A DNA stretch of 29,165 bases from a virus (taxonomy: Duplodnaviria; Heunggongvirae; Uroviricota; Caudoviricetes), in IMG/VR virus record IMGVR_UViG_2563366903_000025, positions 1-29,165 of that record; one strand, written 5' to 3'. Under the pieces are notes generated by a model. The model saw only the letters and a list, made by a program, of their open reading frames with translations, was not told where the DNA came from and made no database searches. The translations under genes were made by a program, and so were the position numbers. Below are positions 1-29,165 of the stretch, one piece after another (positions within the stretch are counted from its first letter, which is position 1; every line of letters starts with the position of its first letter).

Positions 1-756
1 CAGACGCTTCAGGTGCGCATCCACCTGACGGATTTCCGCTGCGGTGTTGTCGTAATGCTCTTCCTCCTCCACATCCAGCGTGCGCCCTTCCTCTGCGGCT
101 TTGGTCATGACCTCCTCAAGGGAGGCTGCCAGTGCTGCACGCTTGTTTTCAAAACTTTTAATCTGTTCGCCAATATTCATTATGGTCTTTTCCTTATGAA
201 AAACGGTTGTTGACTGTGCCGCAGCGCCGGCAGAAGATGCGATTTTCACCACCGGTTTCCGGTTGCCGGACGCGGCAGAAAACTGGCGGTCGTAAGATTT
301 AATGGTCCGGATGGTGCATTCCGCATTCGCGGGCACGGTGACGGCAGACACCTCCATCAGTTCCCAGCGCAGAAAATGCAGTCCGCCTCCGTCCAGAAAG
401 GTGTATTCATGGGGACGGAAGCCCACGGACAGCCCCCTGACCAGCCCGGTCTTAATGGCCGCCCAGGCCTCATCCAGCCGGGCAGCCAGTTGCGATGGCA
501 TATCCGGCACGGGCTTCGCCAGTGTTGCCGTGATTTCCAGCCCTTCGCTGACCCGGCGCACCGTACACTGCCCCACCGGGCGGGAATGGTCATGCTGCCA
601 GAGAAACGGGATCGCACTGCCAAACTCCGCGCCCTCCGGCTCCAGGATGTCACCATCCCGATCCGGAGAAGGCGTTGACGCAATCCCGGTGATCACCCGC
701 TCATCCTCACTGAAGGATTTCACCGTCAGCAGGGAGCAGGCCCGTTTAAGAGTCAC
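1..756 (-). CDS. HK97-family prohead protease; reading frame continues without a stop into a major-capsid-like N-terminus (partial, runs off window)
   Basis: Minus-strand frame not in the ORF track because it has no stop in the window. GTG at 756..754 is preceded by AGGAGG. My translation reads VTLKRACSLLTVKSFSEDERVITGIASTPSPDRDGDILEPEGAEF...WQHDHSRP...GLSVGF...VPANAEC, a prohead-protease pattern with His and Ser motifs. An in-frame ATG at 180..178 with an AAGGA RBS starts MNIGEQIKSFENKRAALAASLEEVMTKAAEEGRTLD, which looks like a capsid delta-domain coiled coil. Confidence 0.6.
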   Translation of the reverse strand, partial: MTLKRACSLLTVKSFSEDERVITGIASTPSPDRDGDILEPEGAEFGSAIPFLWQHDHSRPVGQCTVRRVSEGLEITATLAKPVPDMPSQLAARLDEAWAAIKTGLVRGLSVGFRPHEYTFLDGGGLHFLRWELMEVSAVTVPANAECTIRTIKSYDRQFSAASGNRKPVVKIASSAGAAAQSTTVFHKEKTIMNIGEQIKSFENKRAALAASLEEVMTKAAEEGRTLDVEEEEHYDNTAAEIRQVDAHLKRL

Positions 757-819
757 ATCAGCCTCCTGAAAATAAAAAAACCGCCGCAGCGGTCCATGAT
801 GGTTACAGGGTGAACAGGG

Positions 820-2481
820 TTATATGAAAAAAACCGCATATTCTTTCTTTTTCGGCTCCGGATTCAGGGACATCAGGGATACCGCATTGAACAGCGCCAT
901 CAGCGGGTCAATTTTCCCCCGCCCGCTGGCCTGTTTGGTAATAAGGATAGCGTTACCTTTAGGCTCCACCCGGGCATTGCCAACGCACCAGGCCATCAGT
1001 GGCTGACCACCATGCACCAGTACTCCCTCAGCCAGTTTGCGCTCGGTGGTTTTAATGGCACCGCCCAGCTTCCAGCCCTGGCTTATCCCCACCACACTCT
1101 CATCGGGGATCCCGGCTTCCGCCAGTGAATCCAGAATCTGCCCCACGCCTGACGGGTCAATACCGATATGGTCCAGTAACTCAGCCTCATGAATGCGACG
1201 CACATACTCCGCCACTTCCGCCGTGTCATCCCCGACCCGACGGACAATGGTCATATCCCCACAGGCAACAAAATCCTGAAAACGGGCTGCCTCACTTTTT
1301 CGTCTGGCCACCGCGGTTTCATGTGCCCAGGCATGGCCCCAGCCCAGCCATTCGCGGGTCTCCCGGTCACGCCCAATCACATACATCCCCAGCAGATCAT
1401 CCAGCCCTCCGCCGTCAATCCCCACCGTCACCACATCAGCACGCTGCAGAATATCGTCCAGACTGATGCGCCTGCCCTGCTGCTCCCAGAAATCCGCCCC
1501 CGCCCAGCGGTCAGAACGCAGGGCAAGACCAATTTCCACATTGGCGTGTTTTGACATGAAACCGCGAAAAGTCTCTTCACCGGCTTCCCGGGCTTTACGG
1601 TACTCCCGGTACAGAAACGCCTCATCCACCGAATAACCGAGATTCGGATTGACCATGGCGAGGTTTTCCATCAGCAGGTGCTCACCGCTCTCCACCATCT
1701 CCGGCGGATGCTCAAAAATCACCGGCAGAAAGTGCGGATCATGAATTTTGCCGTCACGCACATCCCGGGCGTACTGCAGTTTCTGCCTGAACACCCCGGC
1801 AGGCGGCTCATTCGACTGGGTGGTCGTATACACCACAAACCCTTCCGGGCGGGAGGCAAGGCCGCCTATGGCTTCACGTAACATGTCCTCCGCCTTGTAC
1901 TGTTTGCCAAACAGCCATAACTCATCAATCAGCGTACCCACGGACTTGATACCGGACACCGTATTCGGATCGGCTGCCACCACCTTCAGGGTGGTGTCCG
2001 TCACCCGGTGGGTGATGGTCCGGATATGCGTCTGTACCTGGCAGAGGTCATCCAGATCATCGTCGCGTCGTACCATATCCCGGGCAGGGTTGAAGGCGTT
2101 GGCTGCCACCTCCACGGTCGGGGCCAGAATGGTGTAGCCCGCCGCCTGCCGCCAGTTCAGTAACAGCGCCGTCATCATGATCCCGGCGGCCAGCGTGGAC
2201 TTGCTGTTTTTTTTAGGTATCAGAATGAACACTTCCTTGATATGGCGCACACCGGTCTGCGCATCGTAGGAGCCAAACAGGGCCGCCACCAGGTCAAACA
2301 CCCACTGTGCACAGGACTCCCCGAACGTCGGGCTGCCCGGTGCATCCACAATCCGCAGTTGTTTAAAAATCGCCAGGGCATGTGCGGCCTGCTCCGGGTA
2401 AATCGGAGCCGGAATAATCGACAGCCCCTTTTTCAGGCGTACTGCCCAGTCCGGGCAGGCCGTGCTCCACCCTGGTATCAT
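820..2481 (-). CDS. Terminase large subunit
   Basis: 553 aa ORF with a Walker A-like segment (LIPKKNSKST) and a C-terminal nuclease-like region (GIDPSG). Start overlaps the upstream small-subunit stop (ATGA). Confidence 0.88.
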   Translation of the reverse strand: MIPGWSTACPDWAVRLKKGLSIIPAPIYPEQAAHALAIFKQLRIVDAPGSPTFGESCAQWVFDLVAALFGSYDAQTGVRHIKEVFILIPKKNSKSTLAAGIMMTALLLNWRQAAGYTILAPTVEVAANAFNPARDMVRRDDDLDDLCQVQTHIRTITHRVTDTTLKVVAADPNTVSGIKSVGTLIDELWLFGKQYKAEDMLREAIGGLASRPEGFVVYTTTQSNEPPAGVFRQKLQYARDVRDGKIHDPHFLPVIFEHPPEMVESGEHLLMENLAMVNPNLGYSVDEAFLYREYRKAREAGEETFRGFMSKHANVEIGLALRSDRWAGADFWEQQGRRISLDDILQRADVVTVGIDGGGLDDLLGMYVIGRDRETREWLGWGHAWAHETAVARRKSEAARFQDFVACGDMTIVRRVGDDTAEVAEYVRRIHEAELLDHIGIDPSGVGQILDSLAEAGIPDESVVGISQGWKLGGAIKTTERKLAEGVLVHGGQPLMAWCVGNARVEPKGNAILITKQASGRGKIDPLMALFNAVSLMSLNPEPKKKEYAVFFI

Positions 2482-3041
2482 CCGTTGCCCTCATTATCGT
2501 TATTCACCACCAGGCGGGGTGGTGGTGGCACCGCAAAACGGTTAGCCGCTTTTTTCGCCGCGTCACCTTTTGCCGATTTTTTACCGGCATCCCCTTTTTT
2601 ATGGTGCGTGAACTGTGCCAGTCGCCAGGCCGCATCCAGTGCCAGTTTCGGGTCAATGCTCAGGTTTTCCACCAGGATCCTCCCCATCGCTTTTACCGGA
2701 TCAGGAAGACCGTCTTCCATGTAATCAATACCTGGTAGTGGTGTGAGACTTTGCCGGTCATCAGGCGGCAGTGAAACCGGGGTGTTCTTTTCCGCCGGAG
2801 GGGCTTCCTGATGGCACTCCTCCGTCTGCGTCTTTTTCTGCCGGTAAACAGGAACCTCATCCACCTCCACCGTCTCGCCCTGCTTACGGGCAATAAACGC
2901 GAGCACCTCCGGATCTTTTGCCAGCTGCGAGCCTTTAACCCTGGCGGTCTTCGCCGAATAACCGGCGGCAATGGCTGACGCTGTTTTGTTTTTCCCGGAC
3001 ATGAGCGCCAGCGCAAATTTTCGTTTTTGCGTTGTCAGCAC
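2478..3041 (-). CDS. Terminase small subunit (GTG start at 3041; alternative ATG at 3002)
   Basis: 187 aa. N-terminal HTH-like segment KRKFALALMSGKNKTASAIAAGYSAKTA is typical of P27-type small terminase subunits. Sits immediately upstream of and coupled to the large subunit. AGGAGG precedes the GTG. Confidence 0.7.
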   Translation of the reverse strand: MLTTQKRKFALALMSGKNKTASAIAAGYSAKTARVKGSQLAKDPEVLAFIARKQGETVEVDEVPVYRQKKTQTEECHQEAPPAEKNTPVSLPPDDRQSLTPLPGIDYMEDGLPDPVKAMGRILVENLSIDPKLALDAAWRLAQFTHHKKGDAGKKSAKGDAAKKAANRFAVPPPPRLVVNNDNEGNG

Positions 3042-3330
3042 AGCCTCCTCCCGGGTCCAGAACGCACTCAGCCGGGTATGGTTCAGCCCATTTTTCCCGG
3101 CGCCTCATGCCGCAAATGTTAACTGCTGCCTGGTTAACATTTGCTGAAAAAGCCTGTTAACATTTTTTCCATGCAACAAACTGAATAATAAAGATAAAAA
3201 CCGCAAAAATGCCCGGGCAGCCAGTTAACATGTTAACTGCCCTGAAACGGGAATTTTTTCTCTGCGTGAGACGGGGCGCGGTGTCCGGGACGATCGTTTT
3301 TATCGCCGGATGATCCCCCCCCAGGGCGGG

Positions 3331-3696
3331 TCACAGTCCGATGATATCGTCTGCCCTGCCACGACCTCCGGACACCTCCGGCAGCGTCGGGTCCGGCATA
3401 CCACCCGCCGCTTCACGAGCAGACTTTTGTCGATGGCATTCGGTACAGAGCGTCCAGAGATTCGTCTCCTCATTACCACCACCGAACTGAAGTGCAATTC
3501 GGTGATCAAGTTCACTGTCACAGAGGTCAACCACACGACCACAGATACAGCACTGCCCGGCGTCCCTGAGCCAGATATGACGCTTGAGGGAAACACGTGC
3601 ACTGCCACTGACACGACGCTGTTCCCCCTTCAGAATATTCACCCGTCGGGTATTCAGTGTTTTGATTCTGCTCTGGAGTGTACGAAGCTCAGCCAT
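3331..3696 (-). CDS. HNH endonuclease (packaging-associated)
   Basis: 121 aa with CxxC...H-N-H motif (CCICGRVVDLCDSELDHRIALQFGGGNEETNLWTLCTECHRQK), directly upstream of the terminase genes as is common in HK97/P27-like packaging modules. Confidence 0.85.
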   Translation of the reverse strand: MAELRTLQSRIKTLNTRRVNILKGEQRRVSGSARVSLKRHIWLRDAGQCCICGRVVDLCDSELDHRIALQFGGGNEETNLWTLCTECHRQKSAREAAGGMPDPTLPEVSGGRGRADDIIGL

Positions 3697-3737
3697 GTAA
3701 AATCCCCGTCATATGACAATCAGTAAAGGAAATAAAT

Positions 3738-3938
3738 ATGTCATCGAAAAACCGGACCCGCAGAACCACAACCCGCAATATCCGTTTCCCCAATCACATA
3801 ATTGAACAGATCAACATCGCCCTTGAGCATAAAGGATCCGGTAACTTTTCAGCGTGGGTTATTGAAGCCTGCAGGAGAAGGCTGGCAACAGATGCAACGC
3901 ATCTGCGCCCGGCCAGCATGACAAATAACGAGAAATGA
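3738..3938 (+). CDS. Small putative ribbon-helix-helix-like DNA-binding protein (opposite strand to the late operon)
   Basis: 66 aa ORF with an AAGGA RBS 7 nt upstream of the ATG. The segment NIRFPNHIIEQINIALEHKGSGNFSAWVIEACRRRL resembles a strand-helix-helix fold. Family not verified. Confidence 0.4.
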   Translation: MSSKNRTRRTTTRNIRFPNHIIEQINIALEHKGSGNFSAWVIEACRRRLATDATHLRPASMTNNEK

Positions 3939-4128
3939 ACGTTCGGTTTCTTCCACCATCGCACCGGACAGGCGACTATGAGGGGACAACGCCGCGCTCC
4001 GTTAACGCGGTAAACCCCGGTGTGCATCGTTTTTGATTATCCCCGCACACTCGCGCAGAGGAGTCTCCCTGTCGGGCTGCGGTCTCTGTTAATGCAGGAA
4101 TACGGCGACGATACGGCGCATGGCTATG

Positions 4129-4677
4129 TCAGGCTGAAATGCCTTTATCAAATCCGGGTAACGCAATCTGCCCCTGCTGCTCCAGCCTGTCCAGCCTTGC
4201 CAGCAACTGAGGCTTCTTCACCCTGCCCCAGCGATTGAGCAAACGACCTGACATACTGGCAACATCTTTCTCTTTCATGTACTCCAGCATTACAGCGTTG
4301 CGTTCAGCTTCATAACTTTCACTGAACTTACGGAGTTCAGCGGACATCCAGTTAAAGGCATTAATATAGGCTTCTTTAACAGCATCAGCTTTTGCCCCGT
4401 TAAATCCCATAACCAGCATAACGAAGCCGCTAAAGTCCATGCGGTAGTAAATCTGCTTCTTGTCGAAAATCCCTAACTCATTGATTTTTTCGGCAACGCA
4501 AAAATGCGCTCTCCGGAAATCTTCAGAGCAATGGCAATTTTTCAGCGCCCTCAATACGTCCGCATGACGCTTACCAAACGCCTTAGCGATCTGAAAAGAG
4601 TCTGTTATTGGTTCGCCATCTGCCGCTGTTACCAGTTGGCGAAAATCAATACCGTCAACAATCGTCGGATAGTTCAT
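4129..4677 (-). CDS. rha: Rha-family phage regulatory protein
   Basis: 182 aa. N-terminus contains the Rha hallmark (QIAKAFGKRHADVLRAL). Confidence 0.75.
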   Translation of the reverse strand: MNYPTIVDGIDFRQLVTAADGEPITDSFQIAKAFGKRHADVLRALKNCHCSEDFRRAHFCVAEKINELGIFDKKQIYYRMDFSGFVMLVMGFNGAKADAVKEAYINAFNWMSAELRKFSESYEAERNAVMLEYMKEKDVASMSGRLLNRWGRVKKPQLLARLDRLEQQGQIALPGFDKGISA

Positions 4678-4686
4678 CGCGTTTTA

Positions 4687-4778
4687 CCTTTCAGAAAATT
4701 GAGCCTGTCTCACAGAAAAGCCGCCCCGAGATGGTCGCCACCATATACGGCAGTTCTCAGGCTCAACTTTCTGAAAGG
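4687..4778. promoter_or_regulatory. 21-bp inverted repeat (20 of 21 complementary) flanking about 50 bp, immediately upstream of the rha start
   Basis: cctttcagaaaattgagcctg (4687-4707) and caggctcaactttctgaaagg (4758-4778) are near-perfect reverse complements. The left arm overlaps the rha RBS region. A nested CCCCGAG/CTCGGGG repeat lies at 4724-4730 and 4779-4785. Confidence 0.5.
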
Positions 4779-4825
4779 CTCGGGGATGTGATATGCGCGT
4801 GAGATGCGCGGTGAAATTCAGATAT

Positions 4826-4850
4826 GAAAAAGCCAGCGATTAAGCTGGCT
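4826..4850 (-). terminator. Intrinsic terminator-like hairpin just downstream of Rz
   Basis: Minus-strand RNA: AGCCAGC-uuaauc-GCUGGCU followed by UUUUUC (plus-strand A-run at 4826-4830). Confidence 0.45.
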
Positions 4851-4853
4851 CTG

Positions 4854-5321
4854 TTAATTCAGGCACTGAGTGCGGATATAGTCCTGTGCCCCTTCCAGCT
4901 GCTTCTGCATCAGCATCAACCGCTCTCTGAGGGTGAAATAATCCCGTTCAGCGGTGTCTGCCAGTCGGGGGCCGGTTGCATTATCCACGCCGGAGGTGCC
5001 GGTGGCTTCACGCACGGTACCGGAGCAGGTGGCGTTGATCCGCAGGCGCTTACGACCAGCGGCAACATCAGCACGCAGAGTTTCATTTTCAGCTCTCGCA
5101 TCAGCTAATTCCCTCGAGTATTTTGCATCGAGCGCAGCAACATCACGCTGGCGCACCTGCATGTCAGTAATGGTTGCGTTTGCCAGCTCCAGCTCTCTGG
5201 CTTTTTTATCGCGCTGCGCTTTGTAGGTGATGGCGTTATCGCGGTAATGGTTTGCTGCCAGCCACAGCGCACCGCAGCCAACCGCCAGGACAATAATCAC
5301 CACACACAGAACACGGTTCAT
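4854..5321 (-). CDS. Rz: Rz i-spanin
   Basis: 155 aa with N-terminal TM segment and coiled-coil body ([20 protein letters not shown]...[15 protein letters not shown]), closely resembling phage 21/lambda Rz as I recall it. Start overlaps the methyltransferase stop (ATGA). Confidence 0.88.
4916..5086 (-). CDS. Rz1: Rz1 o-spanin lipoprotein (embedded in Rz in the +1 frame)
   Basis: From ATG 5086: [17 protein letters not shown]..., a signal peptide with lipobox (VSAC) followed by a proline-rich body. Embedded position within Rz is diagnostic. Confidence 0.8.
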
Positions 5322-6262
5322 ATCACTACCATTTCACTGTTTTCTTTTTTCAGGCGTTTTTTTGCAACAGCGAAATACCGGTCATCCTTTTCTATTCCGG
5401 TAAACCATCTCCCCGTCCGGATACACGCAACACCTGTTGAACCACTCCCCATAGTAAAATCCAGGACCATATCGCCGGGGTTACTGTACGTCTGAATCAG
5501 CTCTTCCAGTAAGGGCACCGGCTTCTGAGTGGGGTGAAAACGCACTTTTTCCCGTGAGTACTCCAGCACATTTGAACGGTATTTTCTCCCGGCGGGGAGA
5601 TTAAACACCTTTTGACCGTAGGCATGATTAAGCTGACACATCGCTTCATATGTCATGAACCCCGGCATCCGGTCGATGCCAAAGCGTTCGATTAATTCGT
5701 TGTACGTTGCCCGTGAGCAGAGGGAAAACTGCGTGGTGTTAACCCTGAAAAAGTGCTCAGCCCGACAGTGTCCAAGCACCTTGTTAACCTCCTTGCCTGA
5801 CCGGTAACCGGTGAAGGAAAGAATGCTTCTGACGTATTCCCTCAGCGGGTGCTTTTTCTCACTATCATATTTTTTGCTGAACACAACAATGTCCTCGAAC
5901 AGCGATACCGGCGCCTTTGGGGCTACCAGCGGATTGGCAAAATGATTTTTTTTCCACACCATGCGATACGAAAACGGCAGATTGTTCAGCGCCTGAGTAA
6001 TCATCGTGCTGGTGTACGGCTCCTGACCGAACAGAATCAGTGTCCCGTTTACCCTCAGCAGACGCTCACACTGTAAGAATATCTCCACCGGGGGTAATGC
6101 TTCATCCCATGATGCTTTCCCTGAATCCCATGAAGGCAGGTTTAGCCCCTTAATGGTTCCATAGGGTGGATCAACGAGGATAAGGTCAATGCTTCCTTCC
6201 GGTAACGTTGGCATAATCTCCAGACAGTCACCATGATACAGAGAACTGTTCATCTCTTTCAC
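5318..6262 (-). CDS. DNA methyltransferase (beta-class N6-adenine or N4-cytosine; orphan, no restriction partner seen)
   Basis: 314 aa. N-terminal DPPY motif (LILVDPPYG) and C-terminal AdoMet-binding motif ([15 protein letters not shown] with upstream HPTQKP). Motif order IV...I suggests the beta class. No adjacent endonuclease-like ORF. Confidence 0.8.
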
Positions 6263-6390
6263 TCCAGCAGACCGGCCGAAGCCAACGCCATCCAGGCGAT
6301 GGAAAGAAAAAGAGCAACCAGCATGAGTGAAAATGAAACGCCGACAATCACACAGAGGACCTTTGCCGACGTTATGAGTTTGTCTGACAT
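6259..6390 (-). CDS. Small single-TM membrane peptide (43 aa)
   Basis: From ATG 6390 with an AAGGGG RBS: [43 protein letters not shown]. Stop overlaps the methyltransferase start (ATGA). Confidence 0.35.
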   Translation of the reverse strand: MSDKLITSAKVLCVIVGVSFSLMLVALFLSIAWMALASAGLLE

Positions 6391-6395
6391 CTTTA

Positions 6396-6488
6396 CCCCT
6401 TGATAGCAGTAATTAACTGGGCAACCACCCATAAAAACGGAATCAGCCAGACCAGCAAAAATTTCCAGTCCATTTTTATCATCTTCAT
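6396..6488 (-). CDS. Small hydrophobic peptide (30 aa)
   Basis: My translation from ATG 6488, which overlaps the antirepressor stop (ATGA): MKMIKMDWKFLLVWLIPFLWVVAQLITAIKG. Below the ORF-track length cutoff. Confidence 0.3.
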
Positions 6489-7180
6489 GCTGCGGTAGCT
6501 CTCCATGCAGCAAGCAGACCAGCAATCCACTCAACACCTTTTGGGGTGAATTTAACCTGCGTAAAAGCATGACCATTGCCCGCCTCGCCCGTTTTCACGC
6601 TAAACCGCCCCGCATCCAGGTGATGCGAGTAAGGCGTCATTTTTCCAGCGAGGCGATACATTATTCCGTTCTCCAACAAAAACAGCCGGAAATCGGTTTC
6701 TTTGATACCGAGTAACTTAGCAACTTCCCGGAATCCCATCAGACCAGATGCTTCAACATAGTTATCAACAAATTCGGCCTTCGGCGCTGCTATTGCCAGT
6801 TGATTTTCCAGCACTGCTTTCTGTTCAGCCAGTTTTGCCGCAAATCGCAACGCCTCAGGTAAAGTCCGGGGGATCTGAATACCATGCATCGCTTTGAGTC
6901 TTGCCAGCACAGAACGACGAACGGCCTTTGACTCCCTCATGCCAACGAGCATCATCTGGTCAAAATCCAGATCATAGTATGCCGTTCTTGTCTGGTTATT
7001 GTTTAACCGGAATTTTTTTCCGGTTCCATCAAGCTCTAGCTCATCCTCAATTTTTGCAAGAAACTTACGCGGTTCATGAGGGACTTCTCCGGCTTCTGCC
7101 CGGGCTGGATTAATAATGTTATTCAGAAAATCCAGACTACTCATGGATATTTCATGATCGACAGAAATCATCTCTTTCAT
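6485..7180 (-). CDS. Antirepressor-like protein with KilA-C-type C-terminal domain
   Basis: 231 aa. C-terminal segment LPEALRFAAKLAEQKAVLENQLAIAAPKAEFVDNYVEASG... is paralogous to the C-terminus of the 13088..13816 gene ([40 protein letters not shown]). Confidence 0.65.
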   Translation of the reverse strand: MKEMISVDHEISMSSLDFLNNIINPARAEAGEVPHEPRKFLAKIEDELELDGTGKKFRLNNNQTRTAYYDLDFDQMMLVGMRESKAVRRSVLARLKAMHGIQIPRTLPEALRFAAKLAEQKAVLENQLAIAAPKAEFVDNYVEASGLMGFREVAKLLGIKETDFRLFLLENGIMYRLAGKMTPYSHHLDAGRFSVKTGEAGNGHAFTQVKFTPKGVEWIAGLLAAWRATAA

Positions 7181-7453
7181 GGTTGATTCCTTTTAGTGAT
7201 GAACCCTGCGCACAGGAATAACCAGCCCAAAGAGGGTTAACCAGACCACTGCCGGTTATCCACCAGGGCTCATCCTGAAAGGTTCTTTGGTTTATTTACG
7301 CTTGTGCGAAGCGCAGAAATGACAAAGGCACCATTACGGTGCCTCTGCGTGAAATAATGTTCCTGACTTTATTCACTTACATTTTGCCAGCTCGCAGGAT
7401 TTCGTGTTATCCGCCCGCGTTGGCCAACGTCATTTTTCAGCAAAATATTCTGC

Positions 7454-7987
7454 TTATCTGTCGATTCCCCAGCACGCCAGCGCGCTCTCCTGGTCTCGCC
7501 GGGATACCTGACCGTAACAGTTATTTGAGCGAATACGGCAGTCCCTGCCACCGTCCTTAATCCACCAGCGAATCGCCTCACATGCTCCCCTGCGATCACC
7601 AGCATTAATTCGTTTATAAAACGTCGACGGGAAACACTTACCGGGGCCAATGTTGTACGGACAGAATGACGCGATCCCCGCTTTCTGGGGTTCGGTCAGT
7701 GGCACCCGGATGTTTTTCTCCACCCATGCCAGCGCCTTATCACGCTCAATGGCATTAACCCGGTCGCATTTTTCCTTCGACAGCTTCATGCCAGGAATAA
7801 CAGGCTTACCATCCACCCGGGTGGCTCCACGGCAGATGGTCCAGATACCCGCACCATCACGGTATGCTGTGGTGTGGTTGCCTTCTTTTTCATCCAGAAA
7901 CTGGTCGAGAATGTCAGGCGCAGAAGCGCCAGCGGCAATCAGCGCCAGAACGGCAGCCGATAAACCATAGCGGAGTTTTCTGCTCAC
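7454..7987 (-). CDS. R: SAR endolysin (phage 21 R-like lysozyme)
   Basis: 177 aa with an N-terminal signal-anchor-release-like hydrophobic segment (LSAAVLALIAAGASAP), followed by a lysozyme-like body. Sits immediately downstream of the holin. Confidence 0.85.
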   Translation of the reverse strand: MSRKLRYGLSAAVLALIAAGASAPDILDQFLDEKEGNHTTAYRDGAGIWTICRGATRVDGKPVIPGMKLSKEKCDRVNAIERDKALAWVEKNIRVPLTEPQKAGIASFCPYNIGPGKCFPSTFYKRINAGDRRGACEAIRWWIKDGGRDCRIRSNNCYGQVSRRDQESALACWGIDR

Positions 7988-7991
7988 CAGT

Positions 7992-8207
7992 TCATTCTCC
8001 CCGCGCCGCCTTACGCCGGTCCTCTCTGATTTTGAAATACAGGTTAGTCAGATATGTCAGCAGCCCAAACAGCAGACTCCCCAGCACGCCTATTGCCGCC
8101 CACTGAGACGGGGAAACCCTGTCCAGCAACTGCAGGAACCAGTAGCCCGTTCCCACCGCTGACGTGGTGTATGACACACCTGTTGTGATTTTTTCCATCT
8201 GGTACAT
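7992..8207 (-). CDS. S: Holin (S21-type pinholin with dual-start motif)
   Basis: 71 aa: [10 protein letters not shown]...[51 protein letters not shown]. Two TM segments and a basic C-terminus, near-identical in pattern to phage 21 S as I recall it. Met1 and Met4 are candidate antiholin and holin starts. Confidence 0.85.
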
Positions 8208-8282
8208 ACCCCGTCTCCCGTACTCGGAAGCTCACAACAACAAAAGGGCCACCAGCTCTTTACTGATGACCCTGACTCACCG

Positions 8283-8573
8283 TTACAGCATTGTGCCCGA
8301 TTCTGGCTGTGTGTCTGTCATATCCGTCACCGGTGGCTCCGGCTGAATATCACCATTTTCCGTGGTGACATCTTCCGCCTGTGGTTCCGGAAGCAGTTCC
8401 GGGGATGGTTCCGGCTGTGCACCAAGCAATTCATCCAGAATTGAATCCACTTCTGCATCAAGACGCGCCTCAAGGTTCTGCCGAAGTTGCTGTTTCAGTG
8501 CGCTCCGGACTTCTTCAGAGCGCAGGACTTCCTTCACTGCCTCAGCAGTGACCAGCGATTTTATTTCTGACAT
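8283..8573 (-). CDS. Hypothetical acidic protein (96 aa)
   Basis: From ATG 8573: MSEIKSLVTAEAVKEVLRSEEVRSALKQQL..., very acidic and Pro/Glu-rich C-terminus. In the late operon between nanS-like and S. No recognised family. Confidence 0.4.
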   Translation of the reverse strand: MSEIKSLVTAEAVKEVLRSEEVRSALKQQLRQNLEARLDAEVDSILDELLGAQPEPSPELLPEPQAEDVTTENGDIQPEPPVTDMTDTQPESGTML

Positions 8574-8598
8574 AGGATTTTCTCGTTGAAAGGGGTTA

Positions 8599-8793
8599 TT
8601 AAGAAGGTTGTTCCGGAATGAGTGGGGCTTCTGTTTTTGCTCCGGCTGACTGACTGGCGCTGATTTTCTCTGCGGCCCTTTTATCAATCTGCCTGCGCCA
8701 GAAATCGCGCACTGCCCTGTACCCACCCGAAAGAAGATACAGCACACAGACCGCCGTACAGAAGTACAGCATCACCTGATGAACAAATGTCAT
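8599..8793 (-). CDS. Hypothetical small membrane protein (64 aa)
   Basis: One N-terminal hydrophobic segment (VMLYFCTAVCVLYLLSGGY) followed by a basic tail. Confidence 0.4.
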   Translation of the reverse strand: MTFVHQVMLYFCTAVCVLYLLSGGYRAVRDFWRRQIDKRAAEKISASQSAGAKTEAPLIPEQPS

Positions 8794-8890
8794 AGTTTCT
8801 TACCGTTATGGTTGACAATGAGAACTGTTTTCATTTAAAAAACCGATATACGAAAGCATCTTTTCTTTACATTCTCCATTGGGATTACCT

Positions 8891-8927
8891 CCGCCAGCTT
8901 CCGTTCCTGCCGCTGGCGGTTTTTTTT
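8891..8927 (+). terminator. Plus-strand intrinsic terminator abutting the 3' end of the nanS-like gene (antisense orientation relative to late genes)
   Basis: CCGCCAGC-13 nt loop-GCTGGCGG followed by T8 on the plus strand. The minus-strand RNA has no U-tract after the hairpin. Confidence 0.5.
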
Positions 8928-8932
8928 GCCGG

Positions 8933-10915
8933 TTATGATGATGCCCGGCTTTCGTTAACTTTGACTGTGACCGTATCAAGCAGTACCGGATACGTCGCTT
9001 TTGCCCCCGTGATATCTGTCAGCGTCAGCGTATCTGCTGTAAAGCCATCATTTGTCCACATCACCAGGTCAAACGCAGACTGCTCTGCATCATCAATCAC
9101 CGGCACCACTTTTTCGCTGTTATTTCCCGCAAAGCGGAAAACAACTGTATGCCAGTTATGGTCAAATGCCCCAAATGTGCCCAGTTGCGCATTCGACTCC
9201 CCCTTGTGGTACATCAGATTCAGATTTGATGCATCCGTCTGAAGGAAGAAGGACGCCAGCATGCTGTTTGCTGTCGCGCCTGACGCCCACTGCGACACCG
9301 GCCAGTACAGACCAAAGACAAACTGACCGTTAACCAGTTCGACACCCTCCGGGATCTTAAACCGCACGGCAATTTCACCTCCCTTACTGAGAAGATTTTT
9401 TGCCTCCTCCACCGCAACAGTACGGAACATCTTCCAGGAGGTCAGTTTACCCGGCTGTTTTTCCAGTCGCAGCGCCTTCCTGCCACTGTCATCCGTCACA
9501 GTGCCTTTACCACCGGACGCATTCCACTGCTGCTCTGTCCATACACCACTGCCACTGTTCGCATCATATCCGGCCACCATTCTTGTTACGGCTTCAGTAT
9601 GACCGCCTGCAGAAGTACCTGCACCCTGCTGTTGCGTCGGACCCGCAGAGCCAGACTGTGCATCCCCCGTGGAGGCTGGCGTGGTCGCCAGCGGTGCAGA
9701 CTGCCCGCTCAGGAACGGCAGCAAACGCCCGGCTCGCACCAGTATCTCTCCTGCCAGCCGATCTGAAACAATGCCTCTTCGCGCCCAGGAGCTGAAGTGC
9801 GTTTTACGATCGGCTGTCGTCCAGTTACCATTACTGCGTGACGCGGCACCATAGTATCCCGCCGTGATAATGTCCGGATCTTCTGACGGCTCGTTTGTCG
9901 GCACATTCGCACCATGCTCATCCGTCATCAACGGCACAAAGTGAATATTCTGCGCCGCCTTGCCTTTATAGCCTCCGTAAACCGCCTCATACTGCACTGC
10001 ATACTTCGCCTTCCAGTCGTACGTGGTGTCACCGCAAATCCACGGGACGCCGGACGTTGTCCCGCCAATACACTGGTCTGCAATATCTGCCAGGTCTGCA
10101 CGGTATTTATTTACCATGGCAAGAAAAAGTGCATTGTGCTCTGCATGTCTCCCCGAACTGACATCTTTTTCCCCCTGCATCCAGATCACCGACAACAGCA
10201 CGTTTTTCGGATTTTTCTTCAGGGCTGCACGCGTTCTGCTGACCAGGTCACGATACAACGGTTTATCCACCCCCCACAGGGAAGAGCCCGCTGTCGCACC
10301 CGACGCCTCATTAAACGCGCCCTCTGCTCCCGCAGTAAATCCCGAATCGCCACGTCCACACGGGACAAGAAGGATCCCCGCACGGGCAGGCATAAACGGC
10401 AGCAGTTTTTTGGCCACATGCAGGGCATGCCCCACACAGCCATACTGCCCTTTATTGAGGTCTGCTTTCGGGTGATTCAGATTACTCACGTCCTGCACAT
10501 CATGCAGACAATGGTCTGCAGGAATAATGTCGTTATATGCACAGGCCGCACCGCCCGGTGTCACCGTGCTGCGACGCGCCAGTTGCTTAATACGCGGGTC
10601 AGGACGATCATACGTATCCGGCAGCGGCAGCCCCTCGCCAAAAGACATCGAGTTGGACTGCCCGGCCAGCGCAATGACAAAGTAATATTCCGGTTCGCTG
10701 GTGGTGCTGATAACAGCGCCACCATCACCCGACGGTTGCACCACCACCGGTGTGGTGACATCACCTTCCGCCGCAATGGCCTGCATCAGGGTATAGGGCG
10801 TGATGGCCACCGGACTGCCAAATGGCTGCCACCCCTCCTTCAGTTTTTGAGTCAGTCGCTCCGCAAGGTCTGACGGCGACGCCGCCCTGACCACGTCATA
10901 GTGTTTAAATGTCAT
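8933..10915 (-). CDS. nanS: Prophage sialate O-acetylesterase (NanS-p-like; SGNH/SASA esterase)
   Basis: 660 aa. N-terminus MTFKHYDVVRAASPSDLAERL (DUF1737-like), a GQSN block (FVIALAGQSNSMSFGEG) typical of SGNH/SASA esterases, and a long C-terminal extension. Positioned downstream of Q, as NanS-p genes are in Stx and lambdoid prophages. Confidence 0.8.
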   Translation of the reverse strand: MTFKHYDVVRAASPSDLAERLTQKLKEGWQPFGSPVAITPYTLMQAIAAEGDVTTPVVVQPSGDGGAVISTTSEPEYYFVIALAGQSNSMSFGEGLPLPDTYDRPDPRIKQLARRSTVTPGGAACAYNDIIPADHCLHDVQDVSNLNHPKADLNKGQYGCVGHALHVAKKLLPFMPARAGILLVPCGRGDSGFTAGAEGAFNEASGATAGSSLWGVDKPLYRDLVSRTRAALKKNPKNVLLSVIWMQGEKDVSSGRHAEHNALFLAMVNKYRADLADIADQCIGGTTSGVPWICGDTTYDWKAKYAVQYEAVYGGYKGKAAQNIHFVPLMTDEHGANVPTNEPSEDPDIITAGYYGAASRSNGNWTTADRKTHFSSWARRGIVSDRLAGEILVRAGRLLPFLSGQSAPLATTPASTGDAQSGSAGPTQQQGAGTSAGGHTEAVTRMVAGYDANSGSGVWTEQQWNASGGKGTVTDDSGRKALRLEKQPGKLTSWKMFRTVAVEEAKNLLSKGGEIAVRFKIPEGVELVNGQFVFGLYWPVSQWASGATANSMLASFFLQTDASNLNLMYHKGESNAQLGTFGAFDHNWHTVVFRFAGNNSEKVVPVIDDAEQSAFDLVMWTNDGFTADTLTLTDITGAKATYPVLLDTVTVKVNESRASS

Positions 10916-11109
10916 GAATCCTCCCGGTCGGGATAATGTTGTGAGTCAGATGAGGGAACGGGCTGAAGTCCGGAAGTTACAGGACAATGGCAGGAGGAAG
11001 ACTACAGCCCGCAATACGAAAAAGGCCGCGCTATTGCGCAGAGTGATTACTGTCGGATATTATTCGCCAGCTGAAATATTACTTCACGTTTTGTTGTTTA
11101 TTCCTTGCC

Positions 11110-11138
11110 GCCCGCGTCTCCCAGCGCGGGCTTTTTTT
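11110..11138 (+). terminator. Plus-strand intrinsic terminator in the Q-nanS intergenic region
   Basis: GCCCGCG-tctcccag-CGCGGGC followed by T7. Confidence 0.5.
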
Positions 11139-11150
11139 GTCCATAAGAAA

Positions 11151-11168
11151 GCCCCTCCGGAGAGGGGC
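11151..11168 (-). terminator. Minus-strand terminator-like hairpin, convergent with the previous terminator
   Basis: GCCCCTC-cgga-GAGGGGC. Minus-strand RNA is followed by UUUCUUAU. Confidence 0.35.
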
Positions 11169-11469
11169 TGGAGAGTGGCGCTATGTGCCATTGCATGGTG
11201 CCGGGTGCCTCCCGGTGAGTTCAGTATCAGCACCTGAACCCGCACAGAAAGGATAAGGGTCGGTGACAAAACACCAGTTGCTGATTGCCCCTCCGCACAG
11301 GGGGATTCACCATGCCAGTTTCTTTTAACAAACTCCCCGCAAACCAGACAACAGTCAACCGCCTGAATTGTGAGGTATTTAAAAATTTCAACGGGTAACT
11401 GATACCCTGCTAATCGCCTGATGCTTTCTTTTTCAGCAACGGGAAAGCAACAACCACCACACCCACCAG

Positions 11470-11496
11470 CCGCCCATTTACCACAAATAAAAAAGC
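11470..11496 (-). terminator. Intrinsic terminator after the 65-aa gene
   Basis: Minus RNA: GCCUUC-cgcagu-GAAGGC followed by UUUUUUAUUU. Confidence 0.5.
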
Positions 11497-11498
11497 CT

Positions 11499-11696
11499 TC
11501 ACTGCGGAAGGCGTCTGTAACAACCGAACTGATAGTCTGCCAGACCCGCCATAACCAGCTGGGTCAGTATTAACTGGCAGCGTTCGCGTGAAAGGTAAGT
11601 ATTCTGCGCAATCTCCCCGACTGTCGCCGGTTCGGTGGCACTTAATTCATTAAACACCACTCTGGCGGTTTCTGTCATATCCTGCTGTTTTAGCAT
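11499..11696 (-). CDS. Hypothetical small protein (65 aa from ATG 11696)
   Basis: MLKQQDMTETARVVFNELSATEPATVGEIAQNTYLSRERCQLILTQLVMAGLADYQFGCYRRLPQ, a possible small winged-helix-like protein. First gene after tR' in the late transcript. Confidence 0.4.
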   Translation of the reverse strand: MLKQQDMTETARVVFNELSATEPATVGEIAQNTYLSRERCQLILTQLVMAGLADYQFGCYRRLPQ

Positions 11697-11816
11697 GTCT
11701 TTTTCCCTTTTCCGGTTAACGTGACACACCAATAACTCTTGTCGAAAAAGCCAGCAAGCTGAAAGACCGGTATTCACCACCACCAGCACGTTTACTGTAC
11801 TGATGCGATTTCAGTC

Positions 11817-11840
11817 ATAAAAAACCCGCCAGGCGGCGGG
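11817..11840 (-). terminator. tR'-like terminator downstream of Q (end of the short pR' leader transcript)
   Basis: CCCGCC-gccu-GGCGGG followed by UUUUUU on the minus strand, about 60 bp downstream of the Q stop, matching lambda pR'/6S/tR' organisation. Confidence 0.55.
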
Positions 11841-11900
11841 TTTAAGTTGTGTGGCGTAGTAACCACTCTTAACATACTGACATACTTTTTGCGGACCGCG

Positions 11901-12293
11901 CTAATCATTTTTTACTTTTTTGGGCAGCCAGTCGTCCATCTCCAGCCTTACACCCAGCATCGACAGACATCCGTCAATAAATCCTTCAGCAATCTGCATC
12001 TCAATTCGTATTGCCTTTTCGCTCTTCTTTCTTGTTCTGGCAATCTGCCTTTTTGATATGCGCAGCAGATAATGAGCTACCAGCAGCGAATACTCGTCCG
12101 GTTTTTTCTTCTTCAGGCGCGTAAGGCAGTTTTCGATGATAAGGCCGTCATCATCGCTGCAGGCCGGGCGAGGTTTAGCGGTGGATGGTAAAAGGCCTTT
12201 AAATCCAGCAGCTATCGGAGAATAGTCCACCCCGGTGTTACCACTTGCCGCCCATGCCCCCCAGCGTTCAAGAACCTGCTGAATATCACGCAT
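11901..12293 (-). CDS. Q: Late antiterminator Q (933W/21-type Q family)
   Basis: From ATG 12293: [35 protein letters not shown]...LKKKKPDEYSLLVAHYL...RLEMD, matching the Q933W-type pattern as recalled. Overlaps the ninH 3' end. Confidence 0.8.
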   Translation of the reverse strand: MRDIQQVLERWGAWAASGNTGVDYSPIAAGFKGLLPSTAKPRPACSDDDGLIIENCLTRLKKKKPDEYSLLVAHYLLRISKRQIARTRKKSEKAIRIEMQIAEGFIDGCLSMLGVRLEMDDWLPKKVKND

Positions 12294-12486
12294 CAGAGTC
12301 TTTACCCTTATCCCATCCACGATGGACCATAAGGACACCGTTGACGACGGCGTGCCGTTTGCCTTCTTTATCGCCAATATATTTTCTGACCGTGTTGCGA
12401 CTACAGTTCAGTATTCTGGCTACCTCGGTCTGATTTTCATATGCCTCAACGAGCATGTCAGGAATGGTTTTTACTGTGAACGTCAT
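12286..12486 (-). CDS. ninH: NinH
   Basis: 66 aa [58 protein letters not shown], near-identical to lambda NinH as recalled. Confidence 0.85.
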
Positions 12487-13088
12487 GCGGCCTCACTTCT
12501 GCTGTTTCGCAGGTCTTTGAGTTTCTGTTGGTACTCTGCCTTGATGGCCCTGCACTCTTCGACAGTCCAGCGATGGCGGTTATGGTTTGATTCGATTTCA
12601 TCTACTGCTTCCTGCCCGATGCGGCTAATCAGTTCGACGCGATACGGAACGAGATTTCCGCTTTTGTGCTGGTTGCACACCACGCATTGCTTGTGAATAT
12701 TGCGTTCATCAAATCGGAGTTGAGGTGCCGCAGCAGTTGTCCGGTAATGTCCGGCATCCCACTGAGCAGACGTGAGCGTTCCGCACGAGATACATGGTAA
12801 GTCGCGGTCTCTTTCTCTGATGAAGGCGTTTACGGCTTGTTGGGCTTGTTTAATCCAGTAACTGCGGGGCTTTAAGGCGAGTTTTCGAATCTTCAGTTTA
12901 TCTTTCTGTTTCTGCTCCTCTCGTCGTCGTTTCTTCTCTGCTGCTTTTTCCGCTTTTTCGCGTTCTTTACTTCGTCGTTCGAGTGCTAATTGAGTTCCGT
13001 GTTCCGGGCAGCACCACCACTGATTTGAGAATGCCGGGTGAAACCATTCCTTGCATATTTTGCATTTCCTTCGCGCTGGTTTAGCCAT
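12483..13088 (-). CDS. ninG: NinG (Rap) recombination protein
   Basis: 201 aa, near-identical to lambda NinG over most of its length ([61 protein letters not shown]...). Confidence 0.9.
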
Positions 13089-13816
13089 TAAGCAGCCTCC
13101 CCTGTTACTTTCAGCATTCCGTTATCGAGCAGCTTTCTGGTCAGCCACTGTTGACCACGCCCGGTGATTTTTGTGGTGAACGATATCTGTATTCCGTGAT
13201 TTGTGTTGACCGCTGTTTCTTTCACTGTGAAATAGCCGCGCTCCATATATTCCTGCATTGGCACATTTCGCCGGGAACCTGAAGTAATAAGGATTTTGTG
13301 ATCGCGCATCCACGCAAACAGTTTGTTTGGACCAATTCCAACAACCTTTGCATAGTTTCCAATCAAAATTCCGCTGGCCTCGCCAACGCGATCGGCAAAC
13401 TCAACTTTAGGTGCTGCGAGAGCAAGCTGTTTCTCCAGTTCAGCCTTCTGGTCTTCAAGGTCGGCCGCAAGGCGCAATGCCTCAGAAAAGGTTTGTGGTA
13501 TTTTCGCGGTTGCCCCTTCGAGTTCTCGCCAACGGTCAACAAGACGAGCGGTGAATTCCGGCGACAACTGAGCGACGACAATAATGCTGTCGCGCTTACC
13601 TTTTTCGCCTTCGAAGACGTAATGCTCGTACTGAACATTGAACCCTAAGTTATTGATTCTTTCGGAAACCTCAATTTGAGGAAGCCGGATAACTCCACTT
13701 TTAACCAGCGTTTCGATGGTTCGTTTCACATTGTCATGACGCTTACCTGTAAGCTCAGCGATTTCAATGCTAGTCATTTTGATGACGTTGCTATTTATCA
13801 GCTCGTTCATTGTCAT
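13088..13816 (-). CDS. Rha N-terminal / KilA-C C-terminal antirepressor-like protein (Roi-like)
   Basis: 242 aa. N-terminal Rha hallmark ([19 protein letters not shown]) and C-terminal KilA-C-like domain. Located between ninG and the nin accessory gene. Confidence 0.7.
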
Positions 13817-13840
13817 GTCCTCTCATATTGAAAATTCACC

Positions 13841-13865
13841 AATAAAAAACCCAGCCGAAGCTGGG
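13841..13865 (-). terminator. Intrinsic terminator (second of a tandem pair)
   Basis: Minus RNA: CCCAGC-uucg-GCUGGG followed by UUUUUUAUU. Confidence 0.5.
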
Positions 13866-13934
13866 TTTGTTAAGTTGTCAATGGTCAGTAGTAATGCAGT
13901 GAAGGAGGTAAACTTACGCTGAAGGATTTGTACA

Positions 13935-13955
13935 AAAAAACCACCTGAAGGTGGG
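13935..13955 (-). terminator. Intrinsic terminator immediately after the nin accessory gene
   Basis: Minus RNA: CCACC-uuca-GGUGG followed by U7. Confidence 0.5.
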
Positions 13956-13961
13956 TTACTG

Positions 13962-14975
13962 TTACTTGTCTGAATCATCCAGTTCGTCTGTTTTCACATC
14001 CTCAAACCTTGGATGCAGGCGATTCATTTTTGCAATAAAATCTGAATAGTCGTTAGATAGCTTCATAATCGTAACGGTTGATGACAGATGCTCTCTTAAT
14101 TTTTGATATCCAATATTTGGCGTCAGCCCCTGAAACAACTTTGTACCTTTTGAGGCCTTTACGTTCTGCTTTTTAAGCTCCTCAAGGATGTTTGGTGCCA
14201 ATCTCTTGTAGACGATATCATTTGTCAAAACGCCAAAATACTGAGGCCGGAAGCGGGGATTTTCCGGCGGGTATTCTAAGCCCCTTAACCTGAAAAGCTC
14301 TTCATAATAATCAGCAGGAAATGTTGTAATATAAGGTTGAATTTCCTTTGCGACAAAGGCCTCGAGTATTTTGGCGAGCGCATCTTTTTCTCTATCTCGC
14401 TGGTACCCCGTCGCTTCATCAACAAGCGCTATTATTCCGACTTTAGCTAATGAGCGCACCAGAATTTCAGCTTTCTTGGCTGTCTCTAACTGGTTTGGCC
14501 TGGTGATAGCGCCTGCCTCTCTTGCCTTTAAATAAACATCGCAGACAAGAGGTATTATGGATGCGTCATAACCTTCCTGGACGGAGCCAGTAATCGTCTT
14601 GTATTTGACCTTATTGATCACACCCATAACATCTTGATTTATATATTTTTTAAGGTTTGCAGCATCCATAAAAGCGGGCATATTGATCACCCCCTCTTCT
14701 TGAGGTGCTCTACCCCCTCTTTGTGGTCGGCCAAATGCTTTAAAAACAGAAGCTTGTGATATGATACGCCGTCCATTTTCGAGAACCGCGACATCTAATT
14801 CCGCATCACCGATCTTTAACTTTCCCTCATTCGCAGATACGGGCAATAAAGCTTTTTCTTTTTTTGCGGCAACAGCCTTTCTTGAGGATTCTTTTCTTTG
14901 CTCTGCTGTCATTTTTGCCGCGCGTGCCTTACCGCCTTTGGCCTTCCCACTAACATCATCATTTTTCATGAGCAT
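13962..14975 (-). CDS. AT-rich accessory (moron) protein of unknown function, 338 aa from ATG 14975 (possibly P63C-like; unverified)
   Basis: Long ORF with a Lys/Ala-rich N-terminus and a conserved-looking core (IALVDEATGYQRDREKDALAKILEAF...FRPQYFGVLTNDIVYKRL). Codon usage visibly AT-richer than flanking lambda-like nin genes. Own promoter upstream and terminators downstream. Confidence 0.5.
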   Translation of the reverse strand: MLMKNDDVSGKAKGGKARAAKMTAEQRKESSRKAVAAKKEKALLPVSANEGKLKIGDAELDVAVLENGRRIISQASVFKAFGRPQRGGRAPQEEGVINMPAFMDAANLKKYINQDVMGVINKVKYKTITGSVQEGYDASIIPLVCDVYLKAREAGAITRPNQLETAKKAEILVRSLAKVGIIALVDEATGYQRDREKDALAKILEAFVAKEIQPYITTFPADYYEELFRLRGLEYPPENPRFRPQYFGVLTNDIVYKRLAPNILEELKKQNVKASKGTKLFQGLTPNIGYQKLREHLSSTVTIMKLSNDYSDFIAKMNRLHPRFEDVKTDELDDSDK

Positions 14976-15000
14976 ATCTCGTGTTGTGATTGATAAGTCA

Positions 15001-15046
15001 ATTATACACATGCACGTTGTAACGTGCAATATTTAAATATGCACGT
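15001..15046 (-). promoter_or_regulatory. Near-consensus sigma70 promoter with overlapping operator-like palindromes upstream of the nin accessory gene
   Basis: Minus strand reads TTGCAC-17 nt-TATAAT (-35 at 15029..15024, -10 at 15006..15001). A perfect palindrome GCACGTTGTAACGTGC (15012-15027) overlaps the -35 and spacer. A second dyad ACGTGCA-N11-TGCACGT spans 15022-15046. Confidence 0.5.
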
Positions 15047-15192
15047 AAATTGCGAATCAGATAATGAGGAGACTTTCTCCCCCTTGCACTGACATCATGG
15101 TATTCTGCTCAAAACTAAATTTCTGGAGCGTTTCGTTGGAAGGTATTTGCAGTTTTCGCAGATGATGTCGGTGATGCTTCGTCGCTGTCGCC

Positions 15193-15633
15193 TCATGCAG
15201 CCCTGTCTCCCCATCTCGCTTTCCATTCCAGAGCCAGTCTCGCTTCGTCTGACCACTTAACGCCACGCTCTGTACCGAATGCCTGTATAAGCTCTAATAG
15301 CTCCGCAAATTCGCTTACACGCATCCTGCTGGTTGACTGGCCTATTACCACAAAGCCATTCCCGGCAAGGTTAGGAACAACATCCTGCTGCTTTAATGCT
15401 GCGGTAAACACACACTTCCAGCTTTCTGCATCCAGCCAGCGACCATGCCATTCAACCTGACGAGAGACGTCACCTAAGCAGGCCCATAGCTTCCTGTTTT
15501 GGTCTAAGCTGCGGTTGCGTTCCTGAATGGTTACTACGATTGGTTTGGTTGGGTCTGGAAGAATTTGCTGGATAGCTTGAATGGCGTTCTGCTGATGGAT
15601 GGGGCTTCTTAGTTCAAATGTTAGTTTCCTCAT
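15193..15633 (-). CDS. ninB: NinB (Orf) recombination protein
   Basis: From ATG 15633: [76 protein letters not shown]..., near-identical to lambda NinB as recalled. Confidence 0.9.
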
Positions 15634-15802
15634 CACCCTTAATCCTCTCGAAGTTCTTCTCGAAGTTTTTGGTGTCGAACACTGACCACCGACCATTATG
15701 AATGGCGTATGCACAGGTCTTGTTTTCGTCCTGATAAACTACCCTTACCTTGCGATAAAACCGTGGCTTAATCTCTCTGAATATTTGCTCGCTCATGCTC
15801 AC
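15614..15802 (-). CDS. Hypothetical protein (62 aa)
   Basis: Strong AAGGAG RBS upstream of the ATG. Overlaps the ninB start by 20 nt. No recognised family. Confidence 0.45.
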   Translation of the reverse strand: MSMSEQIFREIKPRFYRKVRVVYQDENKTCAYAIHNGRWSVFDTKNFEKNFERIKGDEETNI

Positions 15803-15806
15803 TCCT

Positions 15807-16022
15807 TCACTTTAAATCCAGACTCCGGATAATTCTGTTGCGCTGAAACTCATTGTTGAGTTTGAACAACCGACGAAGAACACGGTCACGCGGATAGCGT
15901 CGTGCGGCAGGTGAATGCTCATACAACTCATCAAGCGGCAAACTGGACGATGAACGATACCGATACCAACGCACCAACTCTTCACGAAAATTAGCCCTGA
16001 CAAGCTCAGCTATCGTACTCAT
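15807..16022 (-). CDS. Hypothetical protein (71 aa)
   Basis: GAGGAGG RBS upstream of the ATG. Basic protein, no recognised family. Confidence 0.45.
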   Translation of the reverse strand: MSTIAELVRANFREELVRWYRYRSSSSLPLDELYEHSPAARRYPRDRVLRRLFKLNNEFQRNRIIRSLDLK

Positions 16023-16154
16023 TTCTTAAAACCTCCTCAAACGCATTCTGACGCATTTTTAATTCTCGCTGCTTATTGGCATGCCTTGCACGCGTTTACC
16101 TCGCTACAGAGCGATTGTGATGCCTTAAAAGCGATTTATTGAAGTGATATTTGC

Positions 16155-16433
16155 TTAATCGAAATTCTTTTCTTTGATTCCTGCGGCCCTGATGGCTTTC
16201 ATTACTACAATTACCGTTTTGTCACGCCCATCCATATAGCCCATCGCATAAGCACCTTCTTCACCATCTTTCCAAAAGTCGTCATTCGATTCGGGCCAGT
16301 CGATATCCAGTTCAATAGCAGAGCGCGATGCCTGCCATATCACCCAGGCAAACTCTTTTAATTCATCGTCTCCCGTGAACTGGCTTTTGTCTTTTGACCA
16401 CCAGTTTTCAAACTGTCGGTAGCTATCGTTCAC
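16155..16433 (-). CDS. Hypothetical acidic protein (about 92 aa; probable GTG start at 16433)
   Basis: ORF track begins at a TTG (16448). GGGGAGAGGGAA precedes an in-frame GTG at 16433. Trp/Asp-rich protein, no recognised family. Confidence 0.4.
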   Translation of the reverse strand: MNDSYRQFENWWSKDKSQFTGDDELKEFAWVIWQASRSAIELDIDWPESNDDFWKDGEEGAYAMGYMDGRDKTVIVVMKAIRAAGIKEKNFD

Positions 16434-16507
16434 TTCCCTCTCCCCCAAATAAAAAGGCCTGCGATTACCAGCAGGCCTGCTATCAGCTCAGTGATGTAGA
16501 TGGTCAT
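16430..16507 (-). CDS. Very small hydrophobic peptide (25 aa), translationally coupled between ren and the downstream gene
   Basis: My translation: MTIYITELIAGLLVIAGLFIWGEGK. The ATG overlaps the ren stop (ATGA) and the stop overlaps the downstream GTG (GTGA). The coding sequence also contains a hairpin-plus-U-tract terminator-like element (16458-16481). Confidence 0.25.
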   Translation of the reverse strand: MTIYITELIAGLLVIAGLFIWGRGK

Positions 16508-16794
16508 CTTTTAACTCCATATACCGCCAATACCCGTTTCATCACTGCACTCTGGCGACACTCCTTAAAAATCAGGTTCGTGCTCACCTTTCCTTCCCGT
16601 TCTTCCCTGGTAGCAAACCGGTAATACACCGTTCGCCAGACCTTACCATCAATGACCAGGATTCCTGCCCGCGCCATTTTAGCCGCAGCCTGATTTATAC
16701 TGGTTACGGTTGCGCCTGTTACCGCGGAAACGTCCTGTGCACAGAAGTTCTTATGCGCCCCGAGGTAATGAATAATTGCCTCTTTGCCCGTCAT
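16504..16794 (-). CDS. ren: Ren
   Basis: 96 aa MTGKEAIIHYLGAHKNFCAQDVSAVTGATVTSINQAAAKMARAGILVIDGKVWRTVYYRFATREEREGK..., near-identical to lambda Ren as recalled. Confidence 0.9.
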   Translation of the reverse strand: MTGKEAIIHYLGAHKNFCAQDVSAVTGATVTSINQAAAKMARAGILVIDGKVWRTVYYRFATREEREGKVSTNLIFKECRQSAVMKRVLAVYGVKR

Positions 16795-17492
16795 ACACTT
16801 GCTCCTTTCAGTCCGAACTTAGCTTTAATTTCTGCGATCTTCGCCAGAGCCTGTGCTCGATTTAGAGGTCTGCCGCCCATGACAGGAAGTTGTTTTACTG
16901 GTTCAGGTATCGTCTCACCACGGTTAATTCGTGCTGTCATACAGGTCAGTTCATCGGCAGCCTTGCGCCGTAATTCCGCGTCAGTCAGCGCATTGGCCCG
17001 CATGTTCTGGTACAGGTTGGTAACCAGCCAGTAGTGCGCGTTTGATTTCCACGGATAAGACTCTGCATCCGGATACAGGCCACGCTTCCGGCAATACTCG
17101 TAAACCATATCAACCAGCTCGCTGACGTTTGGCAGTCCGGCGATAACGGATGCTTCTTCCCGGCACCATGCAACAAACTGCCCGGGTGATGGAAGAAATG
17201 GTCGATTCTGCCGACGGGCTACGCGCATTCCTGCGTTAACCTGTTCCATCGAGGTGATCCCGTTTTCCCGGAAAGCCAGAACCCACTGGCGGCGGATTTC
17301 ATTCAGTTCGTTCTGGCCCCGGTTAGCCAGACTCGCCGGGAAAGTTGCCAGTAACTGGCTGAACACACCGTTGATGATCTGCGCTACCTGTTGTACCTGC
17401 GGCTTTTCGTCGTACTGTTCCGGCATGTTGTTGGCGATCCGACGCATCTGCTCACGGTCAAAGTTAACCATCTGTGCGGCGATGTTTTTCAT
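16791..17492 (-). CDS. P: Replication protein P (DnaB helicase loader)
   Basis: 233 aa, essentially lambda P throughout ([58 protein letters not shown]...). Confidence 0.95.
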   Translation of the reverse strand: MKNIAAQMVNFDREQMRRIANNMPEQYDEKPQVQQVAQIINGVFSQLLATFPASLANRGQNELNEIRRQWVLAFRENGITSMEQVNAGMRVARRQNRPFLPSPGQFVAWCREEASVIAGLPNVSELVDMVYEYCRKRGLYPDAESYPWKSNAHYWLVTNLYQNMRANALTDAELRRKAADELTCMTARINRGETIPEPVKQLPVMGGRPLNRAQALAKIAEIKAKFGLKGASV

Positions 17493-18394
17493 AAATCCAC
17501 CCCGTAAATCCAGTCAGTGTTTGTCAGGTCGAGTTTTGGTTTTCCAGCTGTCACGCCAGCCTGTTGCTTGTTACGGTTGATTTCGAGTTGGGTCCACTTG
17601 TCGCGGAGTTTGGCCGGACTTAGCACGTTACCGGACCAGAAGTTGTCCTGGCATGCCCAGCGGAACAGCACGCACATGTCGCGGTGGTTACGTCCGTCAC
17701 GTTCACGCATCAGGCGGATATCGTTAGCCCACCCTGCAAAATTCGGTTTTCTGGCTGATGGTGCGATGGTCTTCACCATGTCAAACATCCACTCTGCGGC
17801 GGTCAGGTCTTCTGCTGTTCCCCACTTGCTGCCGCTCTGAATTGCAGCATCCGGTTTAACCACAGAAAGATCGTTTTCTGGCTGGTCAGAGGATTCGCCA
17901 GAATTCTCGGACGAATAATCTTTTCTTTTTTCTTTTGTAATAGTTTCTTTTGTGTGTCCCTGTTTTGGTGACAGCGCTGTCACCGTTTTGGTGACACTTT
18001 TTGTCACCAATGCAGTGACATTATCACCAGAGTAGTGACACCCTTCGATTTGCCATTCCTCGATGTTCTTGTTAGGCCCGATTTGCTGGCCTTCGCGAAG
18101 GATAACCTTCATCGCGATAAGCTCATTCTTGGCCTTGTTTACCTTCTGTCTTGGCAGCCTGGTAATTTGAGCTAACTGACTATCAGAGATGCGATCCATC
18201 TTTTTACCGTAGCCGTATGTTTTACGGCATATGGCGTGGGCAACCTTGCTCTGATTTTTCGTTAAATCTGCGCCGATAAGCTCTTCATACAGGGCATTTG
18301 CAAGACGGGTATAACCATCTTCAACTTCTGCCACACGACGCTCCACAGGCCGTTGTGAAGGCCTTAAATGTGTTACGGTTGCAAGATTACTCAT
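17489..18394 (-). CDS. O: Replication initiator O
   Basis: 301 aa. C-terminal half matches lambda O ([13 protein letters not shown]...[100 protein letters not shown]). N-terminal DNA-binding half is diverged, consistent with a different iteron specificity. Confidence 0.95.
17915..18043. repeat. Replication origin: iteron cluster plus adjacent AT-rich region inside the O gene
   Basis: Four tandem dyad iterons built on GTGACA...TGTCAC: GGTGACAGCGCTGTCACC (17967-17984), GGTGACACTTTTTGTCACC (17990-18008), GTGACATTATCACC (18015-18028), GTGACACCC (18035-18043). A T-rich stretch follows at 17915-17950, in the same position as ori-lambda within O. Confidence 0.7.
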
Positions 18395-18533
18395 GACCTT
18401 TCTCCTTCTGCATCAGCTTCACTTTTTCCAACCCAGCCCGGAATCGACCAGGCTGCTTGAAGCTGGACAGGAAGCGATCACGTAGTATGTGTTTGTGAAT
18501 TTTGTCCTGGTAAGGACTGAGTTGTTTTGTCAT
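18387..18533 (-). CDS. Small basic ORF between cII and O (48 aa)
   Basis: My translation from ATG 18533 (AGGAG RBS, 7-nt spacing): [48 protein letters not shown]. Stop overlaps the O start region. Confidence 0.3.
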
Positions 18534-18565
18534 AATGACTCCTGTGGATTGATCCAGTAATTCCC

Positions 18566-18862
18566 TCAGAATTCCATCTGGATTTGTTCAGAACGCTCGG
18601 TTGCCGCCGGGCGTTTTTTATTGGTGATTCCATCAAGCGCATACTTAAAAGCCCTGCTAATCGGACTGATGTCTGATGCCATTCCGAAAGCACACAGGAC
18701 CGAAGCAATAAATCTCCAGTCCGTTCTGCTTATCTTCGATTCATGACAGCCAATCATCTTTGCCAGACCGCGCTGGGTAAGCGTTGACAGGTTGATGAGT
18801 AAATCCGTTTCTGCGCGATCAACGTCGCGCTGGGATAGTTTGCTGTAACTTGTTTGTGTCAT
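18566..18862 (-). CDS. cII: CII transcriptional activator
   Basis: 98 aa. C-terminus ...[18 protein letters not shown] matches lambda CII as recalled; N-terminal HTH is diverged. Confidence 0.85.
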
Positions 18863-18900
18863 TTCTTAATATTTCCAATAGTGAATAGTTAGTTGAAAGG

Positions 18901-18918
18901 TATGCGTGGAAACGCATA
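18901..18918 (-). promoter_or_regulatory. Hairpin between nutR and cII (tR1 position)
   Basis: TATGCGT-ggaa-ACGCATA perfect 7-bp stem. No U-tract, so if it terminates it is not a canonical intrinsic terminator. Confidence 0.3.
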
Positions 18919-18947
18919 TGGCCTTAGTTGGTCAGATATCTTGGGGC

Positions 18948-18962
18948 TCGCTTTGTCAGCGA
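18948..18962 (-). promoter_or_regulatory. nutR boxB-like hairpin (P22 type)
   Basis: Minus-strand TCGCTGACAAAGCGA closely matches the nutL boxB GCGCTGACAAAGCGC at 21811-21825. A boxA-like CGCTATTTT lies upstream on the same strand. Confidence 0.6.
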
Positions 18963-19000
18963 CGTAGGACGAATGTCCATTGTGAAAATAGCGGTGTTAC

Positions 19001-19228
19001 TTATGCAGCCAGAAGGTTCTTTTTGCTTATTTCAAGCATTTCGCTTGCTTGATATTTGCCACCAGAAATCTCTTCGATTTTTGATGCGTATTTCGTTTTC
19101 CCAAAAAACTCAGTCTTAGGGAGGAAGCCGTTTTTGAGCCACTTATAGACAGCCCTTTCGCTAACTCCACAAGCCTTCGCAACTTCAGGGATGCCGACAC
19201 CTTTAATCGGCTCATCAAGATTTTGCAT
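19001..19228 (-). CDS. cro: Cro-like repressor (75 aa from ATG 19228)
   Basis: Small HTH protein (GIPEVAKACGVSERAVYKWLKNG) divergent from cI, with an AAGGA RBS. Position immediately right of the operator region. Confidence 0.7.
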   Translation of the reverse strand: MQNLDEPIKGVGIPEVAKACGVSERAVYKWLKNGFLPKTEFFGKTKYASKIEEISGGKYQASEMLEISKKNLLAA

Positions 19229-19243
19229 AGGGATATCCTTTTT

Positions 19244-19258
19244 CGTACTTTCAGTACG
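19244..19258. promoter_or_regulatory. Operator palindrome in OR (CGTACT-TTC-AGTACG), overlapping the pR start region
   Basis: Perfect 6-bp arms. A related AGTA-TCG-TACT element sits at 19295-19305 just before the cI ATG. Confidence 0.55.
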
Positions 19259-19259
19259 C

Positions 19260-19287
19260 ATTATGATTGAACTGAAAGTTTTTGCAA
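19260..19287 (-). promoter_or_regulatory. pR-like promoter for cro
   Basis: Minus strand reads TTGCAA-16 nt-CATAAT, immediately upstream of the operator palindrome and the cro RBS. Confidence 0.5.
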
Positions 19288-19306
19288 GTGCTTTAGTATC
19301 GTACTC

Positions 19307-20014
19307 ATGGTTCAGAATGAAAAAGTGCGCAAAGAATTCGCCCAGCGGCTAGCGCAAGCCTGTAAAGAAGCTGGTCTTGATGAACATGGTAGGGGAATGG
19401 CTATAGCCCGTGCCCTTTCTCTTTCGTCCAAAGGCGTTAGCAAATGGTTTAATGCTGAGTCTTTACCGCGTCAGGAAAAAATGAATGCGCTTGCGAAATT
19501 TCTAAACGTTGATGTTGTTTGGCTTCAGCACGGCACTTCGTTAAATGGAGCGAATGATGAAGATACTCTTTCATTTGTTGGCAAATTAAAAAAAGGGTTA
19601 GTGCGCGTGGTTGGTGAGGCAATTCTTGGTGTTGATGGTGCCATCGAGATGACCGAAGAGCGCGATGGGTGGCTCAAAATTTATAGCGATGATCCAGATG
19701 CCTTTGGTCTTCGTGTGAAAGGAGACAGCATGTGGCCCAGAATAAAATCAGGAGAATATGTACTCATTGAGCCTAACACCAAAGTATTTCCGGGGGATGA
19801 GGTGTTTGTCAGAACTGTTGAAGGACACAACATGATCAAAGTTCTTGGCTATGACAGAGACGGAGAATACCAATTTACAAGCATCAACCAGGACCACAGG
19901 CCAATAACGTTGCCTTATCATCAAGTAGCAAAGGTGGAGTATGTGGCTGGTATTCTGAAGCAATCTCGCCATCTGGATGACATCGAGGCAAGGGAGTGGC
20001 TGAAAAGTTCGTGA
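19307..20014 (+). CDS. cI: CI-type prophage repressor (HTH plus LexA/S24-like autocleavage domain)
   Basis: 235 aa. N-terminal HTH region, then a C-terminal domain with S24-like features (GDSMWPRIKSGEYVLIEP...). Divergent from cro across the operator region. The ATG sits directly after the operator, suggesting a leaderless pRM-type transcript as in lambda. Confidence 0.88.
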   Translation: MVQNEKVRKEFAQRLAQACKEAGLDEHGRGMAIARALSLSSKGVSKWFNAESLPRQEKMNALAKFLNVDVVWLQHGTSLNGANDEDTLSFVGKLKKGLVRVVGEAILGVDGAIEMTEERDGWLKIYSDDPDAFGLRVKGDSMWPRIKSGEYVLIEPNTKVFPGDEVFVRTVEGHNMIKVLGYDRDGEYQFTSINQDHRPITLPYHQVAKVEYVAGILKQSRHLDDIEAREWLKSS

Positions 20015-20096
20015 CTTCATCGTCACATAGCTGGTAACCAGTGGCCTGAAGAGACGTTTGGGTGATGTACATAGCATTTCTGGATAAAAATACAGA

Positions 20097-20138
20097 TTCC
20101 CTTTATGGGAAATGAATCTATAATTCCCAAAGAGGGAA
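20097..20138 (+). promoter_or_regulatory. Promoter with twin operator palindromes upstream of the toxin gene
   Basis: Perfect -10 TATAAT at 20119-20124, flanked by two TTCCC-N5-GGGAA dyads (20097-20111 and 20124-20138). The -35 is weak. Confidence 0.5.
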
Positions 20139-20150
20139 CAAAATCGGATT

Positions 20151-20438
20151 ATGAAGGTCTTAAACGTAGAGAGGCTTCACAGTTTTAGCCGGAAGCACAA
20201 TCAGGCCAAGGGGGCTTTAGACTCTTGGTATGATGAAGTGATAAGAGAAAACTGGAAAACGACTCAAGACATACGGAATAGATTTAATTCTGCCGACTTC
20301 CTTCCTAACAACAGGGTAATTTTTAATATAAAAGGCAATAACTATCGGCTCGTTGTCCAAGTTGTTTACCAGGCAGGAATGGTCATAGTTGAAAGAGTTG
20401 GAACTCATGCAGAGTACGACAAGTGGAGGCTTAAATGA
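20151..20438 (+). CDS. higB: HigB-family toxin (RelE/ParE superfamily)
   Basis: 95 aa. C-terminal ...GNNYRLVVQVVYQAGMVIVERVGTHAEYDKW parallels E. coli HigB ...NELRVVAMVFFESQKCYIREVMTHKEYD as recalled. Toxin-first order typical of hig loci. Stop overlaps the next start (ATGA). Confidence 0.75.
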   Translation: MKVLNVERLHSFSRKHNQAKGALDSWYDEVIRENWKTTQDIRNRFNSADFLPNNRVIFNIKGNNYRLVVQVVYQAGMVIVERVGTHAEYDKWRLK

Positions 20439-21091
20439 ATCGAACTAGCTGGCGCATCATTAAAAATAGTGAAGAGCATGCTGCAGCTATGGAAAGGCTC
20501 ATTGAACTTGCGTCTAGTGATTTACAACCTGGAACTGAAGATTTTGATGAGTTTGAACTACTAGGCTTGCTTATCGAGCACTATGAGTCACGCGAGTTCC
20601 CTATGGACAAGCCAGATCCCATAGAAGCAATCAAGTTCCGTATGGATCAACAAGGCCTCTCTTATGCCGATATGAAACAATACATTGGCTCAGCATCTAA
20701 AGTATCTGAGGTCTTAAATCGTAAGCGTCCATTAAGTCTTTCAATGATCCGTAGACTACATGACGGACTTGGAATTCCTGCAGATATCTTAATTCAAGAT
20801 ATGAGCGCAATTGAATGGAGCCTAGTTGACGCAGAGGAAGAAGAAACAGCCATGACTAGCGTCATTGCTCGGTGTGAGTCAGCCGTCACATCACCTTCTG
20901 CTTATTTCGCTGAAAAGGCTACAGAATCTTACTTTTCAAAAATGTTGTTCAGCGCAGTAAGGGGTAATGGCAAATGCAAAGAAAAACGGAATGTTTTTTC
21001 TTTGATAAGTAACTTGTCATCAAGTTTCACAGCGGCTAGCAACCTGAATGACGAAATGACTTCTGACGGAAATTACTTATTATTACCATGA
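20435..21091 (+). CDS. higA: HigA-family HTH antitoxin with about 95-aa C-terminal extension
   Basis: 218 aa. Residues up to about 125 match the HigA pattern (PDPIEAIKFRMDQQGLSYADMKQYIGSASKVSEVLNRKRPLSLSMIRRLHDGLGIPADILI). Canonical HigA ends there; this protein continues with an acidic, Ser-rich tail. Confidence 0.75.
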   Translation: MNRTSWRIIKNSEEHAAAMERLIELASSDLQPGTEDFDEFELLGLLIEHYESREFPMDKPDPIEAIKFRMDQQGLSYADMKQYIGSASKVSEVLNRKRPLSLSMIRRLHDGLGIPADILIQDMSAIEWSLVDAEEEETAMTSVIARCESAVTSPSAYFAEKATESYFSKMLFSAVRGNGKCKEKRNVFSLISNLSSSFTAASNLNDEMTSDGNYLLLP

Positions 21092-21492
21092 AAATTGAAC
21101 TCATTAGCAAAAAAGTTGAACGCTTGGTTATGACACGGCTAGAAGGCGATTCAACAGCAAAAAAAGCCATAAAAACAACCGTTAATCTAAATAATGAACT
21201 TTACACTAATGTGAAGGATTCAAAGCTATTTAGAGTGAGATATTTTGCCTCCGTAACTATTGAAGGCAGGCTTGAGATGGACATCACATACGACTTTGAC
21301 TTCCGGTCAGAAGATGATTTTTCTCATGAAATGGCAAAATCATATGAGGTAAGGTCCATTGCTCCCAATATGGCATATCCCTATATAAAAACATATGCCG
21401 AGCAAATTATCCTCATGTCAAACCTTGGTAGGTTCACTCTGCCTTATTTTGATTTCTTGGCCAATCCCATGGAAACGAACAGTAATAAGTGA
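21088..21492 (+). CDS. SecB-like chaperone candidate (third gene of the cassette)
   Basis: 134 aa, translationally coupled (ATGA). Segments FRVRYFASVTIEG and APNMAYPYIKTYAEQIILMSNLGRF resemble E. coli SecB ([34 protein letters not shown]) as recalled from memory. Confidence 0.55.
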   Translation: MKIELISKKVERLVMTRLEGDSTAKKAIKTTVNLNNELYTNVKDSKLFRVRYFASVTIEGRLEMDITYDFDFRSEDDFSHEMAKSYEVRSIAPNMAYPYIKTYAEQIILMSNLGRFTLPYFDFLANPMETNSNK

Positions 21493-21500
21493 AATTCCCC

Positions 21501-21528
21501 ACCCGGCCTCAGCGCCGGGTTTTCTTTG
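21501..21528 (+). terminator. Intrinsic terminator closing the cI-proximal operon (t-imm position)
   Basis: ACCCGGC-ctcagc-GCCGGGT followed by TTTTCTTT, 9 nt after the last stop codon. Confidence 0.6.
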
Positions 21529-21810
21529 CCTCACGATCCCCCACCTAAAAAAACATAACCATTTGTATTTATAGATGTAACTCGCTAAACCATGCAGTTC
21601 TGATCCCTGCCGCATAACCTTCATCAGCCACATTTTCAAAAATAAATTTCCTTATATATCAGAATCATACTTCGTAGAGTTAATAAATCACCAAAATTCG
21701 TACCAATAGTTCTTGATAATGTCGAACTATTGGTTCATCATTATCGTCATCAGCAGGACGCATTACTCACCAGGGCGGTGAATATACAACGATTCGAATA
21801 TGAATCTACG

Positions 21811-21825
21811 GCGCTGACAAAGCGC
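21811..21825 (+). promoter_or_regulatory. nutL boxB (P22 type)
   Basis: GCGCTGACAAAGCGC, identical to the P22 boxB as recalled, about 165 bp upstream of N. Confidence 0.7.
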
Positions 21826-21990
21826 AATAACCAAAGTGAACTTTGGGGTGTGGTGAAGGGTTCATGGACGGGAATATGTCGCACGTAAAGCGGCGAGGCC
21901 TGCGGGACTATTGCCGAATTGAAGTAGGCCGAAACAGGTCGAAATGGGTCTCCCACCTACCACACCACCAAAGTTCATCAGGAGGTCTAT

Positions 21991-22374
21991 ATGACACGCA
22001 GAACTCAGTTCAAAGGCAATTCACGTTCTCGTCGTCGTGAGCGTTTAAAGGCAAAGGCATTAGCTAACTGCGTACTGGCCCGCGAAGAAGCAATAAGTTC
22101 AGAAGTATTACACCGCCCTACTCTAAGCAGAGCGCAGATTCAGGCTAAAGGTACTCACGAAACGCCTGAGCGCATAGAAGACGCTAAGCCAATTAAGTTC
22201 ATTGCACAGGACGTGATCTGGCAACAGAAAGAATACAGACGCAATCTGGAGCGAGCAGCCATTGTGTACGCGAATGAGTTTGGACATAAGCAACCAGAAA
22301 CTGGTGTATGTCTTCCAAACGTAGCCATTTACGCGGCAGGCTACCGGAAATCAAAACAACTGACGGCAAGATGA
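21991..22374 (+). CDS. N: Antiterminator N (P22 gp24-like)
   Basis: 127 aa with N-terminal arginine-rich motif (GNSRSRRRERLKAKALA) and C-terminus LPNVAIYAAGYRKSKQLTAR matching P22 N as recalled. AGGAGG RBS. Confidence 0.8.
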   Translation: MTRRTQFKGNSRSRRRERLKAKALANCVLAREEAISSEVLHRPTLSRAQIQAKGTHETPERIEDAKPIKFIAQDVIWQQKEYRRNLERAAIVYANEFGHKQPETGVCLPNVAIYAAGYRKSKQLTAR

Positions 22375-22715
22375 CTTGTGTTGGTCGCCAGAAAATGAAA
22401 TTAGGCAGCAAACCACTTATTTGAGGACTGATACATGAGAGTAAAAACATGGGCACAAGCCCATTAAGTGGTCGTATTTTTCAAGGAACATTAAACACTG
22501 AAAAAGGAATGTGGGTAGGAAAAAAAAGAAGATGACACCGAACAGGCAGTTAAGGCAGTAGCCGAACACCTGATGATAAAAGACCAGAAATATGCATACG
22601 AAACGAAGGATGGCAAATGGCTGATAATAAGCCATCAACTGGTTGATAAATTACCAGAAGAGTTTATTGCTGGTTAAATTCACTTTGGAACAAATAACAG
22701 AATAAACACTGCACT

Positions 22716-22743
22716 GTGTATTCATTCCAACGAGTGAATACAC
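22716..22743 (+). promoter_or_regulatory. Perfect 9-bp inverted repeat hairpin upstream of cIII
   Basis: GTGTATTCA-N10-TGAATACAC. Confidence 0.35.
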
Positions 22744-22805
22744 GGAGCAATGTCGCTCGTAACTAAACAGGAGCCGACTTGTTCTGATTATTGGAAATCT
22801 TCTTT

Positions 22806-22830
22806 GCCCTCCTATGTGAGGGCCTTTTTA
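22806..22830 (+). terminator. Intrinsic terminator between N and cIII (tL-type)
   Basis: GCCCTC-ctatgt-GAGGGC followed by CTTTTTA. Confidence 0.5.
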
Positions 22831-22891
22831 TATGCATACCAATAACGCTTCACTCGAGGCGTTTTCGTTATGTATAAATAAGGAGCACACC

Positions 22892-23032
22892 ATGCAATAT
22901 GCCATTGCAGGGTGGCCTGTTGCTGGCTGCCCTTCCGAATCTTTACTTGAACGAATCACCCGCAAATTACGTGACGGATGGAAACGACTCATCGACGTAC
23001 TTAATCAGCCAGGAGTTCCCAAAAATGGATAA
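22892..23032 (+). CDS. cIII: CIII (inhibitor of FtsH-mediated CII degradation)
   Basis: 46 aa MQYAIAGWPVAGCPSESLLERITRKLRDGWKRLIDVLNQPGVPKNG, matching lambda CIII as recalled but shorter at the C-terminus. AGGAG RBS. Confidence 0.85.
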   Translation: MQYAIAGWPVAGCPSESLLERITRKLRDGWKRLIDVLNQPGVPKNG

Positions 23033-23138
23033 AACACTTATGGCTATCCAGACTAAATTCACTATCGCCACTTTTATTGGCGATGAAAAGATGTTTCGTG
23101 AAGCCGTCGAAGCCTACAGGAAATGGAGGTCAAAATGA
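23025..23138 (+). CDS. kil: Kil (FtsZ inhibitor)
   Basis: 37 aa MDKTLMAIQTKFTIATFIGDEKMFREAVEAYRKW..., matching lambda Kil N-terminus as recalled. Overlaps the cIII 3' end as in lambda. Confidence 0.8.
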   Translation: MDKTLMAIQTKFTIATFIGDEKMFREAVEAYRKWRSK

Positions 23139-23323
23139 TTCCGGTAGAACTGGCGAAAACTCCAGAGTTAAGTCGATTAAAAAGAGAATATCACATTGCT
23201 GAGGCTCGTTACTGGCGTAAAGCGGGAGATAAATCAAAGAAACAACTTTGCTTATGGCAGGCGCAAAGAGAGCGCATGAATGAGCGCGAGTTTCTTTCCT
23301 CCTCATCCGAATTACCATTCTGA
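23135..23323 (+). CDS. Hypothetical protein (62 aa)
   Basis: Coupled to kil (ATGA). Basic protein, no recognised family. Confidence 0.4.
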   Translation: MIPVELAKTPELSRLKREYHIAEARYWRKAGDKSKKQLCLWQAQRERMNEREFLSSSSELPF

Positions 23324-23331
23324 GGTGAATT

Positions 23332-24012
23332 ATGGGAACTGCAACATTAATACTCGGTGAATCTGGCACCGGAAAATCAACCAGCATGAGAAATATCAAT
23401 CCAGAGGAAGCAATACTTATAAAACCAATAGGCAAGCCGCTACCATTTAAATCAAAAGAATGGCTGGCATGGGATGCCAGAGCAAAAAAAGGAACCGTAG
23501 TTACCACTGACAAATGGGACGTAATAGTTGCCGTAATTAAGCGTGCTCACGAATACGGGAAAAGAATCGTTATTGTTGATGACTTCCAGTATGTGATGAG
23601 CAATGAGTTTATGCGCCGCTCAGAAGAAAAATCGTTTGATAAATTCACTGAGATAGGCCGCCACGCATGGGAGGTGATTAAGGCTGCACAGGATGCACCT
23701 GATGACCTGAGAGTCTATTTTCTTGCACACACCGAAGAAACCCCTATGGGGCGTGTGAAAATGAAAACTATCGGCAAAATGCTGGACGAGAAAATCACTG
23801 TCGAAGGCATGTTTACTATAGTTCTTCGCACCCTTACCCGTGATGACCAGTTCTTTTTCACTACAAAAAACAACGGTGCAGACACTGTTAAATCCCCAAT
23901 GGGAATGTTTGATTCCAATGAGATTGATAACGATCTCTCTTTCGTCGATGCCACTGTTTGTGATTACTACGGCATCAATAATGTTCATCAAATTAAGGAA
24001 AACGCCGCATGA
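23332..24012 (+). CDS. Sak4-like RecA-core ATPase (single-strand annealing/recombination protein)
   Basis: 226 aa. Walker A GESGTGKS near the N-terminus, Walker B-like RIVIVDDFQY. Occupies the gam-bet-exo position. Confidence 0.6.
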   Translation: MGTATLILGESGTGKSTSMRNINPEEAILIKPIGKPLPFKSKEWLAWDARAKKGTVVTTDKWDVIVAVIKRAHEYGKRIVIVDDFQYVMSNEFMRRSEEKSFDKFTEIGRHAWEVIKAAQDAPDDLRVYFLAHTEETPMGRVKMKTIGKMLDEKITVEGMFTIVLRTLTRDDQFFFTTKNNGADTVKSPMGMFDSNEIDNDLSFVDATVCDYYGINNVHQIKENAA

Positions 24013-24596
24013 GCAACGTGATTTTTACTTATAACGAAGAAGCAGCACTGACCGCAGGGCAAGGTGGTTTTATTAACGAAACTGGCGCTCATATCATTAC
24101 CATTACTGAAGCAGAACTAAAGCAATCAGAAAAAGGAGCCAAATTTATTGAGTTTTCTGGCGAATCCGACGACGGACGTAAAATCCAGTATCTTAGCGTT
24201 TGTGTTCAGAAAAATGACGGAACGGAAAACAAGTTTGGTGCAAATGTCGTTCATGCCATGATGGGGTGTGTTGGGATTAAGCAGTTAACGCAACATATGG
24301 TTTCCGCCAGTAAATTTGTTGCACCTGAATTTCATGGAAAGAAAATCGGGTTAGTGCTCCAGAAAGTATTAACCACAAACAAAAGGACTGGTGCAGACAG
24401 CTATCAGATGGAAATACGCATCCCGTTTATTGCACAAACAGGTCAAACCCTTAAAGAAAAGGCAGAAGGCAAGCAACCAGAAACTATCACCAACATGGTT
24501 GCCCATCTCAAAGATAAAGACAATCGCTCTAAAAACGTAAGCCAGAATCATGCAGATGATTATGGTTACAGCCAGAACGATTACCCTTCTTTCTGA
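24009..24596 (+). CDS. DUF669-like protein, putative ssDNA-binding partner of Sak4
   Basis: 195 aa, coupled to the Sak4-like gene (ATGA). Acidic/aromatic C-terminal tail (DDYGYSQNDYPSF) reminiscent of SSB tails. Family assignment from memory. Confidence 0.45.
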   Translation: MSNVIFTYNEEAALTAGQGGFINETGAHIITITEAELKQSEKGAKFIEFSGESDDGRKIQYLSVCVQKNDGTENKFGANVVHAMMGCVGIKQLTQHMVSASKFVAPEFHGKKIGLVLQKVLTTNKRTGADSYQMEIRIPFIAQTGQTLKEKAEGKQPETITNMVAHLKDKDNRSKNVSQNHADDYGYSQNDYPSF

Positions 24597-24619
24597 TTAC
24601 TGAAAATAAGGCTCCCATT

Positions 24620-24916
24620 ATGCCAGCGCCTCTGTATGGTGCGGATGACCCGCGCAACTGCTCCGGTAGCTCCAAGGCGGAGGTGCTGGAAAATATCAAA
24701 AACAATTTCGACGCGTTTCTTGCTCTGACACCAGAAACAAAAGCAGAACGGATGTACCGACGCGATATACAACTCGCAGAAAAACAGGAAAAAGACCGAA
24801 TAAACGAAACATCAATCCGACCATTCCGCAAAGCCACATATACCAACTTCCCTGAATATATCGACCCGCGCCTGCGTAATTACCGCTCACGCTATGGCGC
24901 TATCAGTAATGACTGA
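24620..24916 (+). CDS. Hypothetical protein (98 aa)
   Basis: ORF in the early-left operon. No recognised family. Confidence 0.4.
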
Positions 24917-24926
24917 GGAATTTACC

Positions 24927-25091
24927 ATGAGAGGACTTGCATACAATCCCGGCATTCTTCCGGCAGAAATGATTATTCGCCAACGCGTAAAGCCAATGCC
25001 ATCGAGAGAGGAATTGCTTAAGAGAAATTCTTTTCCATCAGTAAATCAAAACAAATATCTGAATGCGATGTTGCGGAGTGGGAAGAAATGA
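24927..25091 (+). CDS. Hypothetical small protein (54 aa from ATG 24927)
   Basis: GAGGAA RBS precedes the ATG at 24927. The ORF-track start at 24894 would overlap the previous gene. Confidence 0.3.
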
Positions 25092-25573
25092 AACAAATGT
25101 CACTAATTGAGATGGATGGATTTCTGAAAGGTAAATGCATCCCCCGAGATTTAAAGGTTAACGAAACAAACGCTGAATATCTTGTCCGTAAGTTCGGTGA
25201 ACTTGAATCAAAACTAGAAACGGCGTTGCGGGAGTGTCGTTCTTCTGGAATCACGATTGATAACCTTGAGGCCAAGTGCGCGGCGCTGGCAGCGGAGAGT
25301 GCGGGGATGAAGAAGTTCTGCAAAGACGCTGCATTCGATGCCGATTACGAAGCAGAGCTAGGTATGGAGCGTGGTGGATTCAGTGATGCGCTTAACGAAA
25401 TCAAAACCCCAGCCACCGATGCTTTCCTGGCTGAAATTGAACGCAAAGCAATCCGCAAGTTTATTAACAGCATTGAACACATCCTGCGTGACAAGCTGTC
25501 ACCGTATGACACCGAAGAGATGCTTGAGGCTATGCGTATTTTTCTGGAAGAACAGGGAGTTGAGCAAAAATGA
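25088..25573 (+). CDS. Hypothetical protein (161 aa)
   Basis: Coupled start (ATGA). No recognised family. Confidence 0.45.
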
Positions 25574-25875
25574 CGATCACAAAACAACGGGTAGAAGAAA
25601 TCATATCCCGCATTGAAATGTATGGGCATGGTGCCGGGTATACCGCTGATGAGGTTTATGACCTGGCTGTACTGGCGCTGAATTTATCAAATATCGCAAA
25701 CCTGAAGCGATACGAGCTTGATATGGATGGTTGCGACTCGTGCGGTCAGGATTGTGGCGCAGATATGACTGAAGATCCTGATGGTGATTATGTCCTGTTT
25801 GATGACGTGGTTAAGTTGTTTGAGCTTGATACATTCGAAAGCCCAGCAAAGGAGGCAACCAGTGAGCGAGATTAA
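25570..25875 (+). CDS. Hypothetical acidic protein (101 aa)
   Basis: Coupled start (ATGA). Cys/Asp-rich central segment (DMDGCDSCGQDCGADMTEDPDGD). Confidence 0.45.
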   Translation: MTITKQRVEEIISRIEMYGHGAGYTADEVYDLAVLALNLSNIANLKRYELDMDGCDSCGQDCGADMTEDPDGDYVLFDDVVKLFELDTFESPAKEATSERD

Positions 25876-26644
25876 TTATCAGACACTGCGTGAAAAGGCA
25901 GAGAAAGCAACTAAAGGAAGCTACATCGTAGGGCATACATCTGTTAACCAGCACGGCAATTTAACAGGAGTTTTTGTTTGTCAAAAATGGAAAGGAGAAC
26001 CCGGTGGCGTGATTGCAGAATGTCATGTTAACTGCCTGGTTGAAACAGATGCTCAGGCTTATGCAAACGCTGAGTTCATAGCAGAGGCCAATCCGACTGC
26101 TGTCTTGGCACTGCTGGATGAACGGGAAAGAAACCAGCAATACATCAAACGCCGCGACCAGGAGAACGAGGATATTGCGTTAACGGTAGGGAAGCTGCGC
26201 GTTGAGCTTGAGGAGACAAAATCAAAACTCAACGAGCAGCGTGAGTATTACGAAGGTGTTATCTCGGATGGGAGTAAGCGTATTGCTGAACTGGAGAAAA
26301 TCGCCACTGACTATGCACTGAAATTTCAGAAAGCCCAGGACGCATTAAAGTACGCTGTTTTGCTGCGCAAATCAGGGCAGGAAGCACGGGAAATAAAACC
26401 AGCCAAAGGCGAAGTTCTTGTCGTTGTATCTGGTTTTACTGGTTGCGGAAAAAGCGCCATCGCCGGGGAAATAGAAATCGCGATGAAGTCTATTGGTGTA
26501 CCGGTTAAGTGGACTAATGGCGATGCGGAAAAGCGCATGACAGGAGCTGACTGGCTGACAGCGATTGAGATGTACAAACCAACAGTGCGCATCGTGGAAG
26601 TTAATGTGCCACGCGCTGCTGGCATTCGCATCAAAGGAGAGTGA
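25861..26644 (+). CDS. Ea22-like early protein (GTG start)
   Basis: AGGAGG precedes the GTG at 25861. VSEINYQTLREKAEKATKG... N-terminus and central coiled coil resemble ead/Ea22-like prophage proteins as recalled. Confidence 0.45.
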
Positions 26645-26645
26645 G

Positions 26646-27074
26646 ATGACCACTATTACCAATAAGAAACAGTATCCCAGCGAGCAATATCTTAATGAGC
26701 TGATCACCAACATAGAGTTTGCTGCAAGGGCACCAGTTGAAGTCGTGAGAGCAATGGCAGCAGAGCTACAGAAGCGGCGCGAAGCTGATAGTGCAGAACC
26801 TGTAAGCCAAACTTACAGGTTGCCACAAACGCAGTTTGAACAGGTTGCTGACCTCTACGAAATGCAATTTGATGACGGACGCACTTGCGCCTTTCACACT
26901 GATGCACAAAAGGCTGCGCAATGGCTTCAGGCATGCGACGGAAACAGGGTTCAGGAATACGTGAAACTGGAGCGACTGCAGAACGCGCTATCGGACAACT
27001 ATCCGGTAACTCCGGATGGTTGGATAAGCTGTAGTGATCGAATGCCGGACGACAGGCAGGAGGTGAATCAATGA
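26646..27074 (+). CDS. Hypothetical protein (142 aa)
   Basis: GGAGAG RBS before the ATG at 26646. No recognised family. Confidence 0.45.
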   Translation: MTTITNKKQYPSEQYLNELITNIEFAARAPVEVVRAMAAELQKRREADSAEPVSQTYRLPQTQFEQVADLYEMQFDDGRTCAFHTDAQKAAQWLQACDGNRVQEYVKLERLQNALSDNYPVTPDGWISCSDRMPDDRQEVNQ

Positions 27075-27154
27075 GCTGGCCTGATGCAATCGTAACTCTG
27101 GGGGTGGTATTCGCAGCAGCGTTTGTTGTGTTCTCGATTTGTCGATGGGGATAA
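27071..27154 (+). CDS. Small hydrophobic peptide (27 aa)
   Basis: My translation: MSWPDAIVTLGVVFAAAFVVFSICRWG. ATG overlaps the previous stop (ATGA). Confidence 0.25.
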   Translation: MSWPDAIVTLGVVFAAAFVVFSICRWG

Positions 27155-27158
27155 CCAC

Positions 27159-27401
27159 ATGTTCGCTTTGATTCAACGCGGTCAGATATACACGGACAGA
27201 GCTGGATACCCCGTGGTGATTACTCGCATCACTGAGCACTCAGTGTTCTTTCGACGGATGGATGGGCGAACACAGTCAGTAAAAATAAACGATTTCAATG
27301 AACTGTTTGAACGGATTGATCACCAGGAATACCGACAAATTCTGGCAGAAACAGAGCAGGAAGCTCATCTGAAAAAATTACGGGCCATGAAAAGGAAGTA
27401 A
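27159..27401 (+). CDS. Hypothetical protein (80 aa from ATG 27159)
   Basis: MFALIQRGQIYTDRAGYPVVITRITEHSVFFRRMDGRTQSVKINDFNELFERIDHQEYRQILAETEQEAHLKKLRAMKRK. No recognised family. Confidence 0.4.
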   Translation: MFALIQRGQIYTDRAGYPVVITRITEHSVFFRRMDGRTQSVKINDFNELFERIDHQEYRQILAETEQEAHLKKLRAMKRK

Positions 27402-27404
27402 ACA

Positions 27405-27551
27405 ATGAATAAAGCATTTGAACAATGGGTCCACCAGCGTTACGGCAATCGCTATGACCTGACACGAGATGTTGACGGTTTCTACTGTCGTGAAATTGTG
27501 AAACGAATGTTTGAAGTGTGGTGCCACTGCCGTGGGCTGAGTGTTGTGTGA
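27405..27551 (+). CDS. Hypothetical small protein (48 aa)
   Basis: AAAGGAAG RBS before ATG 27405. My translation: MNKAFEQWVHQRYGNRYDLTRDVDGFYCREIVKRMFEVWCHCRGLSVV. Confidence 0.3.
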   Translation: MNKAFEQWVHQRYGNRYDLTRDVDGFYCREIVKRMFEVWCHCRGLSVV

Positions 27552-27559
27552 GGTAATGC

Positions 27560-27796
27560 ATGGGCAATGTGATTCAACTGGCTCCCAATGAATGGGTTTG
27601 TGAAAGCGTTCTAATCGCAATTACCGGGCTCAAACCAGGCACAATTCTTCGGGCCCGGAAAGAATGCTGGATGGTTGGAAGAGAGTATATTCACGTATCA
27701 CCAGACGGTAATCCAAAGCCTTCCAGTGAATGTATGTATAACAGAAAAGCAATAGATGCCTGGGTCGCTTCAATGAAAAACAAACAACCTGGGTGA
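27560..27796 (+). CDS. xis: Excisionase
   Basis: 78 aa small protein directly upstream of int (MGNVIQLAPNEWVCESVLIAITGLKPGTILRARKECWMVGREY...), typical of excisionase-like proteins in this position. Confidence 0.7.
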   Translation: MGNVIQLAPNEWVCESVLIAITGLKPGTILRARKECWMVGREYIHVSPDGNPKPSSECMYNRKAIDAWVASMKNKQPG

Positions 27797-27851
27797 TTTA
27801 ATGCCATGAAGTATGTAAGCTCGTATCGCTCTTGGGCGTCTGGAGGTATCA

Positions 27852-29165
27852 ATGGATAAAGTCAAATATCCAACAGGCGTCGAAAACCACGGCGGCACAT
27901 TACGCATCTGGTTTAATTTTAAAGGTAAACGTGTCAGGGAAAATCTTGGTGTCCCTGACACTGCCAAGAACAGGAAGATCGCCGGGGAACTGCGGACATC
28001 GGTATGTTTTGCCATCCGCACAGGAAGCTTTGATTATGCTGCACAGTTCCCTGACTCCCCCAACCTTCAGGCTTTTGGGGTAAGTAAAAAAGAAATTACG
28101 GTGAAGGAACTTGAAGAAAAGTGGCTGGATCTGAAACGAATGGAAATCTCTGCAAATGCATTCAATCGCTATGAATCCGTTGCAAGAACGATGGTTTCGA
28201 AAATTGGAGGCAGTAGACTGGTGTCATCGGTAACCAAAGAGGAATTGCTGTATATCAGGAAAGATTTGCTAACCGGGTATCAGAATTCAACGAAAAACAA
28301 AGCAGCAGCAAAAGGACGGAGCGTCGTTACTGTAAATTATTACATGACGACAATCGCTGGAATGTTTCAGTTTGCTGCAGATCACGGTTACTTAGAAGCA
28401 AATCCCTTCCAGGGAATTAAGCCTCTTAAAAGAGCCAGGGCAGAGCCAGATCCGCTAACTCGTGACGAATTTATTCGCCTGATAGATGCTTGCCGACATC
28501 AGCAGACGAAAAACCTGTGGTCATTGGCTGTGTACACAGGAATGCGTCACGGTGAACTGGTCTCCCTGGCCTGGGAAGATATCGATCTGAAGGCAGGAAC
28601 AATTACCATCAGGCGCAATTATACGAAACTTGGTGAGTTCACTCTACCGAAAACTGAAGCAAGCACAAACAGGGTTGTGCACCTTATCCAGCCCGCTATC
28701 AGTGTCCTGAAAAATCAGGCTGAAATGACAAGACTGGGTAAGCAGTACAACATCAAGGTGCAACTACGTGAATATGGACGTTCAGTGAACCATGAATGTA
28801 CTTTCGTGTTTAACCCTCAAGTGGTTAGAAAAAGCGAACAGGTAGGTTTTGTCTACAAAGTCGATTCTGTAGGTGACTCATGGGAAACAGCCATTAAGCG
28901 TGCAGGGATCAGGCATCGAAAGGCATACCAGTCACGACACACTTATGCGTGCTGGTCATTATCTGCCGGAGCAAACCCAAGCTTCATTGCCAGCCAGATG
29001 GGCCATGCAAGTGCCCAGATGGTATTCAATGTATACGGAGCATGGATGACTGACAGCAATGCAGAACAGATCGCAATGCTGAATCAGAAGCTGACAGATT
29101 ATGTCCCAATGATGCCCCATAGTCACCAAAGTGACACCAGAGGCTTATTAAAATCAGTAAGTTAA
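27852..29165 (+). CDS. int: Tyrosine integrase (arm-binding N-terminal domain plus catalytic domain)
   Basis: 437 aa. N-terminus MDKVKYPTGVENHGGTLRIWFNFKGKRVRENLGVPDT (arm-type DNA-binding pattern). C-terminal catalytic region with R...H..R...Y context (SRHTYACWSL...NVYGAW). GGAGG RBS. Stop codon is the last triplet of the window. Confidence 0.9.
   Translation: MDKVKYPTGVENHGGTLRIWFNFKGKRVRENLGVPDTAKNRKIAGELRTSVCFAIRTGSFDYAAQFPDSPNLQAFGVSKKEITVKELEEKWLDLKRMEISANAFNRYESVARTMVSKIGGSRLVSSVTKEELLYIRKDLLTGYQNSTKNKAAAKGRSVVTVNYYMTTIAGMFQFAADHGYLEANPFQGIKPLKRARAEPDPLTRDEFIRLIDACRHQQTKNLWSLAVYTGMRHGELVSLAWEDIDLKAGTITIRRNYTKLGEFTLPKTEASTNRVVHLIQPAISVLKNQAEMTRLGKQYNIKVQLREYGRSVNHECTFVFNPQVVRKSEQVGFVYKVDSVGDSWETAIKRAGIRHRKAYQSRHTYACWSLSAGANPSFIASQMGHASAQMVFNVYGAWMTDSNAEQIAMLNQKLTDYVPMMPHSHQSDTRGLLKSVS

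Follow-up and report, generated by a model that had tools for sequence, protein, structure and literature searches.

The closest described counterparts of the gene analysed here are ORF56 of phage BP-4795, the corresponding genes of phages 2851 and Stx2-1717 and those of related E. coli prophages, all of which are the same gene (95-99.5% protein identity, 645 aa). Genes of the ORF56 type are annotated as 'putative major head protein/prohead protease' and stand in the same order as here, with the terminase small subunit gene (TerS), the terminase large subunit gene (TerL), the fusion, a 73 aa ORF and the portal gene following one another. Protease-capsid-type fusions similar to the BP-4795-type gene have been described in the literature. 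Phage HK97 encodes members of the same two families, Peptidase_S78 and Phage_capsid (PF05065), as separate adjacent genes (gp4 and gp5), whereas here they share one ORF with the portal gene 3′ of the capsid gene; in HK97, TerL is followed by the portal gene and then by the protease gene. The Gifsy-2 head gene is reportedly about as large as that of Pseudomonas phage MD8 (693 residues), and its protease is said to be ClpP-like. Papers that cite the Gifsy-2 work describe protease, scaffold and capsid as a single composite gene, and in MD8 the same three parts are joined in one gene, gp5, of 693 residues, whose protease resembles the lambda C protease-scaffold protein (PMC8508860). The scaffold of HK97 is the N-terminal domain of the capsid protein, with no separate scaffolding gene (PMC8508860), and the same holds for the fusion.

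The window is the whole 29,165-nucleotide stretch of viral DNA that we analysed (IMG/VR record IMGVR_UViG_2563366903_000025). Judged by comparison with its relatives, its first 756 positions are the 5′ 40% of one 645-codon head gene, belonging to a lambdoid E. coli prophage with a head module of the BP-4795/phage 2851 type. There is no difference of substance from the BP-4795-type genes, except that the window holds only the first 252 codons. Read in a single frame from its N-terminus, the encoded protein consists of an S78 prohead protease, a disordered linker, a delta-like scaffolding domain and an HK97-fold major capsid protein. The features to which we refer are as follows.

2478 to 3041, minus strand: terminase small subunit gene, with a Terminase_2 domain.
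820 to 2481, minus strand: terminase large subunit gene (TerL), with TerL_ATPase and TerL_nuclease domains.
768 to 795, minus strand: short GC hairpin (778-795) and T-run (768-777) in the gap between TerL and the protease.
754 to 756, minus strand: GTG start codon of the full-length fusion protein, with AGGAGG at 762-767 and a 5-nt spacer.
1 to 756, minus strand: protease-linker-delta-capsid fusion ORF, codons 1-252, with the frame open through base 1.
298 to 615, minus strand: Peptidase_S78 (HK97-family prohead serine protease) domain, aa 48-153 (Pfam PF04586).
592 to 594, minus strand: putative catalytic His55, invariant in 80 fused homologues.
427 to 429, minus strand: putative catalytic Ser110, likewise invariant in the 80.
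181 to 336, minus strand: variable, predicted-disordered linker, aa 141-192, at the boundary between the protease and the delta-like domain (AF2 and homologue comparison).
191 to 195, minus strand: AAGGA, a Shine-Dalgarno (SD)-like motif 10 nt 5′ of the internal ATG (anti-SD duplex -6.2 kcal/mol).
178 to 180, minus strand: internal in-frame ATG, codon 193 (M193), the proposed delta-capsid start, aligned with unfused capsid starts.
1 to 180, minus strand: N-terminal 60 residues of the delta-like (scaffolding) helical domain (AF2 and profile alignment).

A preliminary description of this DNA had read an HK97-type prohead protease in a minus-strand frame that begins at GTG 756 and meets no stop codon before the window edge, and both points hold for the 252 codons present. 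The family assignment rests on PF04586 (E 4.6e-9, 37.1 bits against a cut-off of 21), and PHROG 617, 'major head protein', matches aa 1-252 with E 3e-105. H55 and S110, which we take from knowledge of the family to be the catalytic residues, were compared across diverse fused homologues of 39-53% identity, among which E135 is also nearly invariant. Since H55 and S110 are invariant, the protease of the fusion is probably active. When the predicted protease structure was compared with the PDB by Foldseek, the best 16 matches were all herpesvirus assemblin proteases (probability 0.54-0.99), every one with an E-value above 1e-3 and a low TM-score, and from a model with a protease-domain pLDDT of only 65-79.

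The same frame runs on into the capsid protein, as had been proposed. The capsid part lies beyond the window edge and was read in two relatives, BP-4795 and an E. coli prophage with 99.1% identity to window positions 1-3100, in which the complete gene of 645 codons occupies positions 11345-13282 and 10345-12282, respectively; both full-length proteins carry the delta-like domain and match PF05065 at aa 386-635 (E 5.9e-14). A single-sequence PDB search gave one marginal capsid match, and a family profile was needed to find the solved capsid proteins 9d9w (5e-18), 8gta (2e-10) and 5tjt. Positions 198-261 of this profile align with residues 4-67 of 9gyi_B, a solved 385-aa major head protein (E 5.3e-9 for the whole sequence and 1.4e-5 for that stretch alone), and AF2 predicts helices at 195-223 and 229-261 (pLDDT 74-82). 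Upstream, residues 141-193 have a pLDDT of 24-32, and the linker residues are hypervariable among homologues. The AF2 run covered the full fusion protein with a 30-sequence alignment and modelled the capsid domain poorly (mean pLDDT 45, pTM 0.27), so we relied on no more than its protease, linker and helical parts; Foldseek searches of the PDB with this model gave weak matches only.

Between the TerL stop (820) and GTG 756 there are 63 nt, holding only the hairpin and T-run; an ORF was sought in this gap and none was found. The two elements look like an intrinsic terminator and recur at the same place in relatives, with changes in the loop and some compensatory changes in the stem. The preliminary description had placed the TerL stop about 60 bp from the protease start with no portal gene between them, which is correct, and the canonical HK97-like order (TerL-portal-protease-capsid) is not found here. 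It had also held that a portal gene simply located downstream would count against the arrangement. The portal gene is indeed downstream: 3′ of the capsid fusion in BP-4795 and the E. coli prophage lies a 73-codon ORF and then the portal gene, and the portal match (PF04860, E 1.8e-81) lies 3′ of the capsid gene in four loci, namely these two (L001 and L002), L003 and L031. There is thus no mystery about a missing portal, but the fusion is unaffected. The order of the module is TerS-TerL-fusion-small ORF-portal, an order also supported for the BP-4795-type module by PMC8156552.

A sequencing or assembly error near positions 180-240, a worry raised in the preliminary description, or a lost stop codon in the pseudogene of a decaying prophage would have to be considered in a window that is a prophage, and in a family where as little as one stop codon separates unfused from fused relatives. 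Against this, the ORF is intact in all 22 loci whose DNA we examined, from many genera, and the same intact gene occurs in BP-4795 and 2851 (both deposited as complete genomes) and in EVP-1, a phage that has been detected by its DNA in purified virus particles (PMC8156552). The BP-4795-type head module is present in about 1,255 of 5,426 complete E. coli genomes and in 94 phage records, and at least 1,242 of the complete genomes carry an intact 645-codon ORF. The 90%-identity cluster of the fusion protein has 9,916 member sequences; homologues 644-648 aa long are present in Salmonella, Enterobacter, Klebsiella, Serratia, Pantoea and Kosakonia; and of the 150 best representatives of 50%-identity clusters, about 140 are fused proteins with lengths of 630-680 aa. 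With the putative catalytic residues invariant as well, we give an artefact or pseudogene next to no probability. The fusion and its gene order are real, and they are already known, because the module is common and its gene is annotated in Stx and lambdoid phages as "major head protein/prohead protease".

The preliminary description had further suggested an internal restart, noting an AAGGA motif and ATG 180 at the head of a delta-like stretch. Both are in place (AAGGA 195-191 and ATG 180-178, opening MNIGEQIKSFENKRAALAASLEEV), and the anti-SD duplex of AAGGA is as strong as that of TerL's own start (-6.2 vs -6.1 kcal/mol). The window from -25 to +20 around the ATG folds at -3.5 kcal/mol with 33% GC, which places it among the 3% least structured and the 2% lowest in GC of 767 codon positions. 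We also considered M217 (window position 108) as an alternative internal start and rejected it: GAGGAGG precedes it at a spacing of only 2 nt, and the region folds into structure (-13.9 kcal/mol).

Comparison with relatives lends support to the suggested restart. In Burkholderia phage vB_SBP39 and in a Burkholderia MAG, the capsid gene stands apart from the protease gene and starts exactly at the position aligned with ATG 180 (MTIAEKIKQL in the unfused form and MNIGEQIKSF in the fused), and the capsid proteins of the five unfused representatives begin at query residues 193-196. In one locus (L026), the protease and capsid genes are parted only by a single in-frame TAA, four codons upstream of the capsid start. 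All 145 fused representatives have a start-capable residue at the M193 column or within a few residues of it, M in 131, V in 12 and L in 2. Conservation of the Met alone is not diagnostic, because the M515 and M588 columns in the conserved capsid core are as conserved. The SD and structure comparisons cover the 22 fused loci with DNA examined, and every one has AGGA, GGAG or GAGG 5-11 nt upstream of the internal start, even though the residues that the motif encodes differ among loci (KG, KE, QEV, SEP, IGA). Across 596 alignment columns, an SD-like signal is present in every sequence at only three places; one is the internal site, and at the other two the signal follows from conserved Gly-rich motifs. 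The motif also leaves a shadow in the proteins, with G/E at 41-43% at -4/-3 vs 5-9% at flanking positions, and a purine-rich dipeptide lies upstream of the internal start in 93 of the 145 (control mean 27.5, maximum 38). The -25 to +20 window ranks in the least structured 5% at 18 of the 22 loci and in the lowest 5% for GC at 19, and overall the site is one of the least structured, most GC-poor stretches of its gene in 18-21 of them; in the three GC-rich loci L025, L030 and L031 the internal site is not unstructured. SD strength at the internal site is moderate (-4.3 to -7.1 kcal/mol), within the top 5-15% of windows in each gene. Triple fusions of AAA, protease and capsid, which occupy the same place in the module, share this Met and SD. 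What a nested gene should have where its C-terminal product begins, an in-frame start codon preceded by a ribosome-binding site, is therefore present and conserved.

We consider it likely, from these sequence patterns, that two proteins are made from the one frame: the full-length protease-capsid protein and, by way of the internal start, the delta-capsid protein alone. Initiation at GTG 756 would give the former, which would join the shell as a capsid subunit and, by co-assembling in this way, carry the protease into the procapsid. Initiation at AAGGA 195-191/ATG 180 would give the latter, which would build most of the shell. The protease-capsid protein would then be rare and the capsid protein abundant, as with lambda C/Nu3 or herpesvirus UL26/UL26.5, and once the shell had formed, the protease would cut away linker and delta domain, as happens in HK97. 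The sequences themselves show an unbroken ORF, the identity of its domains, conserved signals at the internal start and the order of the genes; that the internal site is used, in what proportion the two proteins arise and how they are cleaved is what we infer. It is also possible that the full-length protein is abundant rather than rare, because its SD is much stronger (AGGAGG, -10.3 kcal/mol) and its start codon is ATG in most relatives, namely those outside the E. coli clade.

That strong upstream signal also favours a rival reading, in which a single polyprotein is the only product. All subunits would be 645-aa protease-delta-capsid proteins with protease and capsid at 1:1, the protease would free itself and the delta domain after assembly, and the internal ATG and SD would be leftovers of an ancestral gene boundary or be kept for other reasons. 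The ORF is continuous and conserved, and the single-gene protease-scaffold-capsid arrangements of Gifsy-2 and MD8 are described as such. By a rough estimate, an all-full-length shell of the 645-aa form would be crowded but physically possible, with ~13 MDa inside a T=7 procapsid, a load similar to that of the P22 scaffold. A leftover signal, however, would be expected to decay across lineages that are 38-54% identical and whose linkers are otherwise unalignable, and yet start codon, SD-like motif and AT-rich open window have all been retained. The distribution of M, V and L at the M193 column (90/8/1.4%) resembles bacterial start-codon usage, which also counts against a polyprotein alone. Nor would 1:1 assembly suit the AAA-containing versions of ~1,100 aa, given our rough estimate that 415 copies of their ~79 kDa internal extension could hardly fit a T=7 shell. 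On balance, a polyprotein alone seems unlikely to us, although it is to be taken seriously. Programmed frameshifting or termination near the T-run GTTTTTCATAAGG would instead yield a protease-only product, ending at the out-of-frame TAA 196-194 or at TAA 182-180, which overlaps the ATG. There is a T5 run at 199-203 and both alternative frames reach a TAA within 20 nt of the junction, but the zero frame lacks a canonical X XXY YYZ heptamer. Moreover, only the E. coli clade has the T-run and the two out-of-frame stops, the linker DNA of the remaining fused loci being quite different, and it is the SD and start codon that are conserved rather than a slippery site. We therefore rejected this candidate as very improbable.

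This E. coli/Stx-phage head module is very common, a fused gene and a displaced portal are normal in it, and finding them adds little by itself; what our analysis adds is in-silico support for the nested start. We lean towards extending the two-product reading to the widespread S78 protease-capsid fusions as a family, in which the internal site would supply delta-capsid protein in bulk and the upstream start a minority of subunits with the protease (in some lineages also the AAA ATPase) on their N-terminus, packaged by co-assembly. Our literature searches found no report of such a reading for this family, and no proteomics or ribosome profiling for heads of the BP-4795 type. The protease:capsid stoichiometry may thus be set by two translation starts in one frame. 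If so, this would explain how a fused gene supplies ~415 capsid subunits yet far fewer proteases, why a single stop codon is enough to switch so easily between the fused and the unfused form, and how assembly of the larger AAA-protease-capsid fusions is possible at all. Annotation would gain too, with two products assigned to one gene, in more than one-fifth of complete E. coli genomes and in Shiga-toxin phages.

Several known systems help to place this arrangement. Burkholderia phage vB_SBP39 (gp3/gp4, 39% identical proteins) has the same order, TerS-TerL-protease-capsid-small ORF-portal, but there a protease gene (212 aa) is followed by a capsid gene of its own (444 aa), the protease stop lying 13 nt before the capsid ATG. 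Protease-scaffold-capsid fusions are a recognised annotation class, seen elsewhere in different hosts and sequence families, and cluster AU, where the class occurs, is described as having the usual order of genes, terminase-portal-protease-scaffold-capsid. Unlike the fusion in the window, MD8 and Gifsy-2 have proteases that are not of the S78 family, and a central scaffold of ~200 residues in place of a delta domain of ~100. [quoted passage not shown] In those systems the nested product is the scaffold only and the capsid gene is separate, whereas here, if the internal start is used as we propose, it would be the capsid protein together with its delta domain, and the principle known from lambda C/Nu3 and UL26/UL26.5 would extend from the scaffold to the capsid protein itself.

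[quoted passage not shown] ORF and Pfam analysis bore out its statements on frame, protease, internal motif and terminase spacing. The frame is stop-free in the window sequence from the GTG to base 1 (252 codons), with the following features:

820-2481, minus strand: TerL ORF with TerL ATPase and nuclease domains, ending 63 nt from the GTG
768-795, minus strand: GC hairpin and T-run between the TerL stop and the protease start, ~10 nt before the fusion-gene SD
767-762, minus strand: AGGAGG, SD of the full-length start, 5 nt upstream of the GTG
756-754, minus strand: GTG, full-length start
Residues 48-153 of the product: protease domain (Pfam Peptidase_S78, the caudovirus prohead serine protease family; 37.1 bits, Pfam cut-off 21 bits)
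195-191, minus strand: AAGGA upstream of the internal ATG
180-178, minus strand: ATG at codon 193 (M193), putative internal start, with MNIGEQIKSFENKRAALAASLEEV... downstream

The 63-nt gap between TerL and the GTG contains no ORF, only a short hairpin and T-run. This hairpin looks like an intrinsic terminator in the late operon. An equivalent hairpin with T-run is found in relatives of many genera, with varying loops (TCCG, GCAT, TTCG, CACG and others) and stem changes that are partly compensatory (CCCGC/GCGGG versus ACCGC/GCGGT); it could serve to end non-Q-modified transcription or to stabilise mRNA. An out-of-frame ATG (758-756) followed by TGA (755-753) overlaps the GTG on the same strand as a minimal start-stop ORF.

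At 95% identity, the region matches 94 records of Stx-converting and related lambdoid phages, BP-4795, 2851 and Stx2-1717 among them; a prophage of E. coli SCU-104 is closer still, at 99.1%. In BP-4795 and SCU-104 the ORF has 645 codons, encoding Peptidase_S78 (residues 48-153) and Phage_capsid (PF05065, residues 386-635), as expected of the protease-capsid fusion that had been proposed. GenBank labels it 'putative major head protein/prohead protease', and in PHROGs it belongs to family 617 (626-position profile), another family being named 'major head and protease protein'. In both, TerS and TerL come first, then the fusion gene, a 73-codon ORF, the portal and head-tail adaptors. The portal had rightly been reported absent between TerL and protease, but it is not missing: in relatives the portal (PF04860, E 1.8e-81) lies after the capsid gene and a small ORF. 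This small ORF (58-88 aa, PHROG 829) separates capsid and portal genes across the module family:

12327-12548: small ORF in the SCU-104 prophage locus (L002)
3944-4120: small ORF in a relative with the portal after the capsid gene (L003)
11424-11690: small ORF in a GC-rich relative (L031)

The portal region (12494-15240 in SCU-104, 13494-16240 in BP-4795) is annotated 'frameshifted' in the former and as two 'portal protein' CDSs in the latter. Its ORFs of 454 aa (PF04860) and 461 aa (no clear Pfam domain) overlap in ATGA and are both covered by PHROG 2271 (859 positions), while EVP-1 and the Burkholderia phage are without the second part; the pair might represent two genuine genes, a fusion that has decayed or a programmed shift. 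The SCU-104 prophage matches the window only at the head and terminase end, with different ORF coordinates further on, which fits lambdoid mosaicism. Despite Stx-converting phages being the nearest relatives, a scan of window positions 1-29165 found no tRNA gene.

The fusion is real and widespread. Its 90%-identity cluster has 9,916 members, the module is present in ~1,255 of 5,426 complete E. coli genomes (often in several copies), and homologues of 644-648 aa with 73-78% identity are known from further genera, among them Salmonella, Enterobacter, Klebsiella, Serratia, Pantoea and Kosakonia. Searching 1.84 billion cluster representatives yielded 12,567 hits; of the top 150 (38-54% identity), ~140 are fusions 630-680 aa long. 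A sequencing or assembly artefact is rejected, the same gene being found in phage records, complete E. coli genomes and that 9,916-member cluster. DNA of EVP-1, a siphovirus of Symbiopectobacterium with the same module, is present in purified virus particles (PMC8156552). Across 80 diverse fused proteins H55 and S110 are invariant and E135 nearly so, and the protease is therefore probably active. A 1,079-aa E. coli protein (P0001) joins the TerL ATPase domain to the fusion; known from a single member on a single contig, it probably reflects a frameshift or an assembly error, not a genuine triple fusion.

AlphaFold2 modelled a beta-rich protease domain (residues 6-139, pLDDT ~65-79), a disordered stretch (141-193, pLDDT 24-32), long helices (195-223 and 229-261, pLDDT 74-82) and, poorly, the capsid domain (mean pLDDT 45). 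The top 16 Foldseek matches to this model were all herpesvirus assemblin proteases, every one weak. A profile of 80 family members matches solved capsid proteins (9d9w, 5e-18; 8gta, 2e-10), and its positions 198-261 align with residues 4-67 of 9gyi_B, a 385-aa 'Major head protein' (whole-sequence E 5.3e-9). This alignment indicates that the helical segment from M193, earlier likened to a capsid delta-domain coiled coil, is a homologue of the delta-like N-terminus of capsid proteins.

Burkholderia phage vB_SBP39 (39% identity) shares the module order and has separate genes for protease (212 aa) and capsid protein (444 aa); its capsid start, MTIAEKIKQL, aligns exactly with MNIGEQIKSF, and TAAGGA precedes its ATG. 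A Burkholderia MAG (L026) has both genes in one frame, divided solely by a TAA four codons upstream of the ATG. The stop between protease and capsid that might have undermined the fusion is thus seen, though only in such unfused forms, the fused ORF being intact in BP-4795 and SCU-104. Five unfused representatives (456-478 aa) start at query residues 193-196. Among 145 fused representatives a start-capable residue stands in the M193 column or a few residues from it (M in 131, V in 12, L in 2). An AGGA, GGAG or GAGG motif lies 5-11 nt before the internal start in all 22 fused loci (Enterobacterales, Arsenophonus, Phlomobacter, a Burkholderiales MAG and a GC-rich MAG), although the residues it encodes vary (KG, KE, QEV, SEP, IGA). 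SD-like signal in every sequence occurs at just 3 of 596 alignment columns, one being the internal start; the other two fall on conserved Gly-rich motifs. The SD leaves an amino-acid shadow, with G/E at 41-43% at -4/-3 versus 5-9% at flanking positions and a purine-rich dipeptide in 93 of 145 proteins (control mean 27.5, maximum 38). From -25 to +20 the mRNA ranks within the least structured 5% in 18 of 22 loci and within the lowest 5% for GC in 19; in the window's own copy this stretch folds at -3.5 kcal/mol, where the mean is -11.5, and its GC content is 33% against 58%. Anti-SD pairing at the internal ATG (-6.2) equals that of the TerL start (-6.1).

A classical AAA ATPase domain (PF00004) precedes the S78 protease and capsid protein in one ORF of ~1,070-1,150 aa in at least 25 clusters:

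Database proteins P0123, P0132 and P0271-P0293: AAA-protease-capsid fusions
8001-11201: AAA-protease-capsid gene in a GC-rich locus (L030)
8001-11357: AAA-protease-capsid gene in L031

The L031 gene fills the same slot (TerS-TerL-X-small ORF-portal), and these triple fusions retain the internal Met and SD. A rough calculation suggests that a T=7 procapsid would have little room left with 415 internal extensions of ~79 kDa inside it; in these fusions, separate production of the capsid protein seems to be required. To our knowledge, no function has been described for joining an AAA ATPase to a prohead protease and a capsid protein. Many more proteins pair AAA and S78 domains with different C-terminal regions. 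Within positions 1-13700 of L030, genes for a TrwC-type relaxase, a TraG/VirD4-type coupling protein and a T2SSE-type ATPase lie upstream of the AAA-protease-capsid gene, and an HNH gene and portal downstream; no terminase was found in the 8 kb upstream. L030 could be a hybrid of a conjugative and a capsid-forming element.

Unfused relatives, start codon, SD, open mRNA and triple fusions all point the same way, towards the nested start suggested in the preliminary description. Several points call for caution: the internal SD is of moderate strength, beside a much stronger one at the full-length start (GTG in the E. coli clade only, ATG with GGAGG in other relatives), the three GC-rich loci have no open mRNA window, and core Met columns are conserved to the same degree as M193. 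For the 645-aa form, a shell made wholly of full-length protein would be crowded yet possible, with an estimated ~13 MDa inside. Weighing the comparative evidence with these caveats, we consider it fairly likely that a second product, the capsid protein alone, is made from the internal ATG, and rather unlikely that the full-length polyprotein is the sole product. Programmed frameshifting is rejected from the window sequence and comparison with fused loci.

Nested in-frame protease/scaffold genes are established in phage lambda and HSV-1. Ribosome profiling has added one in the archaeal virus HFTV1 (bioRxiv 10.64898/2026.09.13.751334). Single genes for protease, scaffold and capsid are known from Pseudomonas phage MD8, with a lambda C-type protease (PMC8508860), from Gifsy-2 (Effantin 2010, as cited in PMC12315714), and as a standard annotation in actinobacteriophages. 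The proposed mechanism brings together both of these known principles. The fusion itself is already known and very common, ORF56 of BP-4795 being the same gene. Our literature search, though incomplete, found no report of a nested start in S78-capsid fusions, and it turned up neither proteomic nor ribosome-profiling results for BP-4795-type heads; the nested start is the sole part with some novelty, and it is easily tested. The parts of the fusion belong to the same families as HK97 gp4 and gp5; what differs is their fusion and a portal shifted behind the capsid gene.

Follow-up and report, generated by a model that had tools for sequence, protein, structure and literature searches.

What does a long inverted repeat do when it lies immediately upstream of rha, a gene whose products, like Ant-type proteins, interfere with phage repressors and phage growth? 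We addressed this question in the window, a 29,165-nucleotide stretch of DNA from a Caudoviricetes virus (IMG/VR record IMGVR_UViG_2563366903_000025). A sequence-only reading had proposed that the repeat sequesters the rha ribosome-binding site and had likened it to sib-type retroregulation. That reading is partly supported: it was right about sequestration, the sib analogy found no support, and its scope was too narrow. Judged by comparison of sequences, the long repeat contributes one helix to a leader with five helices and two pseudoknots, which serves many genes besides rha.

The rha ribosome-binding site is predicted to lie in a long stem

A repeat search recovered the 21-nt repeat exactly as first described, with 20 of 21 positions (95%) complementary and 50 nt between the arms (B and B′, Table 1). 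The accompanying 7-nt pair, CCCCGAG/CTCGGGG (A and A′), is present and perfect, but it is interleaved with the long repeat and not nested within it as had been stated. One 7-nt arm lies inside the loop of the long hairpin and the other outside, directly 5′ of the gene-distal arm, so the two pairings cross.

As minus-strand RNA, the segment 4860..4660 has a predicted fold of −76.1 kcal/mol, compared with −50.7 ± 4.3 kcal/mol for dinucleotide shuffles (z = −5.95; none of 200 shuffles equalled it). In this fold the distal arm pairs, as had been suggested, with the region just 5′ of the rha start codon. The foot of the 21-bp stem is made by the Shine-Dalgarno (SD) sequence AAAGG, 9 nt ahead of the ATG; the SD has a predicted probability of being unpaired of 0.001, and freeing the stretch from SD to AUG would cost 17.1 kcal/mol. 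The same arrangement, an SD held in a stable helix directly upstream of the start codon, recurs in ten representative leaders. Predicted opening costs over the representatives run from 3.4 to 18 kcal/mol (6.9 for a second copy in the window, 8.7 for phi80 and 3.4–5.7 for several others), with the SD buried in all of them.

A buried ribosome-binding site would imply that the downstream gene is translated weakly. Sequence comparison demonstrates that the leader is conserved, has two pseudoknots and carries the SD in its main stem; translational repression is what we infer from predicted thermodynamics and the position of the SD. The best explanation, and in our judgement a probable one, is that a cis-acting leader RNA of ~130 nt locks the ribosome-binding site and keeps translation of the downstream gene low on late transcripts.

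Anatomy of the leader RNA

Side-by-side reading of divergent copies yielded the anatomy in Table 1, in which D:D′ and A:A′ both cross stems B and C.

Table 1. Features of the rha leader and related elements, in window positions
Feature	Position	Strand	Sequence or content	Basis and remarks
Terminator-like hairpin	4827..4850	−	AGCCAGC-UUAAUC-GCUGGCU and U run	Just 3′ of Rz/Rz1, just 5′ of leader; repeat search and fold
Leader RNA	about 4809 to 4678	−	~130 nt	
P0 hairpin	4795..4809	−	GCGC-AUCUCAC-GCGC	Fold; stem covaries (CG to UA)
D	4804..4799	−	UCUCAC, in P0 loop	Complementary to bulge D′
Linker	4786..4794	−	AUAUCACAU; 9 nt, A/U/C-rich, single-stranded	Fold and family comparison
A	4779..4785	−	CCCCGAG, crossing partner of A′	Repeat search; at least 12 different complementary A/A′ pairs in relatives
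B	4758..4778	−	5′ arm of 21-bp stem, anti-SD strand	Repeat search, fold, covariation
C	4748..4757	−	AGAACUGCCG, 5′ arm of upper 10-bp stem	Fold; covaries
E	4731..4744	−	AUGGU-GGCG-ACCAU, optional mini-hairpin in apical loop	Fold; covaries
A′	4724..4730	−	CUCGGGG, in apical loop, partner of A	Repeat search, partner permutation
C′	4714..4723	−	CGGCUUUUCU, 3′ arm of upper stem	Fold, covariation
D′	4708..4713	−	GUGAGA, 6-nt bulge between C′ and B′	Pairs with P0 loop; at least 12 different complementary loop/bulge pairs
B′	4687..4707	−	3′ arm of 21-bp stem	Terminal AAAGG (4691..4687) is the rha SD
rha	4129..4677	−	182 aa; Phage_pRha and ORF11CD3 (Pfam)	ATG 4677..4675, 9 nt past B′
Rz	4854..5321	−		Same strand as rha, upstream; Rz1 also there
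Antirepressor-type gene	6485..7180	−	231 aa; Pfam ANT/KilAC	Directly 3′ of second leader copy
Second leader copy	7324..7173	−	Divergent copy	Covariance-model search, 53.7 bits, E 6e-12

The direct repeat that the repeat search reported at P0 is the P0 palindrome itself, and the linker between P0 and A averages about 6–7 nt across the family. Stem C becomes AGGAACGCCG/CGGCGUUCCU in Klebsiella-type copies. Hairpin E reads AGCU-GGCA-AGCU in a Providencia phage and is missing from a subfamily that includes mEp237, mEp213, mEp390, AsXd-1 and EKP1; because this subfamily is without hairpin E, the GGUGGCGACC block is not universal.

Helix sizes vary little, with 19–21 bp in B, 9–10 bp in C and 5–7 bp in A, and the length of B minus that of C and A together is 4.0 ± 1.0 with hairpin E and 3.7 ± 1.2 without it. 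Geometrically, these conserved sizes would fit an arrangement in which B lies beside C stacked on A:A′. In P0, six of the seven loop bases pair with the bulge, as in a classical H-type pseudoknot. Since each crossing helix is shorter than one helical turn, it could form on the finished hairpin without threading, and by this geometric argument all five helices might coexist.

Coupling to an upstream reading frame was considered and rejected. A 17-codon frame (4692–4744, minus strand) runs from an AUG at 4744 to a UGA inside B′; its start lacks an SD and sits in hairpin E, and the frame is missing from the Providencia copy and from the subfamily without hairpin E, so it is probably not a real upstream open reading frame (uORF).

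Covariation supports every helix, including the two crossing pairings

Conservation of the repeat in relatives, on which the earlier proposal depended, was evident: the helix is kept there with compensatory changes. In a set of 70 sequences with all six helices specified, 85.7% of cells formed standard pairs, compared with 80.5% in shuffled data and 37–45% when the 3′ partner was slid. Twenty-three pairs were altered on both sides, compared with 11.7 in the shuffles, and none of 500 shuffles attained the observed values. Within stem B, 8 of the 21 pairs had changed on both sides and 88.6% of cells were paired; the P0, C and E stems likewise covary.

The register of the A:A′ and D:D′ pairings differs from one subfamily to another, which makes column-based counts too low for them, and for this reason the best helix was searched for in each sequence separately. 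This was done in a first set and in an independent set picked by stem-B sequence only and confirmed by covariance model. The independent set held 30 loop/bulge and 56 A/A′ haplotypes complementary within their own sequence. Mean helix length was 5.63 for loop/bulge and 6.00 for A/A′, compared with 4.46 and 5.12 when partners were permuted among haplotypes, and for each crossing pairing none of 5000 permutations attained the observed value.

The variants themselves are diverse. P0 loop and bulge occur as UCUCAC/GUGAGA, UCGCAC/GUGCGA, UCGUAC/GUACGA, UCACAC/GUGUGA, UUCACC/GGUGAA, UCACCC/GGGUGA, UUCUCC/GGAGAA, CGCUCG/UGAGCG and, in the Providencia phage copy, UAGCAC/GUGCUA. The P0 loop and the distal bulge thus stay complementary through changes on both sides, as is characteristic of an H-type pseudoknot. 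For A and A′ the pairs include CCCGAG/CUCGGG, CGAGAG/CUCUCG, AGAGAG/CUCUCU, CCAAGAG/CUCUUGG, GAAAGU/ACUUUC, CGAUA/UAUCG, CGAGACA/UGUCUCG and CCACAGAG/CUCUGUGG, among others. On this comparative evidence, all helices, both crossing ones included, covary over more than 200 instances in phages and prophages from numerous genera of Enterobacterales.

Counts of G·U against A·C were uninformative as to the transcribed strand (113 versus 116 in the nested helices, with similar values in the crossing helices). Gene orientation, the position of the SD and AUG, and the upstream terminator point to the minus strand.

Predicted energetics of the window leader and its relatives

For the window leader, the hairpin fold is predicted at −61.3 kcal/mol and the nested alternative built from the two crossing helices at −32.1 kcal/mol. 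Because the hairpin fold far outweighs the crossing-helix alternative, the crossing duplexes (predicted at −12.7 kcal/mol for A:A′ and −6.6 kcal/mol for D:D′) would add to the hairpin and not compete with it at equilibrium. An equilibrium two-state switch between A:A′ with D:D′ and B with C was rejected, the alternative being ~29 kcal/mol less stable. More plausibly, the crossing helices dock onto the finished hairpin.

With the final fold better by ~29 kcal/mol, only a kinetic route could expose the SD in the window allele. Such a kinetic trap would act as a folding timer, in which the SD is briefly free on each new transcript and then locked, giving one small protein burst per mRNA. A:A′ would form before C′ and B′ exist; with B then in a closed loop, B′ could not wind two turns until A:A′ opens. 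A transcript ending at A′ does have a predicted lowest-energy fold that contains A:A′ (−25.8 kcal/mol), A:A′ is a stable, G+C-rich 7-bp duplex, and a timer would explain why tertiary pairings are conserved on top of an already stable stem. However, the predicted fold loses A:A′ once C′ is added, P0 and the loop–bulge pairing would be superfluous, and the scheme is purely conjectural; we consider it unlikely, though worth entertaining beside the favoured lock.

Stem B is less perfect in most relatives, which carry a conserved C·A mismatch and one or two more (columns 70/155, 73/152 and 77/148). The conserved C·A lies six pairs above the base of stem B, adjoining the SD duplex; at columns 70/155 nearly all relatives have C·A, and C–G occurs in 2 of 69 sequences, the window and one other. 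By these predictions the window rha copy is an unusually tight allele, with C–G replacing the C·A of the family and a predicted lock of 17 against 3–9 kcal/mol. Read on the opposite strand, the conserved mismatch is a G·U pair.

The same mismatches bear on RNase III processing, the other role named in the sequence-only reading. If the leader were a processing site, the duplex would be cut, the lysis-gene and rha messages separated, and the rha mRNA activated or destroyed. The window allele, with 21 and 10 bp of duplex and an asymmetric 6-nt bulge, would suit this role, and processing signals of T7 and the lambda N leader resemble such a duplex. In terms of nearly uninterrupted double-stranded RNA of about two turns, however, the window allele offers 20/21 plus 10 bp and most relatives have stem B interrupted by the conserved C·A and one or two further mismatches; the two or three mismatches would make them poorer RNase III substrates than the window allele. 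In addition, the P0 loop already fills the bulge, cleavage there would leave B and B′ still paired, and the layout of sib, 3′ of the controlled gene, is inapplicable. We rate RNase III processing as distinctly unlikely to be the purpose of the element.

The predicted energies also weigh on the favoured reading, that of a translational lock. In several relatives an SD opening cost of 3–6 kcal/mol would make for a mild lock, and it is not obvious why simple damping should require elaborate tertiary pairings. A perfect 21-bp lock in the window would conversely make the route to any rha translation problematic. RNase III cleavage, a folding delay, or a host or phage factor are possible routes of release.

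The leader sits between a terminator and a start codon

A terminator-like hairpin with a T-run occurs within 80 nt upstream of the element in 158 of 186 distinct contexts, compared with 60 of 2000 (3%) random windows. No sigma-70-like promoter was found on either strand of window positions 4400–5400, and in some relatives the terminator abuts P0, leaving no room there for a promoter of the element's own. These two observations make the leader most simply a part of the Q-antiterminated late transcript. On the same grounds, no sigma-70-like site and no space between terminator and P0 in some relatives, we rejected a stand-alone small RNA with its own promoter. Identity with a known Stx-phage small RNA was likewise rejected, as the loci lie elsewhere: 24B_1 is encoded near lom, with the d_ant coding region as proposed target (PMC4426718), and AgvB and AsxR lie 3′ of PR′ and stx (PMC4104026).

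At the other end of the element, an SD-like motif and a start codon in the same orientation follow its 3′ end in 228 of 237 matches. Constant orientation, the SD and start codon that follow, and the terminator usually found upstream led us to reject MITEs or transposon ends. Another possibility is that function resides in the opposite strand, as an antisense RNA of the P22 sar kind, or in the DNA, as a recombination linker between modules, a cruciform or a protein site. The wobble statistics fail to distinguish the strands, and conservation stops exactly at gene boundaries, as at mosaic junctions. Yet neither strand shows a promoter-like site in 4400–5400, orientation and spacing to the start codon and SD are constant, and the element is never found at unrelated sites, unlike a mobile repeat. 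At least 12 compensatory variants in each of two 5–7-bp crossing pairings would also be unexpected in a DNA linker, and we hold this possibility to be highly improbable.

The genes downstream are varied. The 152 unique downstream proteins form 21 clusters, of which the Rha cluster is the largest; the others comprise ANT, Bro-N, T5orf172/MUG113, HNH_3+AP2, a glycosyltransferase, an uncharacterised family and unknowns. By phage, the downstream gene encodes Rha in phi80, KilA-N in SPN3UB and HK620, and hypothetical proteins in HK106 and mEp237. In mEp390 (L136, 1202–1329), L204 and others the leader precedes a large family-2 glycosyltransferase, so the cassette is not confined to antirepressor-like genes.

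In phi80 (L124, 1596–1632; JX871397, 43739) the GenBank rha coding sequence opens with a GTG that coincides with the beginning of the bulge GUGAGA. The RefSeq prophage annotation uses the conserved ATG with an SD before it, 36 nt further downstream. The GenBank start is probably a mis-call. Elsewhere in the window, by eye, an HNH-endonuclease-like frame (3331–3696, minus strand) lies upstream of a small-terminase-like frame (2478–3041, minus strand), an order typical of HK97-like cos packaging modules.

The variety of downstream genes also speaks to whether the leader responds to a signal. In such a switch, the doubly pseudoknotted fold would bind a small molecule or a host or phage protein, and the SD duplex would open. 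Conservation of the tertiary architecture and helix dimensions is consistent with this, as is the marginal SD duplex of many relatives (3–9 kcal/mol), which is what would be expected of a regulated platform. The element also precedes phi80 rha, and the Rha phenotype linked to IHF in phi80 and P22 may point to host input: PMC4936722, citing Henthorn & Friedman (1995), and an annotation note report the phi80 rha product as harmful to phage growth in IHF-defective hosts. However, nearly all conserved columns lie in helices, whereas a riboswitch would have invariant unpaired bases forming a ligand pocket; the apical loop varies and some copies do without hairpin E. A single metabolic or transport pathway, as expected downstream of a riboswitch, was not found among the 152 proteins in 21 clusters, and no known riboswitch model matches. 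We give a signal-responsive switch little credence.

Second copies within one genome

The second, divergent leader copy of the window retains every helix, with crossing pairings that differ from those of the rha copy: CGCAC in the P0 loop with GUGCG in the bulge, and CCAAAGA with UCUUUGG. Upstream of it lie a hairpin (GGCACC-GUAA-UGGUGCC) with a U-rich tract and an endolysin gene. The ANT-domain gene that follows this copy is located downstream of the endolysin gene, like the gene named d_ant in papers on Stx phages. Between this antirepressor gene and Rz is a 314-aa open reading frame (5318–6262, minus strand) with, by eye, a DPPY-type DNA methyltransferase signature.

Besides the window, two copies are present in L001, L004, L061, L108, L169, L184, L187, L203 and L216, and phi80-like loci hold two copies as well, with crossing pairings of different sequence. 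The A/A′ sequences differ between the two copies of a genome, and in most genomes so do the loop and bulge, which are similar in L004. Sequence divergence of this kind may reflect avoidance of cross-pairing on one polycistronic transcript.

The leader is widespread in enterobacterial phages and prophages

Matches to the leader region occur in 246 phage records, among them Stx2a and Stx1a phages, phi80, HK106, HK639, Sf101, SPN3UB, and Klebsiella and Enterobacter phages. Among complete E. coli genomes, 916 of 5426, about one in six, carry the element. Further searches found it in phages recorded on Hafnia, Providencia, Edwardsiella and Aeromonas. Scanning one genome per species for the pattern added copies in Yersinia, Pantoea, Rahnella, Rouxiella, Buttiauxella, Kosakonia, Kluyvera, Tatumella, Mangrovibacter, Symbiopectobacterium and others, and one in a Cobetia genome. 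In many relatives similarity is confined to an intergenic stretch of ~165 bp that ends at the start codon.

Some records call for care. The leaders in metagenome-assembled genomes labelled Cellvibrionaceae, Bacillota and Collinsella (L163, L208 and L219) match E. coli phage copies exactly or almost exactly, which looks like binning contamination and not a sign of true hosts, and the record named 'Elizabethkingia phage EKP1' is enterobacterial in appearance. In L048 (3777–3921; 60.8 bits) unrelated DNA follows the bulge in place of B′ and the SD; this natural truncation might leave the region downstream unlocked or dead.

Against Rfam 15, the window rha copy gave chance-level matches only (E ≥ 1.2, far under the gathering scores), and four divergent copies gave no match at E ≤ 0.1. 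No account of the element turned up in the searchable literature, although an older mention of similarity 5′ of rha may exist. The leader RNA seems to be an undescribed element, widespread in lambda-like phages.

Discussion

In the lock model that we favour, the leader would be transcribed within the Q-antiterminated late operon. Sequence comparison shows it folding into P0, a 19–21-bp stem B with the SD/anti-SD duplex at its base, a 9–10-bp stem C and the optional E, with two crossing pairings: one joins the P0 loop to the 6-nt bulge that separates C from B, the other joins the apical loop to the 5–7 nt that directly precede B. These two short pairings would dock on the finished hairpin and clamp a compact fold, with B beside C stacked on A:A′. 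The SD would stay buried, so that a very abundant late transcript is translated only weakly. Terminator and leader together would form a portable 'keep it low' cassette for late operons, placed before accessory, often DNA-binding genes (Rha, ANT, Bro-N, T5orf172, HNH and others).

A more far-reaching proposal is a new class of switchable, doubly pseudoknotted RNA, either timer or signal sensor, that gates Rha, ANT and Bro-N/KilA-N genes in lambdoid late operons, including those of Shiga-toxin phages, and that is the missing post-transcriptional link behind the IHF-dependent Rha phenotype of phi80 and P22. We regard this proposal as doubtful.

A conserved RNA lock before Rha- and Ant-type genes would amount to a layer of late-operon control that genome annotations ignore, in about one-sixth of complete E. 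coli genomes and in Stx2a phages. The leader accounts for a ~165-bp stretch conserved whatever genes adjoin it, and it corrects start-codon calls such as the one placed inside the bulge of phi80. Its five-helix, double-pseudoknot fold, with rich natural covariation, is suited to structure determination and folding studies, and the terminator–leader cassette could serve as a ready, orthogonalisable part for damping translation.

Comparison with known systems

The nearest functional analogues are the MS2 maturation-protein leader, the lambda RNase III hairpins and c4, sar and IsrK, none of which has the same fold or layout. In the MS2 leader, a long-distance pairing buries the SD, and kinetic control by delayed RNA folding has been demonstrated. 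Like the rha-type leader, it is a phage leader that buries an SD before a gene whose protein is needed in small amounts, with expression as an escape before or despite folding. Unlike it, the MS2 leader belongs to an RNA phage and is a cloverleaf of unrelated sequence with no double pseudoknot, and kinetics are demonstrated there and conjectural here.

The sib retroregulator of int lies 3′ of its gene, is formed by read-through and acts via decay. With sib and the N-leader hairpins of lambda, the rha-type element shares long duplexes in antiterminated lambdoid transcripts and post-transcriptional control of a regulatory gene. With the rha hairpin placed 5′ of its gene and including the SD, the analogy to sib drawn by the sequence-only reading fails on layout. 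The element also differs from the lambda hairpins in being mismatched in most relatives and in having two conserved pseudoknot pairings.

The preQ1-II, preQ1-III and SAM-II riboswitches are SD-sequestering pseudoknots (reviewed in PMC11625349). They resemble the present element as pseudoknotted leaders with the SD in a helix, but they are small, have invariant ligand-pocket bases and precede genes of one pathway. In the leader described here, by contrast, the SD stem spans 19–21 bp, few unpaired bases are conserved and the downstream genes are unrelated to one another.

RNA control of antirepressor-type genes provides the remaining comparison. Rfam 15 presumably includes the C4 antisense RNA and isrK families, beside known ribozymes and riboswitches; the comparison with c4 and sar gave no Rfam match at E ≤ 10 for the rha copy or at E ≤ 0.1 for four divergent copies. 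The c4 antisense RNA of P1 and P7 controls icd-ant, and sar of P22 controls ant (summarised in PMC12197685). As here, loop sequences pair near a ribosome-binding site, and the partner sequences vary between related phages yet remain complementary. c4 and sar, however, are separate, trans-acting small RNAs that confer immunity, whereas both partners here lie within one ~130-nt leader, in a late operon that the lysogen does not express. At the IsrK/orf45-anrP locus of the Salmonella prophage Gifsy-1, activation occurs by the short IsrK RNA from the same locus and by coupling through orf45 (PMC12197685). The rha-type leader has no conserved uORF and no Rfam match, but the two systems are alike in placing a prophage antirepressor gene behind a translationally inactive, structured leader.

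Follow-up and report, generated by a model that had tools for sequence, protein, structure and literature searches.

Why is the lysis cassette of this prophage split in two, and does the block that separates the endolysin from the spanin genes form a single unit or an assemblage of parts with separate histories? The DNA analysed here (the window, 29,165 nucleotides) belongs to an Escherichia coli lambdoid prophage, and the draft genome GCA_000408105.1 matches it at 100% over 8.1 kb (8,132 bp). The cassette and its cargo lie on the minus strand. The lysis genes proper are those of a phage 21-type cassette, combining a class II holin, a SAR-type lysozyme, and a two-component spanin. The pinholin S (7992–8207; 71 aa; PF04971, E 9e-33) is 100% identical to WP_000284510.1, a ‘class II holin family protein’. 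The endolysin R (7454–7987; 177 aa; GTG start; PF00959, E 2e-24) has the N-terminus MSRKLRYGLSAAVLALIAAGASAP, which is weakly hydrophobic and rich in Gly and Ala; the R21-type SAR endolysins have an N-terminus of the same kind. The i-spanin Rz (4854–5321; 155 aa; PF03245, E 2e-50) contains, nested in another frame, the o-spanin lipoprotein Rz1 (4916–5101; PF06085, E 3e-21).

Between R and Rz, the cassette is interrupted by about 2.1 kb of tightly packed genes on the same strand, as a previous sequence-only reading of this DNA had proposed, and the ORFs named in that reading are present on the minus strand where it placed them, small corrections aside. From R towards Rz, these are the gene for a KilAC-domain protein (ant, 6485–7180), two peptide genes (pep1, 6393–6488, and pep2, 6259–6390), and a DNA methyltransferase gene (5318–6253). 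These features are not chance ORFs because each has homologues and both peptides retain start, stop, and length in all alleles seen. The first peptide, previously given as 30 aa, has 31. The four ORFs had also been described as chained by ATGA overlaps, which holds for ant/pep1 (gcATGAag) and methyltransferase/Rz (atATGAac), but not for the remaining two junctions. As read from the sequence, pep1 ends 2 nt before pep2 begins (TAA-AG-ATG), whereas pep2 and the methyltransferase gene overlap, as GTGA, only if the GTG at 6262 is taken as the start. That GTG falls within a Shine–Dalgarno-like GGAG, and the ATG at 6253, 8 nt past the GGAG, is the start picked by PGAP and the gene caller in all relatives (311 aa).

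The chain is also not continuous from R because a non-coding spacer of 273 nt (7181–7453) separates R from ant. This spacer is strongly structured, with a minimum free energy of -96.3 kcal/mol vs -73.6 +/- 5.2 for shuffled sequences (z -4.3), and an Rfam search matched it to no family. It includes a terminator-like hairpin at 7348–7322 and a hairpin of ~100 nt at 7283–7186, which extends into the ant ribosome-binding site. Homology with loci lacking ant stops at 7368, and the part of the spacer from about this position belongs to the ant module.

Products of the two larger cargo genes

The ant product (231 aa) has at residues 125–224 the C-terminal KilAC domain (PF03374 ANT, E 5e-28) that characterizes the P22-type Ant/KilAC family. 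Residues 1–124 have no Pfam match, and hence no AntA/Bro-N, KilA-N, or Rha partner domain was detected there; in the alignment to phrog_63, only profile positions 122–359 of 431 are matched. The protein is 100% identical to its counterpart in loci L001 and L004. The label ‘antirepressor’ is a name from annotation, and binding of a CI-type repressor is putative. A second KilAC gene of the window (13816–13088) does carry a Rha N-domain.

The methyltransferase (311 aa; PF01555, E 3.8e-30) scores 105.9 bits against a Pfam gathering threshold of 26.7, with residues 25–302 covered, and is 100% identical to WP_016238071.1. The motifs DPPY (28–31) and FTMGSGSTG (266–274) are invariant among 15 homologues and stand in the permuted order of the beta-class amino-DNA methyltransferases, motif IV being N-terminal, the target-recognition region central, and the SAM motif FxGxG C-terminal. 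Among structures in the PDB, the protein matches the adenine methyltransferases DpnA (5hek; both halves aligned) and CcrM. The DPPY motif (vs SPPY or SPPF), together with best partial matches to the adenine enzymes YhdJ, CcrM, and DpnA, suggests that the target is probably N6-adenine. An AlphaFold2 model built from the 15-sequence alignment had a mean pLDDT of 51 and a pTM of 0.37, a quality too low for comparing folds, and plays no part in the conclusions here.

The dN/dS of 0.08–0.20 indicates purifying selection and, along with the intact motifs, rules out a pseudogene. Likewise, the enzyme is not half of a restriction-modification pair, given that there is no nuclease partner: the gene is flanked by pep2 and Rz, with no restriction gene adjacent, in agreement with its earlier description as an orphan. 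The sole nuclease-like gene nearby is a terminase-associated HNH gene (3696–3331).

Beta-class enzymes of the DPPY...FxGxG type are also encoded by other lambdoid phages, as in the case of PhiOS31_p25, phiP27 L24, and M.EcoGII. The first of these has been tested and displays relaxed specificity, its gene being located just before the OS31 lysis genes, and L24 has been grouped with the relaxed-specificity methyltransferases by homology alone (PMC7556043). The L24 gene lies in the late region of phiP27. Unlike the gene analysed here, which sits between R and Rz, these genes lie between Q and stx (L24) or lysis genes (PhiOS31_p25), and L24 is only 28% identical to the window's enzyme over 325 aligned positions, with the central region gapped. 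Thus, as judged by the comparison with L24, the window's enzyme is not a close relative of the M.EcoGII-type relaxed-specificity enzymes. Literature searches turned up no account of a methyltransferase inside a lysis cassette or of small membrane proteins between endolysin and spanin, the nearest case retrieved being that of relaxed-specificity methyltransferases that adjoin lysis genes.

Mosaic origin of the R–Rz interval

The R–Rz interval is already recognized as a site for cargo genes, and in this prophage it is occupied by a rare recombinant of two common module types, that is, an ordinary mosaic of known parts. The first module comprises the KilAC ‘Ant’ gene, pep1, and pep2, the usual layout in the closest relatives, with the ant-pep1 pair present in 195 of 5,426 complete E. 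coli genomes. The second consists of pep2, the beta-class DPPY methyltransferase, and Rz, and its methyltransferase is found in 12–13 of the same 5,426 genomes. The two modules occur together in none of these genomes and in no deposited phage genome, and an exact 73-nt search of IMG/VR for the junction between the ant-type and methyltransferase-type parts returned no match; apart from the window, only GCA_000408105.1 carries the full block.

Positions 8800–6253 of the window are 98.9% identical to E. coli SW070917 (R-ant-pep1-pep2-...-Rz, without methyltransferase), whereas positions 6390–4100 are 100% identical to E. coli DETEC-S792 (R-hyp60-pep2-MTase-Rz-Rha, without ant). The alignment that spans the junction (A3) places the crossover between the ant-pep1 and pep2-methyltransferase-Rz modules at 6370–6392: upstream of the pep2 ATG, the window is the same as locus L004, and starting at 6369, where pep2 is first polymorphic, it is the same as locus L002. 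The stretch between these flanks, the 5′ end of pep2, ATGTCAGACAAACTCATAA (~20 nt), is the same in all six aligned sequences. We propose that a ~0.9-kb insertion brought in the KilAC ‘Ant-like’ gene, its stop grafted onto a 31-aa remnant of pep1 that is followed by pep2, and that homologous recombination at the start of pep2, inside the ~21 nt that are invariant there, joined this module to one in which pep2 precedes the orphan DPPY methyltransferase with its stop overlapping the Rz start.

Comparison with individual relatives shows how the contents of the slot vary. Phage Lys8385Vzw (MT225100) and the SW070917 prophage share with the window an identical KilAC protein and the same spacer, S, and R, as well as pep1 (identical in SW070917, 97% in Lys8385Vzw) and pep2 (83% identical), but neither encodes the methyltransferase: in Lys8385Vzw, Rz directly follows pep2 (R-ant-pep1-pep2-Rz), whereas in SW070917 two more small ORFs come after pep2. 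Conversely, the DETEC-S792 prophage (NZ_CP116067) and its metagenomic relatives show 100% nucleotide identity to the window from pep2 through the methyltransferase, Rz, and Rha, but carry a 60-aa tail-anchored peptide (hyp60) in place of ant-pep1 and a DUF1327/YdfR insertion between S and R. The Stx2 phage 933W (NC_000924; S-R-ant-Rz-Rz1-bor) has a pinholin, SAR endolysin, and Rz/Rz1 of the same families and confirms the earlier remark that Stx phages can have an Ant-type gene between R and Rz. However, its 189-aa Ant has no sequence relationship to the KilAC protein of the window, and the phage contains neither pep1 nor the methyltransferase; a pep2 homologue, which is unannotated, lies directly before Rz. 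The most common variant, R-pep1-pep2-small ORFs-Rz, accounts for 69 of the 80 viral contigs sampled.

These comparisons do not bear out the notion of a single ‘coupled peptide-peptide-methyltransferase extension’. The peptides are part of the ordinary R–Rz interval, the methyltransferase is absent from those 69 contigs as well as from L001 and L004, and the block consists of two independent modules recombined inside pep2. The sequence-only reading had also asked whether the block is standard in the closest relatives and the methyltransferase inactive or a pseudogene: ant and both peptides are indeed standard there, but the methyltransferase is intact.

The pairing of the methyltransferase with Rz extends well beyond this prophage. 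Homologues of 56–77% identity lie directly upstream of Rz in 7 of the 8 enterobacterial contexts sampled (clusters P0001, P0007, P0017, P0033, P0049, P0051, and P0054), which include E. coli and Salmonella lambdoid prophages with differing holins, plus a P2-like Salmonella prophage. The Salmonella enterica prophages with the order S-R-MTase-Rz (P0017, P0051, P0054, P0033, and P0049) resemble the window in that the enzyme gene (56–63% identity) is immediately 5′ of Rz, often with a start–stop overlap, but have other holin, endolysin, and head-gene backgrounds, including that of the P2-like phage, and lack the KilAC gene, with the peptides either missing or of the 45-aa pep1-family type. In the P2-like elements of Arsenophonus, the order is R-Rz-MTase. 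A strict linkage of the family to lysis genes is refuted by S. diarizonae CCUG 30040T, in which a 58%-identical copy adjoins resolvase and glycosidase genes; phage vB_EcoM-ep3 has a copy, 54% identical, located after the primase gene. Among 50,697 phage records, no Stx phage matched the methyltransferase at E <= 1e-30. Few E. coli genomes have a methyltransferase in the R–Rz interval, and the arrangement recurs in Salmonella prophages.

Two small membrane peptides

Both peptides are predicted to contain a single transmembrane segment. Judging from its sequence, pep1 (31 aa; weak match to phrog_6632) is a 5′-truncated member of a family of ~45-aa tail-anchored peptides; it aligns with the 45-aa ORF upstream of the methyltransferase gene in the Salmonella P2-like prophage at 59% amino acid identity (pS 0.73, pN 0.28), and 4 of 4 alleles are intact. 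The hydrophobic pep2 (43 aa; phrog_4906, E 7e-22; hypothetical in PGAP) has a good ribosome-binding site (AAGGGG, 5 nt, ATG) and is the constant element of the R–Rz interval; pep2 clusters (n=36) are all from E. coli or Shigella, and its pN/pS is ~0.5, a value that comes from few alleles. The alleles of both peptides were compared by ungapped extraction, and related pep2 loci were sought with a four-sequence alignment. Pep1, pep2, and their 60-aa relative match nothing in Pfam, NCBIfam, or PADLOC, and only ‘unknown function’ families in PHROGs.

It is conceivable, although we lean against it, that the small ORFs are mainly conserved junction DNA, namely, homology patches and ribosome-binding spacers at module edges kept by recurrent lambdoid recombination, with the peptides themselves inert. 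Indeed, the crossover that formed the block sits at the invariant 5′ end of pep2, and in the relatives the interval is a patchwork of partial paralogues, in which the C-termini of pep1 and hyp60 and a 28-aa ORF have one motif in common and some ORF calls overlap or lack the N-terminal half. Furthermore, many of the small ORFs end in ...RWW-stop, and because the next ATG is 1 nt on, the conserved nucleotides double as the downstream ribosome-binding site. However, the frames are intact in every allele, and every comparison shows more synonymous than non-synonymous divergence, the pep1 family most clearly (pN/pS 0.38). Moreover, junction function alone would not keep a 43-codon frame at the 74–75% nucleotide identity seen between 933W and the E. 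coli prophages.

Alternatively, pep1 and pep2 could be accessory lysis proteins, small enough to sit in the inner membrane and adjust the pathway formed by pinholin, SAR endolysin, and spanins, for instance by setting when the SAR endolysin is released or the spanins are activated, which would make the R–Rz interval a functional part of the cassette and more than a cargo slot. That their position is always between R and Rz, whether in E. coli lambdoid prophages, in 933W, or in the Salmonella P2-like prophage, is consistent with such a role, as are the protein-level constraint on the pep1 family across genera, the fixed frame and good ribosome-binding site of pep2, and the predicted single-transmembrane topology typical of many lysis regulators. 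Nevertheless, we consider this role unlikely: none of the databases searched yielded a homologous characterised lysis protein, the constraint on pep2 is modest and its distribution restricted, the copy of pep1 in the window is truncated, and S-R-MTase-Rz cassettes of Salmonella (L010 and L189) dispense with such peptides.

Expression and proposed late role

Overall, we favour, with a probability of about 0.7, an account in which the R–Rz cargo slot is part of a Q-dependent late operon, holds the two-module recombinant, and has its methyltransferase made late. The four cargo genes are co-oriented with S, R, and Rz, with 0–5-nt spacers or 4-nt overlaps, and no terminator was found between them and Rz. 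A crude consensus scan, which could miss a weak or non-sigma-70 promoter, detected 3 promoter-like sites in 4.9 kb vs 4.9 expected, none of them 5′ of ant, pep1, pep2, or the methyltransferase gene on the minus strand. Given the shared orientation, the tight packing, and the lack of a convincing promoter, the cargo genes most likely remain untranscribed until induction, are then carried on the late transcript, and are co-translated with the lysis genes. Late expression, as the sequence-only reading had suggested, is thus the most economical interpretation, with no credible internal promoter and the methyltransferase start–stop coupled to Rz, and Q-dependent expression alongside the lysis genes has the best support.

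Under the late-operon account, the lysogen would not express the methyltransferase. By analogy with phage methyltransferases of late operons, the enzyme would methylate phage DNA after its replication, just ahead of packaging and lysis, and this modification could shield the progeny from restriction in the next host. The split of the cassette would be of no mechanistic significance in itself, with S-R and Rz-Rz1 still sharing one transcript, as in 933W. Two observations count against this account: the hairpin at 7348–7322 lies between R and ant, so that read-through would require Q-modified polymerase, and the methyltransferase family is not restricted to lysis cassettes, as the S. diarizonae and vB_EcoM-ep3 copies illustrate.

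That the methyltransferase is instead a lysogenic-conversion gene (moron), active in the resting lysogen, where it would alter host methylation and expression or add to restriction-modification identity rather than modify progeny DNA, is improbable. Host-reprogramming prophage methyltransferases are documented, for example, in S. aureus (bioRxiv 10.1101/2024.04.17.589803), and a 9/12 promoter-like match lies across the methyltransferase start (6262–6233, minus strand). However, this site spans the start codon instead of preceding it, in a region with fewer such matches than shuffled sequence, and the crude consensus search gave the cargo genes neither the upstream promoter nor the downstream terminator of a moron, their stops overlapping or abutting the next start. 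The coupling to Rz is, moreover, retained by homologues in several phage backbones, and the related M.EcoGII, a separate beta-class case, is silent in lysogens and harmful under constitutive expression (PMC5778455).

The advance made here is incremental and does not overturn current understanding, with two modestly interesting side results, namely, that the methyltransferase is repeatedly paired with Rz and that small membrane ORFs of this interval form a conserved family. The R–Rz junction of Stx-type and related prophages is documented as a recombination-prone cargo slot, with a crossover mapped to ~20 nt, and the coupling of a methyltransferase gene to the spanin gene recurs in enterobacterial prophages, while a search of deposited phage genomes did not find it. 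In medically important Stx phages, 933W among them, the lysis region harbours two families of small membrane ORFs that lack annotation. More speculatively, and in our view doubtfully, the tail-anchored R–Rz peptides (the ~45-aa pep1 family, which extends from E. coli lambdoid to Salmonella P2-like prophages, and pep2) might represent accessory lysis proteins of a class not yet recognised in pinholin/SAR-endolysin phages and, at the same time, the Rz-coupled methyltransferase a dedicated ‘last-minute’ DNA-modification module, with dose and timing set by the lysis cassette. If synthesis of the methyltransferase is confined to the final minutes of infection, the enzyme would be a simple anti-restriction device that comes at no cost to the lysogen.

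Organization of the lysis region

Outside the block discussed here, the window is a lambdoid prophage with a CI-like repressor, the replication genes O and P, NinB and NinG, the antiterminator Q (12377–11901, minus strand), a SASA/NanS-type esterase gene (10915–8933, minus strand) and, besides the lysis genes, DUF826, HNH and terminase genes; no stx genes or tRNAs were seen in the window. A segment of 8,132 bp is 100% identical to contig KE136894.1 of the E. coli assembly GCA_000408105.1.

Every late gene in the lysis part of the window lies on the minus strand, in the following order: the class II, phage 21-type holin S (8207–7992; PF04971); the endolysin R, a lysozyme with a Gly/Ala-rich, SAR-like N-terminus (7987–7454; PF00959); a non-coding gap of 273 nt (7453–7181); a gene, ant, for a 231-aa protein of which the C-terminal half is a KilAC/ANT domain (7180–6485; PF03374, E 5e-28); two small ORFs with a single predicted transmembrane segment each, pep1 (31 aa, 6488–6393) and pep2 (43 aa, 6390–6259); a DNA methyltransferase (MTase) of 311 aa (6253–5318; PF01555); the spanin gene Rz (5321–4854) with the embedded Rz1 (5101–4916); and, directly after Rz, a Rha/ORF11CD3 gene (4677–4129). 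The sequence-only reading had placed these genes correctly, except that pep1, described as 30 aa, has 31, and that ATGA overlaps, claimed throughout, exist for ant/pep1 and MTase/Rz but not for pep1/pep2 (TAA-AG-ATG) or pep2/MTase. The start codon of the MTase is almost certainly the ATG at 6253, 8 nt past a GGAG and 5 nt past the pep2 stop; a GTG at 6262 would yield a GTGA overlap, and both PGAP and the metagenome gene caller take the ATG.

The R–ant spacer (7181–7453, minus strand) has a predicted folding energy of −96.3 kcal/mol, compared with −73.6 kcal/mol for shuffled sequence (z −4.3). It contains a terminator-like hairpin (7348–7322) and an imperfect hairpin of ~100 nt (7283–7186) that ends inside the ant ribosome-binding site, and matches no Rfam family. 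Further upstream, between Q and the esterase gene, lies a full-length Rfam match to the STnc100 sRNA (11139–11344, minus strand; 143 bits against a gathering score of 47, E 2e-32), which probably represents the leader of the late transcript on which the entire block would lie.

The ant product possesses the ANT/KilAC domain, lacks the N-terminal AntA/Bro-N, KilA-N or Rha domain of full-length antirepressors and is unrelated to Ant of phage 933W, so that "antirepressor" is an annotation only. This one prophage carries three Rha/KilAC genes, namely, ant, the gene following Rz (4129–4677) and, in the nin region, one for a Rha-N plus KilAC protein (13816–13088, minus strand), as well as a P63C-domain gene, also in the nin region (13962–15029, minus strand).

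Two modules in a variable slot

The block combines two ordinary modules; it is a rare recombinant, located in a known variable slot. By pairwise BLAST, positions 8800–6253 match a prophage in E. coli SW070917 at 98.9% identity, with the order S, R, KilAC gene, pep1, pep2, two further small ORFs and Rz, without an MTase, and positions 6390–4100 match one in E. coli DETEC-S792 at 100% identity, with the order R, 60-aa ORF, pep2, MTase, Rz and Rha, without a KilAC gene; the two matches share pep2 alone. In a six-way alignment, the window is of the SW070917 type until the pep2 start codon and of the DETEC-S792 type from 6369, the first polymorphic site within pep2, and the ~20 nt from the pep2 ATG (ATGTCAGACAAACTCATAA) are identical in all 6 sequences. 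On the evidence of these alignments, the block is a mosaic joined at the 5′ end of pep2, and its simplest history is a single homologous crossover within this ~20-nt patch. The sequence-only reading, which treated the block as an unfamiliar coupled unit, was broadly reasonable and the observation real, but the block is less unusual, and less of one unit, than it supposed.

Of 5,426 complete E. coli genomes, 195 carry the KilAC–pep1 module at nearly full length, and it is found in deposited phages as well, such as Lys8385Vzw and several Stx1a phages. The MTase is present in 12–13 of the same genomes, with 100% identity in one, 78% in eight and 67% in three. Both modules together were found in none of the 5,426 genomes, and the ant-type/MTase-type junction in no IMG/VR contig. 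The exact pep2 allele occurs in ten distinct contexts, with a KilAC gene upstream in the source genome only and a 43–60-aa ORF in the other nine. Of 80 viral contigs sampled via pep2, 69 have the same R-to-pep2 and pep2-to-Rz spacings and represent the commonest layout, that is, R, a pep1-like ORF, pep2, a truncated relative of the 60-aa ORF, a 28-aa ORF and Rz, with neither KilAC gene nor MTase. In phage 933W, R is followed by an Ant unrelated in sequence, then by a pep2 homologue that is not annotated, and Rz. Thus, pep2 is the constant element of the R–Rz interval, whereas both sides vary. As in 933W, the 2.1-kb split of the lysis cassette would have no consequence of its own.

A second cargo slot exists in relatives at the S–R junction, where genes of the DUF1327/YdfR family, some truncated, are inserted (L002, the DETEC-S792-type locus, 2163–2504; further loci L175, 2350–2880; L180, 585–1574; L182, 478–987). 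In the window itself, S adjoins R, with no such insertion.

Small ORFs between R and Rz

The pep2 product belongs to phrog_4906 (E 7e-22), is hypothetical according to PGAP and was found in E. coli and Shigella only (36 clusters, all with at least 74% identity). Start, stop and 43 codons are kept in every allele, and pN/pS (~0.5) is similar to that of Rz (0.4), with stronger constraint on R (0.15–0.24). pep1 corresponds to the C-terminal 31 codons of a longer, ~45-aa family: in loci without the KilAC gene, its frame runs further upstream (...DFSKLIRELRLMISQLPNWKFLLVW...), and a Salmonella P2-like prophage encodes a 45-aa homologue (MSDISKLIRELREMSEKIPGWKFLLVWTVFFLFGLSSLIQAVRWW) directly upstream of its own MTase. 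These two forms share 59% amino acid identity, with pS of 0.73 and pN of 0.28, which is reasonable evidence that the pep1 family encodes a protein. Slightly more likely than not, in our estimate, the small ORFs encode genuine peptides with an unrelated function or none of importance.

A C-terminal hydrophobic motif is common to the 60-aa ORF of DETEC-S792, a 45-aa ORF upstream of the MTase in another E. coli and the 28-aa ORF. Several small ORFs just upstream of the MTase or Rz have the ending (I/V)RWW-stop, and the ATG of the next gene comes one base further on (loci L014, 4862–4999; L187, 2862–2999; L190, 2766–2999; and the SW070917-type L004, 3473–3559), so that the conserved nucleotides double as the ribosome-binding region of that gene. 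The RWW ending looks like a portable junction, ribosome-binding site and recombination patch in one. The L190 ORF consists of a KilA-N fragment to which this ending is fused. That the small ORFs are for the most part junction DNA, retained through recombination and translational coupling, seems rather unlikely to us.

In 933W (L193, NC_000924), an unannotated 49-codon ORF (5421–5570) between ant and Rz, its start overlapping the ant stop, is a pep2 homologue with 60–65% amino acid identity and pN/pS of ~0.5. No library searched assigns a function to pep1, pep2 or the related small ORFs, and we regard it as unlikely, slightly more so than the junction explanation, that these ORFs encode true small membrane proteins that function near lysis.

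The methyltransferase and its pairing with Rz

The MTase is a beta-class amino-methyltransferase with the motifs DPPY (residues 28–31), a central region of ~100 residues, HPTQKP and FTMGSGSTG (266–274), all three motifs being invariant in 15 homologues (51–76% identity). Both halves align to the solved adenine methyltransferases DpnA and CcrM, and the best NCBIfam partial matches are adenine-specific enzymes; the AlphaFold model was weak and was not used. Judging from homologue comparisons, the gene is intact and under selection, with dN/dS of 0.08–0.20 against six relatives and synonymous sites near saturation; a pseudogene is rejected, given this low dN/dS and the lack of internal stops in any homologue. 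With pep2 and Rz as its neighbors, the enzyme is an orphan. It is 28% identical to L24 of phiP27 and distant from the relaxed-specificity phage enzymes, which are therefore no guide to its own specificity. When the window is compared with E. coli strain 48 (L003), pS is 0.53 for the MTase but 0.23 for R and 0.17 for Rz on its flanks, a two- to threefold difference, which argues that the MTase alleles have a history separate from their flanks, even in the same slot.

Genomic context was taken for seven clusters of MTase homologues from E. coli and Salmonella (P0001, P0007, P0017, P0033, P0049, P0051 and P0054; 56–100% identity). In all seven, the MTase lies downstream of a lysozyme and directly upstream of a PF03245 Rz gene, usually with its stop overlapping the Rz start or ending 5 nt before it, and the surroundings vary in holin (PF04971 or PF16080) and terminase and include one P2-like late operon. 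Arsenophonus P2-like elements have the order holin, lysozyme, Rz, MTase and tail gene R. As a counter-example, S. diarizonae CCUG 30040T has a copy with 58% identity (in the region 2655–7218 of L015) that is outside any lysis cassette, its neighbors being a serine resolvase/invertase and a GH31 glycosidase; the copy in phage vB_EcoM-ep3, with 54% identity, comes after the primase, and remoter relatives are spread over many phyla. Across these contexts, the MTase–Rz link is recurrent but not absolute. None of 50,697 deposited phage genomes contains a homologue with more than 54% identity; hence, the R–MTase–Rz order is so far confined to prophages and metagenomes. No description of it was found in the literature, where the nearest parallels are phage beta-class adenine methyltransferases whose sequence specificity is relaxed or absent: L24 of phiP27 is encoded between Q and stx, PhiOS31_p25 just ahead of the lysis genes (PMC7556043), and M.EcoGII is silent in the lysogen, its constitutive expression being harmful (PMC5778455).

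We propose that the whole block would be transcribed solely from the Q-dependent late promoter, because no promoter-like site was found upstream of the block genes and consensus matches in the region are fewer than in shuffled sequence. The terminator-like hairpin would not halt Q-modified polymerase, and the MTase, translationally coupled to its neighbors, would act on replicated phage DNA ahead of packaging, protecting the progeny from restriction; silent in the lysogen, it would be harmless there. Two parts of this analysis are worth remembering, namely, the recurrent pairing of the MTase with Rz and the unannotated small membrane ORFs in the lysis regions of Stx phages.

Follow-up and report, generated by a model that had tools for sequence, protein, structure and literature searches.

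Why would a lambdoid prophage carry a DNA methyltransferase gene between its endolysin and spanin genes? The window analyzed here, a 29,165-nucleotide stretch of viral DNA, is a lambdoid prophage in which the plus strand encodes cI, N, integrase, and other early-region genes, and the minus strand encodes O, P, NinB, NinG, Q, a NanS-p-type esterase, holin, lysozyme, Ant, a 43-amino-acid (43-aa) open reading frame (ORF), the methyltransferase (MTase), Rz/Rz1, Rha, HNH, TerS, and TerL. Its early, replication, antitermination, lysis, and terminase genes are intact, and no tRNA genes were found in the window. The original prediction held that the ORF at 5318 to 6262 encodes an orphan beta-class MTase with a candidate role in anti-restriction. 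A single uninterrupted ORF does occupy these positions, with its strand corrected here to minus, and the ORF list gives it 314 aa from a GTG codon. The true start is probably the ATG at 6253, yielding a 311-aa protein, because a GGAG sequence lies 8 nt upstream of it, homologs have their first Met at the corresponding place, and RefSeq annotates the identical gene from this codon. The 311-aa protein is 100% identical to annotated WP_016238071.1 of Escherichia coli DETEC-S792. Positions of the features discussed below are collected in Table 1, and residue numbers follow the GTG numbering throughout.

Table 1. Features of the methyltransferase gene and of its surroundings in the window.
Feature	Position	Strand	Basis
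DNA methyltransferase CDS (311 aa)	5318..6253	-	ORF list, Pfam PF01555 E 3.8e-30; in-frame GTG 6262 gives the 314-aa ORF
GGAG Shine-Dalgarno-like sequence, 8 nt upstream of ATG 6253	6262..6265	-	direct sequence reading
Motif IV DPPY, catalytic, residues 31-34	6161..6172	-	invariant in 17 sequences; aligns to DPPY of CcrM and M1.HpyAVI
Central four-helix target-recognition domain, residues 131-218	5609..5872	-	AF2 model; alignment to M.EcoGII-like enzyme
HPTQKP motif, residues 243-248, conserved in beta-class enzymes	5519..5536	-	H, P, T, K, and P invariant in family
Motif I FTMGSG, AdoMet-binding glycine loop, residues 269-274	5441..5458	-	M, G, S, and G invariant in family
Rz i-spanin gene	4854..5321	-	Pfam Phage_lysis 1.9e-50
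Rz1 o-spanin, embedded in Rz	4916..5101	-	phrog_3198 Rz-like spanin 2.2e-31
43-aa ORF immediately upstream of the methyltransferase	6259..6390	-	phrog_4906; also in prophages without the methyltransferase
Ant antirepressor (KilAC domain), second insert in the R-Rz interval	6485..7180	-	Pfam ANT 5.2e-28; phrog_63
Endolysin (phage lysozyme)	7454..7987	-	Pfam Phage_lysozyme 2e-24
Holin (P21 S type)	7992..8207	-	Pfam Phage_holin_2_1 9e-33
Q antiterminator, presumed controller of the late transcript	11901..12377	-	Pfam Phage_antitermQ 4.9e-52; gene order, strand
Terminator-like hairpin and T-run downstream of Q, candidate tR'	11495..11512	-	pattern scan only; putative function

The protein scores 105.9 bits against Pfam PF01555, for which the curated threshold is 26.7, and covers model positions 1 to 221 of 221. 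Its elements follow the permuted order of the beta class, with DPPY at residues 31 to 34, the helical domain at 131 to 218, and FTMGSG at 269 to 274, so that both the anticipated N-terminal DPPY and the anticipated succession of motif IV before motif I were found. The C-terminal FxGxG of the original prediction was correct as to place but not as to letters: motif I is located there, but it reads FTMGSG, and a regular-expression search found no literal FxGxG anywhere in the protein. The G-x-G loop is intact, with Thr at the canonical Phe position and Phe one position earlier, and the motif aligns with DPFMGSGTTG of M1.HpyAVI and DPFFGVGTTG of CcrM. DPPY is the sole [DNS]PP[YFW] motif in any real gene of the window. 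The Rossmann-like catalytic fold is shared with solved beta-class members, and a fold search in BFVD returned generic "DNA methylase" matches only. Three more specific identities were rejected on NCBIfam equivalog cutoffs: YhdJ (NF008572; score of 82.8 against a cutoff of 292), CcrM (NF050803; 80.5 against 830), and plasmid PRK13699. YhdJ (M.EcoKII-type, ATGCAT) and CcrM are solitary entero- or proteobacterial beta-class adenine enzymes that have their N- and C-terminal motifs in common with the MTase.

Conservation within the family points to a working enzyme. In an alignment of 17 family sequences covering 50 to 76% identity, D31-P-P-Y34, H243-P-T-x-K-P248, M271-G-S-G274, T276-G277, and G289-I-E291 are invariant; mutated catalytic or AdoMet-binding residues, which had been named as grounds for abandoning the prediction, were thus looked for in DPPY, HPTQKP, the glycine loop, and GIE, and none was seen. 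Comparison with six homologs by the Nei-Gojobori method gave dN/dS values of 0.08 to 0.20, and we therefore conclude that the gene is under purifying selection. Beta-class N6-adenine enzymes typically carry DPP[YF], and N4-cytosine enzymes carry SPP[YF]. Motif IV begins with Asp in all 17 aligned sequences, and the best sequence and structure matches of the MTase are adenine enzymes. The MTase would most probably methylate adenine at N6 and do so in a sequence-specific manner.

The enzyme also appears to act alone. Its neighbors are the 43-aa ORF, Ant, Rz/Rz1, and Rha, and Pfam, PADLOC, and PHROG scans of the neighboring genes detected no restriction endonuclease near the MTase, as had been anticipated. 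The sole nuclease-like gene within 5 kb encodes a 121-aa HNH protein (3331 to 3696), which lies 1.6 kb away beside TerS/TerL. This gene was rejected as a restriction partner: the HNH-TerS-TerL trio recurs in another locus (L090), and the PADLOC match of HNH to a restriction endonuclease is weak (1.6e-5). We take HNH to be part of the packaging/terminase module. The solitary state is kept in all related enterobacterial loci examined. Together, these data support the original reading of a solitary, phage-borne, selected beta-class enzyme.

The lysis cassette runs in the order holin, lysozyme, Ant, 43-aa ORF, MTase, Rz/Rz1, and the stop codon of the MTase gene overlaps the start codon of Rz (ATGA). 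Simple scans found neither a sigma-70-like promoter site upstream of the MTase nor a minus-strand terminator-like site from holin to the end of Rz. We rejected the possibility that the gene is an autonomous "moron," given that it lacks flanking promoter- or terminator-like sites and shows no deviation in GC content (48.7%, versus 48.8% for the window). A simple scan did not locate the late promoter, and the case for late expression therefore rests on gene order.

Comparison with prophages that lack the gene delimits what was inserted. Thousands of E. coli genomes contain parts of the R-to-Rz block without the MTase, and the closest MTase-free matches, L095 and L096 among them, carry lysozyme, Ant, the 43-aa ORF, and Rz. 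Against L095/L096, homology breaks at 6259/6250, directly after the 43-aa ORF, and picks up again at 5331/5272, at Rz or slightly within it. What separates the two kinds of locus is therefore little more than a single ORF, an ORF-precise insertion for which the upstream 43-aa ORF and Rz serve as homology arms, in keeping with typical lambdoid mosaicism. The segment from the 43-aa ORF to Rha is 99.9% identical in DETEC-S792, but that strain lacks Ant, and the whole lysozyme-Ant-MTase-Rz block was found in no complete E. coli genome. Accessory genes, Ant being one example, are known to occupy the R-Rz interval.

The family is rare in E. coli, where a gene matching ≥80% of the query's length was found in 12 of 5,426 complete genomes and the window allele in just one; in Salmonella assemblies the family is common. 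A Megablast search of 50,697 phage records gave no match, and tblastn of the MTase and of a Salmonella homolog against deposited phage genomes recovered no full-length relative above 54% identity (none at ≥60%). By these searches, therefore, no characterized phage carries the MTase. This absence from phage genomes, together with the rarity of the family, indicates that its carriers may include defective prophages. Where the gene does occur, its position is highly regular: the order lysozyme-MTase-Rz was observed in 15 of the 16 E. coli and Salmonella loci examined. These loci comprise at least seven protein clusters (57 to 100% identity) and differ in their holins, with Q proteins of three families and terminases of four types among them. 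Several Salmonella loci also show an overlap between the stop of lysozyme and the start of the MTase.

Other placements are on record as well. One Salmonella diarizonae copy follows a tail-fiber invertase at the end of its prophage, where Mu has mom; in Arsenophonus, a homolog lies after Rz; in three Shiga toxin-producing E. coli (STEC) genomes, a copy split into two coding sequences (CDS) sits between Q and the holins; and in the virulent-type phage vB_EcoM-ep3, a 54% identical homolog follows the primase gene. More distant relatives (38 to 55% identity) are spread over many phyla. The 84 ORFs flanking such distant homologs fell into 60 Pfam families, and the 25 most frequent of these, led by terminases and portals, included single Mom-family and Tad2-like matches and no restriction-enzyme family. 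In the literature we found no reports on the activity, expression, or methylome of the MTase or its close relatives and nothing specific on an MTase inside a lysis cassette or on a methylome assignment for this family.

The central region bears most directly on how the enzyme might choose its target. The AF2 model places helices at residues 140 to 151, 156 to 163, 184 to 194, and 205 to 216, with mean pLDDT values of 82 to 96 in 10-residue blocks over residues 131 to 220. This domain (residues ∼131 to 218) aligns to no solved MTase by either sequence or fold, and the domain alone gave no significant sequence match against the PDB (best E value of 1.3); the recognition elements of the solved enzymes M.BceJIV, M.MboIIA, M.RsrI, M1.HpyAVI, CcrM, and TTHA0409 are unrelated to its 90 helical residues. 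The whole MTase, central domain included, aligns instead with an M.EcoGII-like enzyme of a Stx-type prophage (L002), at 26% identity and an E value of 2e-23 by BLASTP and at a probability of 99.8% by hhalign (E value of 3.8e-28; 295 columns; 26 to 27% identity). The Stx-prophage enzyme is 98.6% identical to the MTase of phage 1720a-02, which Murray et al. described as very similar to the nonspecific adenine MTase M.EcoGII, a prophage-borne enzyme that is itself silent in lysogens and does harm once expressed (PMC5778455). In the model of Ochiai et al., M.EcoGII consists of a Rossmann core, a four-helix helix-turn-helix (HTH) recognition domain, and a long charged interdomain linker, the last of which is tied to its nonspecific binding; the domain, but not the linker, is also noted there for site-specific M.PflMI, which is 27.4% identical to M.EcoGII (PMC11551740).

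The MTase shares part of this architecture. Like the M.EcoGII/M.EcoGI family, it is beta class with an N-terminal DPPY, prophage borne, and solitary, and its central domain can be aligned. Of the features that would tie it to M.EcoGII itself, the four-helix HTH domain is present, and both a close sequence relationship and the long charged linker are absent: the extra charged segment of the M.EcoGII-like enzyme (48 residues, 31% charged) is gapped throughout the MTase family, and the corresponding 38 residues are 18% charged. Because the charged segment after the recognition domain is missing, the predicted architecture of the MTase thus resembles the site-specific type. Its specificity is probably not relaxed, in contrast to that of nonspecific M.EcoGII. 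The genes also differ in setting, in that the M.EcoGII-like gene of the Stx prophage lies upstream of the tRNA/NanS-p region, whereas the MTase gene lies between lysozyme and Rz, and M.EcoGII is documented to be silent in the lysogen, as is presumed for the MTase. The site-specific beta-class enzyme M.PflMI (CCANNNNNTGG) combines an M.EcoGII-type recognition fold with the lack of a charged linker, as the MTase does, a likeness drawn from its published description (PMC11551740), and it is about as far from M.EcoGII as the MTase is. It differs in belonging to a restriction-modification pair, whereas the MTase is solitary.

This same domain is shuffled within the lysis-cassette clade. Two members of the clade, P0007 and P0019, share 88% of residues in the catalytic core and 39% in the recognition domain, and recognition-domain identities of 36 to 39% were found between proteins whose cores are 87 to 88% identical. 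Only the STEC variant has the same domain type as the window allele (75% identity), and tandem recognition-domain variants exist among the relatives (P0028). Such domain swapping would be expected if the domain sets sequence specificity and is under diversifying pressure; it is likewise what an enzyme tracking varied restriction specificities would be expected to show.

From these data we infer a late-expressed, dimeric, site-specific enzyme that would methylate adenine rather than cytosine and protect the phage DNA that carries the mark. Upon induction, Q would antiterminate a late transcript running through holin, endolysin, Ant, the 43-aa ORF, MTase, and Rz/Rz1 into the packaging genes. The MTase, silent in the lysogen, would then be translated from its own GGAG-ATG start, its stop overlapping the start of Rz. 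Acting as a dimer, as other beta-class enzymes do (PMC7544214), it would read its target through the four-helix HTH domain, flip the adenine into the DPPY pocket, and methylate it. Replicating phage DNA would in this way be marked shortly before packaging and lysis, and the progeny would be preprotected from a matching restriction enzyme. Expression of lysis genes from the late operon is established for lambdoid phages, and lambda and P22 virion DNA is undermethylated by host enzymes (PMC8022706); because of the latter, a need for a phage-borne late enzyme is plausible. The context further strengthens the case for anti-restriction, namely, the placement in the late/lysis operon, the neighbors of the distant relatives, and the shuffling of recognition domains.

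Mu mom, P1 dam, and T4 dam follow the same proposed logic, in which late modification of progeny DNA escapes restriction, and the parallel is one of functional analogy only, since they differ from the MTase in chemistry or enzyme class. Mom is not an MTase, and the Dam proteins of T4 and P1 are alpha-class GATC enzymes. Methylation also exposes DNA to methyl-dependent restriction, and the net benefit depends on the host. Taken jointly, the two propositions, that this is a functional, solitary, beta-class, AdoMet-dependent DNA methyltransferase encoded on a Q-dependent late transcript and that it methylates progeny DNA late in infection against the restriction systems of the next host, form what we judge to be the best reading of the locus, and a reasonably probable one. 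An elaboration would treat lysozyme-MTase-Rz as more than a tolerated insertion, namely, as a timing device that limits a harmful and possibly broad-specificity MTase to the last minutes preceding lysis through translational coupling to the spanin, with a swapped HTH domain tracking restriction specificities in the Enterobacteriaceae; we regard this elaboration as rather unlikely. If it were true, the gene would be a portable, retargetable anti-restriction module.

A different explanation for the full-length homology to the Stx-prophage enzyme, helical domain included, could be that the MTase is itself a relaxed or nonspecific adenine enzyme of the M.EcoGII type, one that blankets progeny DNA with m6A against many restriction systems and whose toxicity would require it to be confined to the last minutes preceding lysis. 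M.EcoGII is likewise prophage borne, lysogen silent, and harmful, and related nonspecific enzymes adjoin lysis cassettes, as in Serratia phage OS31 (PMC7556043). However, an identity of 26 to 27% is about that reported between M.EcoGII and site-specific M.PflMI, the charged segment after the recognition domain is missing, and domain swaps between near-identical cores suit proteins that read sequence rather than one that does not. Furthermore, the Stx prophage has both this type of MTase and the M.EcoGII-like gene, which suggests nonredundant roles. We therefore consider relaxed specificity improbable. Changing the target base would leave the protective role unchanged, but an N4-cytosine MTase is quite improbable in view of DPPY in 17 of 17 family sequences and best matches to adenine enzymes. 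The gene could also be a decaying, nonfunctional passenger of a defective prophage, as its rarity in E. coli, the E. coli variant split into two CDS, and the lack of a close homolog in deposited phage genomes would allow; the intact ORF, invariant catalytic motifs, low dN/dS, and intact early, replication, antitermination, lysis, and terminase genes of the window make this extremely improbable.

Other roles for a functional enzyme concern what its methylation would be for. Orphan methyltransferases are well known as regulators, and the R-Rz interval accommodates accessory genes such as Ant, so the MTase might be expressed in the lysogen as an epigenetic regulator that alters host or prophage expression (lysogenic conversion). 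Against this, the gene has no promoter- or terminator-like signals of its own, has the GC content of its surroundings, and overlaps the flanking late genes, and prophage MTases are commonly silent in lysogens (PMC4393132, PMC5778455). M.SbaUII, a beta-class enzyme of Salmonella Bareilly that recognizes CAGCTG (PMC4393132), is active in the lysogen and is a poor fit to a late gene; it is set beside the MTase by description only. Because its placement argues for late lytic expression only, a role of the MTase in gene expression is less favored, and we hold it to be unlikely. Methylation could instead serve phage DNA metabolism, in packaging-site recognition or replication control, as P1 Dam does at pac. 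The MTase gene lies within ∼2.3 kb of the HNH-TerS-TerL packaging module, and distant homologs often adjoin terminase or portal genes. Yet the MTase is missing from close relatives of the prophage that have the same lysis and packaging modules, and its clade is found with at least four terminase types, indicating that no packaging system depends on it; we find such a role very improbable. Late methylation of progeny DNA against restriction is thus the reading we carry forward.

The MTase is a further phage orphan methyltransferase, a well-known kind, and an ordinary type of gene in a slightly unusual, conserved place; it leaves the current understanding of phage biology unchanged. [quoted passage not shown] The swaps between near-identical cores offer ready material on how the helical domain reads DNA, and the recognition sequence would extend the specificities of small M.EcoGII/M.PflMI-type enzymes by a new one; their scaffold already serves as a chromatin and RNA labeling tool. 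If the favored reading is true, the locus would be another case of phages premethylating their DNA across restriction barriers, here in the prophage pool of E. coli (including STEC) and Salmonella, and would explain the spread of some lambdoid phages among strains with different restriction systems.

The block of lysozyme, antirepressor (Ant), 43-aa ORF, methyltransferase, and Rz genes (window 4854-7987) occurs in 0 of 5426 complete E. coli genomes. Either half is found separately in E. coli genomes, and the junction falls within or beside the 43-aa ORF, which sits directly upstream of the methyltransferase gene.

Homologs of the methyltransferase also occupy positions other than that between lysozyme and Rz. 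In Salmonella enterica subsp. diarizonae (L008, 4155-5939), a 58%-identical homolog lies at a prophage end, immediately following tail-fiber assembly genes and a Hin/Gin-type invertase gene and adjoined by a host glycosyl hydrolase gene, which is where com-mom is located in phage Mu. In two Arsenophonus loci (L023 and L049), the gene order is lysozyme, Rz, methyltransferase, placing the homolog immediately after Rz rather than before it; the attachment to the lysis cassette is kept at only 36 to 46% identity. E. coli STEC306-308 (L177, 3384-4416) carries a copy with 67% nucleotide identity between the Q antiterminator and holin genes, preceded by a gene for an HTH protein; because it is annotated as two coding sequences, this copy is apparently disrupted.

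Two different beta-class enzymes can share one late region. The Stx-type prophage of E. coli strain 48 (L002) encodes both an M.EcoGII-like methyltransferase upstream of tRNA genes (1-1058) and a lysis-cassette methyltransferase (7921-8856) with 77% amino acid identity to that of the window. Elsewhere, in five metagenome-derived relatives (P0028, P0029, P0037, P0067, and P0107), the helical recognition module is present twice, in tandem. The copies in the 433-aa P0028 span residues 121 to 215 and 242 to 331 and match the window domain with E values of 9e-24 and 5e-25, respectively. These relatives may be bi-specific methyltransferases.

Two further regions of the window were annotated.

Additional annotated genes of the window
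Feature	Position	Strand	Remark
HNH endonuclease gene	3331-3696	-	directly upstream of TerS/TerL
Gene 1 of overlapping pair	20435-21091	+	PADLOC/PHROG scans
Gene 2 of overlapping pair	21088-21492	+	PADLOC/PHROG scans

The placement of the HNH gene is the arrangement of HNH-dependent packaging modules, and the same trio (HNH, Terminase_4, and TerL) lies downstream of Rz in another locus, L090. The overlapping genes are flanked by cI and N, at the rexAB position, and both are labeled unknown function in PHROG. PADLOC matched the pair to two defense models: PD-Lambda-2_B, at 3.8e-50 but with coverage limited to positions 1 to 125 of the 402-position profile, and PD-T4-9_C, at 3.2e-11 over the full length. 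The two genes may form a prophage-encoded anti-phage pair.

Follow-up and report, generated by a model that had tools for sequence, protein, structure and literature searches.

Two conserved micro-genes for single hydrophobic helices within an E. coli lambdoid prophage's lysis cassette are candidate late modulators of lysis

The stretch of DNA that we analyzed (29,165 nt; hereafter "the window") contains the lysis cassette of an E. coli lambdoid prophage. This cassette is of the phage-21/933W type, i.e., a pinholin gene and the gene of a SAR-type lysozyme are followed further downstream by the Rz/Rz1 spanin genes (Table 1). The lysozyme is 96-98% identical to the endolysins of Stx phages, and the R protein of 933W is treated as a SAR endolysin (PMC9239132). 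Between the lysozyme and spanin genes lie a KilAC-domain antirepressor-like gene (ant), two micro-genes that we call ORF1 and ORF2, and a DNA methyltransferase gene whose stop codon overlaps the ATG of Rz (ATGA). The order of ORF2, methyltransferase, and Rz is shared with E. coli DETEC-S792 at 99.9% identity.

Table 1. Lysis-cassette genes and related features of the window.
Feature	Coordinates	Strand	Description and evidence
Class II holin, phage-21-type (pinholin family)	7992..8207	minus	Pfam PF04971, E 9e-33; RefSeq "class II holin family protein" in relatives
933W-type lysozyme	7454..7987	minus	N-terminal SAR-like hydrophobic segment (MSRKLRYGLSAAVLALIAAGA...); Pfam PF00959
ant, KilAC-domain antirepressor-like gene	6485..7180	minus	Pfam PF03374, E 5e-28; RefSeq annotation in relatives
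ORF1	6488..6393	minus	31 aa, single-helix micro-protein, MKMIKMDWKFLLVWLIPFLWVVAQLITAIKG
AAGGGG Shine-Dalgarno of ORF2	6401..6396	minus	Within the last codons of ORF1, 5 nt 5' of the ORF2 ATG
ORF2	6390..6259	minus	43 aa, single-helix micro-protein
N6/N4 DNA methyltransferase	5318..6253	minus	Pfam PF01555, E 4e-30; PADLOC MTase_II/orphan MTase
Rz i-spanin	4854..5321	minus	Pfam PF03245, E 2e-50; downstream end of the lysis cassette
Rz1 o-spanin ORF	4916..5101	minus	Embedded in the Rz gene; ORF list

The original prediction had placed two single-helix micro-protein genes between the antirepressor and methyltransferase genes, in a lysis or late region, and both are present on the minus strand at 6259..6488, tightly packed and co-directional with their neighbors inside the lysis cassette. 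The AAGGGG ribosome binding site and the length of 43 aa given for the second product were correct, while the first product has 31 instead of 30 residues. ATGA overlaps had been described for both genes with their neighbors, but this holds only for the junction of ant and ORF1 (6488..6485). The TAA of ORF1 is separated by 2 nt (AG) from the ATG of ORF2, and the TGA of ORF2 overlaps a GTG (GTGA, 6262..6259). The likely methyltransferase start is instead the ATG at 6253, which lies 5 nt past the ORF2 stop with a GGAG ahead and is the RefSeq start of an identical methyltransferase.

Each of the two products consists of approximately one hydrophobic helix with almost no soluble part, ending in KG for ORF1 and in GLLE for ORF2, and AlphaFold2 models ORF2 as one helix spanning residues 2-38 (pLDDT 89). 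A good Shine-Dalgarno sequence precedes ORF2 in all genomic contexts examined, including a locus with another upstream gene (L245), where an equivalent purine-rich motif lies at similar spacing (AAGGGAGGATTAAGC-ATG), and phage P27, whose ORF2 homologue has GGAG and 9 nt ahead of its start. Translation of ORF2 would rely on this Shine-Dalgarno sequence of its own. For ORF1, termination-reinitiation at the stop codon of ant is the probable mode of translation because its GGAG sits 12 nt upstream of the start, which is a poor spacing.

Both reading frames are conserved in relatives and show frame-specific purifying selection. ORF2 is intact in all of the ca. 245 loci that we fetched, which comprise 27 distinct core DNAs without indels, and its pN/pS of about 0.41 (based, as for ORF1, on pairwise counts) is the lowest among the six frames, with Fisher p values of 0.005-0.07 for the most divergent pairs. 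Its hydrophobic, uncharged character is kept far past what random-mutation simulations produce (p 0.0006-0.03), and an unbroken hydrophobic helix of ca. 30 residues is maintained across 25% nucleotide divergence. Over 22 variants of constant length, ten residues (S2, K10, C13, S19, F20, M23, F28, S30, W33, and L36) do not vary, and ORF2 retains its start codon and Shine-Dalgarno sequence although the gene upstream is one of three different ones. Selection on ORF2 is moderate, with variable sites distributed near-evenly over the codon positions (20/16/23). For ORF1, the pN/pS over six intact DNA variants is 0.29, again the lowest among the six frames. Comparison of the window with a second allele type (L083) revealed six synonymous and three non-synonymous codon changes, with changes at 8/24 third positions vs. 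5/48 at positions 1-2, and ORF1 adjoins ORF2 behind two unrelated upstream sequences. On this sequence evidence, we consider ORF1 and ORF2 to be genuine protein-coding genes and more than chance frames. The Sakai homologue of ORF2, XECs191, has been listed as an intergenic ORF supported by ribosome profiling (Hücker et al. 2017; PMC5597208 S2 Table), with RPKM values in LB of 30.0 for RNA and 12.6 for ribosome footprints (RCV 0.43), i.e., a weak ribosome-profiling signal from uninduced cultures.

ORF2 is widespread among E. coli prophages and phages. It was found in 1746 (about a third) of the 5426 complete E. coli genomes, with up to 11 copies per genome, as well as in 276 phage records, and homologues are present in the lysis cassettes of nearly all sampled Stx phages; the Qin lysis region of K-12 contains no named homologue. 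Beyond this range, a profile search across 1.84 billion representatives returned 27 close relatives or fragments and no more, while the sole match in a scan of one genome per species was a 328-bp contig labeled "Xanthomonas pisi" that is probably contamination. In these searches, the ORF2 family is confined to phages of E. coli and Shigella. ORF1 is present in 849 of the 5426 complete genomes (about 16%). Both genes had been suspected to be unannotated, which is wrong for ORF2 and right for ORF1 with regard to RefSeq. ORF2 is identical to WP_024194165.1, is labeled "hypothetical protein" by PGAP in every sampled row of the 1746 genomes, and belongs to PHROG 4906. No RefSeq feature overlaps ORF1 in any sampled row, although it is contained in a single phage record and in a small NCBI cluster that bears the name "membrane protein"; its 45-aa stop-to-stop frame served as query in the protein homology search. 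ORF1 exemplifies a micro-gene that, although conserved, is still overlooked by the standard annotation pipeline in complete genomes of E. coli (about 16% of them). A literature search by peptide strings and accession matched only the Sakai ribosome-profiling supplement, and a survey of Stx-phage genomes (PMC8136144) does not mention either gene.

At the family level, residues 1-42 of ORF2 align with positions 7-48 of the 49 positions of the phrog_4906 profile (E 6.6e-22), which makes it a full-length member like its phage P27 homologue (E 6.4e-29). Known members and relatives (PHROG 4906, WP_024194165.1, WP_001280935.1, WP_001280923.1, and XECs191) are likewise single helices of 43-44 aa encoded immediately upstream of either Rz or further micro-ORFs, whereas ORF2 of the window has a terminal E where G is usual and precedes the methyltransferase gene instead of Rz. 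For ORF1, residues 7-30 align with positions 20-43 of the 45 positions of phrog_6632 (E 1.6e-4, 22.5 bits), which is a weak match given that ORF1 is short and hydrophobic.

The original prediction had suggested antiholins, membrane-depolarizing toxins, or modulators of membrane proteins as candidate roles. Neither product matched characterized families of holins, antiholins, releasins, type I toxins, or defense proteins. The holin families of Pfam gave no match to either one, though they readily recognize the holin of the same cassette (PF04971, 9e-33). The same is true for DUF2730 of the Mu-type releasin (no Pfam match at E <= 1) and for the toxin families of Pfam and NCBIfam, while PADLOC matched no micro-ORF of the window or its relatives but only the methyltransferase (MTase models). 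Type I toxins such as Hok, Ldr, TisB, Ibs, or ZorO are similar to ORF1 and ORF2 in being single hydrophobic helices of about 30-50 aa. However, ORF1 and ORF2 lack a promoter of their own, are co-directional genes of a phage late operon, and have no antisense RNA match (no Rfam family of antisense or other RNAs at E <= 1 in 4500..8600).

The gap between R and Rz that harbors the micro-genes is highly mosaic, with ca. 19 architectures among 245 loci. ORF2 is located downstream of the lysozyme gene in 245/245 loci and lies either directly upstream of Rz or with only micro-ORFs between, except for the intervening methyltransferase gene in the window and DETEC-S792. Up to four micro-genes occupy this slot in relatives, and the methyltransferase takes the place of two of them here. 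ORF1 and ORF2 would be among at least four interchangeable micro-TM genes that Stx phages and related E. coli lambdoid phages carry between Rz and the gene of the 933W-type SAR endolysin. In phage mEp460, a lysozyme gene with 93% identity overlaps Rz directly with zero micro-ORFs, and lysozymes of at least 90% identity are found in 331 phage records vs. 276 for ORF2. Because mEp460 has the same lysozyme and Rz without micro-genes, ORF1 and ORF2 are accessory and dispensable. No promoter-like site ahead of the micro-ORFs exceeded shuffle expectation. In relatives without ant, R is followed by a terminator-like hairpin with a 15-bp stem so that the genes downstream would need antiterminated transcription.

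Our preferred, if tentative, interpretation is that ORF1 and ORF2 are genuine inner-membrane peptides of the late operon and most likely accessory modulators of lysis. They would be expressed from a Q-antiterminated late operon comprising pinholin, SAR lysozyme, ant, ORF1, ORF2, methyltransferase, and Rz/Rz1, in line with their shared strand, tight packing, and the absence of promoter-like sites above shuffles. As single-pass peptides, they would function within the cytoplasmic membrane when lysis occurs, where they could tune pinholin triggering, the SAR endolysin's release, or lysis timing in other ways. The analyses establish the genes, their conservation, membrane-helix character, place in the operon, and dispensability, whereas modulation of lysis is inferred and could mean either delay or promotion. 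Several observations count against a role in lysis, i.e., the missing sequence relation to characterized holins, antiholins, or releasins, the moderate selection on ORF2, the lack of a one-sided interaction face on its helix, the low XECs191 signal that stems from uninduced cultures, and the lack of soluble cytoplasmic domains of the gp25 or Lcc6 type. In addition, the slot also takes unrelated cargo such as the antirepressor and the methyltransferase, and position alone is therefore no proof of a lysis function.

There is precedent for small membrane proteins that act on lysis systems of this kind. Lcc6 of the Shewanella phage LambdaSo is a 65-aa TM protein required for lysis by pinholin and SAR endolysin (bioRxiv 10.1101/2024.01.23.576932). 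ORF1 and ORF2 resemble it in being small, single-pass membrane proteins from a lambdoid phage with a pinholin and a SAR endolysin. Lcc6 exerts its effect, or has been proposed to do so, at the holin step in the cytoplasmic membrane. Its description also sets it apart, since Lcc6 is essential, has a 43-aa cytoplasmic tail, and is encoded near xis far from the lysis cassette, whereas ORF1 and ORF2 are dispensable, have almost no soluble part, and lie inside the cassette. The releasin gp25 of phage Mu (DUF2730) is an accessory lysis protein that is anchored in the membrane, and its gene lies a few genes downstream of that of a SAR endolysin. It also accelerates the release of the 933W endolysin (PMC9239132), i.e., of the type encoded in the window. 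Unlike ORF1 and ORF2, it has 99 aa in N-out/C-in topology with an acidic cytoplasmic domain of 73 aa (PMC9239132), and Mu has no holin while the cassette of the window does. Another small TM protein acting on a pinholin/SAR system is ORF52 of BSPM4 (PMC11657625). Finally, lambda S107, S21-71, LydB/LydC/LydD of P1, and RI of T4 are small membrane proteins that are co-expressed with a holin and adjust lysis timing. However, classical holins and antiholins have at least 60 aa and charged C-terminal or periplasmic domains, while ORF1 and ORF2 are bare helices for which we found no homology to them.

We consider it a more doubtful idea that ORF1 and ORF2 form, together with two micro-TM genes of relatives, an unrecognized class of bare-helix (28-60 aa) lysis-cassette proteins that would set lysis time via the TM helices of the pinholin or the SAR endolysin, distinct from holins, antiholins, the Mu releasin, and Lcc6. 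E. coli depends on phage-mediated lysis for the release of Shiga toxin. If ORF1 and ORF2 tune the pinholin or the SAR endolysin, they would represent lysis regulators of a new, very small kind and offer a handle on the timing of toxin release; if the class as a whole is real, it would in Stx phages also determine when and how much Shiga toxin is released. Conversely, the finding would be ordinary if the micro-genes were inert cargo or translational spacers.

The strongest alternative, which we consider possible but rather unlikely, is that the two peptides are membrane-acting morons unrelated to lysis for which the gap between R and Rz merely is a permissive insertion site, with superinfection exclusion, modulation of host membrane proteins, or mild membrane toxicity as possible benefits. 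Many small TM proteins of bacteria target host transporters or kinases, the micro-ORFs are dispensable, and their mosaic slot holds clearly non-lysis cargo. The RNA and ribosome signal of XECs191 in uninduced Sakai cultures also fits moron expression, but such a low signal is also compatible with spontaneous induction in a fraction of cells. The missing promoter and the strong hairpin ahead of the micro-genes in relatives argue against expression in a repressed lysogen, and the lack of a PADLOC match likewise speaks against morons.

It is improbable that ORF1 and ORF2 are translated spacers, i.e., that their translation matters while the peptides are functionless, with ribosomes being kept on the late mRNA up to Rz, Rho-dependent polarity being prevented, and the Shine-Dalgarno sequence of the next gene being supplied. 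All junctions are tight indeed, and the 3' end of each micro-ORF carries the Shine-Dalgarno sequence of the gene that follows (AAGGGG for ORF2, GGAG for the methyltransferase, or GGGGTGAAAGAGAG-ATG for Rz in phage P27). The presence of micro-ORFs only where R and Rz are apart and the just moderate purifying selection would also be expected of spacers. However, pN/pS values under 1 are specific to the coding frames, and spacers would explain neither the invariant length and ten invariant residues of ORF2 nor a hydrophobic helix that outlasts random mutation at such divergence.

With similarly low probability, ORF1 alone could be a non-functional remnant and ORF2 the sole functional gene of the pair. 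Recombination with ant would then have cut the N-terminal 20 residues off a 44-aa ancestor, and the 31-aa frame would persist by linkage. Relatives indeed encode a 44-aa form of ORF1 (MVDFSKLIRELRL...) with a GGGAGG Shine-Dalgarno sequence 5 nt before its TTG/ATG start, while ORF1 of the window has the new N-terminus MKMIKMD in addition to its poorly spaced GGAG, is never called by PGAP in sampled rows, and has a frameshifted C-terminus at one locus (L071). On the other hand, the ATGA overlap with ant is a standard coupling arrangement, and divergent alleles linked to ant (EDL933, strain A8, and L177) keep the 31-aa form open with mostly conservative or synonymous changes. As an N-terminally replaced version of a probable 44-aa ancestor, ORF1 of the window could be impaired.

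Several other readings were rejected. ORF2 resembles the N-terminal TMD of lambda Rz in Smith-Waterman alignments (shuffle p 0.0005), but an origin as a relic of Rz is contradicted by the lack of DNA similarity and an hhalign probability of 0.4%. A conserved helix face of ORF2, e.g., a small-xxx-small motif for a specific partner, was dismissed because we detected no 100-degree periodicity (permutation p 0.74). On the plus strand, an antisense frame of 56 aa (6233..6403) stays open over the ORF2 core in 27/27 variants, and its pN/pS is 0.50; it has no conserved start or end, some loci have a different antisense frame as their longest one, and we judged it to be incidental. Finally, a 105-aa ORF at 6259..6576, which extends ORF2 through ORF1 and the 3' end of ant, was discarded because the extension is missing wherever the upstream gene differs, and it is this ORF that some gene callers report (P0041).

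The gene order around the two micro-ORFs places them within a pinholin/SAR-endolysin/spanin lysis cassette carried by a lambdoid prophage of E. coli. On the minus strand, which carries all pertinent genes, the holin and lysozyme genes are followed, after a 270-nt gap, by a KilAC antirepressor-like gene (ant), ORF1, ORF2, a methyltransferase gene, and the spanin genes Rz/Rz1. The lysozyme shares 96-98% identity with endolysins of Stx phages, and cargo genes have enlarged the cassette. Within the non-coding lysozyme-ant gap, a short hairpin (AGGCACC-GTAA-GGTGCCT) with TTGTCATTT after it was left unflagged by a terminator scan.

Features of the lysis region in the window and of the corresponding slot in related loci (L handles)
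Feature	Position	Strand	Remarks
Class II holin, phage-21-type	8207..7992	-	PF04971, E 9e-33
Lysozyme, N-terminal hydrophobic SAR-like segment	7987..7454	-	PF00959
Lysozyme-ant gap	7181-7453		non-coding
KilAC antirepressor-like gene (ant)	7180..6485	-	PF03374
GGAG closest to ORF1 start	6504..6501	-
ant/ORF1 overlap (ATGA)	6488..6485	-
ORF1	6488..6393	-	31 residues
AAGGGG before ORF2	6401..6396	-
ORF2	6390..6259	-	43 residues
ORF2 TGA/GTG overlap	6262..6259	-
Open frame antisense to ORF2	6233-6403	+
Methyltransferase left joint	6251-6262
N6/N4 DNA methyltransferase	6253..5318	-	PF01555
Methyltransferase right joint	5318-5335
Rz	5321..4854	-	PF03245
Rz1 ORF, embedded in Rz	5101..4916	-
Rha-family regulator-like ORF	4129-4677	-
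ORF3/ORF4 micro-ORFs in relatives	L005 3135-3360; L001 3265-3480; L245 2308-2490
Terminator-like hairpin in relatives	L010 2799-2831; L245 2242-2274		upstream of micro-ORFs and Rz/Rz1

The product of ORF1, MKMIKMDWKFLLVWLIPFLWVVAQLITAIKG, has 31 residues and not 30 as in the original prediction, which gave the length of the ORF2 peptide correctly. Both ORFs had also been described as joined to their neighbors by ATGA overlaps; this holds where the ant TGA meets the ORF1 ATG but not between ORF1 and ORF2, where two nucleotides (AG) separate the TAA stop codon from the next ATG. The GGAG closest to the ORF1 start is 12 nt upstream, and this poor spacing makes termination-reinitiation at the ant stop codon a plausible route of translation. 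For ORF2, the AAGGGG noted earlier as ribosome-binding site is indeed present 5 nt upstream of the ATG. The ORF2 stop codon overlaps a GTG, and the methyltransferase start annotated in RefSeq for an identical protein is the ATG at 6253 with a GGAG 8 nt before it; the stop codon of this gene forms an ATGA with the Rz start.

ORF2 is very probably a coding gene. Conservation of the frame in relatives, proposed earlier as a check, was observed throughout ca. 245 loci from three IMG/VR scans and annotated phage and E. coli records, in all of which ORF2 is open with a constant stop codon position and no indels. Among 27 distinct core DNAs, this frame has the lowest pN/pS of all six (0.41, summed Nei-Gojobori), with 0.42-0.57 for the most divergent pairs (Fisher p 0.005-0.07) and no significance in the Fisher test for closer pairs. 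Variable sites are spread nearly evenly over codon positions (20/16/23), so selection is moderate. When the observed number of random substitutions was placed on one allele, the ORF2 frame survived in just 35-45% of trials, and 0.06-3% of trials combined an open frame with a helix no richer in polar or charged residues than the observed one, so the membrane-helix character of ORF2 is being actively maintained. The gene upstream of ORF2 may be ORF1, the shorter Ant of phage P27, or a 60-aa ORF3-type gene (E. coli DETEC-S792, with AAGGGAGG); behind each of these three unrelated genes, ORF2 has its start codon and a purine-rich Shine-Dalgarno motif. ORF2 matches phrog_4906 (E 6.6e-22), and an AlphaFold2 model from the family alignment predicts a single helix (residues 2-38, pLDDT 89), on which no one-sided conserved face was found. 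Hücker et al. 2017 (PMC5597208) report ribosome-profiling signal for its homologue XECs191 (MMGWLMISDKLITLVKSLCVLVGISFLVMLVAIFFSTAWRVLTLSGLVG), an intergenic ORF of O157:H7 Sakai that was classed as "real" and has a predicted inner-membrane product with a single TM. We take its values in LB (RPKM of 30.0 for RNA and 12.6 for ribosomes, RCV 0.43, coverage 0.55; PMC5597208) as supporting evidence only, since the signal is low and the cultures were uninduced. A 105-aa upstream extension of ORF2 was rejected as it is not a conserved unit, and a likeness to the N-terminal TMD of Rz was lost on profile comparison. The antisense frame is open over the core in 27/27 variants (pN/pS 0.50); this openness was judged probably incidental, as neither a start nor an end is conserved.

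ORF1 is rarer and probably a coding gene, too. It is found either ATGA-joined to this ant gene (window, EDL933, and strain A8) or downstream of a terminator-like hairpin trailing the lysozyme gene. In the latter context, a possible start 13 codons upstream (TTG, or ATG in cluster P0040), 5 nt past a GGGAGG, gives a longer form of 44 aa, M(I/V)DFSKLIRELRLMI(S/K)QLP(N/D)WKFLL... Codons 8-31 are common to both contexts and the first seven are unrelated, which suggests that recombination gave the window ORF1 a new N-terminus upon acquisition of ant. The shared core is conserved in frame, with a pN/pS of 0.29 across six intact variants, the lowest among six frames. Compared to the common type of the second context, the window has six synonymous codon changes and three non-synonymous codons, with changes at 8/24 third positions versus 5/48 at positions 1-2. 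The C-terminus is frameshifted in 1/~83 loci (L071), and the only PHROG match is a weak one to phrog_6632 (E 1.6e-4).

More broadly, the slot between the lysozyme gene and Rz is a cassette whose micro-genes are interchangeable. It reads lysozyme-ORF1-ORF2-ORF3-ORF4-Rz in ca. 80 loci, lysozyme-(P27-type ant)-ORF2-Rz in 75, and lysozyme-ORF3like-ORF2-Rz in ca. 60, besides several rarer orders. ORF3 (VTDDISRALAFAIKWVAVGIAVSPMLYGLAKLVIALKS; phrog_1115; forms of 38 and 60 aa) and ORF4 (MSAELIRAMAFAIRIVAIAVLVWAIRWW; 28 aa) are single-helix peptides that are paralogous (SW score 47, equalled by 0/2000 shuffles) and differ among phages in their position relative to ORF2. In the window, the methyltransferase gene stands in their place. 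Its left joint is the sequence preceding Rz in phage P27, TGAAAGAG(AG)ATGAAC, with leader and first two codons matching the P27 Rz start. At the right joint, the final codons of the gene correspond to the tail that relatives have where ORF4 meets Rz (GGTGGTGATATGAACCGT, as against GGTAGTGATATGAACCGT in the window). Judging from these joints, ORF3 and ORF4 seem to have been exchanged for the methyltransferase gene as a cassette. We found the ORF2-methyltransferase-Rz arrangement in one further genome, that of E. coli DETEC-S792 (99.9% identity), where a different gene precedes it.

Both micro-ORFs had been thought to be unannotated. This is true for ORF1, a real conserved micro-gene systematically missed by annotation: ORF1-like DNA is present in 849 complete E. 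coli genomes with no RefSeq feature over it in the sampled rows, although it does appear in a single phage record (PhiR5_1) and in a single small cluster at NCBI, under the name "membrane protein". It is not true for ORF2, an equally real conserved micro-gene of a catalogued, uncharacterised family (WP_024194165.1 is identical). ORF2-like DNA occurs at 4651 places in 1746/5426 complete E. coli genomes (up to 11 per genome), labelled "hypothetical protein" in all sampled rows, and in 276/50,697 phage records, mostly of Stx1/Stx2-converting phages. The ORF2 family has a narrow range: among 1.84 billion representatives, a profile search yielded 27 matches, all close relatives or fragments. No homologue was found in K-12 Qin. 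The sole match in a one-genome-per-species scan, a 328-bp contig labelled Xanthomonas pisi (L084, NZ_JPLE01000251.1), carries the Stx-phage allele and is thus probably E. coli or phage contamination.

Regarding function, neither peptide matched a characterised family in Pfam, NCBIfam, or PADLOC, with DUF7186 as the sole, sub-threshold Pfam match (E 0.015, 15.6 bits vs. a cut-off of 27). Their placement between, and co-expression with, membrane-acting lysis genes tentatively points to putative accessory inner-membrane modulators of lysis. Helpers of pinholin/SAR systems exist in three published cases, i.e., Lcc6 of LambdaSo (a 65-aa TM protein needed at the holin step), the releasin gp25 of Mu (which also boosts release of the 933W SAR endolysin), and ORF52 of BSPM4. 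However, ORF1 and ORF2 differ from them in having virtually no soluble domain, and no homology was found (Lcc6 being compared by description), so the mechanism is inferred. The micro-ORFs are dispensable, because in the plaque-forming phage mEp460 the same lysozyme (93% identity) directly overlaps Rz and because 331 phage records have this lysozyme at ≥90% identity versus 276 with ORF2. Cargo unconnected to lysis is only slightly less likely than lysis modulation. Translated spacers with irrelevant peptides are improbable in view of the pN/pS values of both frames and the ORF2 helix simulations. Similarly improbable is that ORF1 alone is a remnant. Interest in these putative lysis modulators would grow with a lysis-timing or toxin-release phenotype.

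Promoter-like sites showed no excess over shuffled controls in the window or relatives, and no Rfam family matched in 4500..8600. In relatives without ant, a terminator-like hairpin (15-bp stem, AAAACCCCGTTTGTTGGCAGCAAGCGGGGTTTT, and a T-rich tail) immediately follows the lysozyme gene; by analogy with lambdoid biology, the micro-ORFs and spanin genes downstream would need Q-antiterminated late transcription. Between Rz and the terminase genes, the late region of the window holds a further regulatory cargo gene, the Rha-like ORF, annotated as Rha family transcriptional regulator at the homologous loci of DETEC-S792 and strain A8.

Follow-up and report, generated by a model that had tools for sequence, protein, structure and literature searches.

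The stretch of DNA analysed here (the window; 29,165 nt) carries the Q-to-lysis interval of an E. coli lambdoid prophage. As shown in Table 1, the 660-codon gene nanS-p is located between the late antiterminator gene Q and the holin and lysozyme genes, which is where the first-pass annotation had placed it. Besides the esterase, that annotation had listed just a 65-aa ORF in this interval. However, the interval also contains the DUF1378 and DUF826 ORFs, an STnc100-family sRNA gene, an antisense sRNA gene, an Esr41-like element, and a DUF3927 gene remnant; moreover, the 65-aa ORF (orf65) lies outside the region 8933-11498 to which it had been assigned. The Q product belongs to the Q21/Q933W family (named according to bioRxiv 10.1101/651190) and shared 49% identity with its counterpart in a 933W-type phage. 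orf65, which has its own terminator downstream (11490-11512), recurs as a conserved module after Q genes of two different families (PF06530 Q, and the protein named "bacteriophage antitermination protein Q" in RefSeq) in the comparison loci L002, L004, and L005. On the lysis side, the DUF826 ORF is followed by a sense-strand terminator-like hairpin (8245-8273, -19.3 kcal/mol). NCBIfam models matched neither the esterase nor the neighbouring small ORFs. Two other reading frames, a 107-aa plus-strand ORF (10914-11237) and a RefSeq pseudo-CDS annotated over the STnc100 region in L001, were treated as spurious because both cross two terminators and sRNA genes.

Table 1. Features of the Q-to-lysis interval, given as positions in the window.
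Feature	Position	Strand	Details
Lysozyme	7454..7987	minus	PF00959
P21-type class II holin	7992..8207	minus	PF04971; lysis genes span 7454..8207
DUF826 small ORF	8283..8573	minus	96 aa; PF05696, E=6e-28
DUF1378 small ORF	8599..8793	minus	64 aa; PF07125, E=4.5e-35
Esr41-like antisense element	~8848..8927	plus	convergent with nanS-p; tentative assignment
nanS-p CDS	8933..10915	minus	ATG start; 660 aa plus stop
Catalytic base His373 codon	9797..9799	minus	block V, RKTHFS; aligns with 3PT5 His
Catalytic nucleophile Ser87 codon	10655..10657	minus	block I, GQSNS; aligns with NanS Ser19
Predicted antisense sRNA promoter	11034..11063	plus	-35 TTGCGC, 18-nt spacer, -10 TATTAT
Convergent antisense sRNA gene	11070..11138	plus	short form predicted, ~69 nt; terminator 11110-11138
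STnc100-family sRNA gene (PasD relative)	11139..11344	minus	same orientation as late operon; Rfam RF02076
DUF3927 gene 3' remnant	11410..11460	minus	last 17 codons, VVVVAFPLLKKKASGD*; joint at ~11458-11466
orf65 (phrog_331)	11499..11696	minus	65 aa; weak winged-helix/TrmB-like match
First sense-strand intrinsic terminator after Q	11816..11841	minus	9-bp stem plus U6
Late antiterminator Q, Q21/Q933W family	11901..12377	minus	longest ORF, probable ATG 12293; PF06530, E=5e-52

The 660-aa ORF reported in the first pass is a real gene, and its identification as a NanS-p-type sialate O-acetylesterase was correct. Judged from its sequence, the product is a full three-domain NanS-p, comprising DUF1737 (approximately aa 1-55), a NanS-like esterase domain (aa 74-392), and a lectin-like C-terminal domain (aa 448-660). 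Pfam searches detected DUF1737 (PF08410, 57.5 bits, aa 3-50), SASA (PF03629, 38.6 bits against a cut-off of 24.8), and DUF6645 (PF20350, 111 bits). The esterase domain matched PDB 3PT5, a NanS-like SGNH/SASA structure (E=1e-111), and the C-terminal jelly-roll domain matched PDB 6YP6 (E=7e-47); all four aromatic positions of the proposed sugar-binding site are still aromatic (F532, Y537, F557, and F625). The N-terminus does not resemble a signal peptide. Among the seven alleles compared, the ORF was intact and dN/dS ranged from 0.05 to 0.29. The NanS-p cluster at 90% identity contains 1,498 member sequences, and identical proteins carry no annotation beyond "hypothetical" or "SASA family carbohydrate esterase". 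One protein 100% identical to this NanS-p was found in the lambda-like phage PhiR12_1, a record that gives the laboratory strain E. coli K-12 MG1655 as host.

The catalytic blocks of the esterase domain were then compared with those of chromosomal NanS, for which block definitions have been published and block I is written "17 GQSNA 21" (PMC10792757). The motifs GQSNS, RGDSGF, MQGEKD, and RKTHFS aligned with NanS blocks I, II, III, and V, respectively, and His373 was paired with the 3PT5 histidine in "R-x-SHFS 303". None of the SGNH catalytic residues is mutated: Ser87, His373, and the block III QGE (Q247-G-E249) are all intact. Among 119 homologues, Ser87, Gly189, and His373 were invariant, and the catalytic motifs were invariant or near-invariant. 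A point against an active enzyme is that block II reads RGDSGF here instead of RGGSAF, although this position varies among G, A, D, and N across the family. The best explanation of these alignments is that the enzyme would use a Ser87-His373 dyad with a SASA-type QGE oxyanion arrangement. Chromosomal NanS (YjhS, 3PT5), which is 55% identical over aa 74-392, likewise has a Ser-His dyad without a block V Asp and the SASA QGE; however, it is a single-domain protein of ~326 aa that belongs to the nan regulon and lacks DUF1737 and the lectin-like domain.

The first-pass annotation had found no toxin or tRNA genes in the roughly 600 bp upstream of nanS-p. This observation stands, and neither stx nor tRNA remnants were found in 10916-11900. 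ARAGORN and Rfam detected no tRNA anywhere in the window. When a real methylase-tRNA-stx2AB module (L002 3663-6500) was used as the query, blastn (word size 7) and tblastx gave only chance matches within the interval between Q and nanS-p, and the tblastx matches fell only on an unrelated methylase paralogue (5318-6262). Also, the ORF list of this interval contains neither stxA nor stxB. Nonetheless, the upstream ~600 bp are not empty: by homology, they hold a convergent sRNA pair and a deletion scar. Small-RNA genes flanking nanS-p were already known, but they had been missed in the first pass.

The sense member of the pair matched the STnc100 model over all 206 of its 206 positions (143.2 bits against a gathering score of 47, E=6e-32), ends in an intrinsic terminator at 11150-11169, and has a counterpart preceding nanS-p in L001-L006 and L008. 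Facing it on the plus strand is a predicted antisense sRNA, of which a longer form may start near 10957. The plus strand of 10916-11145 (230 nt) was 97% identical to the PP6 locus of E2348/69, and within the sRNA body a single terminator-loop base differed. The E2348/69 PP6 locus encodes an Hfq/RIL-seq sRNA, "E2348C_1409.E2348C_1408.IGR", that has the EHEC homologues EcOnc08/21/42 and the target motif GGCAAGG (PMC8550237 supplements). The window sRNA contains the seed CCUUGCC (CCTTGCC at 11103-11109), which is complementary to this motif, and by identity it is an EcOnc08/21/42-type sRNA. It fills the slot held by AsxR in 933W-type phages, and in an alignment with L006 its -35 block is conserved, with identical spacing, in the sequence preceding AsxR. 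The window element and AsxR share only slot, orientation, and promoter block. An AsxR or AgvB identity was rejected, as a 301-nt search gave no match to RF02703 or RF02702 at E<=10, compared with 88 bits for the L006 control. A published study describes convergent sRNA pairs that separate the moron from a conserved ORF (PMC4104026).

Downstream of nanS-p, a further plus-strand element is tentatively suggested by a perfect -35 hexamer (TTGACA, 8812-8817) and by a terminator at 8891-8927 that stops 5 nt from the nanS-p stop codon. It scored 23 bits against Rfam RF02676 (gathering score 102, E=0.35), and thus an Esr41 identity is unsupported. Its position and orientation are those of PasA in E2348/69; however, the two sequences barely align, which rules out a PasA identity. 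The element is nearer to Esr41 than to PasA, with neither match significant.

Comparison with L005 indicates how the present arrangement might have formed. Positions 8200-11476 were 99.7% identical to L005 1201-4476, and positions 11459-11843 matched L005 6634-7018; therefore, 2.16 kb of L005 is absent from the window. The missing segment comprises a methylase gene, three tRNAs, TerB, and the 5' part of DUF3927. The joint lies at ~11458-11466, at an ACACCC..CCA microhomology, and the DUF3927 remnant beside it marks a deletion or illegitimate-recombination joint. In the proposed history, the toxin-less state would derive from a relative whose slot contained methylase, tRNAs, TerB, and DUF3927, of which the microhomology joint left only a 17-codon DUF3927 stub. 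The scar junction is common: of 5426 complete E. coli genomes, 201 contain it.

The locus is best explained as a toxin-less form of the late-regulatory "moron slot" in an E. coli lambdoid prophage. It is a clean example of such a slot, in which the flanks (Q and orf65 on one side; STnc100, the antisense sRNA, and nanS-p on the other) are shared and the inserts vary by strain. In an Stx2a phage the order is orf65, methylase, tRNAs, stx2AB, STnc100, and nanS-p; in JNEC-KY176 the order is the same without stx, leaving only tRNAs and methylase; in JE86-ST05, TerB and DUF3927 occupy the slot; and the window corresponds to JE86-ST05 minus the 2.16 kb, with only the 17-codon scar. The Stx2a-converting phage Stx2_EH2201 (LC567829) has the same gene order from Q and orf65 to STnc100 and nanS-p, with Q, orf65, and their surroundings 92% identical to the window and an identical DUF1737 in its NanS-p; however, it contains ~2.8 kb (methylase, three tRNAs, and stx2AB) where the window has ~85 bp, and outside DUF1737 its nanS-p is only ~76% identical at the DNA level.

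The first-pass annotation had described pairs of convergent terminators flanking the esterase gene. Three hairpins are indeed located at these places: 8891-8927 on the plus strand (8-bp GC stem plus T8, -15.3 kcal/mol), 11110-11138 on the plus strand (-16.9 kcal/mol), and 11150-11169 on the minus strand (-17.4 kcal/mol). They do not form a terminator pair for the esterase gene, because the U-tracts of 8891-8927 and 11110-11138 lie on the strand opposite to it; instead, they are the 3' ends of the upstream sRNA genes and of the Esr41-like antisense element. Terminator-like sites are enriched between 7000 and 13000 (15, compared with 6.3 +/- 2.8 in shuffled sequences). The first sense-strand terminator after Q (-15.7 kcal/mol, z=-4.5) is the positional homologue of the post-Q hairpin in the 933W-type locus L006 (77% over 57 nt), and homology with loci of a different Q family begins at this hairpin. 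Together with 11512-11490 and 11169-11150, the hairpin at 11841-11816 gives three sense-strand terminators between Q and nanS-p, an arrangement that fits Q-dependent late expression. From Q to the nanS-p ATG, a strict consensus scan of the coding strand found no sigma-70 promoter, and published NanS-p homologues are induced along with late genes (PMC10462455; PMC8065619). Q-linked expression of nanS-p upon prophage induction, as proposed in the first pass, is a reasonable inference.

Consensus scans of the coding strand near Q gave nothing convincing for a pR' or Q-binding element. In L005, which has an annotated lambda-type Q, a good promoter (TTGCAA, 17 nt, TATATT) is superimposed on the Q stop codon, with the shared hairpin following ~35 nt later; in L006, the location of a promoter (TTTACG, 16 nt, TATCAT) agrees with the RNase E site published for StxS at +173. 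Matching hexamers were absent from the window stretch equivalent to L006. A tandem 8-bp repeat at 11871-11886 (AGTATGTC/AGTATGTT) is a possible Q-binding element, but it is not conserved in L006. Either 11841-11816 or 11512-11490 could act as tR'; judging from the 258-nt length of the analogous StxS leader, it is possibly the latter, in which case orf65 would lie inside the pR' leader.

When compared with characterized systems, the window locus is an ordinary, documented E. coli prophage NanS-p gene at the Shiga-toxin position without the toxin; NanS-p in toxin-less prophages, NanS-p activity, and adjacent sRNA pairs have all been published. The NanS-p proteins of Stx phages (933W z1466/L0105; phi24B vb_24B_21, that is, gp84; the 6YP6 C-terminal domain) have the same DUF1737/SASA/DUF6645 domains and catalytic blocks, the same position between Q or the moron slot and DUF1378, DUF826, holin, and lysozyme, and the same STnc100 element directly upstream. 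Overall identity of the window protein to these proteins, alleles of which have been characterized, is only 55-59%, which weakens the transfer of their activity to it; for the 933W type it is 55% (DUF1737 62%, esterase 71%, C-terminal domain 47%). Unlike the Stx phages, the window has no stx upstream, and its antisense sRNA is not AsxR; its NanS-p is also longer than the 933W type (660 compared with 645 aa), with both linkers longer but the DUF1737 anchor loop 3 residues shorter. NanS-p proteins of the same kind occur in lambdoid prophages without stx in EDL933 and O104:H4 (Saile et al. 2016, 2018, as cited in PMC10462455 and PMC8065619). In these two articles, NanS-p proteins from Stx and non-Stx prophages alike are reported to be active and to allow growth on Neu5,9Ac2. 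The PP2 and PP6 prophages of E2348/69 (PasD2, esterase, PasA) have the same layout, with a sense PasD/STnc100-type and/or convergent antisense sRNA upstream of the esterase gene and an antisense sRNA downstream; the upstream antisense sRNA of PP6 is essentially identical to that of the window, but the PP6 slot contains tRNAs and ISEc13.

These comparisons suggest how the locus might function. As a late-operon gene that precedes holin and lysozyme, nanS-p would be expressed once Q permits readthrough of the three terminators, and the protein would be set free by phage lysis; both steps are suggested by the late-operon position and the lack of a signal peptide-like N-terminus. Extracellular NanS-p would then strip 7-, 8-, and 9-O-acetyl groups from mucin sialic acids, making these usable by E. 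coli. The gene would be bracketed by expressed sRNAs, of the STnc100/PasD and EcOnc08/21/42 types upstream and possibly Esr41-like downstream. We consider this account as a whole (moron slot, NanS-p enzyme, late expression, sRNA neighbours, and deletion history) very likely.

The main function of NanS-p might instead be that of a virion component, with DUF1737 docking on capsid hexons and the esterase and lectin-like domains serving the particle (mucus or sialoglycan adherence, host-surface access) rather than feeding the lysogen. A cryo-EM and proteomics preprint describes phi24B gp84 as a processed, capsid-decorating virion protein attached via DUF1737 (bioRxiv 10.64898/2026.04.10.717836). 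Because this preprint makes DUF1737 a capsid-decoration module, the term "cargo" used in the first pass is debatable; it is also questionable in that nanS-p is a conserved ORF beside the variable moron slot (PMC4104026), a fixed late gene rather than the variable cargo itself. Moreover, DUF1737 is better conserved between some alleles than the rest of the protein: its sequence matches the Stx2a_EH2201 NanS-p domain at 100% identity, compared with 71% for the esterase and 47% for the C-terminal domain. However, the window DUF1737 is of a different subtype, and its anchor loop is 3 residues shorter (ITP-YTLM compared with STAGYGAEFI), so that Tyr42 of phi24B has no aligned counterpart, with Tyr41 adjacent. 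The identical protein of PhiR12_1 rides with lambda gpE/gpD (PF03864), whereas the window and its closest relatives encode an HK97-type capsid protein with a fused S78 protease (PF04586 plus PF05065); two unrelated head modules with an identical NanS-p argue against tight co-adaptation to one capsid lattice. In addition, the T=9 phage phi24B is a podovirus, in contrast to PhiR12_1 and the closest relatives of the window, which have long-tail, siphovirus-type gene sets. A mainly virion-borne role, which would be compatible with the late-expressed, lysis-released enzyme favoured here, appears rather unlikely. Also unlikely is a variant in which the shortened-loop DUF1737 docks the esterase on capsids that differ from the T=9 type of phi24B. 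NanS-p would then be a general, module-independent, capsid-displayed sialoglycan esterase/lectin of E. coli siphophages rather than lysogenic-conversion cargo, and the flanking sRNAs, one of them antisense to the 5' UTR, would set its level in the lysogen.

Expression could also be independent of Q, with a weak promoter of nanS-p itself driving transcription in the lysogen and the flanking sRNAs adjusting the output, the long antisense form overlapping the 5' UTR. Downstream of the sRNA terminators, including that of STnc100, the sense strand contains a weak promoter-like site (GTGAAG, 17 nt, AATAAT; 11087-11059) that could provide basal expression; also, the homologous EPEC antisense RNA has an annotated length of 182 nt and extends to 41 nt from the esterase start. 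However, the promoter match is weak (-35 3/6) and failed a stricter scan, a terminator-like hairpin follows it (11041-11026), and published homologues rise strongly upon induction, leaving expression of this kind unlikely. An O-acetylated bacterial polysaccharide (O-antigen or K1-type polysialic acid capsule) as the natural substrate, with the enzyme aiding infection or progeny release, has been raised for NanS-p enzymes in a review (PMC8065619), and the C-terminal lectin-like domain diverges between alleles (47% identity), as expected of a specificity module. Nevertheless, the esterase domain shares 55% identity with chromosomal NanS, the best substrate of which is 9-O-acetyl Neu5Ac, several NanS-p alleles de-O-acetylate mucin sialic acids (PMC8065619), and the articles consulted gave no evidence for a polysaccharide substrate; we regard this reading as improbable. 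Finally, the neighbouring slot underwent deletion, the prophage is mosaic, and no single genome was found that matches the whole window, as might be expected if nanS-p were a decaying remnant without a functional enzyme in a defective prophage. Such decay is scarcely credible, however, for an intact 660-codon ORF with all catalytic blocks conserved, the low dN/dS given above, and an identical copy in the PhiR12_1 record. The scarred locus offers a convenient natural background in which to compare NanS-p as a nutritional conversion factor with NanS-p as a virion-displayed enzyme.

The esterase gene nanS-p was found exactly where the first-pass annotation had placed it, at 8933..10915 on the minus strand, with an ATG start and a product of 660 aa. 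Pfam searches of NanS-p detected DUF1737 (aa 3-50), SASA (aa 157-276), and DUF6645 (aa 509-617). The central domain (aa 74-392) matched E. coli NanS/YjhS (PDB 3PT5, E=1e-111), and the C-terminal domain (aa 448-654) matched the crystallised NanS-p C-terminal domain (PDB 6YP6, E=7e-47); these domains and matches bear out the predicted identity of the protein as a NanS-p-type sialate O-acetylesterase. The SGNH-type blocks of NanS are 17-GQSNA-21, 120-RGGSAF-125, 178-MQGEFD-183, and R-x-SHFS-303 (PMC10792757), and alignment gave their counterparts in the window protein as GQSNS (Ser87), RGDSGF, MQGEKD, and RKTHFS (His373). Across 119 homologues, Ser87, Gly189, and His373 were invariant, and position 190 (Asp in the window protein) was occupied by G, A, D, or N. 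Because the blocks align with those of NanS and these three residues never vary, the catalytic residues are judged intact; mutation of these residues had been named as grounds for rejecting the esterase assignment. The aromatics Y510, Y515, Y540, and F611, proposed to bind sugar in the phi24B protein (PMC10462455), correspond to F532, Y537, F557, and F625.

The ORF was intact in all seven nanS-p alleles compared, and pairwise dN/dS between the window allele and the six others was 0.05-0.29. An identical (100%) protein is encoded by the lambda-like Escherichia phage PhiR12_1, and the 90%-identity cluster of the window NanS-p holds 1,498 member sequences; identity to NanS-p proteins of Stx phages was only 55-59%. 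When compared with NanS-p of the Stx2a phage Stx2a_EH2201, DUF1737 was identical, whereas identity fell to 71% in the esterase domain and 47% in the C-terminal domain; as judged by alignment, the window protein is a domain mosaic. NanS-p esterases have already been described from stx-free prophages, together with their activity and the growth advantage that they confer (PMC10462455; PMC8065619). The locus is thus of a known kind, and the allele had been sequenced previously.

Features around nanS-p in the window
Feature	Coordinates	Strand	Position relative to nanS-p	Evidence
Q antiterminator	11901..12377	minus	upstream	PF06530, E=5e-52
STnc100 sRNA (RF02076)	11139-11344	minus		full-length Rfam match, 143 bits vs gathering score 47
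Antisense sRNA gene	11070-11138, possible long form from about 10957	plus		near-identity to EPEC sRNA
DUF1378	8599..8793	minus	downstream	
DUF826	8283..8573	minus	downstream	
P21-type holin	7992..8207	minus	downstream	
Lysozyme	7454..7987	minus	downstream	

The report that toxin and tRNA genes are missing upstream of nanS-p was upheld. Neither ARAGORN nor Rfam found a tRNA anywhere in the window, and blastn and tblastx comparisons with the methylase-tRNA-stx2AB module of a Stx2a phage returned nothing beyond chance matches in this interval. The upstream 600 bp is nevertheless occupied, by the STnc100 gene, an antisense sRNA gene, and a remnant of DUF3927. Moreover, orf65, the 65-aa ORF that the first-pass annotation had included in the esterase interval, actually lies just beyond it, at 11499-11696 (minus strand).

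The DUF3927 remnant marks a deletion scar. Window positions 8200-11476 were 99.7% identical to strain JE86-ST05, and the match at 11459-11843 resumed 2.16 kb farther along that strain, with the joint at an ACACCC..CCA microhomology. The piece absent relative to JE86-ST05 comprises a DNA methylase, three tRNA genes, TerB, and the 5' part of DUF3927, the last 17 codons of which are kept in the window. Since this junction was present in 201 of 5426 complete E. coli genomes and in phage PhiR5_1, the scarred junction is, on its distribution, a circulating arrangement and not a private lesion. Between orf65 and STnc100, the slot contained methylase, tRNAs, and stx2AB in Stx2a_EH2201; methylase, tRNAs, and a second STnc100 copy in JNEC-KY176; methylase, tRNAs, TerB, and DUF3927 in JE86-ST05; and about 85 bp in the window. 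Because these contents differ by strain, nanS-p is, from locus comparison, a conserved gene bordering the variable slot and not one of the inserts that come and go. Elsewhere in the window, an N6/N4 DNA methylase gene (PF01555; 5318-6262, minus strand) is flanked, within the lysis region, by Rz (4854-5321) and an antirepressor; the methylase found downstream of orf65 in Stx2a phages is distantly paralogous to it.

The three hairpins that had been listed around nanS-p exist (folds of -15.3, -16.9, and -17.4 kcal/mol), and terminator-like sites were enriched at 7000-13000 (15 versus 6.3 +/- 2.8 in shuffles). Their reading as terminators flanking the gene was wrong: the minus-strand hairpin 11150-11169 is the terminator of STnc100, the plus-strand hairpin 11110-11138 belongs to the antisense sRNA and adjoins the STnc100 3' end, and 8891-8927 has its U-tract on the strand opposite nanS-p. 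STnc100 was upstream of nanS-p in all related loci retrieved; in Stx2 phages it has been reported 75 nt 3' of stx2B (PMC12370729), and it is regarded as a relative of the EPEC sRNA PasD (bioRxiv 10.64898/2026.05.13.724894). The JNEC-KY176 locus carries two tandem copies (4138-4350 and 4545-4753) between its tRNA genes and nanS-p, and no stx.

A like arrangement was seen in a 933W-type phage, with STnc100 at 3089-3294 (+), AsxR at 3296-3348 (-), and the nanS-p start at 3501; such "convergent sRNA pairs" between a moron and a conserved phage ORF were described by Tree et al. (PMC4104026). The window antisense sRNA shares with AsxR the -35 block and spacing ahead of it. AsxR and AgvB were ruled out as its identity, as it matched no Rfam family. 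Its body is that of "E2348C_1409.E2348C_1408.IGR", a RIL-seq sRNA of EPEC strain E2348/69, one loop base apart. This Hfq-bound sRNA has the EHEC homologues EcOnc08/21/42 and the target motif GGCAAGG (PMC8550237), to which a CCUUGCC seed at 11103-11109 is complementary. The possible long form, of about 182 nt, would overlap the nanS-p 5' UTR in antisense. In Stx2a_EH2201 (3088-3411, +), a 107-aa antisense ORF annotated "iraM", between STnc100 and nanS-p, fills the place held by the antisense sRNA in the window. The 126 nt 5' of the nanS-p ATG (10916-11041) were 91.5% identical to the 933W-type phage. They are far better conserved than the coding sequences, which suggests that this stretch has a conserved function, either as 5' UTR or as antisense promoter.

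On the downstream side, the plus-strand terminator (8891-8927) stops 5 nt short of the stop codon of nanS-p and is preceded by a perfect TTGACA (8812-8817). Its match to Esr41 in Rfam was weak and below threshold (23 bits, E=0.35). PasA of E2348/69 has the same position and antisense orientation, although the sequences hardly align; the element is probably an antisense sRNA gene of uncertain family. The sRNAs flanking nanS-p are already in the literature (bioRxiv 10.64898/2026.05.13.724894; PMC4104026; PMC8550237).

Given this anatomy and the published induction of nanS-p homologues (PMC10462455; PMC8065619), we infer that nanS-p expression would be Q-dependent and induction-linked. No sigma-70 promoter was found on the coding strand in a strict scan, and a relaxed scan gave a single weak candidate (11087-11059). 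Three sense-strand intrinsic terminators (11841-11816, 11512-11490, and 11169-11150) lie between Q and nanS-p, and either of the first two may correspond to tR'. The window Q belongs to the Q21/Q933W family (49% identity to the 933W-type Q), and neither the late promoter pR' nor a Q-binding element could be placed near Q. Past the Q stop codon and ahead of the first hairpin is a tandem 8-bp direct repeat, AGTATGTC/AGTATGTT (11871-11886, minus strand). It resembles the Q21 binding element, which has two directly repeated 8-bp subsites, and was not conserved in one 933W-type phage. The segment 11499-11841 (minus strand), consisting of orf65 with a terminator on either side, is a module that follows Q genes of two unrelated families and is shared at 92-94% identity. 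If the 258-nt StxS leader of Stx phages is taken as a model, orf65 may be part of a constitutively transcribed pR' leader.

NanS-p could also be a virion protein rather than cargo. In a 2026 preprint, the NanS-p of phi24B, gp84, is a processed capsid-decorating protein whose DUF1737 forms a hexamer on hexon centres, anchored by a Tyr42-carrying loop (bioRxiv 10.64898/2026.04.10.717836). DUF1737 is present in both proteins, but the anchor loop of the window protein is three residues shorter. Moreover, the identical NanS-p occurs beside a lambda gpE/gpD head in PhiR12_1 and strain 2015C-3121, whereas the window and its closest relatives have an S78 protease fused to an HK97-type capsid protein, of which the window holds the first 252 codons; this head/packaging module is unrelated to the lambda-type heads. 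That one and the same protein occurs with two unrelated kinds of head makes a strict capsid-docking role less likely for the window allele. The module occupies 1-3696 (minus strand) and encodes an HNH endonuclease, small and large terminases, and the protease/capsid fusion. A lambda cIII thermoregulator element (RF01804, 88.5 bits) was also detected at 22879-22937 on the plus strand.

Follow-up and report, generated by a model that had tools for sequence, protein, structure and literature searches.

The window, i.e., the whole 29,165-nucleotide stretch of DNA that was analyzed (IMG/VR record IMGVR_UViG_2563366903_000025), comes from a lambdoid prophage that lacks stx and resembles Stx phages. 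A cassette carrying a gene of the P63C family has landed inside the ninE gene of this prophage, and roi is one of its neighbors. The features of the locus are as follows.

13838..13872, minus strand: terminator 2, a hairpin (13868-13847) followed by a T-run, in the conserved DNA upstream of roi; terminator of the nin region
13934..13957, minus strand: terminator 1, CCACC-UUCA-GGUGG + U7, with its hairpin at 13954-13941; end of the cassette
13934..15118, minus strand: mobile moron unit of 1,185 bp, with a leader of ~70 nt, putative operator/promoter, P63C gene and terminator 1
13962..14975, minus strand: P63C-family gene (L0095 of phage 933W, NP_049495), 337 aa from ATG 14975
14097..14369, minus strand: Pfam P63C domain, residues 203-293, within the conserved C-terminal half
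14850..14945, minus strand: basic helical N-terminal arm, residues 11-42, GGKARAAKMTAEQRKESSRKAVAAKKEKA; proposed operator-recognition element
14886-14888, minus strand: codon of Ser30, inside the N-terminal arm
14978..14988, minus strand: 5′-UTR box CACAACACGAG, which contains a weak Shine-Dalgarno GAG
15001..15006, minus strand: putative -10 hexamer TATAAT (TATGAT in every other copy)
15010..15018, minus strand: site 3, AACGTGCAT, in the promoter spacer; pairs with site 2 as an 8+2+8 inverted repeat
15021..15029, minus strand: site 2, TTGCACGTT, in the opposite orientation; contains the putative -35 hexamer TTGCAC
15039..15046, minus strand: site 1, ACGTGCAT, upstream of the promoter
15066..15082, minus strand: upstream hairpin GGGGAGA-AAG-UCUCCUC (dG -14.8 with flanks, z -1.6)
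15095..15196, minus strand: ninE remnant left by the insertion; its 26 native codons run into 7 foreign ones and then a stop codon

The elements described in the earlier note all lie where it had placed them, on the minus strand. Its open reading frame of 338 residues exists, the count including the stop codon. The open frame runs from 13962 to 15029 and has two usable start codons, ATG 14975 (337 aa) and ATG 14969 (335 aa). The latter is more likely the genuine one, given the N termini of the homologues and the conserved GAG-8/9 nt-ATG spacing. The 349-aa start annotated in RefSeq (15011) would fall within the promoter. The gene had also been called AT-rich; its GC content is below that of its flanks, only modestly so (0.42-0.43 versus 0.46-0.51).

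The protein is 100% identical to L0095 of 933W, which has been listed as “hypothetical” in this prototype Shiga-toxin phage ever since its genome was sequenced. The resemblance to P63C proteins that the earlier note had raised as a possibility is clear: PF10546 (Pfam P63C) matches residues 203-293 with 84.1 bits against a cut-off of 26.1 bits (1e-23), and it also matches 38 of 38 aligned homologues. A further match, at 2e-146, is to phrog_2384, a family annotated as of function not known. The protein consists of the N-terminal arm, with predicted helices at residues 11-20 and 24-42, a beta-rich domain (residues 45-155) and the helical P63C half, which opens with an invariant VDEATGYQ motif (residues 185-192). 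Some relatives have a Zn-ribbon DNA-binding module in place of the arm. The arm itself matched none of the known DNA-binding families in Pfam, and Pfam searches of 38 family members at a permissive E-value detected no second domain. NCBIfam yielded only a sub-threshold PIN match, and sequence searches of the PDB with the single protein or a profile gave no useful match. The HMM and structure searches proposed in the earlier note assigned a domain but not a fold; the structural resemblances were weak.

The family is large: a single search yielded no fewer than 6,761 proteins, and there are 2,125 clusters at 50% identity. Its hosts are temperate phages of both Gram-negative and Gram-positive bacteria. 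Between E. coli, Streptococcus, Gordonia and Planctomycetes the copies are 42-50% identical, an uncommon degree of conservation for an accessory gene of phages. Our literature search found no functional test of any P63C protein.

The 1,185-bp unit recurs, ~99% identical in its DNA, in prophage contexts that are unrelated to one another and number at least four. They include the immI region of a P22-like prophage (L004), a nin region with mnt/ant (L005), the baseplate module of a myovirus-like prophage (L006) and further nin contexts. The ends of the shared DNA place the limits of the cassette at 13915/13932 and 15116/15120. On the 3′ side, the shared mobile DNA stops exactly at the T-run of terminator 1, and on the 5′ side, the break relative to phage VT2-Sakai falls inside ninE. 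The interruption of the ninB...ninG series that had been reported can be placed more precisely: translation and alignment to the full-length ninE of VT2-Sakai show that ninE is truncated after codon 26. At an identical junction elsewhere, PGAP labels the gene “NinE family protein, incomplete.”

Comparison of the nin region, suggested in the earlier note as a check, revealed presence/absence polymorphism among otherwise collinear related phages. The P63C gene is present in only 17 of 363 phage records with matching flanks, the cassette occurs in 49 of 5,426 complete E. coli genomes, and the ninE-roi slot of VT2-Sakai is occupied by a different gene. Because the unit recurs in unrelated prophages and is missing from most related phages, it is a true moron, autonomous and horizontally mobile, as had been proposed. 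It ends in its own terminator (hairpin + U7) and differs, if modestly, in composition from its surroundings. Of the tandem terminators described in the earlier note, both exist and only the first belongs to the cassette. Terminator 1 is weak in this copy, with a 5-bp stem (dG -9.5, z -1.7), and has a 6-bp stem, CCCACC/GGUGGG, in other copies. Terminator 2 folds strongly (dG -15.6, z -4.4) and is identical in VT2-Sakai; it lies outside the unit, as it sits in DNA common to phages without the P63C gene. The upstream hairpin, whose z is not significant alone, is possibly a weak insulating terminator. Homologous cassettes have a clear terminator hairpin at the matching place, just 5′ of site 1.

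The moron concept comes from Juhala, Hendrix and colleagues, and HK97 gp15, rexAB, lom and bor of lambda, and sieA of P22 are classical lambdoid examples. Like them, the cassette is an extra gene with a putative promoter and a terminator of its own between conserved neighbors, with a shift in composition and a presence/absence polymorphism, and it uses the same hot spots (nin, 3′ of cI, immI/sieA, between tail genes). Unlike them, it has unusually sharp limits and is re-used at ~99% identity across different virion types. It also carries a conserved, probably autoregulatory operator set, which to our knowledge is not a described feature of classical lambdoid morons. Homologues are found directly 3′ of cI in one locus (L103) and in phage ST104, and also in baseplate modules. 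S. pyogenes prophages carry theirs between repressor and integrase, and in Pseudomonas prophages the gene is flanked by tail genes K and I, in antisense orientation; mnt/arc/ant modules often adjoin the cassette. Placements of this kind, within lysogeny modules or opposite in direction to late operons, are the only ground for inferring that the gene would be expressed in the lysogen.

Upstream of the gene lies a putative sigma-70 promoter, TTGCAC (15029-15024), 17 nt, TATAAT (15006-15001), on the minus strand. The two hexamers and their spacing are exactly as first described, but “near-consensus” overstates their quality. The -35 hexamer fits TTGACA at only three of six positions, and for this reason a consensus scanner did not list the promoter. 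TATAAT is a G-to-A single-base variant private to this window, with TATGAT in 933W, in the other copies fetched and in 49 of 49 cassette-bearing complete E. coli genomes. Three copies of a site of 8-9 bp lie upstream of this promoter, on its -35 hexamer and in its spacer, in the order ACGTGCAT, 11 nt, TTGCACGTT, 2 nt, AACGTGCAT. What had been reported as a perfect 16-bp palindrome, GCACGTTGTAACGTGC, is imperfect, as the GT at its center lacks self-complementarity; the actual element is an inverted repeat, TGCACGTT-GT-AACGTGCA, with 8-nt arms and a 2-nt middle (15011-15028). This 18-bp repeat, with up to three mismatches allowed, is expected 0.14 times per window. The second dyad of the earlier note, ACGTGCA-N11-TGCACGT, is exact at 15022-15046. 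The heptamer is found 4 times in the window against 4.1 expected, yet three of these four occurrences fall within 36 bp. The position and sequence of site 1 are kept in cassettes whose proteins are 59-90% identical, with variable spacers, and site 3 is kept in homologues. The 5′-UTR box CACAACACGAG, ~12 nt 3′ of the -10 hexamer and 8-9 nt 5′ of the ATG, is almost unchanged in sequence among cassettes whose proteins are 47-90% identical. An Rfam search with E-values up to 1 found no known RNA element.

The sites recur across the family. Our scan covered 83 non-redundant loci of homologues, drawn from many phyla, in which the ~200-210 nt upstream of the gene carry two to five copies of an 8- to 10-bp site with the consensus ATGCAAGCAT, whose enterobacterial form is ACGTGCAT. 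The sites are enriched 16- to 58-fold, GCAAGCA occurring 122 times versus 3.5 expected, ACGTGCA 27 times versus 1.7 and GCACGCA 24 times versus 2.3. At least two sites are present in 61 of the 83 loci. Another 14 lack all three hexamer types in their exact form, and by eye they show related variants such as GCAAGT, GCTAGC or TCAAGCA. Of 70 clusters of at least three sites in the 955 kb of fetched loci, 57 lie upstream of a P63C gene. In 37 loci a site-borne TTGCx is followed 16-18 nt on by TAnnnT, versus 1.7 expected from shuffles, and the start codon is often covered by a fourth site, site positions being approximate because the start codons of the 83 loci were chosen heuristically. The hosts range from Proteobacteria to Actinobacteria, Chloroflexi and Planctomycetes. 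The site architecture travels with the P63C gene family across most bacterial phyla.

The type of site varies with the protein. Proteins with Ile or Val at residue 30 go with TGCAAG sites, those with Ser or Ala with TGCACG sites, and Asn accompanies GCTAGC. Residue 30 is the alignment column that says most about site type, with a mutual information of 0.92 against 0.67 for the next column. At least two GCAAGC sites occur in 39 of 49 loci with Ile/Val and in 1 of 34 with other residues (Fisher p = 7e-13), a covariation that linkage could inflate, since the arm is coded within ~150 bp of the sites and recombination that swaps 5′ ends would co-transfer both. Neighboring residues, which are equally linked, score far lower than residue 30. 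The joint table contains 39 tips with Ile/Val and AAG, 16 with Ser/Ala and ACG, and no discordant tip, with at least 15 changes of residue class on a tree from which the N-terminal arm was left out. A Streptococcus homologue that lacks the arm also lacks the sites.

The best explanation of these observations, to which we give a probability of about 0.6, is that the cassette is a moron whose P63C gene would be negatively autoregulated by its own product. The conserved upstream sites, their overlap with the -35 hexamer and the covariation between residue and site make repression of its own promoter the most likely role of the protein at these sites. That the trans factor would be the gene product itself is argued by the lack of any other gene in the cassette, by the covariation of residue 30, by the exchange of the arm for a Zn-ribbon module in some relatives, and by the joint absence of arm and sites in Streptococcus. 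The arm (GGxARA-x2-[LM]T-x-E-x-R-x2-[I/S/A]-...) would read the three sites; residue 30 would touch the base that varies, the fourth or the fifth, and the rising protein would occlude its own promoter. A set product level would then be kept wherever the cassette lands, independently of the circuits of the host phage, and N-antiterminated read-through from PR would add expression in lytic growth. The DNA binding, the direction of regulation and the activity of the promoter are all predicted from the sequences.

Small repressors that occlude their own promoters by negative autoregulation, such as Mnt and Arc of P22 and type II antitoxins, offer a parallel. They share with the cassette short inverted and direct repeats over their own -35 hexamer and spacer, and covariation in cis and trans. 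The cassette differs in that its proposed binding element is a 30-residue arm of a 335-aa protein whose bulk is conserved for another activity, and in having no second regulated gene. If self-repression is true, it explains how one cassette can work after insertion into a nin region, an immunity region or a tail operon. The arm would then be a compact DNA-recognition element of a kind not described before, whose specificity can be read from one residue, and the sites and point mutants would give a testable handle on a family that occupies the classical defense and exclusion hot spots of prophages but matches no catalogued defense system.

In another reading, which we hold to be unlikely, the protein would be an antirepressor-like regulator of the lysis-lysogeny decision, of the Ant/Bro/KilA class, that acts on phage repressors or promoters, and its autoregulated promoter would only set its dose. 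P63C is named after p63 of the Myxococcus phage Mx8, called “anti-repressor Ant” in RefSeq, and the overlap of that protein with L0095 is limited to the 90-residue domain. Iyer, Koonin and Aravind reportedly described P63C in 2002 as a C-terminal domain fused to KilA-N or Bro-N-type modules, and the protein has in common with Ant/Bro-N/KilA-N regulators a modular, swappable N-terminal DNA-binding module. The weak structural matches to Bro, KilA and antirepressor models and to winged-helix-like DNA binders, and the recurrence of the gene next to mnt/arc/ant and here next to roi, point the same way. However, no Pfam ANT, Bro-N, KilA-N, P22_AR_N/C or Rha domain was detected in 38 members at E-values up to 5, and hhalign gave at most 0.1% probability against P22-type Ant and against Roi. 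Identity of 42-50% across phyla is also hard to square with a fast-evolving repressor partner, and the window has no further sites to regulate.

The repeats might instead serve mainly as a cognate “self” tag in the DNA, silencing the protein while the carrying prophage replicates, a reading that we regard as rather improbable. It is modeled on BstA of Salmonella prophage BTP1, which causes abortive infection and has a cognate DNA element, aba (Owen et al. 2021, PMC8585504). This element overlaps the start of bstA, and variant BstA proteins have variant elements (PMC8585504), just as the P63C sites vary with the protein. The fourth site over the start codon in many loci and the presence of a P63C gene in ST104, a sister phage of BTP1, in the exact slot downstream of cI that bstA occupies in BTP1 would fit a tag as well. 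In contrast, the geometry is that of a classical operator, with one site on the -35 hexamer and another in the spacer or at the start site, and there is neither a sign of a protein activity that needs silencing nor sequence homology to BstA.

Negative autoregulation by the P63C protein also departs from the expectation in the earlier note of tight, signal-dependent expression through a separate palindrome-binding factor; nothing indicates a signal. It is very unlikely that the sites are operators of such a factor, whether a host transcription factor or prophage CI/Cro, LexA or Mnt/Arc, that ties expression to the host or phage cycle. LexA-controlled antirepressor genes exist in the Gifsy and Fels prophages, and the frequent mnt/arc/ant neighbors could be read in this sense. 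The operators of P22 Mnt and Arc are sequences unrelated to the P63C sites. No LexA box (CTGT-N8-ACAG) with at most one mismatch was found in 15000-15060, the nearest lying at 15185-15200 inside ninB/ninE. We rejected the prophage cI and cro as regulators of the sites, as their operators in the window differ from these, and our search found no second site cluster elsewhere in the window. These three observations make host or phage regulators unlikely; moreover, the sites follow the gene into unrelated phages and phyla that share no single regulator, and their type follows residue 30 of the P63C protein. Least plausible of all is an ordinary delayed-early nin gene with an inactive promoter-like sequence, expressed by N-antiterminated read-through from PR only: the gene points the same way as the early-right operon, and both the cassette terminator and the -35 hexamer are weak, but in other phages the unit lies antisense to its neighbors or inside late operons, out of reach of read-through from PR. 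The promoter geometry is also conserved throughout the family, and the gene is missing from most relatives.

As for what the self-regulated protein does, we tentatively propose, at somewhat less than even odds, a BstA-like defense or superinfection-exclusion protein that would be expressed in the lysogen and act on incoming phage DNA. The guess stems from the repeated presence of the family in exclusion slots (rexAB/bstA, sieA/immI and Gram-positive lysogeny modules). The cassette resembles bstA as a single-gene prophage accessory unit for ~300-340 aa with its own terminator and with a short 5′ cognate DNA element that varies with the protein variant, and both proteins combine a putative N-terminal DNA-binding domain with an uncharacterized conserved C-terminal part. 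Unlike bstA, the cassette of the window is in the nin region and does not adjoin cI, and its element, unlike aba, has promoter-operator geometry. Defense and self-immunity have been demonstrated for BstA and would be candidate properties of the P63C protein. PADLOC-DB 2.0 contained no defense-protein match, only a sub-threshold one to a type I specificity subunit (E = 0.005, 14.7 bits). A broader proposal, doubtful in our view, is that P63C proteins might form a pan-bacterial family of single-protein prophage defense systems with a swappable arm and a simple code (Ile, TGCAAG; Ser/Ala, TGCACG; Asn, GCTAGC). The repeats would be both autoregulatory operator and a “self” tag that protects the carrying prophage, and the ultra-conserved VDEATGYQ/P63C half would be a new effector fold directed at some universally conserved step in the DNA metabolism of phages. 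Even without a defense role, the P63C family is still among the most widespread uncharacterized lysogeny-associated genes.

Homology to BstA was considered and rejected: the hhalign probability is 0.7%, and BstA has no P63C domain. BLASTP of the ST104 protein (orf23) against BstA gave E = 0.038 over 77 residues only. The likeness between the two is confined to a short “VLxDGTxxLS..G” hairpin.

The prophage has a lambdoid gene layout, and its early-right operon runs on the minus strand.

Genes of the prophage (window coordinates)
19307 to 20014, plus strand: cI
17489 to 18394, minus strand: O
16791 to 17492, minus strand: P
Onward from O and P, in order: ren, ninB (15193 to 15714), the cassette region, roi (13088 to 13816, a Rha + KilAC protein), ninG, ninH, Q (11901 to 12377), a nanS-p-like esterase gene, lysis genes, terminase
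Right end of the window: integrase

Neither stx genes nor tRNA genes were found in the window, including positions 10915 to 11900 between Q and the esterase gene. The prophage is an stx-less relative of Stx phages.

The earlier note had read the accessory gene of the nin region as a moron, and this was borne out and sharpened: the unit has exact limits, excludes one of its two supposed terminators, truncates ninE by its insertion and carries a private -10 change. In an alignment with 933W and VT2-Sakai, homology to VT2-Sakai stops inside ninE after ...CGCTCCAGAAAT (~15118) and returns at ~13912; between those break points VT2-Sakai retains ninE at full length and carries H0107, a different gene. 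The cassette cuts ninE (15095 to 15196, minus strand) after codon 26. DNA ~99% identical to the cassette was found in the sieA slot of a P22-like prophage (L004), with ejection-protein genes on one side and mnt/arc/ant on the other; in a myovirus-like prophage (L006), inside its baseplate module; and, in L005 and L088, in nin regions whose neighbouring genes differ. In every case the shared stretch spans ~15116-15120 to ~13915-13934, its 3' end falling precisely on the T-run of terminator 1. These common end points therefore delimit a unit of ~1,185 bp that consists of a leader, the operator/promoter, the gene and one terminator, with a GC content of 0.42 to 0.43 versus 0.46 to 0.51 in the surroundings. 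Both terminators exist, but the strong one, terminator 2 (13868 to 13847), sits in shared roi-upstream DNA and is therefore not part of the insert. The P63C gene is present in only 17 of 363 phage records matching the flanks, and the cassette in only 49 of 5,426 complete E. coli genomes. In phiSTEC801-Stx1a (L002, 3264 to 4306), a frameshift divides the gene into two annotated CDS, so it is dispensable for that phage as deposited. Unlike this prophage, 933W has a dam methylase gene in the interval from ninB to the ninE remnant.

The P63C protein is 100% identical to L0095 (NP_049495) of the Stx2 phage 933W, annotated as "P63C domain-containing protein". Its only Pfam match is PF10546 (residues 203 to 293, 84 bits), and its PHROGs family is phrog_2384, "unknown function". 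A PADLOC search of the protein gave no match, and the collection of papers searched yielded no functional literature on the P63C domain or L0095. A single search brought up at least 6,761 relatives, and the C-terminal half alone as a query returned 2,125 clusters at 50% identity. Genome scans identified full-length relatives with 41 to 70% identity in Proteobacteria, Actinobacteria, Chloroflexi, Planctomycetes, Acidobacteria, Chlamydiae, Nitrospira and Bacteroidetes. A relative occurs in 64 of 50,697 phage records; phage relatives include those of Stx, P22-like Salmonella, Burkholderia, Gordonia, Pseudomonas, Erwinia and Paracoccus phages, of S. pyogenes prophages (47.5% identity), and Mx8 p63, for the P63C domain only. 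A Pseudonocardiaceae MAG (L026, 1207 to 1983) has a second, ~34% identical paralogue ~2 kb from the first on the opposite strand.

Read on the minus strand, the control region is ACGTGCA TATTTAAATAT TGCACGTT AC AACGTGCA TGTG TATAAT ... CACAACACGAG AT ATG CTC ATG AAA. The promoter TTGCAC-17-TATAAT and the dyad ACGTGCA-N11-TGCACGT were found as claimed, while the "16-bp perfect palindrome" is in fact an 8+2+8 inverted repeat. The -35 agrees with the consensus at only 3 of 6 positions, which is why a consensus scanner did not report this promoter. Three of the four TGCACGT heptamers in the window lie within 36 bp, and 0.14 copies of the 18-bp repeat would be expected per window. The consensus -10 is present at 15001 to 15006, but it stems from a private G-to-A change (base ~15003): the hexamer is TATGAT in all other copies examined, including 933W, the other fetched copies and 49/49 cassette-bearing complete E. 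coli genomes. The TATAAT copy should show a higher basal level, provided that its promoter is active.

The ORF codes for 337 residues from the ATG at 14975 or 335 from the ATG at 14969; homologue N termini and the conserved GAG-8/9 nt-ATG spacing lead us to favour the latter as the putative start. The 349-aa RefSeq start of L0095 (15011) would fall within the promoter. Similarly, the annotated start of orf23 in Salmonella phage ST104 (L109, 3269 to 3360), ATGCAAGCA..., coincides with one of four operator-type sites, and the true start is probably the ATG 36 nt further downstream (MSDKESKEP...). The 5'-UTR box CACAACACGAG (14978 to 14988, minus strand), always ~12 nt past the -10 and 8 to 9 nt ahead of the ATG, is nearly unchanged across cassettes with 47 to 90% protein identity and is more conserved than a weak Shine-Dalgarno sequence requires.

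Among enterobacterial cassettes with 59 to 90% identical proteins, the three sites at the promoter are constant in sequence and position while the spacers drift. We tested their enrichment in the 210 nt upstream of the gene in 83 non-redundant homologue loci, with flanking DNA as background.

Site heptamers upstream of P63C genes
GCAAGCA/TGCTTGC: 122 observed, 3.5 expected, 45 loci
ATGCTTG: 115 observed, 2.0 expected, 50 loci
ACGTGCA: 27 observed, 1.7 expected, 14 loci
GCACGCA: 24 observed, 2.3 expected, 12 loci

Two to five sites occur in 61 of the 83 loci, usually with forward sites at -65 to -80 and at -14 to -30 and a reverse site ~20 bp after the first of them; a fourth often overlaps the start codon. 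The consensus across loci is ATGCAAGCAT, and loci without the three exact site types bear related variants, e.g., GCAAGT, GCTAGC or TCAAGCA. Clusters of at least three sites within 90 bp number 70 in 955 kb of fetched DNA; 57 are upstream of a P63C gene and the others lie in GC-rich coding DNA. The TTGCx of a site is followed 16 to 18 nt on by a -10-like hexamer in 37/83 loci versus 1.7 expected, so that a site on the -35 is the family design. The window cassette obeys it, with its site 3 displaced into the promoter spacer. In many cassettes a terminator hairpin directly precedes site 1; here there is only a weak hairpin.

We then ranked the columns of an alignment of the 83 proteins by mutual information with site type. 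The top column was residue 30 (numbered in the 337-aa ORF), in the helix TAEQRKES(30)SRKAVAAKK of the basic N-terminal arm (0.92 versus 0.67 for the next). Of 40 GCAAGC loci, 37 encode Ile at this position; of 18 GCACG(C/T) loci, 16 encode Ser or Ala; Asn accompanies GCTAGC. Two or more GCAAGC sites were present in 39/49 loci with Ile or Val versus 1/34 with other residues (Fisher p = 7e-13); arm and sites lie <150 bp apart, so recombination can co-transfer both, and equally linked residues near residue 30 correlate much less with site type. On a neighbour-joining tree built from residues 45 to 337 only, the residue-30 class changes at least 15 times, the joint table of tips holds 39 Ile/Val-AAG, 16 Ser/Ala-ACG and no discordant entries, and proteins with Ser or Ala usually have an Ile protein as their closest relative by C-terminal sequence. 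In some relatives the arm is exchanged for a Zn-ribbon (IS1595-type) DNA-binding module, and the Streptococcus homologue, 35 nt behind a repressor gene, has neither arm nor sites; swap and loss lend independent support to binding by the gene's own product.

Other candidate regulators fared poorly. The cI-cro intergenic region (19230 to 19305) bears repeats of the type CGTACTTTCAGTACG, presumably the immunity operators of the prophage, which are unrelated to the cassette sites. LexA was rejected, as the cassette promoter has no LexA box; in the whole window CTGT-N8-ACAG (at most one mismatch) occurs 19 times versus 9.5 expected from shuffles, with a perfect copy at 9486 to 9501 inside the esterase gene and none at the cassette promoter. 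The cassette holds a single gene and travels among unrelated phages and across phyla, which makes it implausible that its carriers share a host or phage regulator. The residue-30 covariation and the single-gene cassette argue that the palindrome-binding factor, which the earlier note left unnamed, is most likely the P63C protein itself. It would most likely bind its own promoter and most likely repress it, repression being favoured over other effects because the sites overlap the -35 and the spacer. In three ~59-kb metagenome contigs (L100-L102, apparently one element, with a Rep3 gene), a 718-aa gene follows the P63C gene immediately, stop and start adjacent; no recognisable sites lie upstream, although the protein has Ile at position 30. 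These contigs may represent an operonic variant within the family.

Homologues lie directly 3' of cI in one fetched locus (L103) and in ST104 (orf23), where the slot is that of bstA in the sister phage BTP1, and between repressor and integrase in Streptococcus. They recur beside mnt/arc/ant; in Pseudomonas prophages they separate tail genes K and I, in antisense orientation; and they occur within baseplate modules in both orientations. These positions are those of lysogen-expressed accessory genes.

AlphaFold gave a confident beta/alpha domain at residues 45 to 155 and a less confident helical half (mean pLDDT 74, pTM 0.51). Invariant polar residues, among them D186, E187, T189, G190, Q192, R195, N252, Y256, R258, E295 and H321, fit an active site or a conserved interaction surface. 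Profile comparisons with BstA, P22-type Ant and Roi were negative, and with BstA only a "VLxDGTxxLS..G" hairpin looks alike. As fold and profile comparisons were negative, functional assignment rests on gene context. The cassette, predicted to be self-insulated and self-dosed, turns up where other phages have rexAB/bstA, sieA or the exclusion genes of Gram-positive lysogeny modules. Its closest working analogue is BstA, a protein with a KilA-N-like N-domain that is expressed in lysogeny and keeps incoming phage DNA from replicating; a DNA element cognate to BstA lies where the bstA gene begins (PMC8585504). This context tentatively points to a defence or exclusion factor (probability roughly 0.35 to 0.4). 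A role as an antirepressor-like regulator seems unlikely.

Databases already list the P63C gene, and morons are a long-established concept. The apparent novelty lies in an operator architecture found throughout the family and in the way it covaries with a single residue of an N-terminal arm not described before, which makes this very widespread, lysogeny-associated family directly testable.

The prophage has other genes of possible accessory nature. Two ORFs directly 3' of cI (20435 to 21492, plus strand), one of 218 aa with a weak HTH_3 match and one of 134 aa, occupy a rexAB-like slot and are perhaps a further accessory pair expressed in lysogens. A second KilAC/ANT-domain gene (6485 to 7180) and an N6/N4 DNA methylase gene (5318 to 6262), both on the minus strand between the lysis genes and terminase, are possibly accessory as well.

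What the first reader, a model, noticed from the sequence alone, without database searches (positions are those of the whole stretch)
20097..21528. Prophage toxin-antitoxin-chaperone (TAC-like) cassette in the rexAB slot next to cI
Three translationally coupled genes (ATGA overlaps at 20435-20438 and 21088-21091) sit exactly where lambda carries rexA/rexB, between the cI stop and the t-imm/pL region. Gene 1 reads as a HigB/RelE-family toxin. Gene 2 has a HigA-type HTH core but runs about 95 aa past where canonical HigA ends. Gene 3 carries SecB-like segments. This is the architecture of TAC systems such as M. tuberculosis HigB1-HigA1-SecB(TA), where the antitoxin's C-terminal chaperone-addiction extension makes it depend on a dedicated SecB-like chaperone. 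The cassette has its own operator-flanked promoter and terminator and is AT-richer than its neighbours, so it looks like an acquired, lysogen-expressed module, plausibly an abortive-infection or superinfection-exclusion system, or a prophage-stabilising addiction module. I am not aware of a TAC system characterised in this prophage slot; this is stated from memory, not from a search.
Basis: partly seen in the sequence, partly recalled or inferred. Interest (0 to 1): 0.88.

Follow-up and report, generated by a model that had tools for sequence, protein, structure and literature searches.

The report
Known HigBAC prophage anti-phage defence cassette
The three genes are a real toxin-antitoxin-chaperone module sitting where phage lambda carries rexAB, but a nearly identical copy, the E. 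coli NT1F31 HigBAC anti-phage system, was already described and tested in 2024, so this is a correct reading of something already known.

Summary
Three ORFs joined by ATGA overlaps lie between the cI stop and the terminator that precedes pL/N: higB (20151-20438), higA (20435-21091) and higC (21088-21492). Gene 1 is a HigB toxin (Pfam PF09907, 4.6e-30). Gene 2 has a HigA-type HTH followed by a 97-aa tail. Gene 3 has no Pfam SecB hit, but its model (pLDDT 86.9) best matches the M. tuberculosis SecB-like TAC chaperone, then E. coli SecB.

The cassette is a near-identical allele of E. coli NT1F31 HigBAC (Mets et al. 2024, bioRxiv 10.1101/2024.02.24.581848). higB matches at 286/288 nt. The published HigA 121-146 peptide matches exactly. 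All eight residues studied there fall at the same positions (HigA W128, F158, F188, Y214; HigC Y39, N41, R49, D71). Cloning primers match apart from engineered codons. That paper places HigBAC in the variable locus downstream of cI that holds RexAB in lambda. It shows chaperone addiction, translation inhibition, and defence triggered when HigC binds the lambda tail protein gpV.

Corrections:
- The swapped module spans about 20064-21501.
- Its promoter-operator block is its own.
- The terminator is the slot's shared t-imm, not the cassette's.

Novelty: already known. Interest: low.

The parts
19307..20014 (+). cI repressor (context; left border of the slot)
   Evidence: Peptidase_S24 at 4.4e-16 plus HTH_3. 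RefSeq annotates it as a LexA family transcriptional regulator.
20064..20150 (+). Cassette-specific 5' leader with the promoter and operators. Palindromes TTCCCTTTATGGGAA (20097-20111) and TTCCCAAAGAGGGAA (20124-20138) flank a TATAAT -10 at 20119-20124. A GAGGGA Shine-Dalgarno sequence lies upstream of higB.
   Evidence: - Homology with the prophage that carries the stk cargo ends at 20063/20064.
- The palindromes occur twice against 0.03 expected by chance.
- The block is conserved in the K. aerogenes and S. marcescens modules.
- From the first palindrome through the second (20097-20138) the block is identical in the NT1F31 fragment; the nearest differences are at 20057 and 20140.
- Promoter activity and HigA binding are inferred, not shown.
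20151..20438 (+). higB, a ribosome-dependent mRNA interferase-type toxin (95 aa)
   Evidence: - PF09907 at 4.6e-30.
- PADLOC PD-Lambda-2_A at 5e-42.
- Solved E. coli HigB 5IFG_A at 1e-4.
- 286/288 nt identical to NT1F31 higB, with substitutions R8K and I31R.
20435..20797 (+). higA, residues 1-121: the toxin-neutralising region and the HTH DNA-binding part of the antitoxin
   Evidence: - HTH_3 matches residues 67-118.
- Solved E. coli HigA 5IFG_B matches at 7e-5.
- PADLOC PD-Lambda-2_B matches its positions 3-125 at 3.8e-50.
- This part is nearly invariant across genera.
20798..21091 (+). higA, residues 122-218 plus the stop codon: the chaperone-addiction (ChAD) extension with aromatic anchors W128, F158, F188 and Y214
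   Evidence: - The residues fall at the published positions.
- The published peptide HigA121-146 matches exactly.
- W128, F158 and F188 are invariant, and Y214 stays aromatic, in the Klebsiella and Serratia homologues.
21088..21492 (+). higC, a SecB-like chaperone and phage sensor (134 aa)
   Evidence: - The AF2 model has pLDDT 86.9 and pTM 0.80.
- Foldseek top hits are 5MTW (Mtb Rv1957 with a ChAD peptide; E 5e-7, TM 0.73-0.75), then E. coli and H. influenzae SecB.
- PADLOC PD-T4-9_C matches at 3.2e-11.
- Pocket residues Y39, N41, R49 and D71 are present. N41, R49 and D71 are invariant in the 20-sequence family alignment and Y39 is nearly invariant, at least 90%.
21501..21528 (+). Intrinsic terminator (ACCCGGCC-TCAGCG-CCGGGT followed by a T-run). 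This is the slot's shared t-imm equivalent, not part of the cassette.
   Evidence: - Terminator scan.
- Homology with the stk-cargo prophage resumes at about 21502.
- 91% identity to the lambda sequence that starts at the rexB stop codon.
21991..22374 (+). N antiterminator (context; right border of the slot, downstream of the oL/pL region at about 21700-21745)
   Evidence: PF25694 N_peptide at 2.5e-15. Palindromes lie at 21702-21745.

Best explanation
This is an allele of the HigBAC toxin-antitoxin-chaperone anti-phage system, carried as accessory cargo in the cI-to-t-imm slot (the rexAB position) of a lambdoid prophage.

**Resting state in the lysogen**
- The operon is probably transcribed by read-through from the cI promoter. 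No + strand terminator lies between cI and higB.
- It probably also uses its own promoter, regulated by HigA through two palindromic operators.
- HigB (an RNase-type translation inhibitor), HigA and a HigC tetramer assemble into an inert complex.
- HigA carries a 97-aa disordered C-terminal ChAD. Its four aromatic anchors (W128, F158, F188, Y214) make the antitoxin aggregation-prone unless they sit in the peptide-binding pockets of the SecB-like HigC.

**On infection**
- An infecting siphovirus expresses its major tail protein. Lambda gpV, through its loop at residues 48-78 around W67, is the known case.
- The nascent tail protein competes with the ChAD for HigC.
- HigA is then lost, HigB is freed, translation stops and phage production is restricted.

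**Shown here**
- The gene anatomy.
- The family and fold assignments.
- The slot homology and the cargo boundaries.
- Near-identity to the published NT1F31 system.

**Taken from the literature on the NT1F31 allele**
- Toxicity.
- Chaperone addiction.
- Translation inhibition.
- Defence against lambda-vir and Bas25.
- The gpV trigger.

**Inferred**
- That this allele behaves the same way.
- The promoter and operator function.
- Read-through from PRM.
For: **Anatomy and families**
- ORFs and ATGA overlaps.
- HigB HMM match.
- HigA HTH match and relatives with solved structures.
- SecB fold for gene 3, with 5MTW as the best match.
- PADLOC matches to PD-Lambda-2_A and _B and to PD-T4-9_C.

**Identity with the published system** (Mets et al. 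2024 main text and Dataset S1)
- HigA is 218 aa with a ChAD at residues 122-218.
- All eight named residues fall at the same positions.
- The HigA121-146 peptide matches exactly.
- higB is 286/288 nt identical.
- Across the 150-bp upstream region, the operators and the -10 are identical.
Apart from the engineered gcg codons they show only three single-base differences.

**Published function and slot statement**.

**Slot and cargo**
- The same cI and N flanks hold a DUF3024 plus Ser/Thr-kinase cargo in O157:H7 strain Z852, with breakpoints at 20063/20064 and about 21501/21502.
- The t-imm homology to lambda begins at the rexB stop codon.
- The cassette is present in only 88 of 5426 complete E. 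coli genomes and in 30 phage records.

**Conserved three-gene module in other genera**
- K. aerogenes carries it in the cI-N slot.
- S. marcescens carries it in a different prophage location.
- The operator block and the ChAD aromatics are conserved in both.
Against: - No experiment exists on this exact allele. It differs from NT1F31 by at least HigB R8K and I31R, and probably by HigA R185Q.
- Only part of higA and higC could be compared directly, through primers and one peptide. The full NT1F31 fragment is truncated in the held supplement.
- Pfam's SecB model does not match gene 3, and the HTH_3 score is just below its cut-off.
- The generic promoter scan did not call the proposed promoter.
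- The published defence assays used constitutive Ptet expression from pBR322, not a native lysogen.
Confidence: 0.93

Rival explanations
1. The cassette is mainly a prophage-stabilising addiction module or a stress-responsive TAC, like M. tuberculosis HigBA1-SecB(TA). On this view it has no role in defence against other phages.
For: - TA modules can stabilise mobile elements (general knowledge).
- The M. tuberculosis TAC was first described as stress-responsive (titles of PMC3581621 and PMC5105189).
- No defence experiment exists on this allele in its native lysogen.
Against: - The near-identical NT1F31 allele protects against lambda-vir and Bas25.
- It is triggered specifically by gpV.
- Escape phages map to gpV S54P.
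- The slot is a known defence-cargo site: RexAB in lambda and a kinase cargo in other prophages.
Confidence: 0.05
2. It is an ordinary two-gene higBA pair followed by an unrelated hypothetical gene. On this view the long HigA tail is a meaningless low-complexity extension.
For: - Gene 3 has no Pfam or NCBIfam hit, and RefSeq annotates it as a hypothetical protein.
- A profile search of PDB sequences with the gene 3 family finds nothing.
Against: - The model is a confident SecB fold whose best match is a TAC chaperone bound to a ChAD peptide.
- PADLOC CmdC model match.
- The genes are translationally coupled by an ATGA overlap.
- The three-gene architecture and the ChAD aromatic anchors are conserved from E. 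coli to Serratia, at 61-66% identity.
- Published work shows that HigA neutralises HigB without HigC only when residues 122-218 are deleted.
Confidence: 0.01
3. It is a HigBAC allele with an altered or lost trigger specificity compared with NT1F31. It might sense a different tail protein, or be a decaying copy.
For: - Some amino-acid differences from NT1F31 exist.
- HigC family members diverge to 50% identity.
- The ChAD is the most variable part of HigA.
Against: - The known differences lie in HigB and at one ChAD position that is not an aromatic anchor.
- All HigC segments that could be compared are identical, and the pocket residues are present.
- The cassette is 99.9% identical across 83 genomes and 30 phages, which argues against decay.
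Confidence: 0.05

Closest known systems
E. coli NT1F31 HigBAC (Mets et al. 2024, bioRxiv 10.1101/2024.02.24.581848; to my memory later published in Cell Host & Microbe)
   Same: - Same three genes in the same order, with the same protein lengths (HigA 218 aa; ChAD 122-218).
- Same functional residues.
- Exact ChAD peptide match.
- higB is 99.3% identical at the nucleotide level.
- Same operators and -10.
- Same location downstream of a lambdoid cI, in the RexAB slot.
   Different: - A few substitutions: HigB R8K and I31R; HigA R185Q; seven changes in the leader just after cI; one in the terminator.
- The host prophage differs. Here it is a mosaic relative of BP-4795 and the Stx1a phages.
- The paper's main text does not mention the Stx-phage or EHEC distribution.
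M. tuberculosis HigB1-HigA1-SecB(TA), Rv1955-Rv1957, the founding TAC
   Same: - Same architecture and logic: toxin, antitoxin with a C-terminal ChAD, and a dedicated SecB-like chaperone.
- The chaperone fold is the best structural match: 5MTW, TM about 0.74.
   Different: - Only 16-17% sequence identity in the chaperone.
- The ChAD here is more than twice as long, with four aromatic anchors.
- NT1F31 HigA inactivation does not depend on ClpXP, unlike Mtb HigA1.
- This system is prophage cargo with a phage-sensing role, not a chromosomal stress module.
CmdTAC / PD-T4-9 (Vassallo et al. 2022, PMC9519451; 2024, PMC11618068)
   Same: - It is also a prophage-borne TAC defence system.
- Gene 3 matches the PADLOC model of its chaperone CmdC at 3.2e-11 over the full length.
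   Different: - The toxin is an mRNA ADP-ribosyltransferase, not HigB.
- The antitoxin is unrelated.
[quoted passage not shown] 2022)
   Same: - The HigB component matches PD-Lambda-2_A at 5e-42.
- Residues 5-127 of HigA match PD-Lambda-2_B at 3.8e-50.
- Both systems defend against lambda.
   Different: - PD-lambda-2B continues into a C-terminal peptidase domain (402-position model) instead of a ChAD.
- Its third gene is related to a P4 phage antitoxin, not to SecB.
- In PD-lambda-2 the B component is the toxic one.
Lambda RexAB
   Same: - Same genomic position: after cI, before t-imm and pL.
- The flanking t-imm sequence is homologous.
- Both are lysogen-expressed exclusion functions.
   Different: There is no sequence or mechanistic relationship. 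RexAB is a two-component membrane-depolarising system (established knowledge).

Membership tests
Toxin-antitoxin-chaperone (TAC) systems | Three-gene operon in the order toxin, antitoxin, SecB-like chaperone | tested here: met
   Three co-oriented ORFs with ATGA overlaps. The three-gene order is conserved in Klebsiella and Serratia.
Toxin-antitoxin-chaperone (TAC) systems | The third protein adopts the SecB fold | tested here: met
   The AF2 model has pLDDT 86.9. Foldseek hits with probability 1.00 are 5MTW, 1QYN and 1FX3, at TM 0.70-0.77.
Toxin-antitoxin-chaperone (TAC) systems | The antitoxin carries a C-terminal chaperone-addiction extension beyond the canonical antitoxin domain | tested here: met
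   The alignment to solved HigA ends at residue 118 of 218. The tail matches the published ChAD in length, in one peptide and in its aromatic anchors.
Toxin-antitoxin-chaperone (TAC) systems | The antitoxin neutralises the toxin only when the chaperone is present | not testable with these tools
   Shown experimentally for the near-identical NT1F31 allele. Inferred for this allele.
E. coli NT1F31 HigBAC (specific system) | Sequence identity of the three genes and their regulatory leader | tested here: met
   - higB is 286/288 nt identical.
- 390/399 nt are identical over the leader plus the 5' part of higB.
- All mapped primer segments in higA and higC are identical except for two single bases.
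- The peptide matches exactly.
- The full lengths of higA and higC could not be compared because the fragment is truncated in the supplement.
HigB toxin family (Pfam PF09907) | Score above the Pfam gathering threshold | tested here: met
   104.1 bits against a cut-off of 27. Solved E. coli HigB relatives also match.
HigA / Xre HTH antitoxins (Pfam PF01381 HTH_3) | Score above the Pfam gathering threshold | tested here: inconclusive
   20.9 bits against a cut-off of 23. However, solved E. coli HigA matches at 5e-5 to 7e-5 and PADLOC PD-Lambda-2_B matches at 3.8e-50.
SecB (Pfam PF02556), sequence family | A match to the SecB profile | tested here: not met
   There is no Pfam or NCBIfam hit, even at E<=1. 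Membership is at the level of fold and of the TAC-chaperone profile (PADLOC PD-T4-9_C).
PD-lambda-2 | B component with a C-terminal peptidase domain, plus a P4-antitoxin-like C component | tested here: not met
   Only positions 3-125 of the 402-position PD-Lambda-2_B model match. No PD-Lambda-2 C component is present. System description.
CmdTAC / PD-T4-9 | ADP-ribosyltransferase toxin CmdT and the CmdA antitoxin | tested here: not met
   Only the chaperone model, PD-T4-9_C, matches. Genes 1 and 2 match HigB and HigA models instead.
Lambda rexAB slot cargo (moron between cI and t-imm) | Located between the cI stop and the t-imm terminator upstream of pL/N, and replaceable by other cargo | tested here: met
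   - Gene order.
- t-imm homology to lambda begins at the rexB stop codon.
- Alternative cargo sits between identical flanks.

The most novel reading that the evidence does not exclude
The kind of system and its position are both published. What the evidence leaves open is ecological and evolutionary.

1. This HigBAC allele is fixed at 99.9% identity in a lineage of Stx-converting and related prophages of EHEC, including O26:H11, the O157:H7 86-24 Stx2a phage, and BP-4795. There it may exclude lambda-gpV-type siphophages while sparing its carrier. The BP-4795 tail-tube protein shows no similarity to the gpV trigger loop.
2. The HigB-HigA core is a portable 'warhead' that has been recombined with two different C-terminal control modules. 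Here it is a ChAD plus a SecB-like sensor. In PD-lambda-2 it is an ImmA/IrrE-type peptidase plus a P4-like protein.
Probability: 0.4. Interest if true: 0.3.

Novelty: already known. Interest (0 to 1): 0.12.

Why it matters
The same system has a published mechanism: a SecB-like chaperone acts as the phage sensor, and lambda gpV competes with the antitoxin's ChAD.

What this window adds:
- The experimentally studied HigBAC is the cargo in the immunity region of BP-4795/H-19B-type Stx phages and their relatives. It is present in 88 of 5426 complete E. coli genomes.
- The exact recombination boundaries of the cargo are now defined (about 20064 to 21501).
- The cassette brings its own conserved operator-promoter block but uses the slot's shared terminator.

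These points help annotation, since RefSeq still labels higC as a hypothetical protein. They may also inform thinking about phage-phage exclusion in EHEC.

Tried and rejected
- **Pfam and NCBIfam on gene 3.** No SecB hit. A profile search of PDB sequences with the 20-member HigC alignment gave only a chance thioredoxin hit at E 1.1. Sequence methods therefore fail, and the fold comparison was needed.
- **Generic sigma-70 scan.** It did not call a promoter upstream of higB. The promoter is proposed only from the TATAAT and its conserved flanking palindromes.
- **Full-length comparison with NT1F31.** It was not possible because the TAC-region fragment in Dataset S1 is truncated after 399 nt. Primers and a peptide were used instead.
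- **Is it a PD-lambda-2 system?** Considered because of the very strong PADLOC hits, and rejected. The peptidase domain and the C component are absent.
- **Does the carrier phage hold a gpV-like trigger?** The tail genes lie outside the window. In BP-4795, which has the same cassette, the major tail subunit shows no similarity to gpV 48-78. This is only a weak, indirect indication.
- **stx genes and tRNAs in the window.** Looked for between Q and the esterase gene. None were found.
Full report
**1. Observation**

The region holds three same-strand ORFs: 20151-20438 (95 aa), 20435-21091 (218 aa) and 21088-21492 (134 aa).

Upstream lies a cI-type repressor (19307-20014; Peptidase_S24 plus HTH), with a divergent cro-like gene. 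Downstream, after a hairpin terminator (21501-21520 plus a T-run) and an oL/pL-like palindrome cluster (21702-21745), lies an N antiterminator (21991-22374). This is the lambda order cI, [rexA rexB], t-imm, pL, N, read on the opposite strand of the conventional map.

The cassette is 40.2% GC, against 45.6% for cI and 48.8% for the window.

**2. What the three proteins are**

- **Gene 1** is a HigB toxin. It matches PF09907 at 104 bits against a cut-off of 27, and solved E. coli HigB structures are its relatives.
- **Gene 2** has an Xre/HigA HTH at residues 67-118. Its HTH_3 score is 20.9 bits, just under the cut-off of 23. Solved E. coli HigA (138 aa) aligns its residues 71-135 to residues 53-118 here. 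A canonical HigA would therefore end near residue 121, leaving a 97-residue tail.
- **Gene 3** has no Pfam or NCBIfam match, and a family profile finds nothing among PDB sequences. It does match the PADLOC model of CmdC, the SecB-like chaperone of CmdTAC/PD-T4-9, at 3.2e-11 over its full length.
  - An AlphaFold2 model was built on 20 homologues. It is confident (pLDDT 86.9, pTM 0.80) and consists of a four-stranded sheet plus a long helix.
  - Foldseek against the PDB returns, first, M. tuberculosis Rv1957 SecB-like chaperone bound to the HigA1 ChAD peptide (5MTW; E 5e-7; TM 0.73-0.75). E. coli and H. influenzae SecB follow.

**3. It is a published system**

A literature search found Mets et al. 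2024 (bioRxiv 10.1101/2024.02.24.581848), which characterises HigBAC from E. coli NT1F31. [quoted passage not shown]

Its details fit this window residue for residue:

- HigA is 218 aa with a ChAD at residues 122-218.
- The ChAD aromatics are W128, F158, F188 and Y214.
- The HigC pocket residues are Y39, N41, R49 and D71.
- All eight are found at those positions here.

The paper's Dataset S1 gives further direct comparisons:

- The synthetic peptide HigA121-146, QDMSAIEWSLVDAEEEETAMTSVIAR, is an exact match.
- The full NT1F31 higB matches at 286/288 nt, with substitutions R8K and I31R.
- The first 399 nt of the cloned locus match at 390/399. The two operators and the -10 are identical.
Outside the engineered alanine codons they show only three single-base differences: one predicts HigA R185Q, one is synonymous, and one lies in the terminator stem.

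The window therefore carries a near-identical allele of NT1F31 HigBAC.

**4. Mechanism**

The following comes from the paper, for the NT1F31 allele.

- HigBA is toxic without HigC. HigC rescues it, and deleting residues 122-218 makes HigA chaperone-independent.
- HigB specifically blocks protein synthesis.
- The system protects against lambda-vir and Bas25.
- Escape phages carry gpV S54P. gpV co-purifies with HigC during infection, and co-expression of gpV triggers toxicity. The gpV 48-78 peptide competes with the ChAD peptide for HigC.
- The model is as follows: the tail protein diverts the chaperone, HigA is lost and HigB is released.

I infer that the window allele works the same way.

From the sequence I add three points.

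- Two TTCCC-N5-GGGAA palindromes flank a TATAAT at 20119-20124, with 2 matches against 0.03 expected by chance.
- This block is conserved in the Klebsiella and Serratia versions of the module, including the Serratia context that has no upstream cI. That supports an autonomous, probably HigA-autoregulated promoter, although the generic scan does not call it.
- No + strand terminator separates cI from higB, so read-through from the cI transcript is also likely.

**5. Cargo status and boundaries**

- The cassette occurs at 99% identity or better in 30 phage records, including BP-4795, ST2-8624 from O157:H7 86-24, and many Stx1a phages.
- It occurs in 88 of 5426 complete E. coli genomes.
- By contrast, parts of the wider region from upstream of cro through N (18900-22400) match 1685 genomes.
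- In O157:H7 strain Z852 the same cI and the same pL/N flank enclose DUF3024, a hypothetical gene, a Ser/Thr kinase and a further short hypothetical ORF.
- Homology to that prophage stops at window 20063/20064 and resumes at about 21501/21502, which is the terminator stem.
- The same terminator sequence matches lambda at 91%, beginning at the rexB stop codon.

The swapped unit is therefore about 20064-21501. It brings its own leader and promoter, but it uses the slot's shared t-imm.

The three-gene module also occurs elsewhere. In K. aerogenes it lies between cI and N. In S. marcescens it lies next to DUF927 and P22-type ejection genes. In both, the N-terminal HigA domain is nearly invariant while the ChAD is divergent but keeps its aromatic anchors.

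**6. Comparison with known systems, and verdict**

- It is a member of the TAC class. The architecture, SecB fold and ChAD criteria were tested and met. Chaperone dependence could not be tested here.
- It is specifically the HigBAC system of Mets et al.
- It is not CmdTAC, because only the chaperone is related.
- It is not PD-lambda-2. [quoted passage not shown]
- It is related to RexAB only by position.

The claim that drove the 0.88 interest score, an uncharacterised TAC in the rexAB slot, is pre-empted by the 2024 paper. Novelty: already known. Interest: about 0.1.

The residual open points are modest:

- The system's fixation in Stx-phage and EHEC lineages.
- The self-compatibility of carrier phages. 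BP-4795's tail-tube protein lacks any similarity to the gpV trigger loop.
- The sharing of the HigBA core with PD-lambda-2.

Noticed in passing
window 20151-20815 (higB plus higA residues 1-127): The HigB-HigA(N-terminal) core matches the PADLOC models of PD-lambda-2 A and B very strongly (5e-42 and 3.8e-50). PD-lambda-2B continues into a peptidase domain instead of a ChAD. This suggests that one TA core has been recombined with two different control or sensor modules. The main text of the HigBAC paper does not mention it.
   Followed up: partly
window 8933-12377: Q antiterminator (11901-12377, - strand) and a nanS-p-like DUF1737/SASA esterase (8933-10915, - strand) are separated by about 1 kb. 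That gap holds no stx-sized ORFs and no tRNA genes, although the closest phage records are Stx1a-converting phages and BP-4795 (93.9% over 67% of the query). The window looks like an stx-negative relative.
   Followed up: partly
L004-L006 (Serratia marcescens), module at 3055-4405: A homologous higBAC module (HigC 61% identical) lies not beside a cI repressor but between a DUF927 protein and P22-type ejection genes (gp7, Inj_translocase). It keeps the same operator-promoter block.
   Followed up: partly
L002 1676-3753 (E. coli O157:H7 Z852): The same cI and N flanks carry a different cargo in the slot: DUF3024, a hypothetical protein, a Ser/Thr protein kinase and a small ORF. Other genomes in the same search list a Clp-fold serine proteinase or DUF1828 proteins at this place.
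   Followed up: partly
window 4854-7987: The lysis region is interrupted by extra genes. A DNA methylase (5318-6262) overlaps the start of Rz (4854-5321), and a KilAC/ANT antirepressor-like gene (6485-7180) lies between the lysozyme (7454-7987) and the methylase. Two further Rha/ANT-type genes sit at 4129-4677 and 13088-13816.
   Followed up: no
window 23332-24596: The pL operon downstream of N carries an AAA_24-type ATPase (23332-24012) and an unassigned 195-aa ORF. BP-4795 has an ssb/cIII/kil/gam/bet/exo arrangement there instead, so the early-left region is mosaic relative to other carriers of the cassette.
   Followed up: no
window 19001-19261: The mechanical ORF for the cro-like gene (86 aa) starts only 45 bp from cI. 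The RefSeq homologue is shorter (228 nt), which implies that the real start is the internal ATG near 19228 and that the oR region is about 78 bp.
   Followed up: no
L003 8188-9033 (phage BP-4795 ORF64): BP-4795 carries the identical cassette. Its major tail subunit shows no similarity to the lambda gpV 48-78 loop that triggers HigBAC. This fits the idea that the carrier phage does not trigger its own defence, but the result rests only on a peptide BLAST.
   Followed up: partly
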